DNA of 64,000 bases from Acidimicrobiales bacterium. GTDB taxonomy: Bacteria; Actinomycetota; Acidimicrobiia; Acidimicrobiales; SHLQ01. Positions 1 to 64,000 of the stretch are shown one piece after another. The position numbers and the translations under genes are program-made. The stretch's first letter is position 1; each line of letters starts with the position of its first letter. The stretch is taken from positions 18,899-82,898 of the forward strand of contig JAHDCX010000015.1 of assembly GCA_020629635.1 (NCBI GenBank), given 5' to 3'. The notes below the pieces were generated by a model. That model made no database searches. It was not told the DNA's origin and was given only the letters and a program-made list of their open reading frames with translations.

Positions 1-1288
1 TCTTGTCGTAGGTGTCCTGGTAGGTGTAGAGCCCCTGGAACGCACCGTTGCGTTCGACTCGGATCTTGAACGTCTGGGCCGTCGGGATCCCGACCATTTC
101 GTACGCCCGCCACGACAGGATCGTGCGTCCGTAGCTGCGATCGGACCAATCGGCCTGCATCGCAAACTCGTCGACCTCCTCGACGAGGATGCCGTCGAGC
201 ACCAGGTCGTAGCTCTTGGGGAGCTCCCACTTGAAGTTGATCTTCGGGCTCGAGCGCGACGCCGAGCCGCGCACCTTCACCAGAGCACCGGTGATGACCT
301 CGTCGCCGACCACGAGCGCGCTCTCATAGGTGGTGTCGGCCTGCGGGTCGTCGACCATCGCCTGATAGTCGGCGTCGGCGATGAACCACTCGAACACCGG
401 GATCGCTGAAGCGAGCCCATCGGAATAGAAGATGCCGACCGTGTCGGTCGAATCGTCGAATCGCGGCCACCGATGATCGAACGCGCCGTCGACCTCGATC
501 TGATACTCGAGCAGCTGGCCCGCCGTCTGCGCCGGGATCGTCGCCGAGTAGTTCGGGGCGACGCCCGTCATCTCGACCGTCGAGAACGCCCCCAAGTTGG
601 TTCGCCAGTTGAGACGAGGCGGCGCAGTCTCGCCGGTGATCGTCGCAGAGATCGTGACGGCTTCGCCGCCAACAGGCGCGGCGTTCGAGGCGAGGACGTC
701 GCTGATCGTCGGGGGCACACCGGTGACCGATGCACTGTTCGGGCCACCCGCCGTGTGACCGGCTGGAGCGGTCGACGCCGCCCAACCCCACGCGCTCGAG
801 CGGGCATCGAGGGCGACCAGCTCGAGGCTCGGGCCTTCGCCATCGGGGAGCACCGGCCAGACACCGGCGTCGTCGTACTCGAACTGGTGAATGACGTTGC
901 CAAGCGAGTCGATGAGCTGGACTTCTTCGCCGCCGTTCTTCAGGCCACCGTCGTAGACCCCGCCCGACACCACCCCGTATGCGGCGAGGAGACGATCGGC
1001 GTCGGGACTGATGACGAGAAACTCGCCGGCGCCAATCGAGGTCCCGGCCGGGAAGCAGTAGCTGACCCCGTCAACACACCAGTCCGACAGGTCGACGACA
1101 TCGGGTCCGGTGTTGTGGAGCTCGACGAACTCGTCGGAGTCCAGATCGTTCTCGGGGTTGTACATGATCTCGCTGATGACGACATCGACCGCGGCCGCTC
1201 GGGCCGGGTCGATCCCCATCACCAGCACAATCATCAACAACAGGGTTCCGCCGCCCACCAATGCGAGTGTGTTCCGAAGCGTGCTCAT
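1..1288 (-). CDS. Secreted lamin-tail-domain (LTD) + CotH-family protein, N-terminal part only (gene runs off the left edge)
   Basis: This is the only minus frame with no stop from 1288 to the window edge, which explains its absence from the ORF track. ATG at 1286-1288. Hand translation gives MSTLRNTLALVGGGTLLLMIVLVMG (signal/TM), then VVISEIMYNPENDLDSDEFVELHNTG...GEFLVIS (LTD signature), then KINFKWELPKSYD...QADWSDRSYGRT (CotH-like). Confidence 0.7.
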   Translation of the reverse strand, partial: MSTLRNTLALVGGGTLLLMIVLVMGIDPARAAAVDVVISEIMYNPENDLDSDEFVELHNTGPDVVDLSDWCVDGVSYCFPAGTSIGAGEFLVISPDADRLLAAYGVVSGGVYDGGLKNGGEEVQLIDSLGNVIHQFEYDDAGVWPVLPDGEGPSLELVALDARSSAWGWAASTAPAGHTAGGPNSASVTGVPPTISDVLASNAAPVGGEAVTISATITGETAPPRLNWRTNLGAFSTVEMTGVAPNYSATIPAQTAGQLLEYQIEVDGAFDHRWPRFDDSTDTVGIFYSDGLASAIPVFEWFIADADYQAMVDDPQADTTYESALVVGDEVITGALVKVRGSASRSSPKINFKWELPKSYDLVLDGILVEEVDEFAMQADWSDRSYGRTILSWRAYEMVGIPTAQTFKIRVERNGAFQGLYTYQDTYDK

Positions 1289-1485
1289 TCCGCCATTCAT
1301 GCGCCGACACTAGGCACGCTCGACGAGCCGGTGCACGGATTTTGGACGAAATGTCCATATCGCCGCCAGCTGACCTTCCTTCGACCAACCGTCCTTTTCC
1401 GTTCCTGCCGCTCGCCCAGCACTACCGTTGATTCGACGCGCTCGGCAGTGAACGGCTCAGTTGTGAGCGTCTCCTCGCTGGCGCC

Positions 1486-1797
1486 GTGCCCTTTCGGCTC
1501 GATGGTGCACTCGACTACGACCCGGCCGTTGCCGAAGCCGCAGGATTCCTGCTCACCATCGACGTGAAGACCGGCTCCAACCCCCTCGAGCTGGTCGACA
1601 CCGCAGAGCTCGTGGTGAGGGTCCCCGCCGGGTTCTGGACCGACGACTCCCTTCCACGGCGATTCTCCAGCCAATCGCGAGAGCTGCTCGTGCGCCTCGG
1701 TGCGGTCGACGGGCTGTCCAGTGGCGAAGTCTGCGATCTCGAACTCGTGCCACTCGACGAACTGCCGCCGGGAGTCCCGCAGGTGATCCTGCGGTAA
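1486..1797 (+). CDS. Hypothetical small protein (103 aa)
   Basis: ORF-track entry with strong GC3 codon bias. The stop at 1429-1431 makes the GTG at 1486 the first possible start. No recognisable motif. It is convergent with dnaB. The antisense frame is Ser/Arg-rich and looks non-coding. Confidence 0.35.
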   Translation: MPFRLDGALDYDPAVAEAAGFLLTIDVKTGSNPLELVDTAELVVRVPAGFWTDDSLPRRFSSQSRELLVRLGAVDGLSSGEVCDLELVPLDELPPGVPQVILR

Positions 1798-1806
1798 GGC
1801 CGTCGG

Positions 1807-3180
1807 CTACATCGGTTGTGGGGCCCTCGCCATGTTCGCGAAGCGCGTGTACTGCGGAAGGAACGCCAGGCGGACCGTGTCGGTCGGGCCGTTGCGGTGC
1901 TTGGCCACGATGATCTCCGCAATGCCCTCGTCGGAGCTCTCCGGGTTGTAGACCTCGTCGCGGTACAAGAACATGACGACGTCGGCGTCCTGCTCGATCG
2001 CGCCCGACTCACGCAGATCGGACAGCATCGGCCGCTTGTCCTGGCGGGACTCGAGCGTTCGGGACAGCTGCGAAAGACCGAGCACCGGCACCTCCAGCTC
2101 ACGAGCCAGGACCTTCAGGTTTCGGCTGATCTCGGAGATCTCGACCTGGCGGCTCTCCGCGTTCGAGCGACCGGTCATCAGCTGGATGTAGTCGACCACG
2201 ATCAGGCCGAGATCGCCCACCTGCGACTTGAGCCGACGGGCACGACCACGGATGTCCATCACGGTCAACGACGGGTTGTCATCGATCCAGATCGGGGCCT
2301 CGGACAATCTCCCCACCCCTGTGGAAATCTTTGTCCAATCGGAATCGTCGAGCTTGCCGTCACGCATGTTCTTGGCGTCGATCCGAGACTCCGAACACAA
2401 CATGCGCTGCGACAACTCGATCTGGCCCATCTCCAACGAGAAGATCAGCACCGGACGAGCCCCGTCGATCGCCGCGTGCGCCGCAATGTTGAGCGCGAAA
2501 CTCGTCTTGCCCATCGCCGGACGAGCACCCACCACGTACAACGCGTTCGGCTGGAGGCCCGACAACAACTCGTCGAGATCGACAAAACCGGTCGGCGTCC
2601 CCGTGATGCCCTCGCCCCGCTCATACAACGCTTCGAGGCGATCGAGGCTCTGCTCGATCAGATCACGCATCACGCCCATCGTGTCCTGGGCCTTGCCCTG
2701 ACCGACCTCGTAGACGAGATGCTCGGCCTCATCGACCGCCTTGACCACGTCCTCGGGGCGGCCGTACGCGATCTCGGCGATTTCGTTGCCGACCGTGATC
2801 AACCGGCGCAACAATGCGTTCTCGCGCACGATTTCGGCGTATTTACGGGCGCCGCTGATCGCCGGCGCCGCCTGCATCAGATCGACGAGCGTGCCATGGC
2901 CACCCACCGCCTCGAGCAGGTCGTTGCGATCCAGCAGATCGGCCACCGTCGTCGGATCCGCCTCGTCGCCCGCCCCGTACAACGTCGTGATCGCCGAGAA
3001 CACGTGCTGATGGGCCGGCCGATAGAAGTGCGTCGCCTCTGTCGTCTCCACCGCCAACGCAATCGCGTCCTTCGACAACAACATCGTGCCGAGCAGCGAT
3101 TGCTCGACCTGAATGTTGTGCGGCGGGAGCCGAACCGCGTCACGGCGCGGCTCGTCGTCTACAGGCATCCAGTCCGACAT
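1807..3180 (-). CDS. dnaB: Replicative DNA helicase DnaB
   Basis: 457-aa ORF. N-terminal PPHNIQVEQSLLGTMLL, Walker A GARPAMGKTSFALNIA, and C-terminal helicase motifs (SLEM, VVDYIQLM, SQLSR). Confidence 0.95.
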   Translation of the reverse strand: MSDWMPVDDEPRRDAVRLPPHNIQVEQSLLGTMLLSKDAIALAVETTEATHFYRPAHQHVFSAITTLYGAGDEADPTTVADLLDRNDLLEAVGGHGTLVDLMQAAPAISGARKYAEIVRENALLRRLITVGNEIAEIAYGRPEDVVKAVDEAEHLVYEVGQGKAQDTMGVMRDLIEQSLDRLEALYERGEGITGTPTGFVDLDELLSGLQPNALYVVGARPAMGKTSFALNIAAHAAIDGARPVLIFSLEMGQIELSQRMLCSESRIDAKNMRDGKLDDSDWTKISTGVGRLSEAPIWIDDNPSLTVMDIRGRARRLKSQVGDLGLIVVDYIQLMTGRSNAESRQVEISEISRNLKVLARELEVPVLGLSQLSRTLESRQDKRPMLSDLRESGAIEQDADVVMFLYRDEVYNPESSDEGIAEIIVAKHRNGPTDTVRLAFLPQYTRFANMARAPQPM

Positions 3181-3433
3181 CTACTGACCTCCCCGGTCCG
3201 CACCATCGTGACCAGACGGTGTGACAGTGCGGTGAAGCAGGGGTGGATTCGGACCGGGAACGGGGCGACTCGTCACCCCTCCAGCCTGCCGACAACCCCC
3301 TGTGGGACAGAAGTGGGCAGCCGGTGGAAATCCCCGAAAATCCTGTGGATATCTACCGAGTCGGCGTCCCCACAGGCTGTGGATGGGGTGTGGACAACCT
3401 GCCGATTGTCCACACCCGACGATCCACGCAAAC

Positions 3434-3883
3434 TCAGTCCTCTTCGACGACCTCGACGGTCACCGGGAACTGCACCTCGGAGTGCAGACGGGTCATCACC
3501 ATGTGCTGACCGAGCGTCTTGAGCGGAGCATCGAGACGGAAGTTCTTCCGATCGATGTCGATCTCGGTCTGGGCCAAAACGGCCGCCGAGATGTCGGCCG
3601 CCGACACCGAACCGAAGAGCGTGCCGCCCCCGTCGGTCTTGGCGGCGATCGTGATCACCTGAGGAACCAGGCGGGTGGCGATCTCCTCGGCACCAGCACG
3701 GCTCTCCTCGTCACGGGCCTCAGACGCCTTGCGCATCGCCTCGGCCTCAGCCTCGGCACCCGCGCTCGCCTTGTAGCCGAGACCCTTGGGGAGCAGGTAG
3801 TTCCGGAAGTAGCCCGGAGCAACGGTGACGACCTCGCCGCGACGGCCAAGACCGTCCACATCGGTACGAAGAATGACGTCCAT
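3434..3883 (-). CDS. rplI: 50S ribosomal protein L9
   Basis: [35 protein letters not shown] is a typical L9 N-terminus. The ATG at 3883 overlaps the rpsR stop (TGATG) and is preceded by GAGGAGG. Alternative GTG start at 3886. Confidence 0.9.
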   Translation of the reverse strand: MDVILRTDVDGLGRRGEVVTVAPGYFRNYLLPKGLGYKASAGAEAEAEAMRKASEARDEESRAGAEEIATRLVPQVITIAAKTDGGGTLFGSVSAADISAAVLAQTEIDIDRKNFRLDAPLKTLGQHMVMTRLHSEVQFPVTVEVVEED

Positions 3884-4320
3884 CACACCTCCTCGGTGAC
3901 CGCGTCGACAGCCTCGGCTGCGTCGGCACCCTCAGCGGCCTCGGCGCCGTCGGCCGGAGCCTCATTGCGCTCGCCACGATCCTCGCGCGGACCACGATCT
4001 CCACGGTCGCCGCGATCTCCACGCTCACCGCGGTCGCGACGGTTGTTGCGCTGCGTCGTGACCCGCGTGGTGTACGGAATCAGTGCCATCTCGCGGGCGT
4101 TCTTGATCGCCCGTGCGATCTCGGCCTGCTGCTGGGTGTCGTTGCCCGTCACCCGACGAGCCCGGATCTTTGCCCGGTCGGACACGAACCGCTTGAGGAG
4201 GTTCACGTCCTTGTAGTCGATGTACTCGACCTTCTCCGACGACAGGATCGACACCTTCTTCTTGGTGCGACGACTGTCGAGATTCTTCTTGCCGCGTGGC
4301 GGCGCCTTCTTCTTGGCCAT
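3883..4320 (-). CDS. rpsR: 30S ribosomal protein S18 with a long low-complexity C-terminal extension
   Basis: S18 core [28 protein letters not shown]...[21 protein letters not shown], followed by about 60 extra residues ([26 protein letters not shown] + acidic tail). Confidence 0.9.
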
Positions 4321-4370
4321 GTGTGTGTTCCTTGCGAAAGTGGTTGATGCCCGAAGGGGCGGTCGGTGCC

Positions 4371-4835
4371 CTAGAAGGGCTCTTCGTTCATGTCGTACTG
4401 GGGAGCGGGAGCCGGCTCATTCGACACCGGACGCGGCGCACCGCCGCCGTAACCACCGCCACCCTCGCCGCCCTGACCACCGCTGTATTCGTTGCGGGTG
4501 ATCTCGGCCGTGGCCCACTTGAGGCTCGGGGCGACATCGTCGGCGACGATCTCGACCTTGCTGCGACGGTCGCCATCGGCGTTCTCCCACGAACGCTGAT
4601 CGAGCCGTCCATAAACGACCACGCGCGAGCCCTTGGTGAGCGAATCGCTCACGTTCTCGGCGAGCTGTCGCCAGCAGGACACGTCGAAGTACGAGACCTT
4701 GTCCTCTTGGCCATCACGGCCCTTGAGGTTCCAGGCCACGCTGAAGTTGGCGACCGCCGCACCGCTTGGGGTGAACCGGAGCTCGGGGTCGCGGGTCAGG
4801 TTGCCGACGATGGTGATGGTGTTGTCGAAGGCCAT
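4371..4835 (-). CDS. ssb: Single-stranded DNA-binding protein
   Basis: Starts at the internal ATG 4835 ([31 protein letters not shown]). OB fold, Gly-rich linker and acidic tip DMNEEPF. The upstream part of the tracked 219-aa ORF is Arg/Gly-rich and overlaps rpsF. Confidence 0.92.
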
Positions 4836-4858
4836 GTTGCCGTTCTTCTTTCCGGCCC

Positions 4859-5197
4859 TCAGGCCGTCGCCTCGGCACCGAGCAGACCGCGACGCATCGC
4901 CTCGGACTCCGGCAACCGAATGATCTTGTGGCGGACGACATCGTCCGCGAGACGGAGAGCACGGTCCTGTCCAGACAGGTCCTTGCCCTCGGGAAGCAGG
5001 ATCTCGAGCACCACGTAGATGCCTTCCCACTTGTGGTTGATCCGGTAGGCAAAGCGGCGCTTGCCCCAGTTGTCGACGTTGGCGACCGAGCCGCCATCGG
5101 CCTCGACACGTTCGGCGATCAGCGACTTCAGGTGACCCTGGATCGTCGCATCGGCGACGTCATCGTCGAAGATGACCATCAATTCGTACGCTCGCAT
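4859..5197 (-). CDS. rpsF: 30S ribosomal protein S6
   Basis: MRAYELMVIFDDDV... is a canonical S6 N-terminus. GGGAGG lies upstream. An alternative ATG 9 nt upstream (5206) cannot be excluded. Confidence 0.88.
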   Translation of the reverse strand: MRAYELMVIFDDDVADATIQGHLKSLIAERVEADGGSVANVDNWGKRRFAYRINHKWEGIYVVLEILLPEGKDLSGQDRALRLADDVVRHKIIRLPESEAMRRGLLGAEATA

Positions 5198-5391
5198 ATC
5201 GAGCATGCACCTCCCTCTGGTCCCGGCAGGGCCGGGGCCCCGGATCTCGGGGCAGGGTTTCGTTGGATTGTGAAACACGCCCGAGTCTCCTCGGGCAACG
5301 TTCAATCCTACTCACCCCGCTCCAGAACACACACTAGAGAAGCCCTACGACAGTGTTCTCCGAACCGCTCGGGACCGACGGGCTGCGCCTC

Positions 5392-5990
5392 CTACGTCGT
5401 CGTGTCGGGAGGCACGTAGTGCGTCCCACGTTTGGTGCCCACCTTCACCAATCGACCCTGGTCAACCAGGCGCTTCATGACACGGGTCGCCCCGGCACGA
5501 TCGAGACCCGTCAGTTCCCGGACACGTGCATTCGTCAGTGGTCGATCGACTGACGCCTCAACGATAGGGAGCTCCGTCAGCGGGATACCGAAAGAACTCG
5601 ATGAAGGCCTTCGACGAGGGCCTCGTCCTGAAGGCGAGGCATCGGATCAGATTCCCAACCGAACGCCTCTGAAAGTCGACGAATCGCGTCGGGTGATACC
5701 TCGTCAATGCCTCTGCCTGTTGGTGTGGTTTCGAATCGACTGAGCTTGCGTTCAGCGAGGAAGGTCGCCAGCTCCTCACCGAACAACTTGATGTTCGAGG
5801 CCCCACGCCGCACCACGACCGCTCCAGATTGGAGCTGTGCGAACCCCTCCCGGCGGGGGCTCACCGCAATCACCAAGACTTCCTTCTCGGCGGCTGCCAA
5901 TCGATGGAGTGCATATCGGCCTGGATCTCTCACTCCGGCGATCATCTGATGAAGTCCTGCTTCAGTCTCCTGGCCAATCGTGAGACCCAC
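5392..5990 (-). pseudogene. Decayed AlbA_2 (Schlafen-like DNA-binding) + C-terminal wHTH gene, frameshifted and truncated
   Basis: ORF 5577-5990 encodes AlbA_2-like sequence (...AVVGLTIGQE..., VVVRRGASNIKLFGEELATFL) but lacks the usual N-terminal part of the domain. A different frame (5580 down to 5392) encodes a wHTH tail (LTNARVRELTGLDRAGATRVMKRLVDQGRLVKVGTKRGTHYV). The central ATPase-like domain of full-length family members is missing. A low-GC patch sits at 5990-6070. Confidence 0.4.
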
Positions 5991-6133
5991 GACCGCTCCG
6001 CGGTCTATGGCAGATATGACATTTATCTCTCCACCACCTCAGTCGAGGACTGTCGTCTCATAAGTGCTCATTGGGCGCGAGCAGAGCTGGACACCGCCGT
6101 AGTGTTCACGTCGTGCGAATCCGGGCGAACATC

Positions 6134-7432
6134 ATGCAGACCCCGACTCAGGACCGACTCGACGCCCGGCGCGTGGTCCTCACCGTCGACAGCGGCGAGA
6201 TCACGGCCGTCGACCACGACCCCGCCAACGCCGCGTCGGTCGACCACGAGCTCCCGTCGAGCCACGTCCTGATCCCCGGCCTCATCGACCTCCACATCCA
6301 CGCCCCCCAATGGCCCCAGCTCGGCACCGGCTACGACCTGCCGCTCGAACAATGGCTGTTCGAGTACACGTTCCCGCTCGAAGCGTCATTCGCCGACGTC
6401 GACCACGCCCGAGCCGTCTGGGCGTCGATGGTGCCGAGCCTGCTCGCCCACGGAACCACCACCGCCGTCTACTACTCCTCCATCCACGTCGAGGCCACCA
6501 CCGCCCTCGCCGAGGCGTGCATCGACCACGGCCAACGCGCCTGGATCGGACGAGTTGCGATGGACCACCCCGAAGGCACGCCCCCCACCTACCGCGACCC
6601 CGACTCGGCCACCGCCATCGCCCGCACCCGAGAATCCATCCGCCAACTCCAGGCGCTCGACGACCCACACAGCCTCGTCACCCCCACCATCACCCCCCGG
6701 TTCATCCCCGCATGCACCGACGAAACCCTCGCCGCGATGGGAGCACTCGCCGCCGAGACGGGCCTGCCCGTGCAGACCCATTGCTCAGAAGACGACTGGG
6801 AGCACGGTCACGTTCTCGACCGATACGGCGAGACCGACACCACCGCGCTGCGCCGGTTCGGGCTCCTCGACACCGGCGCCATCCTCGCCCACTGCGGCCA
6901 CCTCACGAACGACGACCTCGCCGTACTCGCCACGCTCCCCGGCGGGATCGCCCATTGCCCGCTCTCCAACGTCTACTTCGGCAACGCCGTCTTCCCCGCC
7001 GCCCAAGCGCTCGCCGCCGGCGTTCGCGTCGGACTCGGGACCGACATCGCCGGCGGGCCGAGCCCATCACTGCTCGCCCAGATCCCCGCGTCGGTCAACT
7101 CCGCCCGCATGCTCGAAGAGGGCGTCGACCCGGCGCGTCCCTCCGGCGAACGCGGCCGCGCCGACGCCCGCATCGACACCCTCACGGCGTTCTGGATGGC
7201 GACTGCGGGTGGCGCCTCGGTGCTCGACGCACCCCTCGGCCTGCTCGAACCGGGTCGCCGATTCGACGCCGTCGCCATCGACCTCCGCGACGCGGCACCG
7301 ACGTTCGACCATCTCCCTGCCGAGCCAGACCTCGTCCGATTCGAGCGGCTGGCCCGACTCGCCACGCATGCAGACATCCGGACCGTGTGGGTCGACGGTC
7401 GCCGCGTGTACGACCATGGCGAACACTCATGA
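6134..7432 (+). CDS. guaD: Guanine deaminase (amidohydrolase superfamily)
   Basis: DLHIHAPQWPQLG..., ITPRFIPACTDE, VQTHCSEDDWE, HCPLSNVYFGN and GLGTDIAGG are collinear with my recollection of E. coli GuaD. Start placed at ATG 6134 (MQTPTQDRL); the tracked start at 6071 gives an Arg-rich leader. Confidence 0.8.
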   Translation: MQTPTQDRLDARRVVLTVDSGEITAVDHDPANAASVDHELPSSHVLIPGLIDLHIHAPQWPQLGTGYDLPLEQWLFEYTFPLEASFADVDHARAVWASMVPSLLAHGTTTAVYYSSIHVEATTALAEACIDHGQRAWIGRVAMDHPEGTPPTYRDPDSATAIARTRESIRQLQALDDPHSLVTPTITPRFIPACTDETLAAMGALAAETGLPVQTHCSEDDWEHGHVLDRYGETDTTALRRFGLLDTGAILAHCGHLTNDDLAVLATLPGGIAHCPLSNVYFGNAVFPAAQALAAGVRVGLGTDIAGGPSPSLLAQIPASVNSARMLEEGVDPARPSGERGRADARIDTLTAFWMATAGGASVLDAPLGLLEPGRRFDAVAIDLRDAAPTFDHLPAEPDLVRFERLARLATHADIRTVWVDGRRVYDHGEHS

Positions 7433-8658
7433 ACCGGCCGCCGCCCACCACACCACCGCCACCCACCTCGCACCCTGCCGCCTGGTACGCCGACCCGTGG
7501 GACCCGACCGCCTGGCGGTGGTACGACGGATCCCAATGGACCGGGCACACCGCCGCCCGCACTCCACCTCCTCCAACTACGGCCCCAACTGCGGCGACCG
7601 CCGCCAGCCGAACCCTCGTCGCCCCCGACGAGAAGAAGCCCCGCCTCCCGTCGTTCTTGTCGCCGCCGGTGTTGATCACGGCCATCCCCACCGTGATCCT
7701 GCTGTTCATCGCGGCGGTGATCGAGCCCGTGTCGATCGCCCTGGCCCTCATCCCGCCGCTGATCGTCGGGCCGACCCTGCTCTGGATGGACCGCGTCGAG
7801 CCCGAACCATGGTCCTCGCGACTGCACGCCTTTCTGTGGGGTGCCTGCGTTGCGGGGCTCGTCGCCATCATCATCAACTCGATCGTCGCGGCGCTCGGCG
7901 GAGAGATCCTCGCCGCCGTCGTCTCTGCCCCGATCGTCGAAGAGTCCATGAAGGTGCTCGCGATCATCTGGGCGGTCCGCCGTCGCGAGGTGGACGGAAT
8001 CATGGACGGACTCGTCTACGCCGGGTTCGCGGGACTCGGTTTCGCCACGGTCGAGAACGTCAGCTACTTCGCCATCGCCGAATCCGAAGGCGTGCTCACC
8101 GAGACCTTCGTCGGTCGTGCCCTCCTCACCCCGTTTGCCCATCCGCTCTTCACCGCCTGGGCCGGACTCGCCATCGGTTGGGCGATCGCCAACCGCAAGA
8201 GCCTGCACCACGCGTGGTGGGGCCTTGCGCTCGCCATCCTCAGTCACGCCTTCTGGAATGGCTCGCTCAGCTTTGCCGAGAGCGAGACCGGCATGATCGT
8301 GATGGTCGTCGCGTTGCTCGCGTTCGTCGGGCTCTTCGTCGCCACGATCGTCGCCGTGATCCTGTTGCGCCGCCGCGATCAGGCCCGCCTCAACGCGCTC
8401 GGCCCGTCGATCGCCGCGCGCTATCAACTCGACGCAACCCGCGTGGCCTCACTCCTGACCCCCGCCGGCCGCAAGGCGGTTCGGGCGCAGGCCTCCGACC
8501 GCGCCGGTCGACGTGCCGTCACGCGAGAGGCCGCCACGATCGCTCGCCTCGCCGCCCTGAACGACATCAGCTCCCCGCCCGACCCGATCGCGGAGGCGCG
8601 GTTGGTCAGCGTGCTTCGAGACGCCGTCCCCGAACCGGGAACAACCGCCGCGTCGTGA
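7429..8658 (+). CDS. PrsW-family intramembrane glutamic/metallo-protease with N-terminal DUF2510-like WY repeat
   Basis: The ATG at 7429 overlaps the guaD stop (ATGA). N-terminus WYADPWDPTAWRWYDGSQWTGH. Multi-TM core with APIVEESMKVLA, GFAGLGFATVEN and LSHAFWNG (PrsW motifs). Only this 3' part of the 782-aa tracked ORF looks coding. Confidence 0.8.
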   Translation: MNRPPPTTPPPPTSHPAAWYADPWDPTAWRWYDGSQWTGHTAARTPPPPTTAPTAATAASRTLVAPDEKKPRLPSFLSPPVLITAIPTVILLFIAAVIEPVSIALALIPPLIVGPTLLWMDRVEPEPWSSRLHAFLWGACVAGLVAIIINSIVAALGGEILAAVVSAPIVEESMKVLAIIWAVRRREVDGIMDGLVYAGFAGLGFATVENVSYFAIAESEGVLTETFVGRALLTPFAHPLFTAWAGLAIGWAIANRKSLHHAWWGLALAILSHAFWNGSLSFAESETGMIVMVVALLAFVGLFVATIVAVILLRRRDQARLNALGPSIAARYQLDATRVASLLTPAGRKAVRAQASDRAGRRAVTREAATIARLAALNDISSPPDPIAEARLVSVLRDAVPEPGTTAAS

Positions 8659-8664
8659 GTCGGG

Positions 8665-10047
8665 TCAGCCCACCCGGCTGAGAATGACGAACCCGGCGAG
8701 TGCGCCCAGCACCAGTAGCGCGCCGATGACGAGCTGTGGTGTCCCTGCGTTGCCACCCTCGCCGCCTACGTCGGGTGCGGCGGTGAGTTCGACCTCTTCG
8801 GGAGCGTCGGTCGACGCATCGTCTTCGGCGTCCTGAGTCGACGGCGCCGCCGCGGGTGCGGTGTCCTGCGCCGTGTCGGATTCGGTCGACGCCTCGGCGA
8901 CGTCTTCGTCATCAGCCGAATCGGTCGATGCCGAGTCGGCGGATCCGGAATCGTCCGCTGGAGCCTCGTCTGCATCGGCGACTTCGGTCGTCACGTCCGT
9001 CGACGTGGCGGCGTCGGCGGTGTCGCCCGCTTCCGAACCGAGCCCGCTCGCACCGTTGGAGCCATCGACGGTCTGCGCTTCGCCCGTCGTCGTGGTCATC
9101 TGAGCTGCGGTCGAGGTCGTCGCAGTTGCGGTTGCCGGGCTCGTCGCCGCTGTGGTGGTCGACGAGGTGGTGGAGGGGTTGCTCGGCGTCACGGTCACGG
9201 GTGCCACCACCGTGGATGACGTCGTCGTCTCCGGAACCTCCGTCGTCGACGTCGTGGTCGTTTCGGGCGCCTCCGTCGTCGAGGTCGTGGTCTCCGGGAC
9301 TTCCGTCGTCGACGTCGTCGTTTCGGGCGCCTCCGTTGTCGAGGTCGTGGTCTCCGGGACCTCCGTTGTCGACGTCGTCGTCTCCGGGACCTCCGTCGTC
9401 GACGTCGTGGTCGTTTCGGGTGCCTCCGTTGTCGACGTCGTGGTCTCCGGGACTTCCGTTGTCGAAGTCGTCGTCTCCGGGACCTCCGTCGTCGAGGTCG
9501 TGGTCTCTGGCGACTCCGTGGTCGACGTGGTGGTCTCCGGGACCTCCGTTGTCGAAGTCGTCGTTTCGGGCACCTCCGTGGTCGACGTGGTCGTCTCCGG
9601 GACGTCGGTCGTGCTCGAGGACGGAAGGGGCACCGACGACGACGTCGAGGACGTCACCTCGGGACCTTCGCCACCCTCATCGCCACCGCCGCCTTCGCCG
9701 GCCTCACCGCCATCGTGCGTGGTCGTCGTCGCCTCCGGATCGGCCGGATCGAGTGTCGTCGACGTGCTCGTGGTCGGTTCGGTCGAAGGAGGTTCGGCGT
9801 CGGGGATCGAACTGGTGGTCGACGCGAGTTCGCTCGTCGTCGTCTCGACCGCCTCCGTCGTGCTCGTCGTCGGGGCTGGGTCGCAGTCGCCGCCACCCCC
9901 ACCACCCTGGCCTTGTCCGTTGTTCTCGTTTGCCTCGCACTCGGCCGCCGGGGTCAGGGGCGCGAACATCACCTGGCCGACGCCGGCGAGCGTCAGGACG
10001 GCAAGGGCCGCCACCAGCAGTCGAACTCGAGCGGACATGTCGCTCAT
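8665..10047 (-). CDS. Mucin-like Thr/Ser/Glu/Pro-rich surface protein with signal peptide and C-terminal TM anchor
   Basis: ATG at 10047 preceded by GGGAAAGG. Signal peptide MSDMSARVRLLVAALAVLTLAGVG. About 13 tandem VPETTTSTTE units. C-terminal TM QLVIGALLVLGALAGFVILSRVG. The protein is almost entirely low complexity. Confidence 0.75.
   Translation of the reverse strand: MSDMSARVRLLVAALAVLTLAGVGQVMFAPLTPAAECEANENNGQGQGGGGGGDCDPAPTTSTTEAVETTTSELASTTSSIPDAEPPSTEPTTSTSTTLDPADPEATTTTHDGGEAGEGGGGDEGGEGPEVTSSTSSSVPLPSSSTTDVPETTTSTTEVPETTTSTTEVPETTTSTTESPETTTSTTEVPETTTSTTEVPETTTSTTEAPETTTTSTTEVPETTTSTTEVPETTTSTTEAPETTTSTTEVPETTTSTTEAPETTTTSTTEVPETTTSSTVVAPVTVTPSNPSTTSSTTTAATSPATATATTSTAAQMTTTTGEAQTVDGSNGASGLGSEAGDTADAATSTDVTTEVADADEAPADDSGSADSASTDSADDEDVAEASTESDTAQDTAPAAAPSTQDAEDDASTDAPEEVELTAAPDVGGEGGNAGTPQLVIGALLVLGALAGFVILSRVG
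9218..9615 (-). repeat. In-frame tandem repeat, 30-bp unit (two 33-bp variants), about 13 copies, encoding (V/A/S)PETTT(T)STTE
   Basis: Direct reading of the DNA (ggaacctccgtcgtcgacgtcgtggtcgtttcgggcgcc... with period 30) and of the translated repeat. Confidence 0.9.
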
Positions 10048-10189
10048 CAGGGCCTTTCCCTTCGGCGTTGACCGATGGATCACTACACGTGGCCGTTCGA
10101 GACATCCCACCCACGGCCTGTCACCGAGAGTACCGCGAGTGCCACAGTCGATTCCGTGGGCACCCTTACCCACTCGGGTGAGGACGGAT

Positions 10190-11020
10190 ATGGTCGCCGT
10201 CATGGCCACGCTCGTGTGTTTTCACGCCCATCCCGACGACGAGGCGATCGCCACCGGCGGACTCATGGCCAAGGCGGCGGCCTCGGGCCATCGGGTCGTG
10301 CTCGTTTGCGCCACCCGCGGCGAACAAGGCGAACCCGTCGAAGGCGTACTCGATGACGGCGAACAGCTCTGGGAGCGCCGTATGGTCGAGCTCGCCGCGT
10401 CCGCCGAGATCCTCGGCGCGGACGAACCCCTCTGGCTCGGCTACGAGGACTCCGGGATGATCGGCGAGCCCGCCAACGACAACCCGGCCTGCTTCTGGCA
10501 GGCCGATCACGACGAAGCCGTCGAACGGTTCGCCACGATCCTTCGTGAGGTCGACGCAGACGTCGTCACCATCTACGACGACCACGGCGGCTACGGCCAC
10601 CCGGACCACATTCGTGTGCACACGGTCGGCCTCGAGGCAGCCCGGTCGGTGGGCATCGAGCACGTCTACGAGTCCACGATCGACCGCGACGCCATCAAGC
10701 TCATGCAGGCCGCCGCACAAGAGGGCGAACTCGAGGCGGACTTCGGCGACGACGATGGCCCCGCTGACATCGACAGTTTCGGCACGCCCAACGCCGACAT
10801 CTCGTACACGATCGACGTTTCGGACTACGTCGGCCACAAACGCCGGTCGATGATGGCCCATGCCAGCCAGATCGGGCCCGACAGCTTCTTTCTCACCATG
10901 AACGACGAGGTGTTCGCCATGGCGTTCGGTACGGAGAGTTTCAACATTCCGGGAATCACGAACACGGGTGGACCGGTTGCCCTCGACACGCTTCCCGGAC
11001 TCGACGGAGACCCCTCATGA
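10190..11020 (+). CDS. PIG-L/LmbE-family N-deacetylase (MshB/Mca-like)
   Basis: MVAVMATLVCFHAHPDDEAIATGG (AHPDDE motif) and GGYGHPDHIRVH (HPDH Zn motif). GAGGA lies 5 nt upstream of ATG 10190. The 5' part of the tracked 622-aa ORF is antisense to the repeat gene. Confidence 0.8.
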   Translation: MVAVMATLVCFHAHPDDEAIATGGLMAKAAASGHRVVLVCATRGEQGEPVEGVLDDGEQLWERRMVELAASAEILGADEPLWLGYEDSGMIGEPANDNPACFWQADHDEAVERFATILREVDADVVTIYDDHGGYGHPDHIRVHTVGLEAARSVGIEHVYESTIDRDAIKLMQAAAQEGELEADFGDDDGPADIDSFGTPNADISYTIDVSDYVGHKRRSMMAHASQIGPDSFFLTMNDEVFAMAFGTESFNIPGITNTGGPVALDTLPGLDGDPS

Positions 11021-11769
11021 CCGCCACCCCCACCCAGTTCGACACCGACTTCGACATCGAGTTCTTCTTCGATCCCGTCTGCCCCTTCGCGTGGATCACG
11101 TCGCGCTGGATCGAGAAGGTGCAAGAACAGACCGACTTTCGGGTCAACTGGCGATTCATCTCGCTGCGCATCCTGAACAAGGACAAGGACTACGCCACCG
11201 AGTTCCCGCCCGAATACGAGCACGGCCACACCGCGGGCCTTCGCATGCTGCGGGTCGCCGCGGCCGTCCGCGATGATCTCGGCCCCGAACCCCTCGGCGC
11301 CCTCTACACCCAACTCTCCGGATCCACCTTCGACGCCGAACCCAACGAGCAGTATCGGCTCAGCCTCGGCACCGTCGAGATGGTGTCGGGCGCGCTCGAG
11401 CGAGCCGGCCTCGACTCGAAGTACGCGGTCGAGGTCGACAACGACAGCTGGGACGCGGTCATCGAGGCCGAGACCGAACTCGCTCTGAGCCGGACCGGGC
11501 GAGACGTCGGCACGCCGATCATCACGTTCCAACCCCCAGATGGCCTGTCGTTCTTCGGGCCGGTCATCAGTCGAGTGCCGTCGGACGCCGACGCCGTCCC
11601 GCTCTGGAACGCGGTCACCACGCTCGCCGCCTATCCCGGGTTCGCCGAGATGAAGCGATCCTTGCGCGAAACCCCGCAGCTCCGTGTCTTCGGCGAACTG
11701 TCCGAGAACCCCGAGTTCGAGGACTGGCAAGGTGGTGCCCGCGCCGCCCACCTCCCCGAGAACAACTGA
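11017..11769 (+). CDS. DsbA-family thioredoxin-fold protein (Rv2466c/mycoredoxin-2-like) with single-Cys CPFA motif
   Basis: FFFDPVCPFAWITSRWIEKV at the N-terminus, with the DsbA-like helical insertion. The ATG overlaps the upstream stop (ATGA). Confidence 0.7.
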   Translation: MTATPTQFDTDFDIEFFFDPVCPFAWITSRWIEKVQEQTDFRVNWRFISLRILNKDKDYATEFPPEYEHGHTAGLRMLRVAAAVRDDLGPEPLGALYTQLSGSTFDAEPNEQYRLSLGTVEMVSGALERAGLDSKYAVEVDNDSWDAVIEAETELALSRTGRDVGTPIITFQPPDGLSFFGPVISRVPSDADAVPLWNAVTTLAAYPGFAEMKRSLRETPQLRVFGELSENPEFEDWQGGARAAHLPENN

Positions 11770-11815
11770 GCCGCCCCGGAGCCCTTTGCCGCCAACGCCG
11801 CGTGACCGGGTCGCG

Positions 11816-12769
11816 TCAGTTCGGTGGAAGCACCCGCCGTCGATCGTCCTTGCCGGTCACCCGAATGAGGCCTCGCGCTTCGGCGGCGCGTACGTAGCTC
11901 CCGAAGTTCCGATAGCCCAAGCGACGTTCGGAGAAGTCGGGGTCGGCGTTGCGGAGCGCGTCCTTCAGTCCCGTCAGTGGCAGGTCCTTGGCCGACGCAA
12001 CGACCGAGGTCAACAGCTCGTCGGCACGACTCGACGCAGAGTCGCCGAGTGACACCATTGGGTCACCCTCACCTTCGAGTTGGAGATGGCCGTCGGACTC
12101 GAGCGCCCGAAGCAACGATCCGAACGATCGATGACCGAGCTCGGTTTCGGAGAACGTCGGATCCTTCCGCTTGATGGCTCGCTTGAGCGTGGACGCCCGC
12201 ACCGACTCGCTCGACCGTTCGAGACCAGCCAGGGTCGCCAGGACCAGGGTTGGACGGTCGGTCCCCGACGGCTCTTCGCCCTCGTCGGCGTTCGGGGCGA
12301 GATCGTCGTAGAACAAGAACTCGTCACACGCCGGCGGCAGAAGCTTCGACGTCGACTGCCGGATCCCGACGCCGATCACCGTCCGGTCGAGCTCGCGGAG
12401 CTTCTGGACCAGCGGACTCAAGTCGCTGTCGCCGGTGCAGATCACGAACGTCGCGATGTAGTCGCGTTCGAGCGCCAGCTCGATCGCATCGATCGCGAGC
12501 TTGATGTCCGCCGCGTTCTTTCGGCTTCCGCCCATCTTCTGCGGGATGTCGATCAGCTCGACCTGATGGCGGGTCAACATGCGGCGGTCGTCATCGAAGT
12601 ACGACCAATCGGCGTAGGCGCGTCGGGCGATCACCCGGCCGCGTTCGGCCAACGCATCCGCGACCACACCAAAGTCGAACAGCGCGCCGATGCTCTCACG
12701 CGCCCCGATCGCCAGGTTCTCGTAGTCGAGGAAGACGGCGATGCGGGATTCGGGAGTTTCAATGGCCAC
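11816..12769 (-). CDS. NYN-domain (LabA/DUF88) ribonuclease-like protein with two OST-HTH/LOTUS domains
   Basis: NYN: IAVFLDYENLAIG..., KNAADIKLAIDAIELA, ICTGDSDLSPLVQKLRE. Two LOTUS-like repeats: LKRAIKRKDPTFSETELGHRSFGSLLRAL and LKDALRNADPDFSERRLGYRNFGSYVRAA. Start uncertain: GTG 12769 is chosen because the longer ORF (to 12967) is Arg/Ser-rich and overlaps kynU. Confidence 0.72.
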   Translation of the reverse strand: MAIETPESRIAVFLDYENLAIGARESIGALFDFGVVADALAERGRVIARRAYADWSYFDDDRRMLTRHQVELIDIPQKMGGSRKNAADIKLAIDAIELALERDYIATFVICTGDSDLSPLVQKLRELDRTVIGVGIRQSTSKLLPPACDEFLFYDDLAPNADEGEEPSGTDRPTLVLATLAGLERSSESVRASTLKRAIKRKDPTFSETELGHRSFGSLLRALESDGHLQLEGEGDPMVSLGDSASSRADELLTSVVASAKDLPLTGLKDALRNADPDFSERRLGYRNFGSYVRAAEARGLIRVTGKDDRRRVLPPN

Positions 12770-12866
12770 GTTCGTACTATCGCACCCTTGGCGACCGTTG
12801 GGGGTCCAGGTCACCGCGGGCTCTGGTTCTTCGCGGGAGGCCCGCCTGTGCTCATAACCTGAGCGG

Positions 12867-14162
12867 GTGAACGCATCCGACCGGTTCGACCGTTGGCGCG
12901 CCGAAGCGGCGCAACTCGACGCCGAAGACCCGCTCGGCCACCTTCGGGCCGAGTTCGCGATCCCCACACATCACGACGGGACCGACGAGATCTACCTCGT
13001 CGGCAACTCCCTCGGCGCCCAACCTCACCGGGCCCGCACCGCGGTCGTGGCCGAGCTCGACGACTGGTCGAACGACGGTGTGCGCGGCCACTTCACCCCG
13101 CCCACACCGTGGGTCTCCTACCACGAGCTCTTGGTGGACGCCATGGCCGGACTCGTCGGCGCGAAGGCGAACGAAGTCACGCTCATGAACGCGTTGACCG
13201 TCAACCTGCATCTGCTGTTGATCTCGTTCTACGAACCCACCCCCGAGCGCCACAAGATCCTGATCGAAGAACACGCCTTCCCGTCCGATCACTTCGCCGT
13301 CGAATCCCAGATCCGCCAGCGTGGCTACGACCCGGCGACCTCGCTCATCACCGTGTCGCCCCGCCCCGGGTCCGAGCTCCTCGACGTCGACGACATCGAG
13401 GCGGCCATCGCCGAACACGGCGACAGCCTCGCCACGGTTCTGCTGCCGGGCGTGCAGTACTACACCGGTCAGGTCCTGCCGATCCGCCGCATCACCGCTG
13501 CCGCGCACGCCGTCGGCGCCCGCATGGGATGGGACCTCGCACACGCCGCTGGCAATGTGCCCCTGTCGCTGCACGACGACGGCGTCGACTTCGCCGCGTG
13601 GTGCACGTACAAGTACCTCAACTCCGGGCCGGGCGGAGTCGCCGGTGCCTACGTCCACGAGCGGCACCACACCGACCCCTCGCTCAACAAGCTGCTCGGG
13701 TGGTGGGGCACCAACGGTGCGACCCGATTCGAGATGGTCAACGACTTCGATCCGATCCCCACCGTCGACTCGTGGCACATCTCCAACGGCGCGGTGCTCA
13801 CCCTCGCCGCGCTCCGAGGTGCCCTCGAGGTGTTCGATCTCGCCGGCGGCATCGGACCATTGCGCGCCAAGTCCCGACTCCAACTCGACCTGATGGACCG
13901 CATGCTCGACGCCGAGTTCTCCTCACGGGTCCGATCCATCACTCCCACGCCGTTCGCGGAGCGCGGCTGCCAATACGCCCTCGAGATCACCGACCCGGCC
14001 GTCGACGGACGCGCCGTCTTCGAGCATCTCGAAGCGCACGGGGTCGGCTGCGACTGGCGCTACCCGAACGTCATCCGCGTCGCGCCCGTGCCGCTGTACA
14101 ACTCGTTCGGCGACATTGCGGAGTTCGGCGTGCGCCTCGACGCGGCGCTCACCGCGTCATGA
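12867..14162 (+). CDS. kynU: Kynureninase
   Basis: 431 aa. IYLVGNSLGAQP, EEHAFPSDHFA, and the PLP-lysine region DFAAWCTYKYLNSGPGGVAG. Whole-length resemblance to the KynU family. Confidence 0.9.
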   Translation: MNASDRFDRWRAEAAQLDAEDPLGHLRAEFAIPTHHDGTDEIYLVGNSLGAQPHRARTAVVAELDDWSNDGVRGHFTPPTPWVSYHELLVDAMAGLVGAKANEVTLMNALTVNLHLLLISFYEPTPERHKILIEEHAFPSDHFAVESQIRQRGYDPATSLITVSPRPGSELLDVDDIEAAIAEHGDSLATVLLPGVQYYTGQVLPIRRITAAAHAVGARMGWDLAHAAGNVPLSLHDDGVDFAAWCTYKYLNSGPGGVAGAYVHERHHTDPSLNKLLGWWGTNGATRFEMVNDFDPIPTVDSWHISNGAVLTLAALRGALEVFDLAGGIGPLRAKSRLQLDLMDRMLDAEFSSRVRSITPTPFAERGCQYALEITDPAVDGRAVFEHLEAHGVGCDWRYPNVIRVAPVPLYNSFGDIAEFGVRLDAALTAS

Positions 14163-15526
14163 CCGCGCTTGGCGACCGCGGTCCGGTTGTCGTCGTCGGT
14201 GGCGGCCCCGCCGGGGCGCTGCTGGCGATCCTGCTCGCCCGCCACGGCCATCACGTCGACGTCTACGAGAGCCGACCCGACCTCCGCCGTGCCGACATCG
14301 GTTCGGGACGATCGATCAACCTGGCGCTCGCCACCCGGGGCATCGCGGCCCTCGACGCGATCGACGTGATGGATCGAGTCGAAGAGATCACGATCCCGAT
14401 GCGCGGCCGCATGGTTCACCTCGACGACGGCGCGACCAACTTCCAGCCATACGGGCTCCACGATTCCGACATCGTTCACTCGGTGAGTCGCAACGCCCTC
14501 AACGCGATCCTGCTCGACGCGGCCGAGGAAACAGGCCGGATCTCGCTGCACTTCGAGATGCGCTGCCGCAGTGTCGACTTCGACGCCTCGACGGCGAGAT
14601 TCACGAACGCCTTCGACCAGATCGTCGACGTGGGGTTCGGCACAATCTTCGGCGCCGACGGGGCGAACTCGCCCGTCAGAGGATCGATGCTGCAGGTCAA
14701 CGGCGGACGCTTCCGCGAAGACGTGCTCGAACACGGCTACCGCGAGCTCACCATCCCGGCCAATCCCGACGGCAGTCACCGGCTCGACCCGCACGCACTC
14801 CACATCTGGCCTGCCGGCGGGTTCATGGTCATCGCACTCCCGAACCCGGCCGGAGACTTCACCGCCACGATCTTTCTGCCCCACACGTCGAACGACGGCC
14901 CGAGCTTCGCCTCACTCGAGACCCGCGACGAGGTCGAGTCGTTCTTCGCCGAGCACTTCGCAGACTTCGCCCCGCTCGTACCCGACCTTGTCGACGACTT
15001 CTTCGACGGCCCCGTGGGCGACATGTCGACGATCCACGTCCAGGGGTGGAGTTGGGCAGACCAGGCCGTGCTCGTCGGCGACGCGGCGCACGGCATCGTG
15101 CCCTTCCACGGTCAGGGGATGAACGCCGCCATGGAGTCGGGACTCGTGCTCGACCAACACATCCGCGACCGCCCACTCGACCTCGCCGCCGCCTTCGCCG
15201 CGTACGAAGCCGGTCGCCGCCCCGACGCCGACGCCATCGGCGACATGGCCTTGCAGAACTACATTGAGATGCGCAGCGACGTCGTCGACCCCGACTACCT
15301 GCTCAAACGAGAGCTCTCGCTCGAGCTCGAAAAGCGCCACCCGGACCGCTTCGCCGCCCGCTACGGCATGGTCATGTTCCACACGATGGGGTACGCCGAA
15401 GCCGAGACGCGGGCCCGCCGACAATCCCGCGTCCTCGACCAGCTCACCGCTCGAGCCCGATCGATCGACGACATCGACTGGGATCTCGCCGGCGCACTCG
15501 TGTCGATCCTCGACCCGCTCCCGTGA
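14159..15526 (+). CDS. kmo: Kynurenine 3-monooxygenase (FAD-dependent)
   Basis: ATG 14159 overlaps the kynU stop (ATGA). FAD fold VVVGGGPAGALLAILLARHGHHVDVYE, RSINLALATRG, FGADGANSPVR, GDAAHGIVPFHGQGMNAAMES, plus the C-terminal helical region typical of KMO. Confidence 0.85.
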   Translation: MTALGDRGPVVVVGGGPAGALLAILLARHGHHVDVYESRPDLRRADIGSGRSINLALATRGIAALDAIDVMDRVEEITIPMRGRMVHLDDGATNFQPYGLHDSDIVHSVSRNALNAILLDAAEETGRISLHFEMRCRSVDFDASTARFTNAFDQIVDVGFGTIFGADGANSPVRGSMLQVNGGRFREDVLEHGYRELTIPANPDGSHRLDPHALHIWPAGGFMVIALPNPAGDFTATIFLPHTSNDGPSFASLETRDEVESFFAEHFADFAPLVPDLVDDFFDGPVGDMSTIHVQGWSWADQAVLVGDAAHGIVPFHGQGMNAAMESGLVLDQHIRDRPLDLAAAFAAYEAGRRPDADAIGDMALQNYIEMRSDVVDPDYLLKRELSLELEKRHPDRFAARYGMVMFHTMGYAEAETRARRQSRVLDQLTARARSIDDIDWDLAGALVSILDPLP

Positions 15527-16770
15527 CCACTTCGGCGCCAGCGCACGGACTCCGGCGCAGCGAGTTCATCGTGCTCAGCTCGATGATCTCCGCGACGATT
15601 GCCATCTCGATCGACACGATTCTTCCCGCCTTCGACGAGCTCGCCGGCGACCTCGACATCGGCGACGGATCCGAGTCGCTCGCGATCACGGTCTTCTTGA
15701 TCGGCATGGGACTCGGCATGCCGATCTGGGGGCCGTTGTCGGATCGCTACGGCCGAAAGCCGATCCTGTGGATCTCACTCGCGATCTTCGTGCTCGGCGC
15801 GATCGTTGCCGCCACCGCATCGTCGTTCGGCGTGTTTCTGGTGGGGCGGATCATCTGGGGCGCCGCCGCAGCCGGCCCCCGCACCGTCGGACTCGCGATC
15901 GTGCGCGACTCCTACGAGGGCGACGAGATGGCCCGCATCATGTCGCTGACCTCCGCCGTCTTCCTGACCGTGCCGATCCTCGCTCCCGGAGTCGGCGAAG
16001 TCATCCTCACCTTCGCCAGTTGGCGAGCCACCAACCTCGTCGGTGCCGTACTCGGGATCGCCGTCGCCGGATGGCTGTTCCGCATGAACGAAACCCTCCA
16101 CAGCGACCACGTCCGCCCGCTCGAGCTCGCCCCGCTCCTCGACGCGACTCGCACCGTCCTTCGCACACCGACGACGGTCTGGTTCACGATCGCCGCCACC
16201 TTCGCCTACGGCGCCTTCTTTCCGTGGCTCGGCAGCAGCGTGCAGATCTTCGACGGCATCTACGACCGCGGCAACCTGTTTGCGCTGCTGTTCGGTGCCA
16301 ACGCCATCGCCATGGCCGTCGCGATCCTGCTGTCCGAACGCAGCGTCCGTCGATTCAGCACCTCGCCCGTGGTGCTCGTGCTTTCCACGACCATCCCCGT
16401 CGCCGCCCTCGCCTGGGTGATGCTCGCGCTCGCCGCCGACGGCGTCCCCGACTTCTGGGTCTGGTTCGCCGCCACGACCGTGCTCACCTCGCTCAACGCG
16501 GCACTCAGCCCGCTCCTGCAGACCCAGGCGATGCAACCCATGGGCGCCATCGCCGGTCTCGCCTCGTCGATGACCGGTGCGTTCATCTTCGTGGTGAGCG
16601 CCGTCCTCGGCAGCATCATCGATCGCTTCATCGACGACACCGTCACCCCGTTCGGTGTCGGCTTCGTCGTCTACGGCACCCTCGGCCTGCTCGCCGTCCT
16701 CGCCGCTCGTCAAGCACGCGCATCCTCCGCGTCGAAAACGGCCCAGGTCAAACCTCCTCGAAACAGGTAA
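15523..16770 (+). CDS. MFS transporter, Bcr/CflA-like (12 TM)
   Basis: GTG 15523 overlaps the kmo stop (GTGA). MFS motif A GPLSDRYGRKP. Hydrophobic periodicity throughout. Confidence 0.8.
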   Translation: MTTSAPAHGLRRSEFIVLSSMISATIAISIDTILPAFDELAGDLDIGDGSESLAITVFLIGMGLGMPIWGPLSDRYGRKPILWISLAIFVLGAIVAATASSFGVFLVGRIIWGAAAAGPRTVGLAIVRDSYEGDEMARIMSLTSAVFLTVPILAPGVGEVILTFASWRATNLVGAVLGIAVAGWLFRMNETLHSDHVRPLELAPLLDATRTVLRTPTTVWFTIAATFAYGAFFPWLGSSVQIFDGIYDRGNLFALLFGANAIAMAVAILLSERSVRRFSTSPVVLVLSTTIPVAALAWVMLALAADGVPDFWVWFAATTVLTSLNAALSPLLQTQAMQPMGAIAGLASSMTGAFIFVVSAVLGSIIDRFIDDTVTPFGVGFVVYGTLGLLAVLAARQARASSASKTAQVKPPRNR

Positions 16771-16812
16771 AACCGCCCACGGATCGGCCGATACACCCCG
16801 TATGCACCACGG

Positions 16813-18651
16813 TTGCGAGGTTCGCCGGTGATCTACGGCTTTCTCGGACTCACCATCATCGCGGTCGGCGCGGCCCTGTTCTTCTACCGGTCGTCGCGCG
16901 TCCTTCGATCCGATGCCGACGCACAGCCCGCCGGGCCCAGCGTCGATGTTCATGCCAAGGTGCAGCGCTCCGACGTCCGCTTCGACGAAGTCCAGATTCT
17001 GCAGAAGATCTCCGAAGGCGCGACCGTGCCGATGGTGCTCGAAGCCTGCACCGAGCTGCTCGAGAAGCAGTTCCCCGACGACAAGTTCCGCGTCGCACAG
17101 GGCGCCGGCTTCGACAGCGACGGCGCCGAATGGGTGTCGCTCGCCGTCGTCGACAAGCGAAACGACTGGTCGATCCAACGCCGCGAACGGCCCGGCTCCG
17201 AACCGCCGACGCCCGAACTCGTCAGCCTCGCAGCCGCCGTCGCCCGCGTGGCCATCTCGTTCCATCACCGGACGGCTCAGCAACGCATCCAGACCGACCA
17301 CGATCCGCTCACCACCGTCCTCACCCGCGGTGCGGTCATCGGCGTCCTCGAACGGCTCCTCGAACTCGATGAATCGGTCGGCATCATCTACGTCGACGTC
17401 GACGAATTCAAAGAGATCAACGACACGCTCGGACACGACGCCGGCGACCACGTACTCGTGGCGATCGCCGACCGGCTCACCGCAGTCGTCTCCGGCAGCG
17501 GATTCGACGCGTGCGTCGGTCGCCTCGGCGGAGACGAGTTCATCTGCGTCATCGCCGGCATGACCACCGACGATCTCGAGGCGATCGCCGCACAACTCGT
17601 GGCCGCCATGACCGAAACGATCGACACCGGGATCCAGCGCATCACCACCTCGTTGTCGCTCGGACTCGTGGCCGTCGAGGCCCAGGAGGTCACGTCCGCG
17701 GTCGATCTCATGAAGGACGCCGACGCGGCGCTCTACGAAGTGAAACGGGCGGGTCGAAACGGCTTCCGTCTCTACGACGACGAACTTCGGGCGCTCACCG
17801 ACGAACGCAACCGACTCGAGCGAGACCTCGCTGCATCGATCACCACCGGCACCGGCATCCACGCCGAGTTGCAGCCGCAGTTCAACCGCGATCTCAAACT
17901 CGTCGGCTTCGAAGCGCTCGGACGATGGAATCGCCCGGGAGTCGGACCGGTTGTCGCCGACCAGTTCATTCCCGTCGCCGTCGAACGCGGACTCGTCGGA
18001 GCGTTCGACCGCGTCGTGTTCGAGCACGTCACCAACGTCATCGCCAGTTCGGCCGCCGAAGACGTGTCACTCGGGCTCGTCAGCATCAACGTGTCCGCCG
18101 AACGACTCGCCATGCCGAGCTTCGTCGAGGACGTGCTCGGCTGCATGCACACGGCCAAGATCCCGGCCGGTCGCCTCGCAATCGAGATCACCGAATCGAG
18201 CCTGATCGAAAACATCGATCTCAACGCCAAACGACTCGCGAGCCTGCGATCCCACGGCGTGCGAGTGGCCATCGACGATTTCGGCACCGGCTACTCCTCG
18301 CTGTCCTATCTCCGCGATCTCCCGGTCGACATCGTCAAGCTCGACAAGGAGTTCGTGAAGGACATCGACACCAGCCAACAGAGCGCAGCGATCGCCGAAG
18401 CCGTCGTCGCCCTCGCACGAGCCCTCGGGATCATGACCATCGCGGAAGGTGTCGAACGCAAGTCCCAGCTCCAGGTCCTTCGGGCCATGGGCTGTGACAT
18501 CTTCCAGGGCTTCCTGCTCGGCAAGCCCCTGACCACCACGACCGCACACGGGCTCGCCCGGAAGGCCGACGGACGCCAGAAGGCCGCATCCGAACCGGTC
18601 GTCGAGCGCACCGCCACCCTCCCGGACGACGAGACTCCTCAGGCCGCATGA
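16813..18651 (+). CDS. Membrane-anchored GGDEF-EAL protein (diguanylate cyclase / c-di-GMP phosphodiesterase)
   Basis: N-terminal TM. GGDEF domain (DPLTTVLTRG, RLGGDEFICV). EAL domain (LQPQF, FEALGRW, EITES, DDFGTGYSS, KLDKEF, AEGVE, QGF). Start is either TTG 16813 or GTG 16828. Confidence 0.85.
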   Translation: MRGSPVIYGFLGLTIIAVGAALFFYRSSRVLRSDADAQPAGPSVDVHAKVQRSDVRFDEVQILQKISEGATVPMVLEACTELLEKQFPDDKFRVAQGAGFDSDGAEWVSLAVVDKRNDWSIQRRERPGSEPPTPELVSLAAAVARVAISFHHRTAQQRIQTDHDPLTTVLTRGAVIGVLERLLELDESVGIIYVDVDEFKEINDTLGHDAGDHVLVAIADRLTAVVSGSGFDACVGRLGGDEFICVIAGMTTDDLEAIAAQLVAAMTETIDTGIQRITTSLSLGLVAVEAQEVTSAVDLMKDADAALYEVKRAGRNGFRLYDDELRALTDERNRLERDLAASITTGTGIHAELQPQFNRDLKLVGFEALGRWNRPGVGPVVADQFIPVAVERGLVGAFDRVVFEHVTNVIASSAAEDVSLGLVSINVSAERLAMPSFVEDVLGCMHTAKIPAGRLAIEITESSLIENIDLNAKRLASLRSHGVRVAIDDFGTGYSSLSYLRDLPVDIVKLDKEFVKDIDTSQQSAAIAEAVVALARALGIMTIAEGVERKSQLQVLRAMGCDIFQGFLLGKPLTTTTAHGLARKADGRQKAASEPVVERTATLPDDETPQAA

Positions 18652-18735
18652 TCTCGCCAATCGGCCGAGATTGACACGAGGCATGGCACACTGAGGTATG
18701 GACGACCCTCCTGAACCGAAGCGGTCACGCGTGGA

Positions 18736-20025
18736 GTGTTCACGGTGACCGGCATCGACATCGCCCTTCTGGTCTCAATCCTCGTGATCCTGATGATCCT
18801 GATCGGGCTCGCGGTCGCCGAAACCGGCCTCAACCGCATCTCCCACGTCAAGGCGCAGGCGATCGCCGAAACCAACGACACCAAGGCCGCCCGGGTACTG
18901 GCGTCACTCGTCGAACACCCGGAACGGTTCATCAATCCGCTGCTCGTCACCGTCACCGTGCTTCAGCAGGCGCAGGCCTTTTTGACGACGATCTTCGCCG
19001 GGCGCGTGTTCGGTCCCTGGGGTGTCGTCGGGGCGTTCGTGATCAGCGTCGTCGTCTTCTTCGTGCTCGCCGAAGCAATGCCGAAGACCTGGGCGGTGCT
19101 TCACGCCGAGCGCGCGGCCCTCGTGACCGCACGGCCGATGGCCGGCCTCATTGCGTTTCCGCCGCTACGACTCGTGTCGAAGGGGCTCATCGGGCTCACC
19201 AACGTGCTGATCCCGGGCAAAGGCCTCAAGCAGGGCCCGTTCGTCAGCGAGCAAGAACTCCTCGGCATCGTCGAAGCGGCCGCCGAAGACGAAGTCATCG
19301 AACACGAAGAACGCGAACTGATCGAGAGCATCATCGAATTCGGCGACATGGTCGCCCGCGAAGTGATGGTGCCGAGGCCGGACATGGTCTCGATCGACGC
19401 GACCGCCACCGTGACGAACGCGATGGACCTCGCCATCGAGCACGGATTCAGCCGGATCCCCGTCACGACCGGCGACGACATCGTCGGCGTCACCCACATC
19501 AAGGAACTCATCGGGTCGGAGCGCTCGGGCGGAGGCAAGGACTCGGTCGAGACGCTCATGCGCAGCGTGCGATTCGTCCCGGAGAACAAGCCCCTGAGCG
19601 AGCTGATGCGCGAGATGCAGTCTGACGCGATCCACCTGGCGATCGTCGCGGACGAATACGGCGACGTCGCCGGTCTCGTCACCCTCGAGGACTGCCTCGA
19701 AGAACTCGTCGGCGAGATCGTCGACGAGTACGACACCGAAGAGGCACCCACTCGAGAACTCGCCGACGGCGACCACATGGTCGACGGTGGCGTGCTCGTG
19801 AGCGAGATCAACGACCTCCTCGACGCGGATCTGCCCGACGACGACTGGGACACGGTCGGCGGACTCGTCTTCGGAACGCTCGGTCGGGTCGCCGAGGTCG
19901 GCGACGTGCTCGAGGTGGATGGGGTGCGACTCACCGTCGAGGCTCTCGACGGACGCCGAATCCGACAGGTGCGTGTGCATCAGTTGCCCACGGAGCCCGG
20001 CACAGACAACGACGACGCTCCATAG
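18736..20025 (+). CDS. CNNM/CorC/TlyC-family transporter (DUF21 + CBS pair + CorC_HlyC)
   Basis: DUF21 TM region, CBS pair (VMVPRPDMVSIDA..., IPV...IVGVTHIKEL, LAIVADEYGDVAGLVTLEDCLEELVGEI), and CorC_HlyC C-terminal domain. Confidence 0.85.
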   Translation: MFTVTGIDIALLVSILVILMILIGLAVAETGLNRISHVKAQAIAETNDTKAARVLASLVEHPERFINPLLVTVTVLQQAQAFLTTIFAGRVFGPWGVVGAFVISVVVFFVLAEAMPKTWAVLHAERAALVTARPMAGLIAFPPLRLVSKGLIGLTNVLIPGKGLKQGPFVSEQELLGIVEAAAEDEVIEHEERELIESIIEFGDMVAREVMVPRPDMVSIDATATVTNAMDLAIEHGFSRIPVTTGDDIVGVTHIKELIGSERSGGGKDSVETLMRSVRFVPENKPLSELMREMQSDAIHLAIVADEYGDVAGLVTLEDCLEELVGEIVDEYDTEEAPTRELADGDHMVDGGVLVSEINDLLDADLPDDDWDTVGGLVFGTLGRVAEVGDVLEVDGVRLTVEALDGRRIRQVRVHQLPTEPGTDNDDAP

Positions 20026-20034
20026 AATCGAGTC

Positions 20035-20517
20035 ATGACCGAGGTACGCGAGACACTGCTGCCGGGCGTCGGGGTTCGTCACGAGTTCACCAACGAGGAC
20101 GGCCGCGACATGGGGGTGATCGTCCATCACGACGGTCGCCGCGAGTTCTTGATGTACTCGGCAAAGGATCCTGATTCGTGCGCGCAGCTCTTCACCCTGT
20201 CGGAGACCGACACGGCCACGCTCGCCGAAATCCTCGGGGTGAGCGTCGTCAATGAGGTCGTGTCCGAAGTCCGTCAGGACCTGGGAGGACTCGCGCTCGA
20301 GTGGATCGAGCTCGACGATGACCACTGCGCCGTCGGCTCATCGATCGGCGATGGCGCCTACCGCTCCATCACGGGCGCATCGATCATCGCCGTCATCCGC
20401 AACTCCCGACCGATTCCCGAACCCGGACCGGACTTCCAGCTCTTCGCCGGCGACATCGCCGTCATCGTCGGGACGCACGACGAGGTGAACGACCTCCGAC
20501 TCGCGCTCTGCAGCTGA
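20035..20517 (+). CDS. khtT: K+/H+ antiporter regulatory subunit, KhtT-like (N-domain + RCK_C/TrkA-C)
   Basis: Collinear with my recollection of B. subtilis KhtT: LPGVGVRHEF...VIVHHDGRREF...DPD...LSETDTATLAEILG, then the TrkA-C part (IEWIEL...SIGDG...ASIIAVIRN...GDIAVIVG). Confidence 0.78.
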   Translation: MTEVRETLLPGVGVRHEFTNEDGRDMGVIVHHDGRREFLMYSAKDPDSCAQLFTLSETDTATLAEILGVSVVNEVVSEVRQDLGGLALEWIELDDDHCAVGSSIGDGAYRSITGASIIAVIRNSRPIPEPGPDFQLFAGDIAVIVGTHDEVNDLRLALCS

Positions 20518-20528
20518 GTCTCGATCCG

Positions 20529-21743
20529 ATGCTCCTCGCCGCAGGGTCGGCAGAGACCGCACTCGCCTTTCTCGAGATCGGCCTTCTCGTCGGGGGGCTC
20601 GGCATCCTGTCCGCGCTCGCGAGTCGACTCGGCGTCACCGCCGTCCCGCTCTATCTGATCGCCGGGCTCGCGTTCGGCGAAGGGGGCATCAAGGAGCTCG
20701 ATGTGAGCGAGGGATTCGTCTCGCTCACCGGCGAGATCGGCGTGCTTCTCCTGCTGTTCACGCTCGGCCTCGAATACACCGACCACGAGCTCCGGGAAGG
20801 CCTCCGTACCGGGACACGCCAGGCGACCCTCGACATGGTGTTGAGCGCCGGAACGGGGCTGGCCTTCGGATTGCTGCTCGGCTGGTCGCCGCTTGCGTCG
20901 GTCCTGCTCGCCGGCGTGACCTGGGTGTCGTCGTCAGGCGTGATCTCCAAGGTGCTCGATGACCTGGGCCGACTCGGCAACCGCGAGACACCCTCGATCC
21001 TCAACCTGCTGGTGATGGAGGATCTCGCCATGGCGATCTACCTTCCGGTCGTCGCCGCACTCATCGTCGGCGGCACCGTGACCGAGACGATCTCGGGAGT
21101 GGCCGTCGCCCTCGGCGTGGTCGCCGTCATCCTCGCGGCAGCACTCCGGTACGGCACCGCACTCAGCGACCGGCTCGTTCGGACCTCCGACGAATCGTTG
21201 CTGCTCACGGTCTTCGGGCTCGTGCTGTTCGTGGCCGGCACCGCCCAGACTCTCCAGGTCTCTGGCGCGATCGGGGCGTTTCTGGTCGGGCTGGCCCTGT
21301 CGGGGAAGACCGAGGAACGCACGGCCGTTCTGGTCTCGCCGTTGCGCGATCTGTTCGCGGCGACGTTCTTTGTCTTCTTCTCGTTCCAGATCGACCCCAC
21401 CGACCTGCTCTCGATGCTCGGCTGGGCCGCCCTGTTGGCGGTCATCACGTCGATCACGAAGGTCGCCACGGGTTGGTATGCGGCCGCCCGGGCCGGGGTC
21501 GCCCGCAACGGGCGCGTGCGGGCCGGAACGATGTTGATCGCTCGCGGCGAGTTCTCGATCGTGATCGCCGCGCTCGGTGCCGATCTGGCCGATGGACCCG
21601 AGCTCGGCGCGCTCTCGGCTGGCTACGTCCTGCTCACCGCCGTCCTCGGTCCGCTGGCCACTCGCTTCAGCGCACCAATCGATTCGGGCGTGCAACGAGC
21701 CCTGTCGCCATTCCGTCAACGAATGCGTTTCAGCACCTCATAG
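20529..21743 (+). CDS. CPA2-family cation:proton antiporter (KhtU/Kef-like)
   Basis: 404 aa, about 12 TM. LGVTAVPLYLIAGLAFGEGG and LLLLFTLGLEY are typical of the Na_H_Exchanger fold. Immediately downstream of the khtT-like gene. Confidence 0.82.
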   Translation: MLLAAGSAETALAFLEIGLLVGGLGILSALASRLGVTAVPLYLIAGLAFGEGGIKELDVSEGFVSLTGEIGVLLLLFTLGLEYTDHELREGLRTGTRQATLDMVLSAGTGLAFGLLLGWSPLASVLLAGVTWVSSSGVISKVLDDLGRLGNRETPSILNLLVMEDLAMAIYLPVVAALIVGGTVTETISGVAVALGVVAVILAAALRYGTALSDRLVRTSDESLLLTVFGLVLFVAGTAQTLQVSGAIGAFLVGLALSGKTEERTAVLVSPLRDLFAATFFVFFSFQIDPTDLLSMLGWAALLAVITSITKVATGWYAAARAGVARNGRVRAGTMLIARGEFSIVIAALGADLADGPELGALSAGYVLLTAVLGPLATRFSAPIDSGVQRALSPFRQRMRFSTS

Positions 21744-21821
21744 GAATAAAAGTTCATACTTCTGCCCTTTTTCATAAGGTATTACGACCAGTGTGCCGAT
21801 GAAACTGTCGAGGAGGAGACC

Positions 21822-23996
21822 ATGAACCTGCAACCACCAACCGAACACCAGCTGCTCGTCTTCTGGGTTGGACTGCTCGTCATCCTCGCGGCAGCGCGCG
21901 TGCTCGGACGCCTCGCCCAACGTGTCGGACAGCCCGCCGTCATCGGCGAACTCGCCGCGGGACTCATCCTCGGGCCCTCGATTCTCGGCCGACTCGCCCC
22001 AGATGCGATGACGTGGCTGTTCCCCGACGACCCCGCGCAGACCGCCATGTTGTTCACCGTCGGCTGGATTGGCGTGCTCCTCCTCCTGGTCGTCACCGGG
22101 TTCGAGACCGATCTCGGACTGATCGCCCGACTCGGCCGAGCGGCCACCCTCGTCTCGACAGGATCGCTCGTGGTCCCTGCCCTCGCCGGACTGGCCGTCG
22201 GTTGGCTCATCCCGATCGCCTTCGTCGGCGGAGACACCGAACGGTGGATCTTCGCCCTCTTCATCGCCGCCGCACTCAGCATCTCGTCGCTTCCCGTCAT
22301 CGCCAAGATCCTCTCCGAGATGGGCATGATGCGACGCGACTTCGGCCAGCTCACCCTCGCTGCCGGCATGGCCAACGACGTCGTCGGCTGGATCGCACTC
22401 GGCTTCATCGCCGGACTGGCCCAGGCCGGTGGCGTACAACTCGACAAACTCGCCTTCACCGTCGGAGGCGTGACGCTCTTCTTCATCCTCGCCTTCACCG
22501 TCGGCCAACGCGGCGTCGACCGAGCCCTTCGCAAGGTCAGGGAGAACGGCAACGACCCCCTCCAAGGTCTCACCGTCGTGATCATGACCGCCCTCGTGTT
22601 CGGGGTCATCACCCAATGGCTCCACGTCGAAGCGGTCCTCGGCGCCTTCATCGCCGGCGTCGTCCTCGCCCGCTCCCGCTACGGCGACCACGACCTGATC
22701 CGGCCGGTCGAGACCATGACCGCTGCGGTGTTCGCCCCGATCTTCTTCGCCACGGCCGGTCTCCGGGTCGACCTCGGCCTCCTCGCAGATCGCGAGACGC
22801 TCTTGTGGGCAGGCGCCGTGCTGATCGCGGCATCGCTGTCCAAGTTCGTCGGATCGGTTGCGGGAGCCCGGATGTCGGGACTCGCCACCCGAGAGGGCGC
22901 CGCCCTCGGCGTGGGCCTCAACGCCCGCGGCGCGCTCGAGATTGTCATCGCCACCGTCGGACTCAGCCTCGGCGTCCTCAACGATCGCTCGTACACCGTC
23001 ATCGTCCTGATGGCGATGGCGACGTCGATGGCCGCGCCGCCGATGCTGCGACGGGTCCTTCGCGATTGGGACGGCTCACCCGCGGAGCGCAAGCGACTCG
23101 ACGCCGAACGCCAACTCGCCGCCAATCGGCTCATCACCGGCGGACATGTGCTCATCCCCACACGCGGTGGCGTCGATTCGCTCCTCGCCGCTCAGGTCGC
23201 CGGGCTCGCCTGGCCAACCCGCGCCGAAATCACCTTCGCCTCCGCGGGGATCACCAACCCCGACATCCACGCCCACCGCAACGTGGTCCACGGTCACCCG
23301 GTTCGAGCCATCCAGCTCGATGGCGCCTCCCCGATCGACGCCATCCTCGACGAAGCTGCACTCGGCTATTCAGCGATCGTGCTCGGCATGTCTTCTCCCG
23401 ACGCGCCGAGCGGCACGACCTTCGGCGGCTTCGTCGACGAGATCGTGCGACGCTCACCCGTACCGGTCGTCGTCGTCCGCGGACCCGAATCCAACACGCG
23501 TGCACTCCCCTGGGCATTCGCTCGAGCGCTCGTTCCCACCAAGGGCGGAGCAATCTGTCGCCCCGCACAAGAACTCGCCGCCTACATCGGGGCCGAACTC
23601 GGCACCCACGTCCATCACCTCCATGTCGCACGGTCGACCGAGCGCAGCGTCGGCGAGCGCCTCGGTGCACTGCGCCCCGGCGCCGGTGGACGCATCCTCG
23701 ACAGCGCGGATGACCTCGCCGCTCGGATCGGAGCCGAGACGACCAGCTTCGTCGAGCATCACCCCGATGCCGCGATCCAAATTCTTCGAAGTGCCGACGA
23801 CCTCGAGGCCGACCTGCTCGTGGTGTCCGGCATCGCCCGGCAACACGGTGGAGAACTCCACCTCGGCCACACGCTCCCCCGGGTGATCCGCTCGTCGACC
23901 GACCGCACGCTCGTTGCGGTGATGCTCCCGCCCGAACACCGCAACGACGCCACCTCCGGCACCGATCACGAGTCGACCGCCGCCGGAGCGAGCTGA
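21822..23996 (+). CDS. CPA2-family cation:proton antiporter fused to tandem universal-stress-protein (USP)-like domains
   Basis: N-terminal antiporter domain (GQPAVIGELAAGLILGPSILG, LLLLVVTGFETD). The C-terminal ~280 aa has two USP-like halves (HVLIPTRGGVDS..., VPVVVVRG; ALVPTKGG..., ADLLVVSG). RBS GAGGAGGAG at 21808-21816. Confidence 0.8.
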   Translation: MNLQPPTEHQLLVFWVGLLVILAAARVLGRLAQRVGQPAVIGELAAGLILGPSILGRLAPDAMTWLFPDDPAQTAMLFTVGWIGVLLLLVVTGFETDLGLIARLGRAATLVSTGSLVVPALAGLAVGWLIPIAFVGGDTERWIFALFIAAALSISSLPVIAKILSEMGMMRRDFGQLTLAAGMANDVVGWIALGFIAGLAQAGGVQLDKLAFTVGGVTLFFILAFTVGQRGVDRALRKVRENGNDPLQGLTVVIMTALVFGVITQWLHVEAVLGAFIAGVVLARSRYGDHDLIRPVETMTAAVFAPIFFATAGLRVDLGLLADRETLLWAGAVLIAASLSKFVGSVAGARMSGLATREGAALGVGLNARGALEIVIATVGLSLGVLNDRSYTVIVLMAMATSMAAPPMLRRVLRDWDGSPAERKRLDAERQLAANRLITGGHVLIPTRGGVDSLLAAQVAGLAWPTRAEITFASAGITNPDIHAHRNVVHGHPVRAIQLDGASPIDAILDEAALGYSAIVLGMSSPDAPSGTTFGGFVDEIVRRSPVPVVVVRGPESNTRALPWAFARALVPTKGGAICRPAQELAAYIGAELGTHVHHLHVARSTERSVGERLGALRPGAGGRILDSADDLAARIGAETTSFVEHHPDAAIQILRSADDLEADLLVVSGIARQHGGELHLGHTLPRVIRSSTDRTLVAVMLPPEHRNDATSGTDHESTAAGAS

Positions 23997-24072
23997 GGGC
24001 TGCGCGCCTCACGCACCACGTTCTCGTGGCGCGGTTCCACACGGCTCTTCCGCACCCGTTACCGTCGCGTCG

Positions 24073-26655
24073 GTGGCAGACACGAGGGGCGTCCCACACG
24101 TCGAGTCGACGGCCGAACGCTCGCCCGACCTCGGATTGAGCACGTTCGGCGGTGTCTTCACGCCGAGCATCCTGACGATCCTCGGTCTGGTCCTGTTCCT
24201 TCGTCTCGGGGTCACCACCGGAAACGTCGGCCTCCTGCCAATGCTGTTGATCCTCGGCGGGTCGACGGCCGTGTCGGTACTCACCACCATCTCCCTCTCC
24301 GCGATCGCGACAAACCTGAAGGTGGGTGGAGGTGGCGTCTACTTCATCATCTCGCGCACCCTGGGACCGGCCTTCGGTGGCTCGATCGGACTCGTCCTCT
24401 ACCTCGGCATGTCGGTGTCGGTCGCCTTCTATGCCATCGGTTTCGGCGAGGCCGTCGCCGCCGTCATCGGGACCACGTCGGGCGCCGCTCCGCGCCTCAT
24501 CGCCGTGGCCGCCATCATCGCCCTGCTCGGCATCGCCTGGCTCGGCGCGGACATCGCCACCCGCGCCCAGTACGTCGTCATGGCCTGTCTCGCTGCTGCA
24601 CTCCTGGCCTACGTGATCGGTGTCGCCAATGATCTCGAGCCGGGCAGGATCGCGGATTCGTGGACGGCCGGCGACGACGGCGTCGGCTTCTGGGTGACCT
24701 TCGCCCTGTTCTTCCCGGCGATCACCGGCTTCACGCAAGGCGTCGCCATGAGCGGCGATCTCCGAACTCCCAGCCAGAGCATCATCCGCGGCACGTTTCT
24801 CGCCATCGGGCTGTCGACCGCGGTGTATCTGCTGGTCATCGTCAGTTTCACGATGACCGCGGACCTCGGCGAGCTCCGTGACGAACCGGCGATCATGCGT
24901 CGACTGTCCCTGCATCCGGCCTTCATCGACGTCGGGGTGATCTCTGCGACGCTGTCGTCGGCGATCGCCTCATTGATGGGAGCGCCGCGAACGCTGCAGC
25001 GCCTCGCCGCCGATCGCCTCGTTCCCGTCCTCGAGCCCTTTGCCGTCGGCGCAGGTCCAGCCAACAACCCCCGGCGCGGCGTGTTGCTCTCGGCGGTGAT
25101 TGCCATGATCACCGTGGCGATCGGCGATCTCGATCTCGTGGCGCCGATCATCTCGATGTTCTTCCTCGCGAGCTACGGGTTGATCAACTACGCCACCTAC
25201 GCCGAAGCCCGGGCGGCGTCGACGTCGTTCCGACCGACCTTCCGCTTCTTCGACTGGCGTCTCAGCCTCCTCGGGACGGTCGGGTGTATCGGCGCGATTC
25301 TCGCGATCGACCCGATCGCCGGTGCGGTTGCCGGGCTGCTCATCGCGGCGCTGCATCGATACATCGCCCGCACCTCTGGCCGAGCTCGCTGGGCGGACTC
25401 CACGCGCGGCTTCCACGTGTCGGAAATCCGCAACCACCTCCATCTGATGCGCGCAACCGACGACGTGAGTCGGGACTGGCGCCCCTACACCGTGGCCTTC
25501 GTCCCCCGGAACCCGGGCCGACGTCACCGTCTCGTGGAGGTCGCCAACCAGCTCGAAGGTCGCGCCGGATTCACTTCTGTCGTGCGGATCCTCGTCGGGA
25601 CGGGTCCGGTGATTCGCAAGCGAGCTGGCGAGGTCGACGTCGAGCTCCAACGCGAGTTGGAGCATTCGCATCCGTCGACGTTCGGGCGTGTGGTCGTCGC
25701 CGACGACGTCTCATCTGGCGTCGCCGCGGTCCTCCAGGCCCATGGCATCGGCCCCTTGCAACCCAACATCGCCTTGTTCAACCTGGCACACCCCTCCGAC
25801 GACGCGGTGGAGAACGCAGAGTCGTGGGGAGCGATGATCCAGACCGCCCGCAGATTCGGCTCCAACGTGGCGGTCCTGCACCATGACGACGCGGCGACGG
25901 CCACCGACCGCCAGAGGCTCGACGTGTGGTGGAGTGACGACGAGTCAGGCGCCTTGTTGGTTCTGCTCGCATGGTTGATGACTCGCACGTCGGAGTGGGA
26001 TGACGCCGATGTCCGGGTCTGGGTGGAGCGTCGCGATGACGTCGAACGTCCATCCGAGACCCTCGACCGGGTACGCCAACTGCTCGACGAGGCCCGACTT
26101 CCGGTCCGAGTGGCCGGTTCCGCCAAAGCGGAGTCCTTCGCGAAGACGGTTGGCGATGCCTCCTTTGTCCTCGCGCCCATGCGGGTCCGCCACAAGGACG
26201 GGTTCGGGCCCGGTGGAGCGTCCATCGCCGACCTGGTCAGGACGGGAGTACCCGACACCTTGTTCGTGCATGTGTCGGAGGCGGTGGAGTTGGACGTGCA
26301 GCCCGATCAGTCGCAGTCGCGACACCTCGCTGATGCGGTGGATCGAGCAGAGCGACTCCGAAGCCACGCACAAGAGCTGAGTACGACGGCAGCCGGACTG
26401 GTCGTTCGAGCCGAGACGGTTCGCCTCGAGCACGATGGAGACGACAGTGCTCCCGAAGTCGCCGCCGCGGCCAAGGATGCGGCTGCGGCGCAACGCGCGT
26501 ATCTGGATGCGCGCGCTCGTGCAGAGGAGGCGTTCGTTCGGGTTCGTTCGCTGGACCCGTCGATGCTCGATGGCGAGCTCGATCCCGAAGTCTGGTTGGC
26601 GGAGTCGTCTCCCACGCGATTCGGCTTCACCGCGTCGGAGACACCGCCGCGCTGA
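24073..26655 (+). CDS. APC-superfamily transporter of the cation-chloride cotransporter (SLC12/CCC) type with large cytoplasmic C-terminal domain
   Basis: LSTFGGVFTPSILTILGLVLFLRLGVTTGNVG and GGGVYFIISRTLGPAFGGSIG, 12 TM, then a ~400-aa soluble domain as in bacterial CCC homologues. Confidence 0.75.
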   Translation: MADTRGVPHVESTAERSPDLGLSTFGGVFTPSILTILGLVLFLRLGVTTGNVGLLPMLLILGGSTAVSVLTTISLSAIATNLKVGGGGVYFIISRTLGPAFGGSIGLVLYLGMSVSVAFYAIGFGEAVAAVIGTTSGAAPRLIAVAAIIALLGIAWLGADIATRAQYVVMACLAAALLAYVIGVANDLEPGRIADSWTAGDDGVGFWVTFALFFPAITGFTQGVAMSGDLRTPSQSIIRGTFLAIGLSTAVYLLVIVSFTMTADLGELRDEPAIMRRLSLHPAFIDVGVISATLSSAIASLMGAPRTLQRLAADRLVPVLEPFAVGAGPANNPRRGVLLSAVIAMITVAIGDLDLVAPIISMFFLASYGLINYATYAEARAASTSFRPTFRFFDWRLSLLGTVGCIGAILAIDPIAGAVAGLLIAALHRYIARTSGRARWADSTRGFHVSEIRNHLHLMRATDDVSRDWRPYTVAFVPRNPGRRHRLVEVANQLEGRAGFTSVVRILVGTGPVIRKRAGEVDVELQRELEHSHPSTFGRVVVADDVSSGVAAVLQAHGIGPLQPNIALFNLAHPSDDAVENAESWGAMIQTARRFGSNVAVLHHDDAATATDRQRLDVWWSDDESGALLVLLAWLMTRTSEWDDADVRVWVERRDDVERPSETLDRVRQLLDEARLPVRVAGSAKAESFAKTVGDASFVLAPMRVRHKDGFGPGGASIADLVRTGVPDTLFVHVSEAVELDVQPDQSQSRHLADAVDRAERLRSHAQELSTTAAGLVVRAETVRLEHDGDDSAPEVAAAAKDAAAAQRAYLDARARAEEAFVRVRSLDPSMLDGELDPEVWLAESSPTRFGFTASETPPR

Positions 26656-26745
26656 TCCGTCAGCCAGTGTGAAAGAGGGTGCTTACAAGACGGTGCTCTC
26701 ATCATCGTCGATGAAACGACTACGTGAGAAAAGCTCTGTTCTACA

Positions 26746-26774
26746 TTGCCTTTTTTGAAAAGGGGTGTTACGAT
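26746..26774 (+). promoter_or_regulatory. Candidate sigma-70-type promoter giving a leaderless sigma-factor mRNA
   Basis: TTGCCT (26746-26751), 17-nt spacer, TACGAT (26769-26774, fits TANNNT), then 6 nt to the ATG at 26781. No RBS precedes that ATG. The patch is AT-rich. Confidence 0.3.
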
Positions 26775-26780
26775 GAATAC

Positions 26781-27557
26781 ATGCGAAAAGAGCTACAGCA
26801 TGATCTCCTTACGCACCGCGACGAAATCACTCTCGCCAAAGCCATCGCCGATGCCCGATCCGCCCGCGAGCGTGTCGCCCATGGCGAGCCACTCGACGAT
26901 CACCTCGTTGCCATCGACGCCGGACACCACGCGCGGGAGCGCTTCATCTCGGCAAACACCCGACTGGCCTGGTCGATGGCCAGTCGATTCACTCGACCCG
27001 GACACGTCGACCTCGAGGACGTCTACCAAGACGCCCTGATCGGACTGCACACGGCCGTCGATCGCTACGACGGCGAGTCCGGCTACCGCTTCAGCACCTA
27101 CGCGACGTGGTGGATTCGCCAAGCCATGCAACGCGGACTCGAGAACACCGGATCATCGATTCGAATCCCGTCCGAGGTCCGGAGCAACCTCCTCAACGAA
27201 GGGGTCGACCCGGGCAACCGAGAGAAGTCCGCCCAGCGGGCAATGTCGGTCGACTCGATCGACCGCACGGTCGGCCACGACGACTTCCACATCGCCGACC
27301 AACTCACGGCCGATCTCGACGTTGCGAGCGACGTCGCCGACCGAGTCATCGCCGCCGAAGTCGTCGACCTGATCAGCGAGCTCGACGCGCCGACGCAGTC
27401 CATGCTCGTCCGCCGCTACGGCCTCGACGGCGGCGACCCGGCCTCCTATCAGTCGATCGCCGAGGACAATGGGATCTCCGCTCCCGCCGTCCGGAAACGG
27501 ATCCTCCGTGCCATCGACAGCATTCGCCACAAAGCCGGTGTCCTCGAAGCGTCATGA
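26781..27557 (+). CDS. Short sigma-70-family RNA polymerase sigma factor (RpoD-like region 2, group-2-like)
   Basis: Region 2 LIGLHTAVDRYDGESGYRFSTYATWWIRQAMQRGL, IRIPSEV (region 3.0-like), region 4 LVRRYGLDGGDPASYQSIAEDNGISAPAVRKRILRAIDSIR. Start at ATG 26781 (MRKELQHDL); upstream codons of the tracked ORF are AT-rich and promoter-like. Confidence 0.85.
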   Translation: MRKELQHDLLTHRDEITLAKAIADARSARERVAHGEPLDDHLVAIDAGHHARERFISANTRLAWSMASRFTRPGHVDLEDVYQDALIGLHTAVDRYDGESGYRFSTYATWWIRQAMQRGLENTGSSIRIPSEVRSNLLNEGVDPGNREKSAQRAMSVDSIDRTVGHDDFHIADQLTADLDVASDVADRVIAAEVVDLISELDAPTQSMLVRRYGLDGGDPASYQSIAEDNGISAPAVRKRILRAIDSIRHKAGVLEAS

Positions 27558-27916
27558 CCAACAGGGATTCCGTGATCACCAGTTCGAATCATCCCTATTC
27601 GAACGCATATGGTCGAAGCGTGAATTTCGTCGACCCAACGCCCACGATCCCGGCATGGACATTCCTGACGAACCATGCGCACGTCCTCATCGCCATCAGC
27701 CGTAACCCCGAGCTCCGCCAACGCGACATCAGTTTTCTCGTTGGGATCACCCCCGGAGCCGTCCAGCGGATCATCGCCGACCTCGAAACCGAGGGGTACA
27801 TCCGGACCGAGCGAGTCGGTCGACGCAACCGCTATGAAGTGATCGGAACGGGCGCACTCCGTCACCCGCTCGAGAACGATCACTGTGTCGAGGACCTCCT
27901 CAAGAGCCTCGACTGA
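27554..27916 (+). CDS. Winged-helix (MarR/ArsR-like) DNA-binding protein, translationally coupled to the sigma gene
   Basis: ATG 27554 overlaps the sigma-factor stop (ATGA). FLTNHAHVLIAISRNPELRQRDISFLVGITPGAVQRIIADLETEGYIRTERVGRRNRYEV is a wHTH. Confidence 0.65.
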   Translation: MTNRDSVITSSNHPYSNAYGRSVNFVDPTPTIPAWTFLTNHAHVLIAISRNPELRQRDISFLVGITPGAVQRIIADLETEGYIRTERVGRRNRYEVIGTGALRHPLENDHCVEDLLKSLD

Positions 27917-27919
27917 GTC

Positions 27920-29098
27920 TCAGCTGAGCGAACCCGCCGGCAACCGCTCGTCGACCCCGGGACGGTCATAGTCTTCACGAAGACGCCGCAACCGCGAGTG
28001 GAACTGGTCGCGATCGATCGTGCACAGGCGAAGGTGCCGGCGCCCACCTTCGGGCCCGAAGGCCGTTCGGCCATGCAACATCCGCTGATTGTCGTACACG
28101 ACCGCCTGACCCGGCTCGATCCTGAACTGCACCGCAGCGGAAGGATCGTTGATGCGCCGCGAGAACTCGATCAGCGCTCGGTAGTACGGACCCATCATCG
28201 ACGGGTCGATGTCGAGGGTGCCCATCGAACGTTCGTGGAAGCGAACACCCGCGATCTCGCGGTCCCGATCCAACGAGATGATCGGTGCATGCGCCACGAG
28301 ATGCACGTCCTCACCCTGATCCACCGAATCGGTGCGATGGCGGACAAACGGGATCGACACCTCCGCAAGAACATCGAACGCGTCCGGGTCATCCTCCTCG
28401 AGCGACGCCGCAACGGCGAATCCGTCCACCAACAGCGTGTCGCCGCCCGAGGTACTGGCCTCCACACAGTGCAACATCGACGTCCCCGACGGCGTGTACC
28501 GGTACGGATCGTCGGTGTGTGGGTCGAGGGCGAGCCCGGTTTGGGAGAACTCCCACACCTCGGGCTCCACGACGATGTCGAAGATCCGGCCGAAGTCGGT
28601 CTCTCGGATTCGACCGATCAGCGCGGCGAGCGACTCGGTGCCGAGCTCCTCGGTCGGAACGTCGTCGACGATCGCGGCACCGTACTCGGCGACGGCATCG
28701 AGCAGCTCGAGGTGTCCCCGGCTCCGAGGGCTCGGCAGCGAGACGCGAGGGAGCTCCACGCCCGCACGCACGGGCGTGATGCGCCGCGGCTTCGACCGAC
28801 GTCGCGTCGGCTCTGGGTCATGGGTCGCGAGCCAGTCAGGATCGAACGACGATCGATGCCCGTCGGAGTACTCGATCTCGACAGAACCGTCTTCGCCGAT
28901 CCCGCCCGACACGACGGACAGATCGGGGTCGAGGTCGACGACCGAGAAGGTCCGGAATGCCTTCAGACGATCGCCACCCGAGGGACAGTTGTCCCGAAGC
29001 CACAGCGAATGCAGACGAGTTCTTCGTCCATCCGACCACCGAAGGATGACTCCGTCGTCGTACGGATCGACCCCAATGACCGTCGTCTCGAGTTCCAT
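27920..29098 (-). CDS. TauD/TfdA-family Fe(II)/2-oxoglutarate dioxygenase with DUF971 N-domain (gamma-butyrobetaine hydroxylase-like architecture)
   Basis: Start at ATG 29098 (MELETTVIG). DUF971-like VILRWSDGRRTRLHSLWLRDNCPS. HxD in LDPHTDDPY. Distal His in NQRMLHGRTAF. Confidence 0.78.
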   Translation of the reverse strand: MELETTVIGVDPYDDGVILRWSDGRRTRLHSLWLRDNCPSGGDRLKAFRTFSVVDLDPDLSVVSGGIGEDGSVEIEYSDGHRSSFDPDWLATHDPEPTRRRSKPRRITPVRAGVELPRVSLPSPRSRGHLELLDAVAEYGAAIVDDVPTEELGTESLAALIGRIRETDFGRIFDIVVEPEVWEFSQTGLALDPHTDDPYRYTPSGTSMLHCVEASTSGGDTLLVDGFAVAASLEEDDPDAFDVLAEVSIPFVRHRTDSVDQGEDVHLVAHAPIISLDRDREIAGVRFHERSMGTLDIDPSMMGPYYRALIEFSRRINDPSAAVQFRIEPGQAVVYDNQRMLHGRTAFGPEGGRRHLRLCTIDRDQFHSRLRRLREDYDRPGVDERLPAGSLS

Positions 29099-29142
29099 CG
29101 CCAAACCGTAGAACCACGGTCGGTGACGGGGCAACCGTCGGC

Positions 29143-30006
29143 TCAGCCGCCGCTGCCGTACAGACCGAACGCTTCGGCCTGTTCGTCGTTGAGGTGGTAG
29201 CTCTCCTCGGCGTTGGGGAACGCGCCCGAACGGACGTCGTCCGCATACGCGGACAGCGCGTCGATGGTCGAGGTCTTCATGTCCGCGTAGCGGCGGACGA
29301 ACTTGGGCACGAAACGGTCCTCGATGCCGAGGACATCGTGATACACGAGCACCTGGCCGTCGCAATGCGGACCGGCGCCGATGCCGATCGTCGGGACATC
29401 GACGGCGTCAGTGATCGCCTCGGCGACCTTGACCGGGATTCCCTCGAGCACGATCGCAAAGCACCCGGCGTGTTGGAGCGCCTTCGCGTCTTCGATCAAC
29501 TCGACGGCAGCTTCGGCCTGGCGGCCCTGCACCCGGAAGCCGCCCATCGCGTGCACCGACTGCGGAGTCAGACCGACGTGGCCCATCACGGGGATCTCCG
29601 CGTCGACCAACGCTTCGATCATCGGCACACGCTTGCGACCACCCTCGAGCTTGACGCATTGTGCGCCGGCCCGAATCAGCGTCGCCGCGTTGCGGACCGT
29701 CTCCTCCACCGACACGTGGAACGACATCCACGGCAGGTCCCCGACGATCAGGCAATTCGGGTTCGCCCGAGCGACGGCGCGCGTGTGGTGCGCGATGTCG
29801 TCGACGGTCACCTGCAGGGTGTCGTCGTAGCCGAGCACGACCATCGCCACCGAGTCACCGACGAGGATGATGTCGATGCCCGCATCGCTCGCGGCTCGAG
29901 CGCCGGGCGCGTCGTAGGCGGTGATCATGGCAATCGCGTCGTCGCCGTCACGCACCTTGCGTCCGGCGATCTTGGGCACGGTGAGCTTTCCCGAAGAGGG
30001 GGCCAT
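29143..30006 (-). CDS. panB: 3-methyl-2-oxobutanoate hydroxymethyltransferase
   Basis: ATG 30006 preceded by GGAAGGAGA. ITAYDAPGARAASDAGIDIILVGDS, KLEGG, GHVGLTPQS, IGIGAG. Confidence 0.92.
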   Translation of the reverse strand: MAPSSGKLTVPKIAGRKVRDGDDAIAMITAYDAPGARAASDAGIDIILVGDSVAMVVLGYDDTLQVTVDDIAHHTRAVARANPNCLIVGDLPWMSFHVSVEETVRNAATLIRAGAQCVKLEGGRKRVPMIEALVDAEIPVMGHVGLTPQSVHAMGGFRVQGRQAEAAVELIEDAKALQHAGCFAIVLEGIPVKVAEAITDAVDVPTIGIGAGPHCDGQVLVYHDVLGIEDRFVPKFVRRYADMKTSTIDALSAYADDVRSGAFPNAEESYHLNDEQAEAFGLYGSGG

Positions 30007-30079
30007 CGCATTCTCCTTCCCGTCCAGCGCCTGTCGGCTGCCGGCGGTACGTCTCTGAGGATATCGGCTCGTCGACGAG

Positions 30080-30463
30080 TCAGGAAAGGGGCAGCACGGG
30101 CCGACTTCGGAGCAGATGATTCCATCGACACGACGGACACACCTCCACCTCGTACGCGGTGAACTGGCCCTTGCGCCGCTGGATCCGCCGATAGTCCGCA
30201 TCGGTCACGATGCAGCGGCCCGCAGCCGGAAGACGAGGGCCGAACACATACGTGCACTCGACGACGTCGGACTCACCACAGATCGGACACCGACGTCCGG
30301 TGGCTCGGCCACACTCCCGGGCGTTGCGCATGAGCTCGGACTGCGCGTCACACACCTCGGCAAGGGTCGCCTCGCCGGACTTGTACGCCATCACGGCACG
30401 CTCGCGGGCCAGGCGGTAGTTGACCGAGCCCGGAGCAGCGAGCGATGTGTCCACGTCGACCAT
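30080..30463 (-). CDS. Small conserved actinobacterial Cys4 zinc-ribbon protein (DUF5318-like; family assignment from memory)
   Basis: Start at ATG 30463 (MVDVDTSLAAPGSVNYRLARERA). CPICG...CPSCRWNHL cysteine pairs. The upstream part of the tracked ORF is Arg-rich. Confidence 0.55.
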   Translation of the reverse strand: MVDVDTSLAAPGSVNYRLARERAVMAYKSGEATLAEVCDAQSELMRNARECGRATGRRCPICGESDVVECTYVFGPRLPAAGRCIVTDADYRRIQRRKGQFTAYEVEVCPSCRWNHLLRSRPVLPLS

Positions 30464-30510
30464 CGACACCCACCGTACCGACCGGGTGTGACTGTCGTAT
30501 CGTCGCGTCC

Positions 30511-31179
30511 ATGGACGCTGGATGGATGCGGTACACGACGTCAGGAGCTCGCGGCTCGAAACGACCCACCGATGTCGTCGAGCTCGGGCCGGGCGACGTC
30601 GCCGGCCTCGATCGTCGACTTCTGGGCGATGTCCGTGGACTACGCGTGCTCGAGCTCGGAACCGGTGTCGGCCACGGAGCGATCGCGCTCGCCTCCCAGG
30701 GCGCGCGGGTCGTCGCCATCGATCCCGACGCCGAACAGGTGGCAACCGCCCGGGCCAACGCCGAATCCGCCGAGGTTCATGTGGAGCTGCACAACGCCGA
30801 CGTCGCCGAGCTCGCCTTTCTCCAAGCGGACGTTTTCGACGCGGTGATCTCGGTCCATGCGCTCGCCGGCGTCGCCGATCTCGGACGAGTGTTCCGCCAG
30901 GTGCACCGCGTCATGAAGGCCGAGCGCAGTTTCTTGATCACCCTCCCCCACCCGGCCGCGCTGATGGTCGACCCTGCCGAACCCACGCAGGTGATCGCGG
31001 ACTACGCGGAGTCCGGCGTGCTCGGAAGCGGAGCCCAGACGACGCATCGACACGGCATCGGCCACGTGTTCACCCAACTGAGCCGCGCCAACTTCCGGGT
31101 CGATCAGTTGCTCGAACCCGCCGGTGACGGCCCCCACCCCGCTTCGGTGATCTTCCGCGCGAAGAAGCTCGGCACCTGA
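30511..31179 (+). CDS. Class I SAM-dependent methyltransferase
   Basis: Motif I VLELGTGVGHGAIALA, post-I VVAIDPD, FDAVISVHAL. Start at ATG 30511 (alternative 30526). Confidence 0.75.
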   Translation: MDAGWMRYTTSGARGSKRPTDVVELGPGDVAGLDRRLLGDVRGLRVLELGTGVGHGAIALASQGARVVAIDPDAEQVATARANAESAEVHVELHNADVAELAFLQADVFDAVISVHALAGVADLGRVFRQVHRVMKAERSFLITLPHPAALMVDPAEPTQVIADYAESGVLGSGAQTTHRHGIGHVFTQLSRANFRVDQLLEPAGDGPHPASVIFRAKKLGT

Positions 31180-31180
31180 G

Positions 31181-32461
31181 TCAGGCGTGATCGTCGGCGA
31201 GGAGCCAGGCCGATTCCTCCTCGGCGGTTGCCGGTCCATCACGGAGGCGGCGCTCCTGCAGACGGGCGACCGCGGCCCCGACCGCCGGTCCCGGGTCGAG
31301 CGCCAGCAGCTCCATGATCTGTCCCCCATCGAGCACGGGACCGAGATCCTCGAGGTCCTCGCGTTGTCCGAGATTCTTCAGGGACGCGGCGAAACGGTCG
31401 TCGCCACCACGAACCTCGACGAGTCGAACGAGCACGTCGGTCGCGTCGAAACCGACCGCGAACACCACTCGCCGGATCGACTCGTCAGTCCATTCCGTAT
31501 CCCACCCGAGCACACCATCGGCGGCCTCGATGAGCGTTCGGATCGATCGCTGCTCGGCGGTCGAGTACCGCAGGCGATCGAGTCGGGCCACCCGCTCGGG
31601 CGGCTCACCGATCGAGTGCACCACGAGACGGCGCAGCTCGAGATCGATGGGTGCGCGCCCGAGCATCGCACCCAGCGCGTCGACGTCGACGCCTGACGTC
31701 GGACCGAACACGTTGGCCAACACCCCACAGCGATCCAGAAACCGCAGGCCCGGCGTCGGGTCAGGGGCGCCGAGCAGTTTGTCGAGCTCCTCACGAATGC
31801 GCTCCACCGAGATGATCGACATTCGCTCGGCGAGATCGGCTGCCGCGCGCTCGACCGCCGGATCGACGGACAGGTCGTAGCGAGCGACAAACCGGGCCCC
31901 GCGGAGAATCCGGAGTGGGTCGTCGCCGAAGGAAACGGCCGGGTCGATCGGCGTCCGAAGGATCCCCGCCTCGAGATCGTCGATCCCGCCGAACGGGTCG
32001 ATCCGTTGCGCCCCCGGCAACTCGATCGCCATGGCGTTGATCGTGAAGTCTCGCCGTGACAGATCGCCGTCGATGTCGTCGCCGAACGCGACGTCGGGTT
32101 TACGCGTGTCCGTCTCGTACCACTCGGCCCGATGCGTCGTGATCTCGTAGTCACGACCCGCGATGCGGCAACCGATCGTGCCGAATCGCTCGCCTTGCGC
32201 CCAGAGGTCATCCGCGATCGGACCGACGATTGCTTTGATCCGGTCCGGGCGGGCATCGGTGGTCAGATCGAAGTCGAGGGCCTCGAGTGGCACACCGAGA
32301 TGAAGGTCCCGAACGATCCCGCCGACGAGATGGATTCGATGACCGGCCGCCACGAATCGCTCGGCCACGACCGACGCTTCGGCGATCACCGCCTCCAGAT
32401 ACGGGTCCACCCTTCGAGAGCCTACGGCGAGGCCAACAGCCCACCCGGTACCCTTCCCCAA
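31181..32461 (-). CDS. cca: CCA tRNA nucleotidyltransferase (PcnA-type, class II with HD-like C-terminal region)
   Basis: HLVGGIVRDLHLG, DFDLTTDARPD, GTIG, RRDFTINAMA, FGDDPLRILRGARF. Start uncertain: TTG 32461 or GTG 32410. Confidence 0.8.
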   Translation of the reverse strand: MGKGTGWAVGLAVGSRRVDPYLEAVIAEASVVAERFVAAGHRIHLVGGIVRDLHLGVPLEALDFDLTTDARPDRIKAIVGPIADDLWAQGERFGTIGCRIAGRDYEITTHRAEWYETDTRKPDVAFGDDIDGDLSRRDFTINAMAIELPGAQRIDPFGGIDDLEAGILRTPIDPAVSFGDDPLRILRGARFVARYDLSVDPAVERAAADLAERMSIISVERIREELDKLLGAPDPTPGLRFLDRCGVLANVFGPTSGVDVDALGAMLGRAPIDLELRRLVVHSIGEPPERVARLDRLRYSTAEQRSIRTLIEAADGVLGWDTEWTDESIRRVVFAVGFDATDVLVRLVEVRGGDDRFAASLKNLGQREDLEDLGPVLDGGQIMELLALDPGPAVGAAVARLQERRLRDGPATAEEESAWLLADDHA

Positions 32462-32499
32462 TGCTCGATGGGAGCGTTCGACCAGTCCGCGGTGTACGG

Positions 32500-33186
32500 A
32501 TGCTGACTCGCAACGACGCTCCCTTCGCCGTGCAGATCGTGCCGCGGCGTCGACTCAACGTCGACGAGGTCCGTCGATCGGTGGCCCGGGCAGAACGGCT
32601 GGGCGAGGGTGGCCGCATCGTCACCAGCGCCCTCAGCCCGATCGAGACCGACAGTTTCGTGGATGCCGGCTTCACGCTGCGAGAAGACCTCATTCTGCTT
32701 CGACACGGATTGGTCTCGATCCCGACGGCCAGACCCATCGAGATCCGGAACGGCCGCCGCAACGACACCGATCGAGTACTCAGCCTCGACCGACGCTCGT
32801 TCGACGACTTCTGGACCATCGATCGCCACGGCTTGCGATCGGCACGCAACGCAACTCCGCGGCATCGGTATCGGGTGGCGTTGGGCAACCATCCCGGCGA
32901 CTCGGCGATCGGCGGCCGACCCGAACCCATCGGGTATGCCATCACCGGTCTCGCTGGCGGACACAGCTACTTCCAGCGCCTCGGCGTCGAACCAACCCAA
33001 CGACGCGCCGGTGTTGGATCGGCGCTCGTGATCGACGCGCTGCTGTGGGCCCGCACCAACGGTGCCCACACGATGCTCGTCAACACCCAGACGTCCAATC
33101 TCGGTGCCGCGTCGCTCTATCGGTCGCTCGGCTTCGTGGAGTCTCCGGATCGACTGCATGTGCTCGAATGGCCCGCTCCGTCATGA
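32500..33186 (+). CDS. GNAT-family N-acetyltransferase
   Basis: C-terminal acetyl-CoA motif LGVEPTQRRAGVGSALVIDALLWARTNGAHTMLVNTQTSNLGAASLYRSLGF. Start is ATG 32500 or ATG 32461. Confidence 0.62.
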   Translation: MLTRNDAPFAVQIVPRRRLNVDEVRRSVARAERLGEGGRIVTSALSPIETDSFVDAGFTLREDLILLRHGLVSIPTARPIEIRNGRRNDTDRVLSLDRRSFDDFWTIDRHGLRSARNATPRHRYRVALGNHPGDSAIGGRPEPIGYAITGLAGGHSYFQRLGVEPTQRRAGVGSALVIDALLWARTNGAHTMLVNTQTSNLGAASLYRSLGFVESPDRLHVLEWPAPS

Positions 33187-35210
33187 AGACCTGTCTGTCG
33201 GCATCCGTGCACGTGATCGTCGTGGCCGTTGCCGTGATTTCGTTCGTCGGTCCGACGGCGCCTGCTGCAGCACAGTCCACCGGCTCAATCGATTTGATCG
33301 GACAGAGCGCCTGGGTCGACCAGGGAGGCATCTTCGACCTCCAACTGCGAGTCGTCGGCGCAGACCCGGACTCCACGATCGAACTTCGGGTGCTCGAACC
33401 CTGGACGGATCGTCAAGACTTCAGCCAGAACCCTGACGGAACCGGTCGTGAGGCACGTCTGGAGGTCGAACCCTTGCGGCTCGGAGAACTCCAGACGACG
33501 AGCAACGAGGTCCTCCCGTTCAGCCTCGCGGTCGAGGATCCGGATTCGATCGGCGAACCCGACGCCGACGGACCCGGACTGCCTCTGCTCGAACCCCAAG
33601 ACGGTCCGGCCGTCTACCCACTCGAGGTGCTCCTTCGATCATCGGACGGAACGACCGTTGATCGGCTCGTCACGACGATGGTCGTGTTGCCCCGCCGATT
33701 CGAGGCGAATCCACTCCAGACGCTTTTCGTCTTCGATGACCTCGGCCTCGGCCCACAGGACGCGACGGAGGAGACCGAGTCCCTCCGAGCCGTGATCGAC
33801 GCACTCGACGCCCATCCTGACGCTCCCGTCGCGTTGCGCTTCGACCCCTCGATCCTCGACGAGGCGAACGCTGACCCAGAGTTCGATGCCCTGCTCACCC
33901 GGGCGGGAGAACGACTGGACGGCGATGACCTCCTCGCCGCCACCTGGGTCGACGTCGACGAACAGGCGTGGATCGATGCGGAGATGACCTCGACGCTCGA
34001 CCTGCTCTACCAGCGAGGTGCCGAGACCCTGACCCGGACACTCGGCGACGCACCGCAGACACAGGTCGCCCTCATCGACTCTTCGCTCACCGCCTCCGGG
34101 CTCGACGTCAGCGTCGATCGGGGTGCGGCCGGGGTCATCGTCGAGCCCGGCCGAGTCACCCCGCTGGATCCGGCGACCTTCCCGGAGTCGCTCACCACCA
34201 GCTTTGTGATCCCGACAGCGAGCGGCCGCACCATCCCCGCATTCGAAGCGGACCCGGGACTGCGCGCCCACTTCTCCCCCGCCGACGCGCCGGTCCTCCA
34301 CGCGAATCGCCTCCTCGCAGATCTGGCCCTTCTTGCCCTCCAACAACCCGACGTTCGCCAAGCCGCTGTCATCTGGCCCGACGACGATGCGGTCGTCGAT
34401 CGAACCTTTCTCAACGTCGCCTTGTCGGGCATCGAACGGATCCCGATCCTCGACGCCGCTACCGCACGAGAGATGCTGACCGAGACGGCGTTCACCCCCG
34501 CAACGGGACCCGGCACGCTGTCGGCCCCGCTCCGACGCGAGCTCCGTCCGACCCCCTCCGACCCGCTCGGTGGGTATCGCACCGACTTCGCGCAGGCTCG
34601 GACCTCCATCGACAGCTGGCGCACGGTCATCGTCGGCGATCCCGCTGGCTCGGACGAGCTCGAATCTCTGCTGCTTCGGTCGGCCGACCAGACGATCACC
34701 GACAGCGCCCGAGCCGAGCAGATCGATGAGATCTACCGACGGATCGACGCCCAGAAGGACGGCGCAATCAGCGCGCCAGCAGCGGAGACGATCACCTTCA
34801 CCAGCCGAGAGGCCACGGTGCCACTGATCGTCGAGAACAACTTCGGGTTCGCGGCCGACGTCGCCCTCGTCTTCGACTCCGAGAAACTCGAGTTTCCCGA
34901 GGGTCGCCAGATCGACGTCCGGCTCGAGCCCGGCACGAATCGCATCGACGTTCCGGTCCTCGCCCGCGCCTCTGGCGACTCGCCGATCCGCATCCAGGTG
35001 CTCAGCCCCGACCGGGCCGTGCTGTTGAGCTCGTCCGAAGTGATCGTCCGGACCTTCGCGTTCTCCGGCGTCGGCGTCATCATCGGGGTCATCTCGATCA
35101 TCGTCTTGTTGATCTGGTGGCTGCGGCATCGACGAAGCACCCGCACTACGCTCGTCGACCAGCAATCGGCTCCCGACCCGGAGTCCGAGGATCTGCGGAT
35201 CGGAGTCTGA
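33183..35210 (+). CDS. Large secreted/anchored conserved protein, Rv3909-like by position (DUF6049-type; from memory)
   Basis: ATG 33183 overlaps the GNAT stop (ATGA). Signal peptide MKTCLSASVHVIVVAVAVISFVGPTAPAAAQ. C-terminal TM GVGVIIGVISIIVLLIWWL. It occupies the slot next to cca that Rv3909 holds in mycobacteria. Confidence 0.6.
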   Translation: MKTCLSASVHVIVVAVAVISFVGPTAPAAAQSTGSIDLIGQSAWVDQGGIFDLQLRVVGADPDSTIELRVLEPWTDRQDFSQNPDGTGREARLEVEPLRLGELQTTSNEVLPFSLAVEDPDSIGEPDADGPGLPLLEPQDGPAVYPLEVLLRSSDGTTVDRLVTTMVVLPRRFEANPLQTLFVFDDLGLGPQDATEETESLRAVIDALDAHPDAPVALRFDPSILDEANADPEFDALLTRAGERLDGDDLLAATWVDVDEQAWIDAEMTSTLDLLYQRGAETLTRTLGDAPQTQVALIDSSLTASGLDVSVDRGAAGVIVEPGRVTPLDPATFPESLTTSFVIPTASGRTIPAFEADPGLRAHFSPADAPVLHANRLLADLALLALQQPDVRQAAVIWPDDDAVVDRTFLNVALSGIERIPILDAATAREMLTETAFTPATGPGTLSAPLRRELRPTPSDPLGGYRTDFAQARTSIDSWRTVIVGDPAGSDELESLLLRSADQTITDSARAEQIDEIYRRIDAQKDGAISAPAAETITFTSREATVPLIVENNFGFAADVALVFDSEKLEFPEGRQIDVRLEPGTNRIDVPVLARASGDSPIRIQVLSPDRAVLLSSSEVIVRTFAFSGVGVIIGVISIIVLLIWWLRHRRSTRTTLVDQQSAPDPESEDLRIGV

Positions 35211-35215
35211 AAGCA

Positions 35216-36058
35216 ATGAGCGTTCGTATCGTCACCGACAGCGCCTGTGACCTGTCTGACCAAGAACTCGCCGAGTGGGGAATCGGCATGGTTCCCCTGT
35301 CGATCCGGTTCGGTGATGACGAGTTCGTCGACCGCACCGAACTCGACACCGACACCTTCTACCAAAAGCTCGCCACCTCCGAAGCGCTGCCCGAGACGGC
35401 CGCGCCTTCGCCCGGAGCGTTCGCGGCGATGTTCAATCAGATGGCCGCCGAAGGTGCCACGGCCGTCGTGTGCATCAACCTCTCCGAGGCACTGTCGGCC
35501 ACCATCCAGGCCGCCCGCACCGCCGCCCAGAGCGACGAGGTGTCCATCGACGTTCGGGTCGTCAACTCGAAGTCGGTCACCGGTGGCCTCGGCTCGATCG
35601 TGCTGGCCGCCGCCAGCGCGGCACGTGATGGGGCAACGGCAGACGACATCGTCGCGATGGCCGAATCGATGACCGCTCGCACCCGCGTCTACGCCACCCT
35701 CGACACCTTGGAGAACCTCAAGAAGGGTGGACGGATCGGCGGCGCGCAGGCCGCGCTCGGCGCCATGTTGTCGATCAAGCCGCTCCTCGACCTGAGCAGC
35801 GGCGAGGTGGTCGCTGCTGGCAAGCAACGCACCCGCAAGCGGGCGCTCGGCTGGCTCGCCGAGCAACTCGCCGAGGCCGGTGACGACGTCGACAACCTGG
35901 CGATTCTCCACTCGAACGCCACCGACATCGACGACTTCTTGGCGTCGATCTCGCACCTTCCCGCCGCATCAACCGCCCGCACCAACGTCATTGGCGCGGT
36001 CATCGGCACCCACGGTGGGCCGGGCGTCATCGGCATCACGTACCAAGTACGGGACTGA
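35216..36058 (+). CDS. DegV-family fatty-acid-binding protein
   Basis: MSVRIVTDSACDL..., PETAAPSPGAF, NSKSVTGGLG, LENLKKGGRIG, LSIKPLL, HGGPGVIGI. Confidence 0.88.
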   Translation: MSVRIVTDSACDLSDQELAEWGIGMVPLSIRFGDDEFVDRTELDTDTFYQKLATSEALPETAAPSPGAFAAMFNQMAAEGATAVVCINLSEALSATIQAARTAAQSDEVSIDVRVVNSKSVTGGLGSIVLAAASAARDGATADDIVAMAESMTARTRVYATLDTLENLKKGGRIGGAQAALGAMLSIKPLLDLSSGEVVAAGKQRTRKRALGWLAEQLAEAGDDVDNLAILHSNATDIDDFLASISHLPAASTARTNVIGAVIGTHGGPGVIGITYQVRD

Positions 36059-36141
36059 TCGAACCACCAGATCCCAACCGAGTCGCGACGCGGTTGGTGC
36101 CGATTCCTCGCATCGGCCACCCAGAGCTATCGTTTCGTCCG

Positions 36142-37965
36142 ATGGCCGGGCCCCGCACCAGCGACACCTCCGGACCCACACTGGCTGGCCGCTACCACCT
36201 GCTCCGCCGAATCGGATCGGGCGGGATGGCCGACGTGTGGGAAGCCGATGACCTCAGCCTCGGCCGCCGCGTCGCCGTGAAAATGTTGCACCGCCATCTG
36301 GCTGCCGAGCCGTCCACACTGGCCCGGTTCCGTAGCGAAGCCCAATCCGCGGCGCGTTTGACCCACCCCGGGATCGTTGCGGTCTACGACACCATCAACA
36401 ACGACGAGATCGACGCGATGGTCATGGAGCTCGTCGACGGACGCGATCTCCGGACGATCCTCGACGAACGCCCGACGCTGGCAATCGATGACGCCACCGA
36501 AGTCGCCCATCAGCTCGCGCTTGCGCTCAGCCACGCCCACCAACAGGGCATCGTCCATCGCGACGTCAAGCCAGCGAACATTCTGATCCGACCCGATCGA
36601 CGCGTGAAGCTCTCCGACTTCGGCATTGCGAAAGCGCTCGACTCGAGCCAGCTGACCGACTCCGGAACCCTCATCGGTACCGTTCGCTATCTCGCTCCCG
36701 AACAGATCGATGGACACCCCGTCGATGGCCGCACCGACCTCTACGCCCTCACCACGGTGTTCTACGAGATGCTGTGCGGTCGAACACCGTTCTTGTCAGC
36801 CGATCTTGGCGGGGCGATGGAACGGGTGCGTGCTGATGCCCCGCGGGCCCGAAACTTCCGACCGGACATCCCTCGTGCGCTCGATGACTTCCTCGCCACC
36901 GGCCTGAACCGAAACCCCGATCATCGCATCGCGGACGCAACCACATGGGCGGCATCGCTCGACGCCCTGCGCCGCGGCGACACGACCACCTTGCTCGCTC
37001 CGCCACCAGCAGCGTCGGTACCCGGAGAACGCCCGGTTGCTCGACCACAACCGGCGCCGTCCTCGGGGTCCGAGGTCCAGCACCCTCCGGGCCCGGGTCC
37101 TCGCCGCGAGCCGCGGCCGAGCATTCCGATGCGTGCACCCGAGCCAGAGGGGCCTGCCGTCGTCGTCGACAATCGACGCGGCATCGGTTCGTGGCTCGGC
37201 CCACTCGTCGCAACGGTGCTCATGATCGCTGCGGTGTTCATGATCTGGCAGCTTCTCCAGCCGGCCACCAACGTCGTGACCGACCAGCTCTCCGAGAACA
37301 CGACCACCACCACGACGGTCGCCACCACCAGCTCCACCACGACGACCACGGCGGACACCACCACGACGACGAGCACCGACGAGACCGACAACACCGTCGT
37401 GTCCACGACGGCCGTCGACAACACCGGGGTCGACGACACGGACGGGTCAAGTGGCACCGATGATGCCGATGCAGAGACGACCACGACGACGATCGTCGAA
37501 GTACCCGACTTCACGTTCGGCCTCCGCCTCTATGCCTTCGATCCGGCCGGTGACGGCGACGAACATTCCGAGGCGGCATCCCGAGCCGTCGACGCCGACC
37601 TCGCTACGTTCTGGTACACCGAGAGCTACAACACCCGTCGCCTCGGGGGTATCAAGGCAGGAGTGGGTCTCATCATCGAGTTCGAATCCCCGACCGAGCT
37701 GAACGCACTGCGCACCCGGACCAACACCGCCGGGTGGGCGATGGACGTCTACGCCGCCCCCTCTCCCGGAGAAACCCTCGCCGACTGGGGAAATCCCATC
37801 GGGTCGGTCACCGACGGGGCCACCGACCAGACCGTGGATGTCGCCGACACGACGGCAACCGCCGTCTTGTTGTGGTTCACCGACCTGGGCGTGCTCGACG
37901 GGATCGAGGCGACCGATGAGAATCGGGTCCGGCTCGAGTTGTACGACGTCGACCTGACCGCCTGA
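36142..37965 (+). CDS. Transmembrane Ser/Thr protein kinase (Hanks type) with Thr-rich stalk and ~170-aa extracytoplasmic beta-rich domain
   Basis: GSGGMADVW, VAVKML, HRDVKPANIL, DFGIAKAL and YLAPEQ (all catalytic motifs present). Pro-rich linker. TM LGPLVATVLMIAAVFMIWQLL. T-rich stalk. C-terminal domain FWYTESYNTRRLGG...VLLWFTDLG. Start at ATG 36142 (tracked TTG 36094 less likely). Confidence 0.88.
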   Translation: MAGPRTSDTSGPTLAGRYHLLRRIGSGGMADVWEADDLSLGRRVAVKMLHRHLAAEPSTLARFRSEAQSAARLTHPGIVAVYDTINNDEIDAMVMELVDGRDLRTILDERPTLAIDDATEVAHQLALALSHAHQQGIVHRDVKPANILIRPDRRVKLSDFGIAKALDSSQLTDSGTLIGTVRYLAPEQIDGHPVDGRTDLYALTTVFYEMLCGRTPFLSADLGGAMERVRADAPRARNFRPDIPRALDDFLATGLNRNPDHRIADATTWAASLDALRRGDTTTLLAPPPAASVPGERPVARPQPAPSSGSEVQHPPGPGPRREPRPSIPMRAPEPEGPAVVVDNRRGIGSWLGPLVATVLMIAAVFMIWQLLQPATNVVTDQLSENTTTTTTVATTSSTTTTTADTTTTTSTDETDNTVVSTTAVDNTGVDDTDGSSGTDDADAETTTTTIVEVPDFTFGLRLYAFDPAGDGDEHSEAASRAVDADLATFWYTESYNTRRLGGIKAGVGLIIEFESPTELNALRTRTNTAGWAMDVYAAPSPGETLADWGNPIGSVTDGATDQTVDVADTTATAVLLWFTDLGVLDGIEATDENRVRLELYDVDLTA

Positions 37966-37978
37966 GGCGAGACGAGCC

Positions 37979-38578
37979 GTGCAGACGCTCGACGACGACG
38001 AAACCCTGATTCGGGCGGCCCAACGCGGCGACATGGCGGCCCTCGAGATTCTGCTCGACCGTCACCACGATCGACTTCGGGCCGTGTGTGCCAAAGTCGT
38101 CGGACGAGGCGCCGACGCGGACGACGCAACACAGATGGCGTTGATCTCGATGGTCAAGAACCTCGACAAGTTCGACGGTCGGGCCAGGTTCACGACATGG
38201 AGCTATCGGATCGCGACCAACGCAGCCATCGACGAACTCCGAAAACGAAACCGGCGCAGCGCAGACTCCCTCGACGACGAAGACGCGCCGCTGCATCTCG
38301 CCGCCGGCGGGTCGGTCGAGAACGCAACTGCTGCACGCATCGACATCCAGGAAGGACTCGACGCCCTCGCCGAGGAGTTTCGCCTTCCGGTGATTCTTCG
38401 CGATCTCTGCGGGTTGGATTACGAGGAGATCGGTGAGGTGTTGGAACTTCCACCCGGCACCGTACGGTCGAGGATCGCTCGAGGCCGGGGCAAGCTCGCT
38501 GATCTGATCGGCCCAATCTCCGATTCGGGGAACCAAACCGACTCCACGGGCGTACAAGGACGCGACGATGGGACCTGA
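37979..38578 (+). CDS. ECF (group 4) sigma factor, SigM-like by position
   Basis: Region 2 DDATQMALISMVKNLDKFDGRARFTTWSYRIATNAAIDELR. Region 4 LPVILRDLCGLDYEEIGEVLELPPGTVRSRIARGR. Confidence 0.85.
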   Translation: MQTLDDDETLIRAAQRGDMAALEILLDRHHDRLRAVCAKVVGRGADADDATQMALISMVKNLDKFDGRARFTTWSYRIATNAAIDELRKRNRRSADSLDDEDAPLHLAAGGSVENATAARIDIQEGLDALAEEFRLPVILRDLCGLDYEEIGEVLELPPGTVRSRIARGRGKLADLIGPISDSGNQTDSTGVQGRDDGT

Positions 38579-39512
38579 ACGCTTCGACGACGAACTCCTC
38601 TCGGCCGTTCTGGATGGTCTGGCCGACCCGGAAACCGTCGCGTCCGTGGAGCAGGATCCCGACGCAGCCGCTCGGCTCGAGCGCATGCGGATGGTCCAGC
38701 AACTGGTTGCCACGCCCGTCGCTGACGCCACCCCCGAGCGCCGCCATTCCTCGATTGCGGCCGCCCTCGCCGCTGCCAACTCCGCGCCCGAGGTGACCTC
38801 ACTCACGGCCGCACGAGAGACCAAGGCAGCGACTCGACGCCGCTGGTCGGCGTCGCCCGCCATGCTCGCCGCCGCCGCGGCGTTCGTGATCGGCGTGCTC
38901 GCGATTCCCTTCATCGTCGGATCTGATGCCGACACCGCCGAGACGGCCACAGACTCGGCCAGCTTCGAAGACGCCGTTGCTGATGCGTCCGATGACGCCG
39001 AAGCCTCAGGAGCATTCGACGCCGCCGAAGCCGAATCCTTCACCGACGATGACGCCATGGAAGACGACGCCATGGAAGAGGACGCGATGGAAGAAGAGGC
39101 CATGGACGAGATGGCGGAGTCTGCTGCGGTCGAAGAAACCGCATCCGACGACTCTGGCGACGCCATGGAGGACGCCGACGCGGCGATTGACGAGATGTCC
39201 GCCCGTAACGCCGACGGGTTGCGCTTCTATGGCGGATTCGAGATACGGCGAATCGATCCTGCCGAACTGAGCGCGCCCGCCGAGTCAGGCGAGGTGGTTC
39301 CCGTGTTCTTCGCCGAAGATCTCGTCGGAGCGCAAGACGTCAACCTCGAGTGCCTCAACGGATTTCCGGAGAGCGAGGTGCCGTCGTTCGCCCTGGTCGA
39401 AGACGCGACCGTGCCCCTCGACGTGTTTCCGCAACGACTGCTGATCGTGCATTGGGCGATCGATGGCACGTTGACCGCTCTCGACGCTGGTGACTGCACG
39501 CCGGTTGGGTAG
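38568..39512 (+). CDS. Putative single-pass anti-sigma factor
   Basis: Overlaps the sigma gene by 11 nt. The N-terminal ~60-aa cytoplasmic helix region (LLSAVLDGLADPE) has no HxxxCxxC. TM MLAAAAAFVIGVLAIPFIV. Acidic repeat DDAMEDDAMEEDAMEEEAMDEMAE. C-terminal globular part. Confidence 0.55.
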   Translation: MGPERFDDELLSAVLDGLADPETVASVEQDPDAAARLERMRMVQQLVATPVADATPERRHSSIAAALAAANSAPEVTSLTAARETKAATRRRWSASPAMLAAAAAFVIGVLAIPFIVGSDADTAETATDSASFEDAVADASDDAEASGAFDAAEAESFTDDDAMEDDAMEEDAMEEEAMDEMAESAAVEETASDDSGDAMEDADAAIDEMSARNADGLRFYGGFEIRRIDPAELSAPAESGEVVPVFFAEDLVGAQDVNLECLNGFPESEVPSFALVEDATVPLDVFPQRLLIVHWAIDGTLTALDAGDCTPVG

Positions 39513-39522
39513 GCTCGCCGCC

Positions 39523-39819
39523 ATGTCCACACCCGCGGATTCGGGTCCCGACTGGCCCCAACAAGCGACCGAGACGATCGTCGGCTTCGTCGACAACGTC
39601 AAGTACAAGACGACCCGTCCCGCCACGATGGCTGCGCGCGGCGTCGTGTACGGCCTCGTGATCTTGGCGATCGCCATTCCGGCGCTCATCATGTTGCTCG
39701 TCGGTCTCGTGAAGTTCCTCAACTGGGCCATCCCGAACGACGTGTGGATCGTGTACGCCGTCCTGGGAGCCGTCTTCAGCCTCGCTGGTGCCTTCTTCTG
39801 GCGGAAGCGCACGCCCTGA
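39523..39819 (+). CDS. Small two-TM membrane protein (hypothetical)
   Basis: ATG 39523 lies just after the anti-sigma stop. Two hydrophobic spans: VVYGLVILAIAIPALIMLLVGLV and VWIVYAVLGAVFSLAGAFFW. Confidence 0.5.
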   Translation: MSTPADSGPDWPQQATETIVGFVDNVKYKTTRPATMAARGVVYGLVILAIAIPALIMLLVGLVKFLNWAIPNDVWIVYAVLGAVFSLAGAFFWRKRTP

Positions 39820-39905
39820 TACCGGGTTCACCCCACTACAGGACATCACTCCCCCTCTCGACTCGATCCTGACGCGGGGACCAGAACACCCACAAGGAAT
39901 GCAAC

Positions 39906-40874
39906 ATGGCTGACGTTCGTGACGTCGTGATCATCGGATCTGGACCCGCGGGACTCACCGCGGCGATCTACACCTCCCGAGCGACGCTCAACCCGCTCGT
40001 GCTCGAAGGCGAACCCTCCTCCACCAGTGACCAGCCGGGCGGTCAGCTCATGTTGACCACCGACGTCGAGAACTTCCCCGGATTTCCCGAAGGCGTCATG
40101 GGGCCCGAGCTCATGATGAACTTCCGCCAGCAGGCCGTCCGCTTCGGTGCCGAAGTCCAGACCGTCAAAGCCTCCAAGGTCGATCTGTCCGAACGGCCCT
40201 TCAAGGTGTGGGTGGGCGACCCTGACGCGACCGAGCCCACCGTGCTCGCCAAGTCGCTGATCATCTCCACCGGCGCCAAGTCACTGATGCTCGGCCTCGA
40301 CCGCGAGACCGAATTGATTGGGCACGGCCTCTCGACGTGCGCCACCTGTGATGGATTCTTCTTTCGCGATCAGGAGATTGTCGTCGTTGGTGGTGGCGAC
40401 TCCGCGCTCGAGGAGGCGAGCTTCCTCACCCGCTTCGCGAGCAAGGTCACGATCATCCATCGCCGCGACGAACTCCGTGCCTCGAAGATCATGCAAGAGC
40501 GGGCCTTCGCGAATCCGAAGATCGAGTTCTTGTGGAATCACACCGTCATCGAATATCTGGGTGACGACAAGATCAGCGGCGTGCGGGTCAAGAGCACGGT
40601 CGACGACAGTGTCTCGGACCTGTCTGTCAGCGGTGTCTTCATCGCCATCGGACACAAGCCGGCAACCGAACTCTTCGCCGGCCAGCTCGACATGAAAGAC
40701 AACGGCTATCTGCTCACCCAGCCCGGCCGAACCGCCACCAACATCGACGGCGTGTTTGCGTCCGGCGATGTGCAAGACGACTACTACCGGCAGGCCATCA
40801 CGGCGGCCGGTTCGGGGTGTCAGGCGGCGATCGAGGCCGAACGGTGGCTCGAGGAGCAAGAAGACGCCCACTGA
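39906..40874 (+). CDS. trxB: Thioredoxin-disulfide reductase
   Basis: VIIGSGPAGLTAAIY, redox CATCDG, VVVGGGDSALEEA, FASGDV. Confidence 0.93.
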   Translation: MADVRDVVIIGSGPAGLTAAIYTSRATLNPLVLEGEPSSTSDQPGGQLMLTTDVENFPGFPEGVMGPELMMNFRQQAVRFGAEVQTVKASKVDLSERPFKVWVGDPDATEPTVLAKSLIISTGAKSLMLGLDRETELIGHGLSTCATCDGFFFRDQEIVVVGGGDSALEEASFLTRFASKVTIIHRRDELRASKIMQERAFANPKIEFLWNHTVIEYLGDDKISGVRVKSTVDDSVSDLSVSGVFIAIGHKPATELFAGQLDMKDNGYLLTQPGRTATNIDGVFASGDVQDDYYRQAITAAGSGCQAAIEAERWLEEQEDAH

Positions 40875-40999
40875 GGATCTCGCTCAGGACGCGACTTCGG
40901 CGATAGAACGGAACCACCGACTGCACCGCGCGGGAATCCACGGGACGTGTCCGTGGTTCCCTCACCAGAATCGATCTTGATCGAAAGGATCACGCCACC

Positions 41000-41329
41000 A
41001 TGGCTTCTGAGAACGTCACCATTCTCTCCGACGACACCTTCACCGAGACCATCAGCGCGGAAGGCGAGCCCGTTCTCGTCGACTTCTGGGCCGAATGGTG
41101 CGGTCCCTGCAAGATGATCGCGCCAATCCTCGACGAGATCGCCGACGAGCAGGTCGGCGCCGTGAAGATCGCCAAGCTCAACGTCGACGAGGCGCCCAAC
41201 ACCGCCCGTGAATACCAGGTGATGAGCATCCCAACGATGATCCTGTTCAAAGACGGTGAGCCGGTGAAGAAGATCGTCGGCGCCAAGCCCAAAGAGGCGC
41301 TCATGGGAGAACTCGCCGAGTTCATCTAG
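41000..41329 (+). CDS. trxA: Thioredoxin
   Basis: 109 aa. [28 protein letters not shown]. Confidence 0.93.
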
Positions 41330-41341
41330 CCTCAGCGGGGC

Positions 41342-42328
41342 ATGACCGACGCCCCGACCCTGCGGCGTGGAGACACCGGCGACCATGTCGTCGATCTCCA
41401 CACGCAACTCACCATCGCCGGCTACCTCGTCGAGTCGATTCACCTCGACCGTTTCGGCGACGACACACAGAAGGCAGTCGTCGCATTTCAACGCCGACGC
41501 GGCCTCGATGCCACTGGCGAGGTCGACCAGGACACGTGGGCGTCGCTCGCGGACGCCGCACACGACTTTGGTGAGCGACTCTTGTGCCGCAAGACCCCGA
41601 TGATGCGGGGCGATGACGTGGCAGAGCTCCAACTGCTGCTCGGCAGTCTGGGATTCGATGCGGGGTGGATCGACGGGATCTTCGGCGCCGATACCGAACG
41701 AGCGGTTGCGGATTTCCAGAGAAACGCTGGCCTCCCGGTGGACGGTGTGGCCGGTCCGACGACGATCTCCACGCTCACTCGACTCCGACTGTCGGCGAAT
41801 GCAGCGCGACCCGTGGCGGCGGTTCGAGAGCGACTGCACCTCGAGAACGACCACCGTGGTCTCGTCGGTCGTCGTGTCGTCGTGGGCGATCTCGGTCTCT
41901 CCCCCACCGTCGCCGGCGACGTTGGACGCGCGCTGCGACGCGAAGGAGCCCGCGTGCTCTTGATGCACCATCGAGACGGGTCGACCCATGCGCGCTCGGC
42001 CAACCAGTTCGATGCCGAGGTCTACGTCGGCGTGTCTGTGGTTGCCGAAAAGGTCGCATCGGTGAGCTACTACGAGACCGACGGCTTCTCTTCGTATGGT
42101 GGCCGCCATCTGGCCACGCTCGCCACGGAGCGAATCGCACCGCTTCTCGGAACGACCGCCTACGTCGAAGGTCGAGCGACGCCGCTTCTCCGAGAAACAC
42201 GGATGCCGGCGGTCCATCTCCGGTTGGGCCCGCCCGACGTCGTCACTCCGCTCGGATCAGGTATCGCCGACGCCCTCGTCGACACGATGCGCACCTGGGT
42301 CGATGATCCGGTCGGAGAAGACAGCTGA
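41342..42328 (+). CDS. cwlM: CwlM-like protein: two PG_binding_1 repeats + degenerate Amidase_3 domain
   Basis: Two peptidoglycan-binding repeats (GDTGDHVVDLHTQL...FGDDTQKAVVAFQRRRGLDATGEVD; GDDVAELQLLLGSLG...FGADTERAVADFQRNAGLPVDGVAG). Amidase_3-like C-terminus (RETRMPAVHLRLG), but GDLGLS replaces DPGHGG and VSVVA replaces SIHAN. Lies between trxA and parB, as cwlM does in mycobacteria. Confidence 0.72.
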   Translation: MTDAPTLRRGDTGDHVVDLHTQLTIAGYLVESIHLDRFGDDTQKAVVAFQRRRGLDATGEVDQDTWASLADAAHDFGERLLCRKTPMMRGDDVAELQLLLGSLGFDAGWIDGIFGADTERAVADFQRNAGLPVDGVAGPTTISTLTRLRLSANAARPVAAVRERLHLENDHRGLVGRRVVVGDLGLSPTVAGDVGRALRREGARVLLMHHRDGSTHARSANQFDAEVYVGVSVVAEKVASVSYYETDGFSSYGGRHLATLATERIAPLLGTTAYVEGRATPLLRETRMPAVHLRLGPPDVVTPLGSGIADALVDTMRTWVDDPVGEDS

Positions 42329-42341
42329 GCACTCACCAAAA

Positions 42342-42361
42342 TATCGAACAAACGTTCGATA
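42342..42361. terminator. Hairpin between convergent cwlM-like and parB genes (possible bidirectional terminator or operator)
   Basis: TATCGAAC-aaac-GTTCGATA, an 8-bp perfect stem with a 4-nt loop, in an AT-rich 54-bp spacer. No U-tract, so terminator function is uncertain. Confidence 0.25.
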
Positions 42362-42382
42362 CAGCACCAAGCTGCGTGTCTG

Positions 42383-43282
42383 CTACTGATTCCGCCCGGT
42401 CAGAATGATCCGTGAGAGTCGCTCGAGATCGTCCAGATCGGCGAAATCAATGGTGATCTTGCCCTTTGCCGTCGTCATTGCCACCGCAACGGAGGTGGAC
42501 AGGTGGTCGGACAGACGATCCTCGAGTTCGAGTTCTGCCGCAGAACGCACGCGAGGTGCCCGAGGGACTCGATCGGCGTCCTCGGTCGACGCTGTCTCGT
42601 CATCGCCCTCGTCCGTTGACGGCTCGGACTTCAGCAGCGCCTCGGTCGCCCGAACGGTGAGTTCGTCCGCAACGATCTGGTCAGCCAACGCCACCTGCTC
42701 GTCGGCGTCCTCGACGACGAGCAGTGCTCGACAGTGGCCAGCCGAGAGCCGACCATCCGTCAGGTAGCGCTGGATTGCCGTGGGCAGGGCGAGCAGACGC
42801 AGCGTGTTGGCGACCGCAGAACGCGACTTGCCCACCCGGGTGGCGACCTGCTCCTGTGTCATCGAGAACTCGTCCACGAGCTGCTGGTAGGCCGCAGCTT
42901 CTTCGAGTGCATTGAGGTCCTGGCGATGGAGGTTCTCCACCAACGCCTGCTCGAGTGACCCCATGTCATCGGCCTCACGGACAATCACGGGAACATCAGT
43001 GAGTCCAGCCCGCTTGGCGGCACGCCACCGCCGCTCCCCCGCAATCAGTTCGAAACCTTCATCGGTACGCCGAACCAGAAGCGGCTGCAGGACACCGAGT
43101 TCTCGGACCGACGCTGTCAGCGAGTCCAGCGTGGCTTCGTCGAAGTGTTCTCGCGGCTGGTATGCATTCGGTTGAATGGCACTGACCGCGACGGTCTGGA
43201 AGGCCGACGAGGCATCATCGGTCACGTCGGACGGGATCAACGCACCCAGTCCCCGGCCCAGACCTCCCTGTCGATTGCTCAT
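42383..43282 (-). CDS. parB: Chromosome partitioning protein ParB
   Basis: GLGRGLGALIP, ParB box LVRR...ELIAGERRWRAAKRAG, HTH MTQEQVATRVGKSRSAVANTLRLL. Confidence 0.92.
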   Translation of the reverse strand: MSNRQGGLGRGLGALIPSDVTDDASSAFQTVAVSAIQPNAYQPREHFDEATLDSLTASVRELGVLQPLLVRRTDEGFELIAGERRWRAAKRAGLTDVPVIVREADDMGSLEQALVENLHRQDLNALEEAAAYQQLVDEFSMTQEQVATRVGKSRSAVANTLRLLALPTAIQRYLTDGRLSAGHCRALLVVEDADEQVALADQIVADELTVRATEALLKSEPSTDEGDDETASTEDADRVPRAPRVRSAAELELEDRLSDHLSTSVAVAMTTAKGKITIDFADLDDLERLSRIILTGRNQ

Positions 43283-44151
43283 GACGTCACCTCCGAGGTG
43301 GTGTGCTCGGGATCCCCAGGCGACGGTTCCTCCGTTGCGGAATCTACCGAAGTCGGAGCTGGCAGCTCTTCCCCGAGGTCGAGCTCGTTCCCCAACACTT
43401 CGTTCGCCAAGTCCCGGTACGCCTGCGCTCCCCGATTGTCGGGATCAAACGTGGTGATTGGCTGGCCGAATGAGGGAGCTTCCGACAGGCGCACCACTCT
43501 CGGGATCACGATCTTGCAGACGATCTCGCCGAAGTGCGCCCGAACCTCGTCCACCACTTGGCCGGCAAGTTTGGTCCGAGCGTCGTACATCACCAGCACG
43601 ATCGTGGAGATCTCGAGTTCGGGGTTGAGCGACTTCTTGACCAGATCGACATTGCGGACGAGTTGACCGACACCTTCCAAGGCGTAGTACTCACACTGAA
43701 TCGGCACCAACACCTCGCTGGCCGCCACGAGTGCGTTGATCGTCAACAGACCAAGCGAAGGCGGACAGTCGATGAAGACGAAATCGTAGTCGTCGCGGAT
43801 CGGCGCTAGAGCGTCAACCAGTCGCCGCTCCCGGTTGAAGCCGGGTACAAGCTCGATCTCCGCACCAGCGAGATCCAGGCTGGACGGGGCGACGAACAAA
43901 CCCTTGACGTCGGCTGCTGGTTCGATCGTGTCTTCGAGCGGCGTATCACCGAGCAACACGTCGTACATGTTGGACTCGATGGCTCGAGGGTTGATTCCCA
44001 GTCCTGTGCTGGCGTTCGCCTGCGGGTCCAGATCCACGAGCAACACTCGCTGACCGAGTTCAGCGAGCGCCGCCCCGAGGTTCACGGTGGTGGTGGTTTT
44101 CCCCACACCGCCTTTCTGATTGGCGATGGCGATCACCCGAGTTTCCGTCAT
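43279..44151 (-). CDS. parA: Chromosome partitioning ATPase ParA (Soj)
   Basis: Start at ATG 44151 (MTETRVIAIANQKGGVGKTTT, deviant Walker A). The stop overlaps the parB start (ATGA). The upstream part of the tracked ORF covers the parS sites and is not coding. Confidence 0.92.
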   Translation of the reverse strand: MTETRVIAIANQKGGVGKTTTTVNLGAALAELGQRVLLVDLDPQANASTGLGINPRAIESNMYDVLLGDTPLEDTIEPAADVKGLFVAPSSLDLAGAEIELVPGFNRERRLVDALAPIRDDYDFVFIDCPPSLGLLTINALVAASEVLVPIQCEYYALEGVGQLVRNVDLVKKSLNPELEISTIVLVMYDARTKLAGQVVDEVRAHFGEIVCKIVIPRVVRLSEAPSFGQPITTFDPDNRGAQAYRDLANEVLGNELDLGEELPAPTSVDSATEEPSPGDPEHTTSEVTS

Positions 44152-44224
44152 GACCCACACCGTACTCGCCGTTTCCCCGACGGTGGCGGAGCCCCGGCCA
44201 TCGCCAAGTGGGCGCAACACACGG

Positions 44225-44240
44225 TGTTTCACGTGAAACA
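44225..44240. promoter_or_regulatory. parS site (perfect consensus)
   Basis: TGTTTCACGTGAAACA read directly, 74 nt upstream of the parA start. Confidence 0.88.
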
Positions 44241-44272
44241 TCAGGAGATCTCTTCCCCCGTACCGACGAGGG

Positions 44273-44288
44273 TGTTTCACGTGAAACA
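44273..44288. promoter_or_regulatory. parS site (perfect consensus), second copy
   Basis: TGTTTCACGTGAAACA read directly, 48 bp centre-to-centre from the first copy, in the rsmG-parA spacer. Confidence 0.88.
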
Positions 44289-44309
44289 ACCCGTGGCGGC
44301 CCATTGATC

Positions 44310-44921
44310 TCAGAAGAGCAGGCGTTTCCGAGCTCCCGGACGGGGGAGTGAGGCGAGATCCACCTCACTGCGTCGAAAGGCTCGATAGAACCCATGCGCT
44401 GTTGACCACTCTGTCTCGAACGTCAATCCGCATTGTTCCAGACCGGTGTCCGGCCAACGAACGTGTCGATCCCCATCCTCTGGTTCGCTGGTGACGAGCA
44501 GGCCACCGCGACGAAGAAGTGGCGCCGCACACTCGGCGGTATCGGCGGGGGAGCCAAAGGATCGGGCCGTCACGACACCTGCACGGTCACGTAGATGGGG
44601 ATCCCGCGCCGCGACCGCCACATCGGTACTGCGCACCTCCACCCGATCGGAGTAGCCGAGGCGCCGAATCGCCCTCTTCAACAACGCGCAGCGTCCGTCC
44701 CGCCGTTCGATCAGTGTCCAGGAAGTGCGTGGATATGCCTCAATGAGCGGAAGTGCAGGGAGGCCAGCACCGCTACCGATGTCCATGATGGGATACTCCA
44801 AGAGCGGAGTGATGCCCGAAAACGCAAAGAACCCCATGGCATGGTGGCCATGGGGTTCGATCGGACCGCCGAACTGCTCCGCCTGGATCCCCTCCTGAAG
44901 CAGTTCGGTGATCTCCCGCAT
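44310..44921 (-). CDS. rsmG: 16S rRNA (guanine527-N7)-methyltransferase RsmG (GidB)
   Basis: SAM motif IMDIGSGAGLPALPL, VTARSF, plus its position between jag and parA. Confidence 0.88.
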   Translation of the reverse strand: MREITELLQEGIQAEQFGGPIEPHGHHAMGFFAFSGITPLLEYPIMDIGSGAGLPALPLIEAYPRTSWTLIERRDGRCALLKRAIRRLGYSDRVEVRSTDVAVAARDPHLRDRAGVVTARSFGSPADTAECAAPLLRRGGLLVTSEPEDGDRHVRWPDTGLEQCGLTFETEWSTAHGFYRAFRRSEVDLASLPRPGARKRLLF

Positions 44922-44962
44922 GACGCCCAGTGTAGGACGTCGACGACGGGTGGTTGGTTGGC

Positions 44963-45961
44963 TCAGCTGGGACGGATCACCACACGGCGACGGGGATCCT
45001 CGCCTTCCGAACCGGTCTCCACGCCCTCGTAGTCCGTCAACGCATCGTGCACGATCTTGCGATCGGCGGCGCCCATGGGCTCGAGGACCTTCTCGGTGCC
45101 GCTGTCAACGACGTCGTCGGCGATCGAGCGGGCGAAGTTGGCGAGGGCCGCCGCACGGCGCTCCCGGTAGCCTGACACGTCGACACGCAGCCGGTCGGTC
45201 TTGGCGCCATCGGCATCACGCTGGACGACGGTTCGGGTCAACTCCTGCAGGGCGTTCAGCGTGTTGCCCTTCGGGCCGATCAACAAGCCGAGCTCCTCAC
45301 CCGTGACGTCGAGCTCGATCGCTTCGTCTTCGGCCAGTTCAGAACGCACCGACACGGCTCCAGACAGTTCGAACGCGCCGAGCACGCCTTCGAGGAAGCG
45401 CACCGCAGATGCTTCTTGATCTTCTCGGGGAAATACTGTGTCCACGACGGGTTCCTTCTTCTTTGTCGAGTTGTTCGAACCGCGGTTTGCGGTGTCGCCG
45501 GTCTTGGGGGCACTTCCGCCGTTGCCACCATTTCCGCCCTTACGGCGGCGGCCGCCAGCGTTGCCTCCACTCGCTGCGGCGGTCTTGCCCGAGTCCTCCG
45601 AGCTCTTCGGCGATCCACCATCGCCGGATCCGCCGTTCTTCTTCTGCTGGCCACCGGCGTTCTGCTTGCCCGAACCGTTGCGATTCCGGTTGCGGTTGCG
45701 ATTGCCACCGCCCGACTTGGAGCCACCACCGCCGGACTTTCCTCCCGAACGACGGCGACGGTCGTCCTTTTGCGCCGGCACCTTGGGCTTCACTCGTGCC
45801 CGCACACGTGCCTCGGTCTTCACGCGACCGAAGAGGCTCTTCTCGACGTCGTTGACGACCTCGAACTCCGCCTCATCAGCAACGATGCCGAGTTGGTCGA
45901 GTGCATGACTCTTCGCTTCGTCCAATGAACGACCTGATGTCGTGATCCAATCCATGCTCAT
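44963..45961 (-). CDS. jag: Jag/KhpB RNA-binding protein (Jag_N + KH + R3H) with expanded Gly/Asn/Arg/Lys linker
   Basis: Jag_N (SGRSLDEAKSHALDQLG), ~130-aa low-complexity linker (GGNRNRNRNRNGSGKQNAGGQQKKNGG...), KH (LLIGPKGNTLNALQ), R3H (RKIVHDAL). ATG 45961 overlaps the yidC stop (TGATG); alternative GTG 45964. Confidence 0.85.
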   Translation of the reverse strand: MSMDWITTSGRSLDEAKSHALDQLGIVADEAEFEVVNDVEKSLFGRVKTEARVRARVKPKVPAQKDDRRRRSGGKSGGGGSKSGGGNRNRNRNRNGSGKQNAGGQQKKNGGSGDGGSPKSSEDSGKTAAASGGNAGGRRRKGGNGGNGGSAPKTGDTANRGSNNSTKKKEPVVDTVFPREDQEASAVRFLEGVLGAFELSGAVSVRSELAEDEAIELDVTGEELGLLIGPKGNTLNALQELTRTVVQRDADGAKTDRLRVDVSGYRERRAAALANFARSIADDVVDSGTEKVLEPMGAADRKIVHDALTDYEGVETGSEGEDPRRRVVIRPS

Positions 45962-47076
45962 CACCTCTTCTTCTTTCGGCCCTTCGGCTGCACCTGAGCG
46001 CGTGCACTGCCGGAATGGCCACTGCTATTGCGACCCGGTGGCCGAGTGCGGCCTCCGGACGATTTCTTCGAGGCTCCGCTGGAGCCAGCGTTCTTCGACT
46101 TCTTGGCGCCAGCGCCATTGCTCGAGTTCTTGTTGCCGGAGTTCTTGGTGCCGGAGCTCTTGTTGCCGGAGCTCTTGTTGTTCGAACCCTTGTTCGACGA
46201 CTTCTTGTCGTTCTTGTTCGACGACTCGGATTCACGCGTCCGGCGAACCTGGGCTCCGAGCGAATCTTCACCGGTGTACATCGACCGGGTGATGTACCAC
46301 TGCTGCGCGATGCGGTAGAGGTTCGAGATCAAGAAGTAGATCACGATCGCTGCCGGCAGCGTGAAGGAGAAGATCGGCAGGAACCATGGCATCAGCTTCA
46401 TGATCATTTCCTGCGTCGGATTGGCGATCGCTCCGGTCTGGCGGGCACGAATCATCCGATGCTGCAAGAAGCCGGTTGCGCCAACGACGAGCACGAGGAT
46501 CAGGTAGGGGAGTGCGTCGGTGATCCCATCGCCCAGGACCTGACTGGCAGAACGAGCGAGGTCGAACCCGACCGAGCGCATCTCGTTGCTCGACGCGAGG
46601 TCGGCGAACATCGCCGAGTCCTCGCTCAGGTACGCCGGATTGAAGTTGAGGTCGGTGTCGGTGACCGACACCGCGTCGAGGGCGTTCTCGGCCGCGAGCG
46701 AGCCGACCACATCGCCGGTCTGCGTGCCGACGGTCGTCGATCGACGGGTCAGGCCCAGGATCACCCGGTACAGGACCAGAAACACCGGAATCTGAAACAA
46801 CAGCGGGAGACAACCGCCGACGGGGTTGATGTTGTTCTCTTGGTAGAACGCCATCAACTCCTTGTTCATCTCCTCCCGCTCGTCCTTGTCGTACTTGTTC
46901 TGAATGGCCTTCAGCTCTGGCTGGAGAATCTGCATCTTCAGCATCGACTTGGTGCCCTGCAGGGTCAGCGGCGTCGAGATCACCAACACGACCAACGTGA
47001 GCAGGGCGATCGCGATGGCGTACGACCCGTTGAGGTCGTAGAAGAACGACAGCAAAGAGGCAATGAGATCGAACAT
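45961..47076 (-). CDS. yidC: Membrane protein insertase YidC with long basic Ser/Asn/Lys-rich C-terminal tail
   Basis: Start at ATG 47076 ([14 protein letters not shown]). LQPELKAIQNKY, NPVGGCLPLLFQIPVF. ~95-aa tail SSNKNDKKSSNKGSNNKSSGNKSSGTKNSGNKNS...KGRKKKR. Confidence 0.9.
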   Translation of the reverse strand: MFDLIASLLSFFYDLNGSYAIAIALLTLVVLVISTPLTLQGTKSMLKMQILQPELKAIQNKYDKDEREEMNKELMAFYQENNINPVGGCLPLLFQIPVFLVLYRVILGLTRRSTTVGTQTGDVVGSLAAENALDAVSVTDTDLNFNPAYLSEDSAMFADLASSNEMRSVGFDLARSASQVLGDGITDALPYLILVLVVGATGFLQHRMIRARQTGAIANPTQEMIMKLMPWFLPIFSFTLPAAIVIYFLISNLYRIAQQWYITRSMYTGEDSLGAQVRRTRESESSNKNDKKSSNKGSNNKSSGNKSSGTKNSGNKNSSNGAGAKKSKNAGSSGASKKSSGGRTRPPGRNSSGHSGSARAQVQPKGRKKKR

Positions 47077-47297
47077 CAGTTCGCCTTTCGGACAGGAACG
47101 GGATCGAAGCCGTGTCCACCCCAGGGGTGACAGCGGCAAATACGACGAACGCCGAGCCAGGATCCCCGCAAGAATCCGTGCTCGGCGATGGCTTCGTCGG
47201 CGTAGGTGGAACACGTCGGTGAGTACCGACAGGTGGGCGGTCTCGTGGACGAGACCGCCTGATAGAGCGCGATGAAGCGTCGGGCGACGGCGCTCAT
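47076..47297 (-). CDS. yidD: Membrane protein insertion efficiency factor YidD
   Basis: [41 protein letters not shown]...[16 protein letters not shown] 47297 overlaps the rnpA stop (ATGA). Confidence 0.85.
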
Positions 47298-47638
47298 GAC
47301 TCGAGTGCCTCGGCGTTCACCAGAAGAGTCCGCATTTGTTCGTAGAGCTCGGCGTAAGACCGCTCCGCCGCAGAAGGAAACACGATCACGAGCGCTGCAT
47401 CGATCGAGGTCGAGACCTCGGTGGACAACAGCTCGGTCATCGCAGCCTTCAGGCGGCGCCGAATCCGGTTTCGAGTGACGGCCACGCCGACCTTGCGAGA
47501 GATGGCCCACGCCACCCGAGGCGATGCCGAGACATCGTCGGAGCGAACGAAACGAAGGCGCAGATCACGACTTCGGACCTGGAGACCCTCACGGCGGAGG
47601 CGATCGAACGTCGCCCGATCCCGGATCCCCGGGATCAA
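47294..47638 (-). CDS. rnpA: Ribonuclease P protein component
   Basis: [26 protein letters not shown] (RNR motif). The only in-frame start is TTG 47638, which overlaps the rpmH stop. Confidence 0.82.
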
Positions 47639-47769
47639 GCAGCCAGCTTGTGACGGCCCTTGCGGCGGCGGTTCTTCAGGACCTCACGGCCCGCACGGGT
47701 CGACATCCGCGACCGAAAACCGTGCTTTTTCGCCCTTTTTCTGACGTTGGGCTGATACGTGCGCTTCAT
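47635..47769 (-). CDS. rpmH: 50S ribosomal protein L34
   Basis: [44 protein letters not shown]. These are the last 44 codons of the tracked 484-aa ORF; the rest is antisense to dnaA. Confidence 0.93.
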
Positions 47770-47911
47770 GTTCGAGTCTCCAGAAACGGTGGGGGAGCGG
47801 GTGCAAACATCGGTGCAACGGCACCGGTGCAGTCGAAGTGGGACGCACTCACGCTCGCAGTTGAGAACAAACCAACGATCAACGCTACGAGCACCCCCCG
47901 ACGCGCGCAAC

Positions 47912-48006
47912 CATGTCCCGGCGCCCTCGGCGCCGGATACCCCCACAGCCCTGCCCTCTCCGGCGCACTCATGTCCCGTCGCCCTCGGCGCCGGATACCC
48001 CACAGC
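47912..48006. repeat. Two direct copies of a 37/38-bp element, each with an internal GC hairpin, in the rpmH-dnaA spacer
   Basis: Copy 1 (47912-47949): CATGTCCCGGCGCCCTCGGCGCCGGATACCCCCACAGC. Copy 2 (47970-48006): CATGTCCCGTCGCCCTCGGCGCCGGATACCCCACAGC. Internal hairpin CCGGCGCC-ctc-GGCGCCGG. Confidence 0.8.
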
Positions 48007-48123
48007 ACCACTTCCCGGCGCGCGGTTGGGGGTGGAACGGGCCGTTTGGCGGGTTTTCGAAAATCGCGTCGTGTCGATTTGGCGCGCGCCGAACAGCGCG
48101 CGCGAAGGTGATCGACCGGCGGA

Positions 48124-48155
48124 CTGTCCACATCTGTGGAACGAGCTGTGGAAAC
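48124..48155. promoter_or_regulatory. Three DnaA-box-like 9-mers immediately upstream of dnaA (candidate autoregulatory sites)
   Basis: CTGTCCACA (48124-48132), TGTGGAACG (48135-48143) and TGTGGAAAC (48147-48155). The first two form an inverted pair. Confidence 0.45.
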
Positions 48156-48156
48156 T

Positions 48157-49560
48157 ATGGGAGTAGGTCACGTGGAAAGCGCAGCGCAGCTGTGGGATTC
48201 GTGCTCCAGCCTCATCCGCGCCCAGGTGTCGGACGTCGTCTGGAACAGCACGTTCAGTCAGCTGCACGCGATCGATCTGACCAGCGATCACCTGACGATG
48301 ACGGTCCCGTCTCGCCTGATGAAGGAACGGATCGAAGCCCGATACCTCGGAATCGTCCGAGATGCCGTGCATGAGGTGCACCAGAACGGACAGATCGACA
48401 TCGTGTTCGAGGTCCGGGCCAGCGACCAGGCGTTGCTCGGTCTCGAGACAACCGTGCTCAACCTGACCAACGACACCCCCCGCATCGAAGTTGCGCTCCC
48501 CGAGCTGCCCGAGAACGACGACACCGTTCCCGAAATCGACACCGAAGACCGCTACACCTTCGAAGCCTTCGTGACCGGGACCGGCAACCGCTTCGCCCAT
48601 GCCGCGGCGCTCTCGGTCGCCGAAACGCCAGCCAAGTCCTACAACCCGCTCTTCATCTACGGCGATGCCGGTCTCGGCAAGACCCACCTTCTTCGGGCCA
48701 TCGCGCACTACGTGTCGACGCACTATCCGCACTTCACCGTGCGATACGTGTCGACCGAAACCTTCCTCAACGAGTTCGTCGACGCGATCCGCAAGAACAC
48801 GACGATCCAGTTCAAACGCCGATATCGAGAGATCGACGTGCTTCTCGTCGACGACATTCAGTTCGTCGAAGGCAAAGAGGGACTCCAAGAGGAGTTCTTC
48901 CACACCTTCAACACGCTCCATCAGGACAATCGACAGATCGTCCTCACCTCGGACCGGCCGCCCGACAGCATCCCCACACTCGAGGATCGGCTGCGGAGTC
49001 GATTCAAGATGGGGCTGATCACCGACATCCAGCCGCCCGACGTCGAGACTCGCCTCGCCATCCTTCACAAGAAGGCCGAGACCGGTCACCAGGTGATCCC
49101 CGACGACGTCCTGTTGTTCATCGCCGAACGGGTGACCGACAACATCCGAGAGCTCGAAGGCGCGCTCATTCGAGTCACCGCCTTCGCGAATCTCACCGGC
49201 GAGCAGCTCACGATCGACCTGTGTCAGCGAGTGCTCGGTGATCTACTCACCACGCAACAGCCCCGCCAGATCACCCCACAGATGATCCTGCACGAGACCA
49301 GCGAAATGTTCGGTTTCAGCATCGAGGAGATCATCGGCGCGAGCCGGCGTCGCCCACTCGTCACCGCACGACAGGTCGCCATGTACGTCTTCAGAGAGCT
49401 CACTGATCTGTCGTACCCCGCGATCGCCCGCGAGTTCGGTGGACGCGATCACACGACGGTCATTCACGCCGTCGACAAGATCGGCAACCTGATGTCGGAG
49501 CGACGTCAGATCTACGACCAGGTCACCCAGCTGACCTCACGGCTCAAAAGCACTCCATGA
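48157..49560 (+). CDS. dnaA: Chromosomal replication initiator protein DnaA
   Basis: AAA+ Walker [23 protein letters not shown], domain [40 protein letters not shown]. Start uncertain: ATG 48157, GTG 48172 (GGGAG 8 nt upstream) or the tracked GTG 48136. Confidence 0.93.
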
Positions 49561-49867
49561 CGGTGAGATCCGGGCCACGGACCTCACCGCGCGTGTACAC
49601 AGCTGTGGATAAGTTGTGGACCAACCCCCGAGATCCCCGTGGGCGCGCTGTGGAAGTGATTGTGGACTCGACGCTGCGCGCTGAGGACAACGAACCCGTC
49701 ATCCACACACCCAACCGGCCGCCCGGCCGACCCTGTGCACGATGGTGGACAACGCGCGAACAACAAAATCCCGGAATTTCAGGCCGAGATCATGTTCATC
49801 CACAATCCACACGCCTACTTTCTCCTCTACCGAATTCATTTCCGATCACCAAAGAGATGTGGACACG
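49561..49867. other. oriC candidate (dnaA-dnaN spacer with DnaA-box cluster and AT-rich segments)
   Basis: Nine 9-mers matching TT(A/G)TCCACA or its complement at 7/9 to 9/9: 49604-12 TGTGGATAA, 49615-23 TGTGGACCA, 49649-57 TGTGGAAGT, 49661-69 TGTGGACTC, 49699-707 TCATCCACA, 49744-52 GGTGGACAA, 49796-804 TCATCCACA, 49803-11 CAATCCACA, 49858-66 TGTGGACAC. AT-rich stretches at about 49757-49790 and 49815-49856. Confidence 0.72.
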
Positions 49868-50962
49868 ATGAAATTCCGCTGCGAACGAGACGTACTGCTC
49901 GACGCCCTCAGCACTGCCGGACGCGCCGTTGGCGGTCGATCCGGCACGATCGCCTTGTCCGGTCTCCATCTCGCCCTCGAGGGCGACGTGCTCAAGGTCA
50001 CCGGGTCGGATCTGGATCTCACCATCACTCGGGAGATCACGGTTGGGGGTGACACCGATGGCGTTGCGCTCGTCCCAGCCAAGCTGATCGCCGACATCGT
50101 TCGTGCACTCGGCCCTGGAGCAGTCGACCTCGTCATCGATGGCGAAGAAGCCCAGATCACCGCGGGTCGCTCCGAATTCTCCATGCGCACGATCCCCGCC
50201 GACGACTACCCGCGGCTCGGTCCGCCCGAGGGCGATGCGGTGACCCTCAGTGCCGACGACCTCAACGAAGCGCTCAAGCAGGTCGTACGTGCCGCGTCGG
50301 GCGACGACTCTCGTCCGATTCTCACCGGTGTCTTGATGGCGGCCGAGGGCGAAGGGCTGCGGCTCGTGTCGACGGACTCCTATCGACTCGCCGTTCGTGA
50401 CCTTCCGGGAACGTCGGTGCTCTCGGGCGATCAGTCCGTGCTCGTCCCCTCGCGTGCGCTCGCCGAGCTCAGTCGGGTGCTCGGCGAGAACGAAACCGCC
50501 GAGCTGCGTCTTGGCGAGAAGGATGCGAGTTTCGAAGTCGGTGGCACGCGAGTGGTGACCCGCCTCATCGAGGGGGAGTTCCCGAACTACCGAGGTCTCA
50601 TTCCCGAGACGTATCCGAACGAACTGACGGTCAACCGCGCCGAGCTGCTCGACGCCGTCCGTCGAGTGCGCCTGATGGCCCAGGAAGCGACACCGATCCG
50701 GATCAACATGAGCGCCGAGAATGGCCTCGAGCTGGTGGCGGTCACCCAGGATGTCGGTCAGGCGCAGGAGGCACTCGACGCGAACTATTCGGGCGACGAG
50801 CTCACGGTGGCATTCAACCCGGACTATCTGATCGACGGCATCGACGTCACACCAGGCGAAGAAGTGCGGTTGCAGACCGTCGATCCGCTCAAGCCGGCGG
50901 TGCTCCGAAGCGGTGAGTCCAGCGACTTCCTGTACCTGTTGATGCCGGTGCGGGTCAGCTAG
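49868..50962 (+). CDS. dnaN: DNA polymerase III beta sliding clamp
   Basis: Start at ATG 49868 ([21 protein letters not shown]). Three-domain clamp length (364 aa). C-terminal LLMPVRV. The upstream tracked codons lie in the DnaA-box region. Confidence 0.93.
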
Positions 50963-51270
50963 TGGGCGACGTTCCGTCAAAGCTCGAGACCCGAGAGATC
51001 GAAGCGGCCCGACGGGTCCTCCACACCGACTGGCACTTCGAGTCCGACCGGCTCCGCCGAGAGCTTCGGTTCCGGTCCTTCGCTGAAGCGTTTGGTTTCA
51101 TGGCCGAAGTCGCCGTCCATGCACAGGCGATGAATCACCATCCCGAATGGTCCAACGTCTACAACGGCGTGGTCATCGAACTCACCACCCACGATGCGGG
51201 TGGCCTGTCGTCACTCGACGTCGAGCTCGCCGAACGCATCGATCGAGCCGCGGCCGGCCGATCGGACTGA
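50962..51270 (+). CDS. 4a-hydroxytetrahydrobiopterin (pterin-4-alpha-carbinolamine) dehydratase
   Basis: [39 protein letters not shown] (PCD signature). GTG 50962 overlaps the last base of the dnaN stop. Confidence 0.85.
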
Positions 51271-51338
51271 ATCGATGACCGACCTCGATCGGGAGCGCCC
51301 GGGTTACCGAGACTGACCGACGCGCCTACGATCGGCGC

Positions 51339-52964
51339 ATGGTCGCTGCGCTCGATACCCATCACACCTTTGCCGCTCCCGACGGGCCTGTCCTGGTGGT
51401 GATCGCCGACGGCTTCGGTCACGCTCCTGATGCGGAGAGCAACGCGATCAGCCAGGCCGAGACTCCACATCTCGACGCATTGTTGAGCGATGCCACTACC
51501 TCACGGCTGCTCCTCGCTCACGGTCCAGCCGTCGGGCTGCCATCCGAGGGCGACATGGGCAACTCCGAGGTCGGGCACAACGCCCTGGGCGCGGGACGTG
51601 TTTTCGCCCAAGGGGCGAAACTGGTCAACCACGCGATTGCGGATCGGTCGATCTTTTCGTCTGCGGCGTGGACATCGGTGGTCGAGACGGCCGGCGACGC
51701 AACGTTGCATCTCGTTGGCCTGCACTCTGATGGAAACGTGCACTCCCACACCGATCATCTCTACGCATTGATCCGTGAGGCCGCCGCGAGCAGAGTTCCG
51801 CGAATTCGTCTCCACCTCCTTCTCGACGGACGAGACGTCCCTGCCCGTTCTGCGCTCGAGTATCTCGATGCGACCACTGCCGCGATTGCCGCGATCGGTC
51901 ACGACCACCCCGAGGCGGACATCGCTATTGCGTCGGGGGGCGGCCGGATGACGATCACGATGGATCGCTACGAAGCCGATTGGCCGATGGTCGAACGAGG
52001 ATGGAATGCACACGTCCGCGGGATCGGCCGGACCTTCGTGTCGGCGCGCAATGCCGTCGAGACGATGTACGGCGAGTCCGATGCGGGCGACCAGTACCTC
52101 GACGAGTTCGTCATTGTGGACGACGACGGTCCGATCGGTCCGATCGTCGATGGTGACGCCGTCGTGTTGTTCAACTTTCGTGGGGACCGGGCCATCGAGA
52201 TCAGCCAGGCGTTCGACGACGAGGACTTCATCGGCTTTGATCGCGGCCCGCGGCCGGACGTCTTCTACGCCGGCATGCTCCAATACGACGGCGACGCGTT
52301 GATCCCCGCCAACTACCTGGTCGAACCCCCGTCGATCGATCGCACCGTGTCGGAGTTCTTGTGTGCGAGCGACTTGTCGAGCTTCGCGGTCAGCGAGACC
52401 CAGAAGTTTGGTCACGTCACCTACTTCTGGAACGGAAACCGCAGTGGCAAGGTCGACGAGACGCTCGAGACGTACGTCGAGATCCCATCCGACAACGTCG
52501 AGTTCAACAAGACGCCGGCGATGAAGGTCCGCGAGATCACCGACGAAGTGATTGCGCTTTTGCGCGGTGGCGACAACGACTGGGGACGACTCAACTTTCC
52601 GAGTCCCGACATGGTGGGCCACACCGGCGACCTGAACGCGACGATCGAAGCGATTCGGGTGCTCGACGACTGCATGGGGGCGCTCATCGAAGTGATCGAC
52701 GAGCTCGGCGGGGTGCTCATCTTCACGGCAGATCACGGCAATGCCGACATCATGTTCACCGAGAAGGACGGCGTTCGGTCGCCCGTGACAAGTCACACGC
52801 TCAGTCCGGTGCCCTTCGCGGTGCACGACGCCCGCGGCGACCGCACCTGGCGGCTCGCGGACCTCGAATCCGCGGGTCTGAGCAACGTGGCCGCCACGTT
52901 GTGCAACCTGCTCGGACTCGCGGCCCCCGACGACTACGACCCGAGCCTGATCGAACCAGCCTGA
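51339..52964 (+). CDS. gpmI: 2,3-bisphosphoglycerate-independent phosphoglycerate mutase
   Basis: VIADGFG, MGNSEVGHNALGAGR, HLVGLHSDGNVHSH, ETQKFGHVTYFWNG, PDMVGHTG, TADHGNAD. Confidence 0.9.
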   Translation: MVAALDTHHTFAAPDGPVLVVIADGFGHAPDAESNAISQAETPHLDALLSDATTSRLLLAHGPAVGLPSEGDMGNSEVGHNALGAGRVFAQGAKLVNHAIADRSIFSSAAWTSVVETAGDATLHLVGLHSDGNVHSHTDHLYALIREAAASRVPRIRLHLLLDGRDVPARSALEYLDATTAAIAAIGHDHPEADIAIASGGGRMTITMDRYEADWPMVERGWNAHVRGIGRTFVSARNAVETMYGESDAGDQYLDEFVIVDDDGPIGPIVDGDAVVLFNFRGDRAIEISQAFDDEDFIGFDRGPRPDVFYAGMLQYDGDALIPANYLVEPPSIDRTVSEFLCASDLSSFAVSETQKFGHVTYFWNGNRSGKVDETLETYVEIPSDNVEFNKTPAMKVREITDEVIALLRGGDNDWGRLNFPSPDMVGHTGDLNATIEAIRVLDDCMGALIEVIDELGGVLIFTADHGNADIMFTEKDGVRSPVTSHTLSPVPFAVHDARGDRTWRLADLESAGLSNVAATLCNLLGLAAPDDYDPSLIEPA

Positions 52965-52989
52965 GCGGGAATAAACCTTCTTCTGCAAA

Positions 52990-53010
52990 GTTGAGTGGGT
53001 CTGACTGAAG
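52990..53010. promoter_or_regulatory. HAIR-like HspR operator upstream of dnaK
   Basis: GTTGAGT-gggtctg-ACTGAAG versus consensus CTTGAGT-N7-ACTCAAG (one mismatch in each arm). Confidence 0.55.
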
Positions 53011-53085
53011 GCTGCGTCTGCACGAGGTTCGTTCGGACGTATTCGGGCCACTCGGACCTCCGAGTGACCGAACGACGCTTCTACA

Positions 53086-53106
53086 CTTGAGCGCCGGTCA
53101 CGCAAC
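53086..53106. promoter_or_regulatory. Second, weaker HAIR-like element upstream of dnaK
   Basis: CTTGAGC-gccggtc-ACGCAAC. The left arm matches 6/7 and the right arm 5/7. Confidence 0.3.
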
Positions 53107-53136
53107 TTTCGCCCAACACAGGAGAAGTCCCCGCAC

Positions 53137-54975
53137 ATGTCCAAGGCAGTAGGCATCGATCTCGGTACGACCAACTCGGTCGTCAGCGTGCTCGAGGGAG
53201 GCGATCCCATCGTGATCGCCAACTCGGAGGGATCGCGAACCACCCCCTCAGTCGTCGCGTTCGCGAAGGACGGCGAAGTCCTCGTCGGCGAAGTCGCCAA
53301 GCGTCAGGCCATCACCAACCCCGATCGCACCATCCGGTCCGTCAAGCGCCACATGGGCACCAACTGGAAGATCGACATCGACGGCAAGGGCTACACCTCC
53401 CAGGAGATCTCCGCCCGCACGTTGATGAAGCTCAAGCGCGACGCCGAGGCCTACCTCGGTGAGTCCGTCACCCAGGCCGTCATCACCGTGCCGGCGTATT
53501 TCGACGACGCGCAGCGCACCGCCACCCAGGAGGCGGGGACGATTGCTGGTCTCGAGGTGCTCCGCATCATCAACGAGCCGACGGCCGCCGCGCTCGCGTA
53601 TGGCCTCGACAAGGGCGACAGCGACCAGACGATCCTCGTCTTCGACCTCGGTGGCGGCACGTTCGACGTGTCGGTCCTCGAGATCGGTGACGGCGTGTTC
53701 GAGGTTCGCTCGACCCACGGCGACACCGCACTCGGCGGCGACGACTGGGACGAAGCGATCATCGACTGGCTGGTCTCCAGCTTCAAGAACGACCACGGCG
53801 TCGACCTGTCCGCCGATTCGATGGCGGGCCAGCGCCTGAAAGAAGCCGCCGAGAAGGCCAAGATCGAGCTGTCGCAGGTCCAGCAAACCCAGATCAACCT
53901 GCCGTTCATCACGGCGACCGACGCGGGTCCCCTTCACCTCGACTACGGCCTCAGCCGCTCCAAGTTCGAAGAGCTCACGTCGGACCTGTTGCAGCGCACT
54001 CGCGTGCCGTTCGAGCAGGCGATCAAGGATGCCGGTCTCACCAAGGGAGAGATCGACCACGTGATTCTCGTCGGTGGCTCGACCCGCATGCCCGCCGTCG
54101 CGGATCTGGTCCAGGAGCTCACCGGCAAGGAGCCCAACAAGACCGTCAACCCGGATGAGGTCGTGGCCATCGGTGCGTCGGTCCAGGCCGGCGTGCTCAA
54201 GGGTGAGGTGAAGGACGTCCTGCTTCTCGACGTCACCCCCTTGTCGCTCGGCATCGAGACCAAGGGCGGCGTGATGACCAAGCTCATCGAGCGCAACACG
54301 ACGATTCCGACCAAGCGGACCGAGGTCTTCACGACCGCTGACGACAACCAGCCGTCGGTCGAGATCCACGTCCTCCAGGGCGAACGCGAGATGGCCGGCT
54401 ACAACAAGACGCTCGGCAAGTTCCAGCTCGTCGATCTGCCGCCCGCCCCGCGTGGCGTGCCACAGATCGAGGTCACCTTCGACATCGATGCCAACGGCAT
54501 CGTGCACGTGTCGGCCAAGGACCGGGCGACCAACAAGGAACAGTCGATGACGATCACGGGTCAGAGCTCGCTCGATTCTGACGTGATCGATCAGATGGTT
54601 CGTGATGCCGAAGCACACGCCGAGGAGGACTCGCGTCGTCGTGCCGAGGCCGAAGCCCGCAACAACGCGGACTCGCTCGTCTACCAAACCGAGAAGTTGC
54701 TCGCCGATCAGGGAGACAAGTTCGAGGGCGACGAGAAGGCCGACGTCGAGTCCAAGCTCGCCGATCTGAAGACCGCAGTCGCGGGCGACGACATCGACGA
54801 CATCAAGGTGAAGACCGAGTCGTTGATGACCGCATCCCAAGCCTTCACGCAGCGACTCTACGAAGCGGCCTCGGCCGAGGACGTTGCCGACTCGGCGGAC
54901 TTCGCCGAACCCACGCCCGACGACGTCGTCGACGCGGAGATCATCGAAGACGACGAGCCGACCGACGAAGCCTGA
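53137..54975 (+). CDS. dnaK: Molecular chaperone DnaK (Hsp70)
   Basis: [34 protein letters not shown]; 612 aa. Confidence 0.97.
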
Positions 54976-55011
54976 TCCCGACACTGGATCCGACGGGAAG
55001 GAACCAGGCGC

Positions 55012-55632
55012 ATGTCTGATCAGAACCGAAGCGCGGTCGACGCGATCATCGAAGACAACCTGGCGATGCGCGACGAGATCGACGAACTCGTCGAGGAACG
55101 CGACAACGCCGAGCCGTCATCGACGCAGGACGATGGTCCTCGAATCGACTTTGCCGACGACAGTCCGTCGGTGGAGTCGGAATCGGACGGATCGACGGGG
55201 TCCCTCGACGACGTCATCGCCGAGCGCGACTCCTACCTCGCCGACTCTCAGCGGCTCGCGGCCGATTTCGCCAACTATCGCAAGCAGTCCGAGAAACGAA
55301 TTGCCGAGACCGCGGCGGCCCAATCCGCTGGGCTGGTTCGCAATTTGCTGCCCGTGCTCGACGCGTGTGATTCGGCCATCGTCCAGGATCCGGAGTCGCC
55401 GGTTGGTGCCATCCGCGCCGCATTGTTGGGGGAGCTCGAGCGAAGCGGACTCGAGTTGTTGGCCCCAGCCGACGGTGACGGCTTCGACCCCGAAATGCAC
55501 GAAGCGGTCATGCATGAGGCCGCTGCGGCCGATGCAGAACACGATGGACCGGTCGTGGCCGAGGTGCTCCGTGCGGGCTACGTCTGGAAAGGCAAGGTGG
55601 TCCGTCCAGCGATGGTGAAGGTGGCAGGGTAG
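55012..55632 (+). CDS. grpE: Nucleotide exchange factor GrpE
   Basis: RLAADFANYRKQSEK, LLPVLDACD, FDPEMHEAV, GYVWKGKVVRPAMVKV. Confidence 0.9.
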   Translation: MSDQNRSAVDAIIEDNLAMRDEIDELVEERDNAEPSSTQDDGPRIDFADDSPSVESESDGSTGSLDDVIAERDSYLADSQRLAADFANYRKQSEKRIAETAAAQSAGLVRNLLPVLDACDSAIVQDPESPVGAIRAALLGELERSGLELLAPADGDGFDPEMHEAVMHEAAAADAEHDGPVVAEVLRAGYVWKGKVVRPAMVKVAG

Positions 55633-55635
55633 ATC

Positions 55636-56547
55636 GTGGAACCGCAGCGCGAGTGGCTCGAAAAGGACTACTACGCCGTTTTGGGCGTCCAGAAGACGTC
55701 GACGGCGAAGGAGATCTCGAAGTCGTATCGCACGCTCGCGCGCAAGTATCACCCCGACACCAACGCTGGCGACGAGAAGGCCGAAGAACGCTTCAAAGAA
55801 ATCTCTGCCGCCTACGAAGTCATCGGCGACGAGTCGACACGCAAGAAGTACGACGAGTTCCGGCGCCTCGGCGGCGGCGGATTCGGTGGGTACAGCCCGC
55901 GTCCAGGAGAGGGCCCTGACCTCGGCGATCTTTCAGACCTGCTCGGAGGGCTCTTTGGCGGGCGCGGTGGCAGTCGCGGCTTCGGCGGTTTCGGGCCGAT
56001 GCCGGGGATGGATCTTCAGGCACGGCTGACCTTGACGTTCGAGGAGGCCGTGTCGGGGGTGACCAAATCGGTTCGATTGAGCTCCGACGCGCTCCGCGGT
56101 CCAATGGAGGTCAACGTCCGGATCCCTCCGGGGGTCAGCAACGGACAGCGCATTCGTGTGCCCGGCAAGGGTGCTCCGTCGGAGGCTGGCGGCGATGCGG
56201 GCGATCTGTTGGTCACGATCTCGATCGAGTCGCATTCGGTGTTCGAACGCGACGGCGCGAACCTTCTCGTGACGATTCCGGTGACCTTCCCCGAAGCGGT
56301 ACTCGGTGCCGATATCAAGGTGCCGACGGTGTCGGGGTCGACGGTGACGGTTCGGATCCCCCCGGGTACGCCGTCGGGCAAGGTGCTTCGGATCCGGGGG
56401 CGAGGCGTGCAGAGCAGTTCGTCGACGGGCGACCTGCTCGTGACGGTCACCGTGCACGTGCCCGCCGAACTCAGCACCACCGAACGCGAGCTGGTCGAAC
56501 GGCTGGCAGAGGTGACCGAGTCGGCGCCGCGTGGCATCGAGGTCTGA
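55636..56547 (+). CDS. dnaJ: J-domain co-chaperone, class B (DnaJ/CbpA-like, no zinc-finger domain)
   Basis: J domain DYYAVLGV...KYHPDTN, G/F region, and two C-terminal beta-sandwich domains. No CxxCxGxG repeats are visible anywhere in the 303 aa. Confidence 0.85.
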   Translation: MEPQREWLEKDYYAVLGVQKTSTAKEISKSYRTLARKYHPDTNAGDEKAEERFKEISAAYEVIGDESTRKKYDEFRRLGGGGFGGYSPRPGEGPDLGDLSDLLGGLFGGRGGSRGFGGFGPMPGMDLQARLTLTFEEAVSGVTKSVRLSSDALRGPMEVNVRIPPGVSNGQRIRVPGKGAPSEAGGDAGDLLVTISIESHSVFERDGANLLVTIPVTFPEAVLGADIKVPTVSGSTVTVRIPPGTPSGKVLRIRGRGVQSSSSTGDLLVTVTVHVPAELSTTERELVERLAEVTESAPRGIEV

Positions 56548-56549
56548 TC

Positions 56550-56876
56550 GTGGAGGCCAAGGCGGTGTACGTGATCTCGGTCGCCGCGGAGCTGACCGGT
56601 ATGCATCCTCAGACGCTTCGCATCTACGAACGGAAGGGTTTGGTGCACCCCGCTCGAACGGGTGGGGGAAGTCGCCGATACTCCGATGAGGACGTGGCGC
56701 TCCTCCGACGAATCGCCGAGCTGACGTCCGAGGGCATGAACCTGGTTGGGGTGAAGCGCATCCTCGATCTTGAACGGCGGGTGGCCGAGCTCGAATCCGA
56801 GCTCGCCGGGCTCCGAACCAAACATCGCCGGGACCTTGTACCGCTCCGTCAAACGTTGTCGCGTTACGAGGGTTGA
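56550..56876 (+). CDS. hspR: MerR-family heat-shock repressor HspR
   Basis: YVISVAAELTGMHPQTLRIYERKGLVHPARTGGGSRRYSDEDV. Last gene of the dnaK operon, as in Streptomyces and Mycobacterium. Confidence 0.85.
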   Translation: MEAKAVYVISVAAELTGMHPQTLRIYERKGLVHPARTGGGSRRYSDEDVALLRRIAELTSEGMNLVGVKRILDLERRVAELESELAGLRTKHRRDLVPLRQTLSRYEG

Positions 56877-57706
56877 CGTCGCGCCGCTTGTCGGGCGCGC
56901 CGTTGTTGGCCCTCGCGGCGAAGTGCGTCGGCGTCGCTCGTCGACATGAACGTGTCTCGCCAGTCGGCGGAGCCGTGCCAGACGACGGGGAGTTCGACCG
57001 TGGTGCGTGGCATCGTCATGGCCACCGCAGCCTCGAGTGCGGCGCGGAGGATCCGTCGTTGTTGACGTGGGTCGTCGGCGGGGCCGACGGGGTTACCGAG
57101 CGGGAGATCGGTGAAGACGAAGCGGGGCACACCGAGTTCTTCGATGATGTCTCGGGCGGACCCGATGATGAGCGTGGGGATGCCGGCGGCTTCGAGCACG
57201 TTTGCGGTCAGACCGACCGATTGGTGACAGACCGGTCAAAGCGGTGCGAACACGACGAGGTCGACCTCGTCGTGTTGAACGGCGTCGACCAGGGCGTGCG
57301 CGGTCTCGGTGGTTTGGCGCTGGCTGTAGACGGTGGCAATCCCGTGGAACCGTGGGGCGATGCTGCCGATCACGCCATCCTCGGCGAGCGCGACGAGGTG
57401 GTCGATCGGGAGAAAGGATCCGAGGTCGTCGGTGTGGGTTGCCTCGTGGTGCCAGTGCAGATGGTCGGTGACGAGACGCGGCGGGACCGGAAACGTGGGA
57501 GCGGCGAAGGGTTCGCGTCGACGATGCCCGGGGAGTGCCGCCGTGGTGACGAGTCCGACGCGTGCCTGCTCGAGGGGGGTACGGATTCGACTGAAGGCGA
57601 CCTCGTCGTGGACCGCCCAGGCGTAGGGAGTGTCGTAGCCCATGGCGGCGTAGTACTCGCGGGAGGCGTCGATGTAGCTCAGGTGGCTGCGATGGGTCCG
57701 GGTCAC
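56864..57706 (-). CDS. GrdB-family (glycine/sarcosine/betaine/D-proline reductase selenoprotein B-like) protein with in-frame TGA at 57236-57238 (candidate selenocysteine; otherwise a disrupted gene)
   Basis: Tracked ORFs 57236-57925 and 56864-57199 are in the same frame, separated only by TGA plus 12 sense codons: ...DEVDLVVFAPL-TGA-PVCHQSVGLTANVLEAAGIPTLIIGSARD... N-terminal HLSYIDASREYYAAMGYDTPYAWA and C-terminal GIPTLIIGS...PRFVFTDLPLGNPVG resemble the family. Start set at GTG 57706 so as not to cover the clpB HAIR and promoter. Confidence 0.5.
57205..57219 (-). other. SECIS-like hairpin downstream of the in-frame UGA
   Basis: mRNA CGGUC-GGUCU-GACCG begins 16 nt after the UGA. The loop GGU lies about 25-27 nt from the U of UGA. 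Confidence 0.3.
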
Positions 57707-57752
57707 CAGTCCATGATGGTGGAGGATCGCGGAATAGATCCAACGCTCAGAA

Positions 57753-57773
57753 GTTGAGTGAGTCAGACTCAAG
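57753..57773. promoter_or_regulatory. HAIR (HspR operator) upstream of clpB
   Basis: GTTGAGT-gagtcag-ACTCAAG, with perfect TTGAGT/ACTCAA arms and N7 spacing, 24 nt upstream of the clpB ATG. Confidence 0.72.
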
Positions 57774-57796
57774 TTCACGAAAGGCAGCGAGTACCC

Positions 57797-60292
<2,496 letters not shown>

Positions 60293-60408
60293 GTCGACGT
60301 GCCCGGACATTTGGACGATCGCGTGGTTGCATCTACTCTCGCGCGCGGAGTGGGCCGTCTGATCTGGGCGGCACAGGGGAGTACGTGGCGAGTGCTCGGG
60401 AGGAAAAC

Positions 60409-61491
60409 ATGACTGCAACTTCGACGCATCGACGTGGTCTGACGATGACCGCAATGGTGATCGTGGCGACGCTCCTTGCCGCGATTCTGGTGCTGGCGAT
60501 GAACGATCGGGCCTCGGCCCAATCCGGACCACAAGGCACGTGCTCGGGTGACGTCACCGTCACCTTCGGTTCGGAGTACTTCGGTCTCGGCGACTTCGGC
60601 AATCGACTGATGTCGAGCACTCCGCAATCGCGGACCTATGACCTGCCGAGTCCCATGCCAGCCGGCACCTGGGACGTGACCGCAGTCAGCTACGACGGCT
60701 ACACCGGTCGCGACTCGATCTCGCCGCAGACGCAGGAGCAGTGGTACACCGAGTTCCTGGCGGCCGACGGCACGGTCCTCGCCACCTCCGGCACCAGTGC
60801 CGACATCGAAGACAGCGTGATCGAGGCCGAATGGGCCGGGTCGCTCGGTTCGGTCACGCTCGCTGCCGAGGCCACGACGATTCGCACGGTGCACGTTGCG
60901 CCGGGCGCCGCGAGCGTGAACTCGGTTCGTCCGACGTGCATTGGTGCGTCGCTCCAGGCGACGACACCTGAGCTGAGCACGATCTCGGTCACGATCCAAC
61001 ACACCGACGCGTCGTCCTCGACGCTCACGTTGACCTGCGGCACCGAAGAACAGTCGGCCACTGGCCGACTCGTACAGCTGCTCCTCGATGACATCGAGGG
61101 TCCGCAGCGATGCGAGATCACCTATCCGACCGACGCCGTTTGCGCAGTGGTCGTGTCGCCGACCGAAGCAACGACGGAGACCATCACCAACGGCATCGCG
61201 GTGACGGTCCCCGAAGCAACCGATGTCGAGGTCACGATCACGTGCCGTGCCGCGGACACTGCGGTCACCACCACGACGCTGCCTGATGCGACGGCGACCA
61301 CCACGACGACCGTCGCCACCGGCAACGGGACCGCAACCACGACGACCACCGTTGCGACGAACACCGGCGCAGGCGGAACCGGCGGGGGAGCGGCGACCAC
61401 GACCACGACGATCGCCACGCAGGTGCAAGGCCAGGTCGAGACGGCGCCGACGGCGCAGGCTCAGCCCGGTACACCCACGTTCACCGGCTGA
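60409..61491 (+). CDS. Secreted hypothetical protein with Cys-containing N-domain and Thr-rich C-terminal region
   Basis: GGGAGG 5 nt upstream of ATG 60409. Signal/[31 protein letters not shown]. No recognisable domain. Tail [37 protein letters not shown]... Confidence 0.6.
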
Positions 61492-61541
61492 GTGTCCCGA
61501 TAGGATCGGTCGGTCGCATTCGGCCGATCGGAAGGAACACG

Positions 61542-62822
61542 ATGGGCGCCACCGTCATCGTCGGTACCCAATGGGGTGATGAGGGCAAGGGCAAGTTCAC
61601 CGACCTCCTCTCCCGTGACATGTCCCAAGTGGTTCGCTTCCAGGGTGGCCACAATGCCGGACACACGATCGTGGTCGAGGGCGAGAGCTTTGCATTGCAA
61701 CTCGTGCCGTCGGGCATTCTCTACCCGCACATCACGCCGGTCATCGGCAACGGTGTCGTGGTCGATCCCGGCGTGCTGTTGCGTGAGCTCGACATGCTCG
61801 AGAGCAAGGGCGTCGACACGTCGAGACTGCGGGTTTCGGGCAACGCGCATCTGATCTTTCCGTATCACCAGAGTCTCGATGCGCTCCAGGAGCGTCATCT
61901 CGGCAAGAACAAGCTCGGCACAACCAAGCGCGGTATTGGCCCGGCCTACGCGGACAAGTCCATGCGGACGGGTTTGCGGGTGCAGGATCTGCTCGACGAG
62001 AAGATCTTCCGGCAGAAGCTCGAGGTCGTACTCCATCAGCTGAATCCGGTGATGAACCGGGTGTACAACAAGCTGGGTTTCGAGATCGACGAGATCGTCG
62101 AGACGGCGATGGAGCAGTACCGTCCTCGGCTCGAGCCGATGATCACTGACGCGATCTCGCTCGTGCATCGTGCGCTCGAATCCGGCGAGGACATTCTGCT
62201 CGAAGGTGCCCAGGCCACGTTCCTCGACCTCGATCACGGCACCTATCCCTACGTGACGTCGTCGAACCCGACGGCAGGTGGCGCCTGTGTCGGCAGCGGG
62301 GTCGGACCCCGCTACATCGATCGGGTCGTCGGCGTGGCGAAGGCGTACATCACGAGAGTGGGGGCGGGACCCTTCCCGACGGAGTTGTTCGATTCGGTCG
62401 GCGATCACATCGTCGACGTCGGCCACGAGTACGGCACCAACACGGGTCGCCGTCGTCGGCCGGGATGGTTCGATTGTGTGATGATGCGCTACGCCCGCCG
62501 GGTCAACTCGCTTTCCGAGCTCGGGATCACCAAGCTCGACGTGCTCGACGGCCTCGATTCGATCAAGGTCTGCGTCGGGTATGAGCACGATGGCGAACGC
62601 ATCGACGATTTCCCGTATCACCAATCGGTTCTTCACAACGTTACGCCGGTGTACGAAGAGCTTCCGGGTTGGAAGACCGACCTGACCGGCATCACCGATC
62701 GTTCGGAGCTGCCCACCGCTGCAGCCGATTATCTCCGGTTCATCGAGGAGCATTGCGGCATGCCGGTGCGCCTCGTCGGGGTGGGTCCGGGCCGCAAACA
62801 AGTGCTCGACTTTGCGGCCTGA
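61542..62822 (+). CDS. purA: Adenylosuccinate synthase
   Basis: [41 protein letters not shown]. Confidence 0.95.
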
Positions 62823-62834
62823 GGTCGGCCGATC

Positions 62835-64000
62835 ATGACCAGACGAGTCGTCGTCGTTGGTTCGGGTGGCCGCGAGCATGCGCTCGCCGATGTGCTCGGC
62901 CGCACGAGCGACGTGATCGTCACGCCAGGAAATCCGGGGATCTCCGGGTCGGTATCGACACCCGCCACCGAGTTGGACGCCGACCTGTTTGTCATCGGCC
63001 CCGAGGTGCCCCTGGTCGACGGTCTGGCCGACGAACTTCGGGCACAGGGCAAGCTCGTGTTCGGTCCGGGGGCTGACGGCGCTCGGCTCGAGGGCAGCAA
63101 GGCCTGGATGAAGGAACTCTTCGTCGCCGCCGGAGTGCCGACCGCCGACCACGGTGCGTTCACCGAGCTCGAACCCGCACTCGCCTTTCTGTCCACGATG
63201 GAGCCGCCGTTCGTGGTCAAGACCGATGGGCTCGCTGCCGGCAAGGGGGTGTTGGTCACCGACGATCGTGGAGCAGCCGAGGCGGCCGTCGCCGAGTATC
63301 TGTCCGGGACCGCCTTCGGCGACGCCGGCACCACCGTCGTGATCGAAGAAGGTCTCGTGGGTCCGGAGGTGTCGGTGTTCGCGATCTGCGATGGCAACTC
63401 CGCCGTCGCCCTCGCCGCTGCGCAGGACCACAAGCGTGTTGGCGACGGCGATTCGGGCCCGAACACGGGCGGCATGGGGGCATACACGCCACTGCCGTGG
63501 GCCGACGACGGTCTCGTCGACACGGTCATGCAGCTCGCGATCGAGCCGACCCTCGCCGAACTTGGTCGTCGGGGTATCGACTATCGGGGCGTGCTCTACG
63601 CCGGCCTGATGTTGACTGAGTCGGGACCGAAGATGCTCGAGTACAACGTGCGGTTCGGGGACCCCGAAACCCAGGTGGTTCTGCCGCGGATCGAATCCGA
63701 TCTGGCGCAGCTCCTGACCGAAGCCGCCGCCGGCAAGATCGAACACCAACCGGTGTTTGCGTCCGATGCGGTCGTGGTCGTCGTCTGCGCAAGCGAGTGG
63801 TACCCCGCGTCTTCGAGAACCGGTGATGTGATCGACGGCATCGACGACGCCCGAGCACTCGATGGGGTGTCGGTGTACTGCGCAGGCGTCGAAAAGGACG
63901 ACCACGAACAGCTCGTGACCGCCGGCGGACGTGTGCTCAACGTCGTCGGTCGGGGGGCGACCGTGGACGAGGCGGCAGCCCGCGCCTATGCCGGCGTGGA
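62835..64000 (+). CDS. purD: Phosphoribosylamine-glycine ligase, 3' end beyond window
   Basis: The frame is open from ATG 62835 to the window edge, so it is not in the ORF track. Hand translation: MTRRVVVVGSGGREHALA..., VVKTDGLAAGKGV, GPNTGGMGAY, YAGLMLT..GPKMLEYNVRFGDPE. Confidence 0.9.
   Translation, partial: MTRRVVVVGSGGREHALADVLGRTSDVIVTPGNPGISGSVSTPATELDADLFVIGPEVPLVDGLADELRAQGKLVFGPGADGARLEGSKAWMKELFVAAGVPTADHGAFTELEPALAFLSTMEPPFVVKTDGLAAGKGVLVTDDRGAAEAAVAEYLSGTAFGDAGTTVVIEEGLVGPEVSVFAICDGNSAVALAAAQDHKRVGDGDSGPNTGGMGAYTPLPWADDGLVDTVMQLAIEPTLAELGRRGIDYRGVLYAGLMLTESGPKMLEYNVRFGDPETQVVLPRIESDLAQLLTEAAAGKIEHQPVFASDAVVVVVCASEWYPASSRTGDVIDGIDDARALDGVSVYCAGVEKDDHEQLVTAGGRVLNVVGRGATVDEAAARAYAGV

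What the first reader, a model, noticed from the sequence alone, without database searches (positions are those of the whole stretch)
56864..57706. In-frame UGA fuses two ORFs of a GrdB-family reductase: candidate selenocysteine codon with a SECIS-like hairpin
Seen in sequence:
- The minus-strand ORFs 57236-57925 and 56864-57199 share one frame and are interrupted only by TGA at 57236-57238.
- Read through, the protein is continuous: ...VDLVVFAPL-U-PVCHQSVGLTANVLEAAGIPTLIIGSARDIIE... This gives a U-x-x-C arrangement, which looks like a redox motif.
- Sixteen nt after the UGA the mRNA can form CGGUC-GGUCU-GACCG. The GGU in its loop lies about 25 nt from the UGA.

Established knowledge:
- GrdB and PrdB, the founding members of this family, are selenoproteins.
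- In my recollection of the E. coli fdhF SECIS, the apical G/U sit about 23-24 nt from the UGA, so the geometry here is close.

Inference: this is a Sec-decoding gene in a high-GC actinobacterial-type genome, where selenoproteins are uncommon, and an automatic annotator would split or truncate it. It sits divergently from clpB, and the two genes share a spacer that contains an HspR operator.
Basis: partly seen in the sequence, partly recalled or inferred. Interest (0 to 1): 0.75.

Follow-up and report, generated by a model that had tools for sequence, protein, structure and literature searches.

The report
PrdB-like selenoprotein gene with SECIS hairpin

Summary
One minus-strand gene (57706..56864) is interrupted only by TGA at 57238-57236, and three independent run assemblies give the same bases.

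- **Codon conservation.** All 149 related loci where the motif could be read carry TGA at this codon, never TAA or TAG.
- **Sec/Cys pairing.** Forty full-length homologues have Cys there (C-P-[VI]-C-H-Q). Seventy-nine database proteins are cut off exactly there.
- **Match to a known selenoprotein.** The TGA aligns with the TGA of a RefSeq-annotated PrdB selenoprotein.
- **Translation past the TGA.** The part after the TGA is under purifying selection (dN/dS 0.20-0.27).
- **SECIS hairpin.** The rest of the family uses a stronger hairpin 4 nt closer to the UGA.

The family corresponds to the "proline reductase PrdB, UxxC" selenoprotein family reported from the Sargasso Sea in 2005 and the GOS survey in 2008, so this is a new member of a known kind.

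No PrdA partner gene is linked, so its biochemistry is probably not D-proline reduction. In this Acidimicrobiia-like sub-clade the gene lies between hspR and clpB, 46 bp from an HspR operator.

I could not test whether this genome has selA, selB, selC and selD.

The parts
56864..57706 (-). Complete read-through coding sequence of the PrdB-like selenoprotein: 280 codons, GTG start, one in-frame UGA, TAA stop at 56866-56864.
   Evidence: The N-terminus aligns with the starts of 31 homologues. The full length aligns with 25 Cys-form homologues.
57239..57706 (-). N-terminal part (residues 1-156). A gene caller would report this as a separate 155-157 aa protein.
   Evidence: 79 of 120 database homologues end exactly here, at ...VDLAVLIPL.
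57236..57238 (-). UGA read as selenocysteine (residue 157). It is the first residue of the U-P-V-C motif.
   Evidence: TGA in 149 of 149 related loci where the motif could be read. Cys in 40 full-length homologues. It aligns with the TGA of annotated PrdB from Peptoclostridium acidaminophilum. Base call confirmed.
57205..57219 (-). SECIS-type hairpin inside the coding sequence: stem CGGUC/GACCG (57219-57215 with 57209-57205) and loop GGUCU (57214-57210). There are 21 nt between the UGA and the loop.
   Evidence: Paired in 12 of 12 sub-clade sequences. G-C to A-U compensatory change at pair 22-32 and U-A to U-G at pair 23-31. Energy -6.1 to -6.6 kcal/mol alone and -8.7 with a lower stem. Shares the hexamer GGUCUG with the E. 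coli fdhF SECIS.
56867..57235 (-). C-terminal part (residues 158-280). It carries the resolving Cys160, H161, Q162 and the conserved DI.E..GVPRF.F.D.PLGN block.
   Evidence: All invariant columns of the family are kept. dN/dS is 0.20-0.27 against six relatives, which makes this part more conserved than the N-terminal part.
57754..57772 (.). HspR operator (HAIR, TTGAGT-N7-ACTCAA) in the 90-bp divergent spacer. It lies 46 bp upstream of the selenoprotein start and 24 bp upstream of the clpB ATG. That it regulates the selenoprotein gene is my inference.
   Evidence: Two sites in the window against 0.03 expected by chance; the other is upstream of dnaK. A HAIR sits at the same place in L001, L083 and L084, and further upstream in L088.

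Best explanation
This is one gene for a 280-residue selenoprotein of the PrdB/GrdB superfamily. It belongs to the "orphan PrdB-like, U-x-x-C" branch.

How the UGA is read (inferred from the standard bacterial mechanism). UGA-157 is followed by C, and a short hairpin lies 16 nt downstream with loop GGUCU. SelB carrying Sec-tRNA(Sec) would bind that hairpin and deliver selenocysteine to the UGA. Translation then continues through P-V-C-H-Q to the TAA at 56864.

How the protein works (inferred). In a confident structure model of a Cys homologue, the equivalent residue caps the N-terminus of a helix that follows a beta-strand, and the second Cys lies in the first helical turn. This is the usual arrangement of a selenol/thiol redox pair. 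Such a pair cycles through a selenenyl-sulfide, as proposed for PrdB.

What it probably is not. No PrdA (pyruvoyl) partner gene is linked in 152 loci, so the substrate is probably not D-proline and remains unknown.

What is shown and what is inferred. Shown: the gene structure, conservation of the TGA, the Sec/Cys pairing, homology of the position with PrdB Sec, conservation of the hairpin, and selection on the downstream half. Inferred: SelB-dependent decoding in this organism, the redox chemistry, and any HspR control.
For: - TGA at the codon in 149 of 149 loci where the motif could be read, drawn from at least seven phyla.
- Among database proteins, 40 have Cys at the position and 79 are truncated there.
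- The codon aligns with the TGA in RefSeq PrdB.
- NCBIfam TIGR04483 PrdB scores E = 2e-21 across profile positions 21-232 of 238.
- The family hairpin is 93% paired, has 23 double-change cells, and 0 of 500 shuffles reach the observed value.
- The sub-clade hairpin is 100% paired with a compensatory change.
- Synonymous sites are frozen inside the hairpin and vary freely outside it. Ser is AGU or AGC and never UCN; Gly is GGU.
- The downstream half has dN/dS 0.20-0.27.
- The base call is confirmed in three runs.
- TGA is the ordinary stop codon of this genome, so no alternative genetic code is in play.
- AlphaFold2 model of the Cys homologue P0002: pLDDT 89.9, strand 160-164, Cys167, helix 168-183.
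- Literature: the PrdB UxxC selenoprotein family is described in PMC1088965, PMC2398784 and PMC9312934. Sec machinery is reported in all 84 complete genomes of a marine Acidimicrobiia order (bioRxiv 10.64898/2026.04.03.716425).
Against: - No selA, selB, selD or tRNA-Sec lies in the 64-kb window. The rest of the genome could not be examined.
- The window's hairpin is weak: 5 bp, -6.1 to -6.6 kcal/mol alone, against the published limit of -7.5. An alternative fold that includes the UGA is 1.8 kcal/mol more stable over positions 4-50.
- The window does not keep the strong 7-bp hairpin used by about 90% of the family. Only 3 of 7 pairs are possible.
- Scores are far below the curated cut-offs for PrdB and GrdB (76.6 bits against 300). 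Pfam GRDB gives no hit.
- There is no RNA or protein evidence.
Confidence: 0.88

Rival explanations
1. The UGA is decoded in this organism, but not as selenocysteine. Possible routes are Cys or Trp insertion by a suppressor or recoded tRNA, or near-cognate read-through, in a lineage that lost or never had SelB-dependent decoding.
For: Sec machinery was not found in the window and could not be looked for elsewhere. The window's hairpin is weaker than the family norm and is shifted.
Against: The hairpin is conserved with covariation and with frozen synonymous sites in the sub-clade, which has no explanation without an RNA-binding factor. The closest Cys forms simply use TGC or TGT, so a lineage without Sec would be expected to convert the codon. 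Sec machinery is documented in marine Acidimicrobiia (bioRxiv 10.64898/2026.04.03.716425).
Confidence: 0.06
2. The TGA is a true stop. Either the locus is a pseudogene, or it is two separate genes: a 156-aa N-terminal protein and a 111-aa protein starting at GTG 57199.
For: This is how gene callers annotate the locus (155 + 122 aa in L001). ORF lists show a GTG start 12 codons after the TGA.
Against: A second gene starting at 57199 would omit P-V-C-H-Q, which is invariant. The stop is always TGA and never TAA or TAG in 149 loci. The two halves are always adjacent and in frame, and they are fused in the Cys forms. The downstream half has dN/dS 0.20-0.27.
Confidence: 0.04
3. The TGA is an assembly or sequencing error for TGC or TGT.
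For: None found.
Against: Three independent run assemblies at about 1000x depth give the same sequence with no variant. Every relative where the motif could be read also has TGA.
Confidence: 0.01

Closest known systems
The "Proline reductase PrdB" U-x-x-C selenoprotein family of marine metagenomes (Zhang, Fomenko and Gladyshev 2005, PMC1088965; Zhang and Gladyshev 2008, PMC2398784). NCBI's pipeline names such proteins [quoted passage not shown].
   Same: Same U-x-x-C motif, same Sec/Cys homologue pairs, and the same habitats. A Sargasso Sea contig (AACY020524380.1, locus L154) carries a member of the same alignment family with TGA at the same codon. There were 42 such genes in the Sargasso Sea data, and 235 Sec forms with 110 Cys forms in GOS.
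   Different: Nothing essential differs. This copy comes from an Acidimicrobiia-like genome, sits in a heat-shock gene neighbourhood, and uses the minority hairpin register.
PrdB, the selenocysteine subunit of clostridial D-proline reductase. The comparison here is with Peptoclostridium acidaminophilum PrdB, WP_148296006.1.
   Same: They are homologous over about 200 residues (32% identity, E = 1e-20). The Sec codon is at the same alignment column, followed by x-x-C-H. The surrounding strand and helix are similar: VDAAVFTAG-U-GTCH...LEESGIPTIII against VDLVVFAPL-U-PVCH...LEAAGIPTLII.
   Different: - The score is 76.6 bits against a cut-off of 300 for the PrdB equivalog.
- The window protein has an extra N-terminal SYID.SR.YY segment and a C-terminal extension of about 40 residues.
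- It has a different DI.E..GVPRF.F.D.PLGN block.
- No prdA or prdC is linked in 152 loci.
- Many hosts are labelled as taxa not associated with Stickland fermentation (Reyranella, Pseudomonadales, Ilumatobacter).
GrdB, GrdF and GrdH, the substrate-specific selenoprotein B subunits of glycine, sarcosine and betaine reductases.
   Same: Weak homology limited to the C-terminal third of GrdB (E = 1e-7 to 1e-8; profile positions about 278-420 of 431). GrdB also has U-x-x-C, extended to UxxCxxC according to PMC13188914.
   Different: GrdB is about 430 residues long and works with GrdA, GrdC and GrdE. None of these is linked here. The scores are below all cut-offs.
The E. coli fdhF SECIS element.
   Same: Both are hairpins within the coding sequence just after the UGA, with apical loop GGUC. 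They share the hexamer GGUCUG.
   Different: The fdhF loop is at +22..25, on a longer stem with a bulged U. Here the loop is at +25..29, one codon further, on a 5-bp stem.

Membership tests
Bacterial selenoprotein gene (SelB/SECIS-dependent UGA decoding) | In-frame UGA that is conserved in orthologues and replaced by Cys codons in other homologues | tested here: met
   TGA in 149 of 149 loci where the motif could be read. Cys in 40 full-length homologues, and 79 proteins truncated at the site.
Bacterial selenoprotein gene (SelB/SECIS-dependent UGA decoding) | Hairpin that fits the bSECIS model: loop 3-9 nt, stem 4-16 bp, G in the first two loop positions, 16-37 nt from the UGA to the loop (PMC13188914, Fig. 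2) | tested here: met
   Loop GGUCU (5 nt), 5-bp stem, 21 nt spacing. Conserved with covariation in 12 relatives.
Bacterial selenoprotein gene (SelB/SECIS-dependent UGA decoding) | bSECIS free energy at or below -7.5 kcal/mol | tested here: inconclusive
   The hairpin alone gives -6.1 to -6.6 kcal/mol. With a 3-bp lower stem it gives -8.7. A competing fold reaches -10.5.
Bacterial selenoprotein gene (SelB/SECIS-dependent UGA decoding) | selA, selB, selC (tRNA-Sec) and selD present in the same genome | not testable with these tools
   None is present in the 64-kb window. The rest of the genome is not available.
Bacterial selenoprotein gene (SelB/SECIS-dependent UGA decoding) | Selenium present in the protein | not testable with these tools
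   This needs 75Se labelling or mass spectrometry.
PrdB/GrdB superfamily | Significant sequence similarity across the domain | tested here: met
   TIGR04483 scores E = 2e-21 over profile positions 21-232 of 238. tblastn to annotated prdB gives E = 1e-20.
PrdB/GrdB superfamily | Sec at the position homologous to the catalytic Sec, in a U-x-x-C motif | tested here: met
   The window TGA is in the same alignment column as the TGA of RefSeq PrdB, and in both it is followed by x-x-C-H.
D-proline reductase PrdB proper (NCBIfam TIGR04483 equivalog) | Score above the curated cut-off | tested here: not met
   76.6 bits against a cut-off of 300. Pfam PF07355 gives no hit at E <= 0.01.
D-proline reductase PrdB proper (NCBIfam TIGR04483 equivalog) | Linked prdA (pyruvoyl proprotein) and prd operon partners | tested here: not met
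   No partner family is conserved across 152 loci. The most frequent real neighbour is a short-chain dehydrogenase in 21 loci. The window's neighbours are hspR and clpB.
Marine "PrdB" UxxC selenoprotein family (Zhang et al. 2005 and 2008) | U-x-x-C motif, PrdB/GRDB-type homology, Cys homologues, and presence in ocean metagenomes | tested here: met
   A Sargasso Sea contig (L154) carries a member. Family features are given in PMC1088965 Table 3 and PMC2398784 Table 2.
HspR heat-shock regulon | HAIR operator in the promoter region | tested here: met
   TTGAGTGAGTCAGACTCAA at 57754-57772, 46 bp upstream of the start codon. It is shared with clpB and conserved in L001, L083 and L084.
HspR heat-shock regulon | HspR-dependent, heat-inducible transcription of this gene | not testable with these tools
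   No RNA runs are available. No promoter-like hexamers were found.

The most novel reading that the evidence does not exclude
In this Acidimicrobiia sub-clade the orphan PrdB-like selenoprotein would be a member of the HspR heat-shock regulon. It sits between hspR-dnaJ-grpE-dnaK and clpB, and shares with clpB a 90-bp divergent spacer that holds the HspR operator. On this reading it works as a stress-induced selenol/thiol oxidoreductase in protein or redox quality control, not as a Stickland-type amino-acid reductase. A second point follows: the family would have two interchangeable SECIS registers, with loops at +21 and at +25. Some members (L039, L050, L056) can form either, which would show how a SECIS can migrate by about one codon without loss of decoding.
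Probability: 0.3. Interest if true: 0.5.

Novelty: new member of a known kind. Interest (0 to 1): 0.27.

Why it matters
For annotation, this locus should be called as one selenoprotein gene, not as two hypothetical proteins. The same error is widespread: 79 of the 120 best database homologues are truncated at this codon, and many of the 2688 cluster representatives end or start there.

For biology, the interest is modest. The function of the abundant PrdB-like proteins that lack a PrdA partner has stayed unknown since they were reported in 2005. Two things seen here give concrete handles on that question. One is the conserved placement next to an HspR operator in one Acidimicrobiia sub-clade. 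The other is the pair of SECIS registers. Neither changes what kind of thing this gene is.

Tried and rejected
- **Rfam.** No family matched at gathering score across the window. A permissive scan of 57100-57300 gave only noise. Bacterial SECIS elements are poorly represented in Rfam.
- **Sec machinery in the window and fetched loci.** ARAGORN found no tRNA-Sec in the window or in 60 related loci. tblastn with E. coli SelD found nothing in the window or in any of 158 loci.
- **Other selenoprotein genes in the window.** A scan for in-frame TGA codons with coding signal on both sides found only antisense shadows. The same-frame pairs purA/purD and dnaK/grpE are ordinary adjacent genes.
- **Finding the source genome.** The window's ClpB is not on record in the assembly index. 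The first metagenome scan with the single protein found nothing.
- **Sec machinery of this organism through its sequencing runs.** I obtained selD-selA-selB-selC loci from Miltoncostaea (L160) and from a MAG (L161).
- **Solved structures.** There was no sequence match in the PDB. Foldseek found no match better than E = 0.05 for a confident model. No solved structure of this fold was found in the PDB copy searched.
- **Promoters, terminators and RNA.** The promoter and terminator scan found nothing. No RNA-seq runs were available.
- **Conserved partner genes.** None was found across the family.
- **Structure prediction of the window protein itself.** I used the Cys homologue P0002 instead.

Full report
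**1. The observation**

On the minus strand the reading frame that begins at GTG 57706 runs to TAA 56866-56864. Its only interruption is TGA at 57238-57236. The read-through product has 280 residues and reads ...VDLVVFAPL-U-PVCHQSVGLTANVLEAAGIPTLIIG....

The GTG start is supported by 31 homologues. Their N-termini begin about nine residues before the conserved S-Y-I-D motif, as this one does.

- 5' arm CGGUC, 57219-57215
- loop GGUCU, 57214-57210
- 3' arm GACCG, 57209-57205

It starts 16 nt after the UGA.

The base call is sound. Logan contigs of three runs from one alga-associated metagenome sample cover 56800-57800 with no difference, at about 1000x depth.

**2. Is the TGA a coding codon?**

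A search of 5.8 billion proteins returned 120 listed homologues.
- 79 end exactly at the residue before the TGA (...VDLAVLIPL).
- 40 are full length and have Cys at that position, in the invariant motif C-P-[VI]-C-H-Q.

I then fetched related DNA loci:
- 80 loci from species-representative genomes
- 76 loci from JGI metagenomes
- 2 loci for the closest relative

In every one of the 149 loci where the motif could be read, the codon is TGA. It is never TAA, TAG or a sense codon. By their record titles the hosts span Acidimicrobiia, Chloroflexota, Syntrophia/Desulfobacterota, Myxococcota, Binatia, Spirochaetales, Alphaproteobacteria (Reyranella) and Pseudomonadales.

The sequence after the TGA keeps every column that is invariant in the family. 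Compared with six relatives, the downstream half has dN/dS 0.20-0.27 at dS of about 0.9-1.6, and 61-72% amino-acid identity. That makes it more conserved than the upstream half.

TGA is also the commonest ordinary stop codon in the window. A genetic code that reassigns UGA throughout is therefore excluded.

A RefSeq-annotated PrdB selenoprotein on the Peptoclostridium acidaminophilum plasmid has its in-frame TGA in the same alignment column:
- PrdB: VDAAVFTAG-U-GTCH
- window: VDLVVFAPL-U-PVCH

**3. The RNA signal**

About 90% of the family has a strong hairpin beginning 10 nt after the UGA: ACCAGAC-CGUGA-GUCUGGU. On 118 distinct sequences it shows the following:
- 93% of cells are paired.
- 23 cells have changes on both sides (C-G to U-A and G-C to A-U).
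- None of 500 shuffles reaches the observed value.
- Every slid register collapses to 15-33% pairing.

Synonymous positions are almost frozen inside the hairpin and vary freely just outside it. Inside, Thr is ACC, Val is GUG, Ser is AGU or AGC and never UCN, and Leu is CUG or UUG, co-varying with Gln CAG or CAA.

The window cannot form this hairpin; only 3 of 7 pairs are possible.

Eleven other sequences share that second register. They include the closest relatives (L001, L083, L084, L086, L087, L088). All 60 cells are paired. Pair 22-32 shows a G-C to A-U compensatory change in four sequences. Pair 23-31 shows U-A to U-G in four sequences, tolerated even though it changes Thr to Ala or Val.

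Measured against the published bacterial SECIS model (PMC13188914, Fig. 2), the window hairpin fits as follows:

| Criterion | Model | Window hairpin |
|---|---|---|
| Loop length | 3-9 nt | 5 nt (GGUCU) |
| Stem length | 4-16 bp | 5 bp |
| G in first two loop positions | required | GG, then U |
| UGA to loop | 16-37 nt | 21 nt |
| Free energy | <= -7.5 kcal/mol | -6.1 to -6.6 alone; -8.7 with a 3-bp lower stem |

A competing fold that includes the UGA reaches -10.5 kcal/mol. The element is therefore real by comparison with relatives, but weak by thermodynamics. On its own it is not better than chance (z = 0.22).

The E. coli fdhF element, read from MG1655, has loop GGUC at +22..25. It shares GGUCUG with the window, where the loop lies one codon further from the UGA.

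**4. What the protein is**

NCBIfam gives D-proline reductase PrdB (TIGR04483) at E = 2e-21 over nearly the whole profile. The score is only 76.6 bits against a cut-off of 300. The GrdB, GrdF and GrdH models score E = 1e-7 to 1e-8. Pfam GRDB gives nothing at E <= 0.01.

A profile search of 1.84 billion cluster representatives finds 2688 relatives (256 at E <= 1e-30). Many of them end or begin at the Sec position.

The literature describes this group:
- "Proline reductase PrdB" with a UXXC redox motif was the third most abundant selenoprotein family in the Sargasso Sea, with 42 genes (PMC1088965).
- It had 235 Sec forms and 110 Cys forms in the GOS survey (PMC2398784, Table 2).

One of my loci (L154) is a Sargasso Sea contig. 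NCBI's pipeline names a Cys-form homologue in Roseomonas [quoted passage not shown].

**5. How it probably works**

No solved structure matches by sequence. A confident AlphaFold2 model of the Cys homologue P0002 (pLDDT 89.9) finds no structural neighbour better than E = 0.05.

In that model the Sec-equivalent Cys167 follows strand 160-164 and caps helix 168-183. Cys170 lies in the first turn of the helix. This is the geometry of a redox-active selenol/thiol pair.

By analogy with PrdB, I infer a cycle through a selenenyl-sulfide that an external dithiol then reduces.

Bona fide D-proline reductase needs PrdA, the pyruvoyl subunit. I clustered all ORFs within 4.5 kb of the gene in 152 loci and found no conserved partner. 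The best real neighbour family is a short-chain dehydrogenase, present in 21 loci. I therefore do not file the gene as PrdB proper. Its substrate is unknown.

**6. Surroundings**

The window is the replication-origin region of an actinobacterial, Acidimicrobiia-like chromosome of 65% G+C. The gene order is: dnaB, trxB, parB, parA, jag, yidC, dnaA, dnaN, a phosphoglycerate mutase, dnaK, grpE, dnaJ, hspR, the selenoprotein gene, clpB, purA, purD.

The selenoprotein gene converges on hspR, with a 13-bp overlap. It diverges from clpB across a 90-bp spacer.

That spacer holds a perfect HAIR core at 57754-57772. A second site lies upstream of dnaK at 52991-53009. Two sites were found against 0.03 expected by chance.

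This neighbourhood is kept in the sub-clade that shares the second hairpin register:
- hspR is convergent in the eight sub-clade loci, counting the window.
- clpB lies upstream on the opposite strand in L001, L002, L083 and L088, and about 4 kb away in L086.
- A HAIR lies about 45-110 bp upstream of the start in L001, L083 and L084, and about 830 bp upstream in L088.

ClpB is 91% identical between the window and L001, whereas the selenoprotein N-terminal part is 66% identical. Control of this gene by HspR is my inference only.

**7. What could not be done**

The window contains no selA, selB, selD or tRNA-Sec. The source genome is not in the assembly index.

I tried to look for Sec machinery among this sample's contigs by laying them on sel loci of other Actinomycetota.

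Indirect support comes from the literature. Sec machinery is reported in all 84 complete genomes of the marine Acidimicrobiia order Actinomarinales (bioRxiv 10.64898/2026.04.03.716425). Actinobacteria were one of three selenoprotein-family-rich phyla in PMC1794560.

**8. Verdict**

The gene is a new member of a selenoprotein family known since 2005. It is a homologue of PrdB but not PrdB proper.

The points of some novelty are the second SECIS register and the conserved placement beside an HspR operator. Interest is low to moderate.

Noticed in passing
window 52991-53009: A second HspR operator (TTGAGTGGGTCTGACTGAA, one mismatch) lies upstream of dnaK. The dnaK-grpE-dnaJ-hspR operon and clpB therefore form one contiguous HspR-controlled block, with the selenoprotein gene inside it.
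   Followed up: partly
window 49604-49804 and 3344-3414: Two clusters of three DnaA-box-like 9-mers each. One lies in the dnaA-dnaN spacer and is the likely oriC. The other is near 3.4 kb, beside dnaB. In all, 6 matches were found against 2.4 expected.
   Followed up: no
L039, L050, L056 (Acidimicrobiia / Candidatus Poriferisodalis), positions +14 to +34 after the UGA: These sequences can form either SECIS register: CAGAC-GAUCG-GUCUG or CGAUC-GGUCU-GAUCG. They look like intermediates between the majority hairpin and the one used in the window.
   Followed up: partly
window 27923-29407 (-): An ORF resembling 2-trimethylaminoethylphosphonate dioxygenase TmpA and gamma-butyrobetaine dioxygenase (E = 1e-81, below the cut-offs). 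This is of possible interest for an alga-associated bacterium.
   Followed up: no
window 20322-26652 (+): A run of three ion-transport genes: two CPA2 cation/proton antiporters and a 910-codon K-Cl-cotransporter-like ORF.
   Followed up: no
window 32343-35207 (+) and 34736-35968 (-): Two long overlapping ORFs (955 and 411 codons) on opposite strands, with no NCBIfam match. Which of them is the real gene was not resolved.
   Followed up: no
window 9104-11017 (+): A 638-codon open frame in which only residues 370-615 match the mycothiol deacetylases MshB and Mca. The N-terminal 370 codons may be non-coding or an unknown domain.
   Followed up: no
L164 (Roseomonas haemaphysalidis plasmid) 3965-6350: A Cys-form homologue of the family lies tail to tail with the gene for the protein adenylyltransferase SelO. 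This is a single case and was not seen as a conserved neighbour elsewhere.
   Followed up: no
L163 (Peptoclostridium acidaminophilum plasmid) 5941-6654: The RefSeq-annotated prdB selenoprotein gene here has no listed prdA beside it. The plasmid gene table is incomplete, and there is an unannotated gap of 1.3 kb upstream.
   Followed up: no
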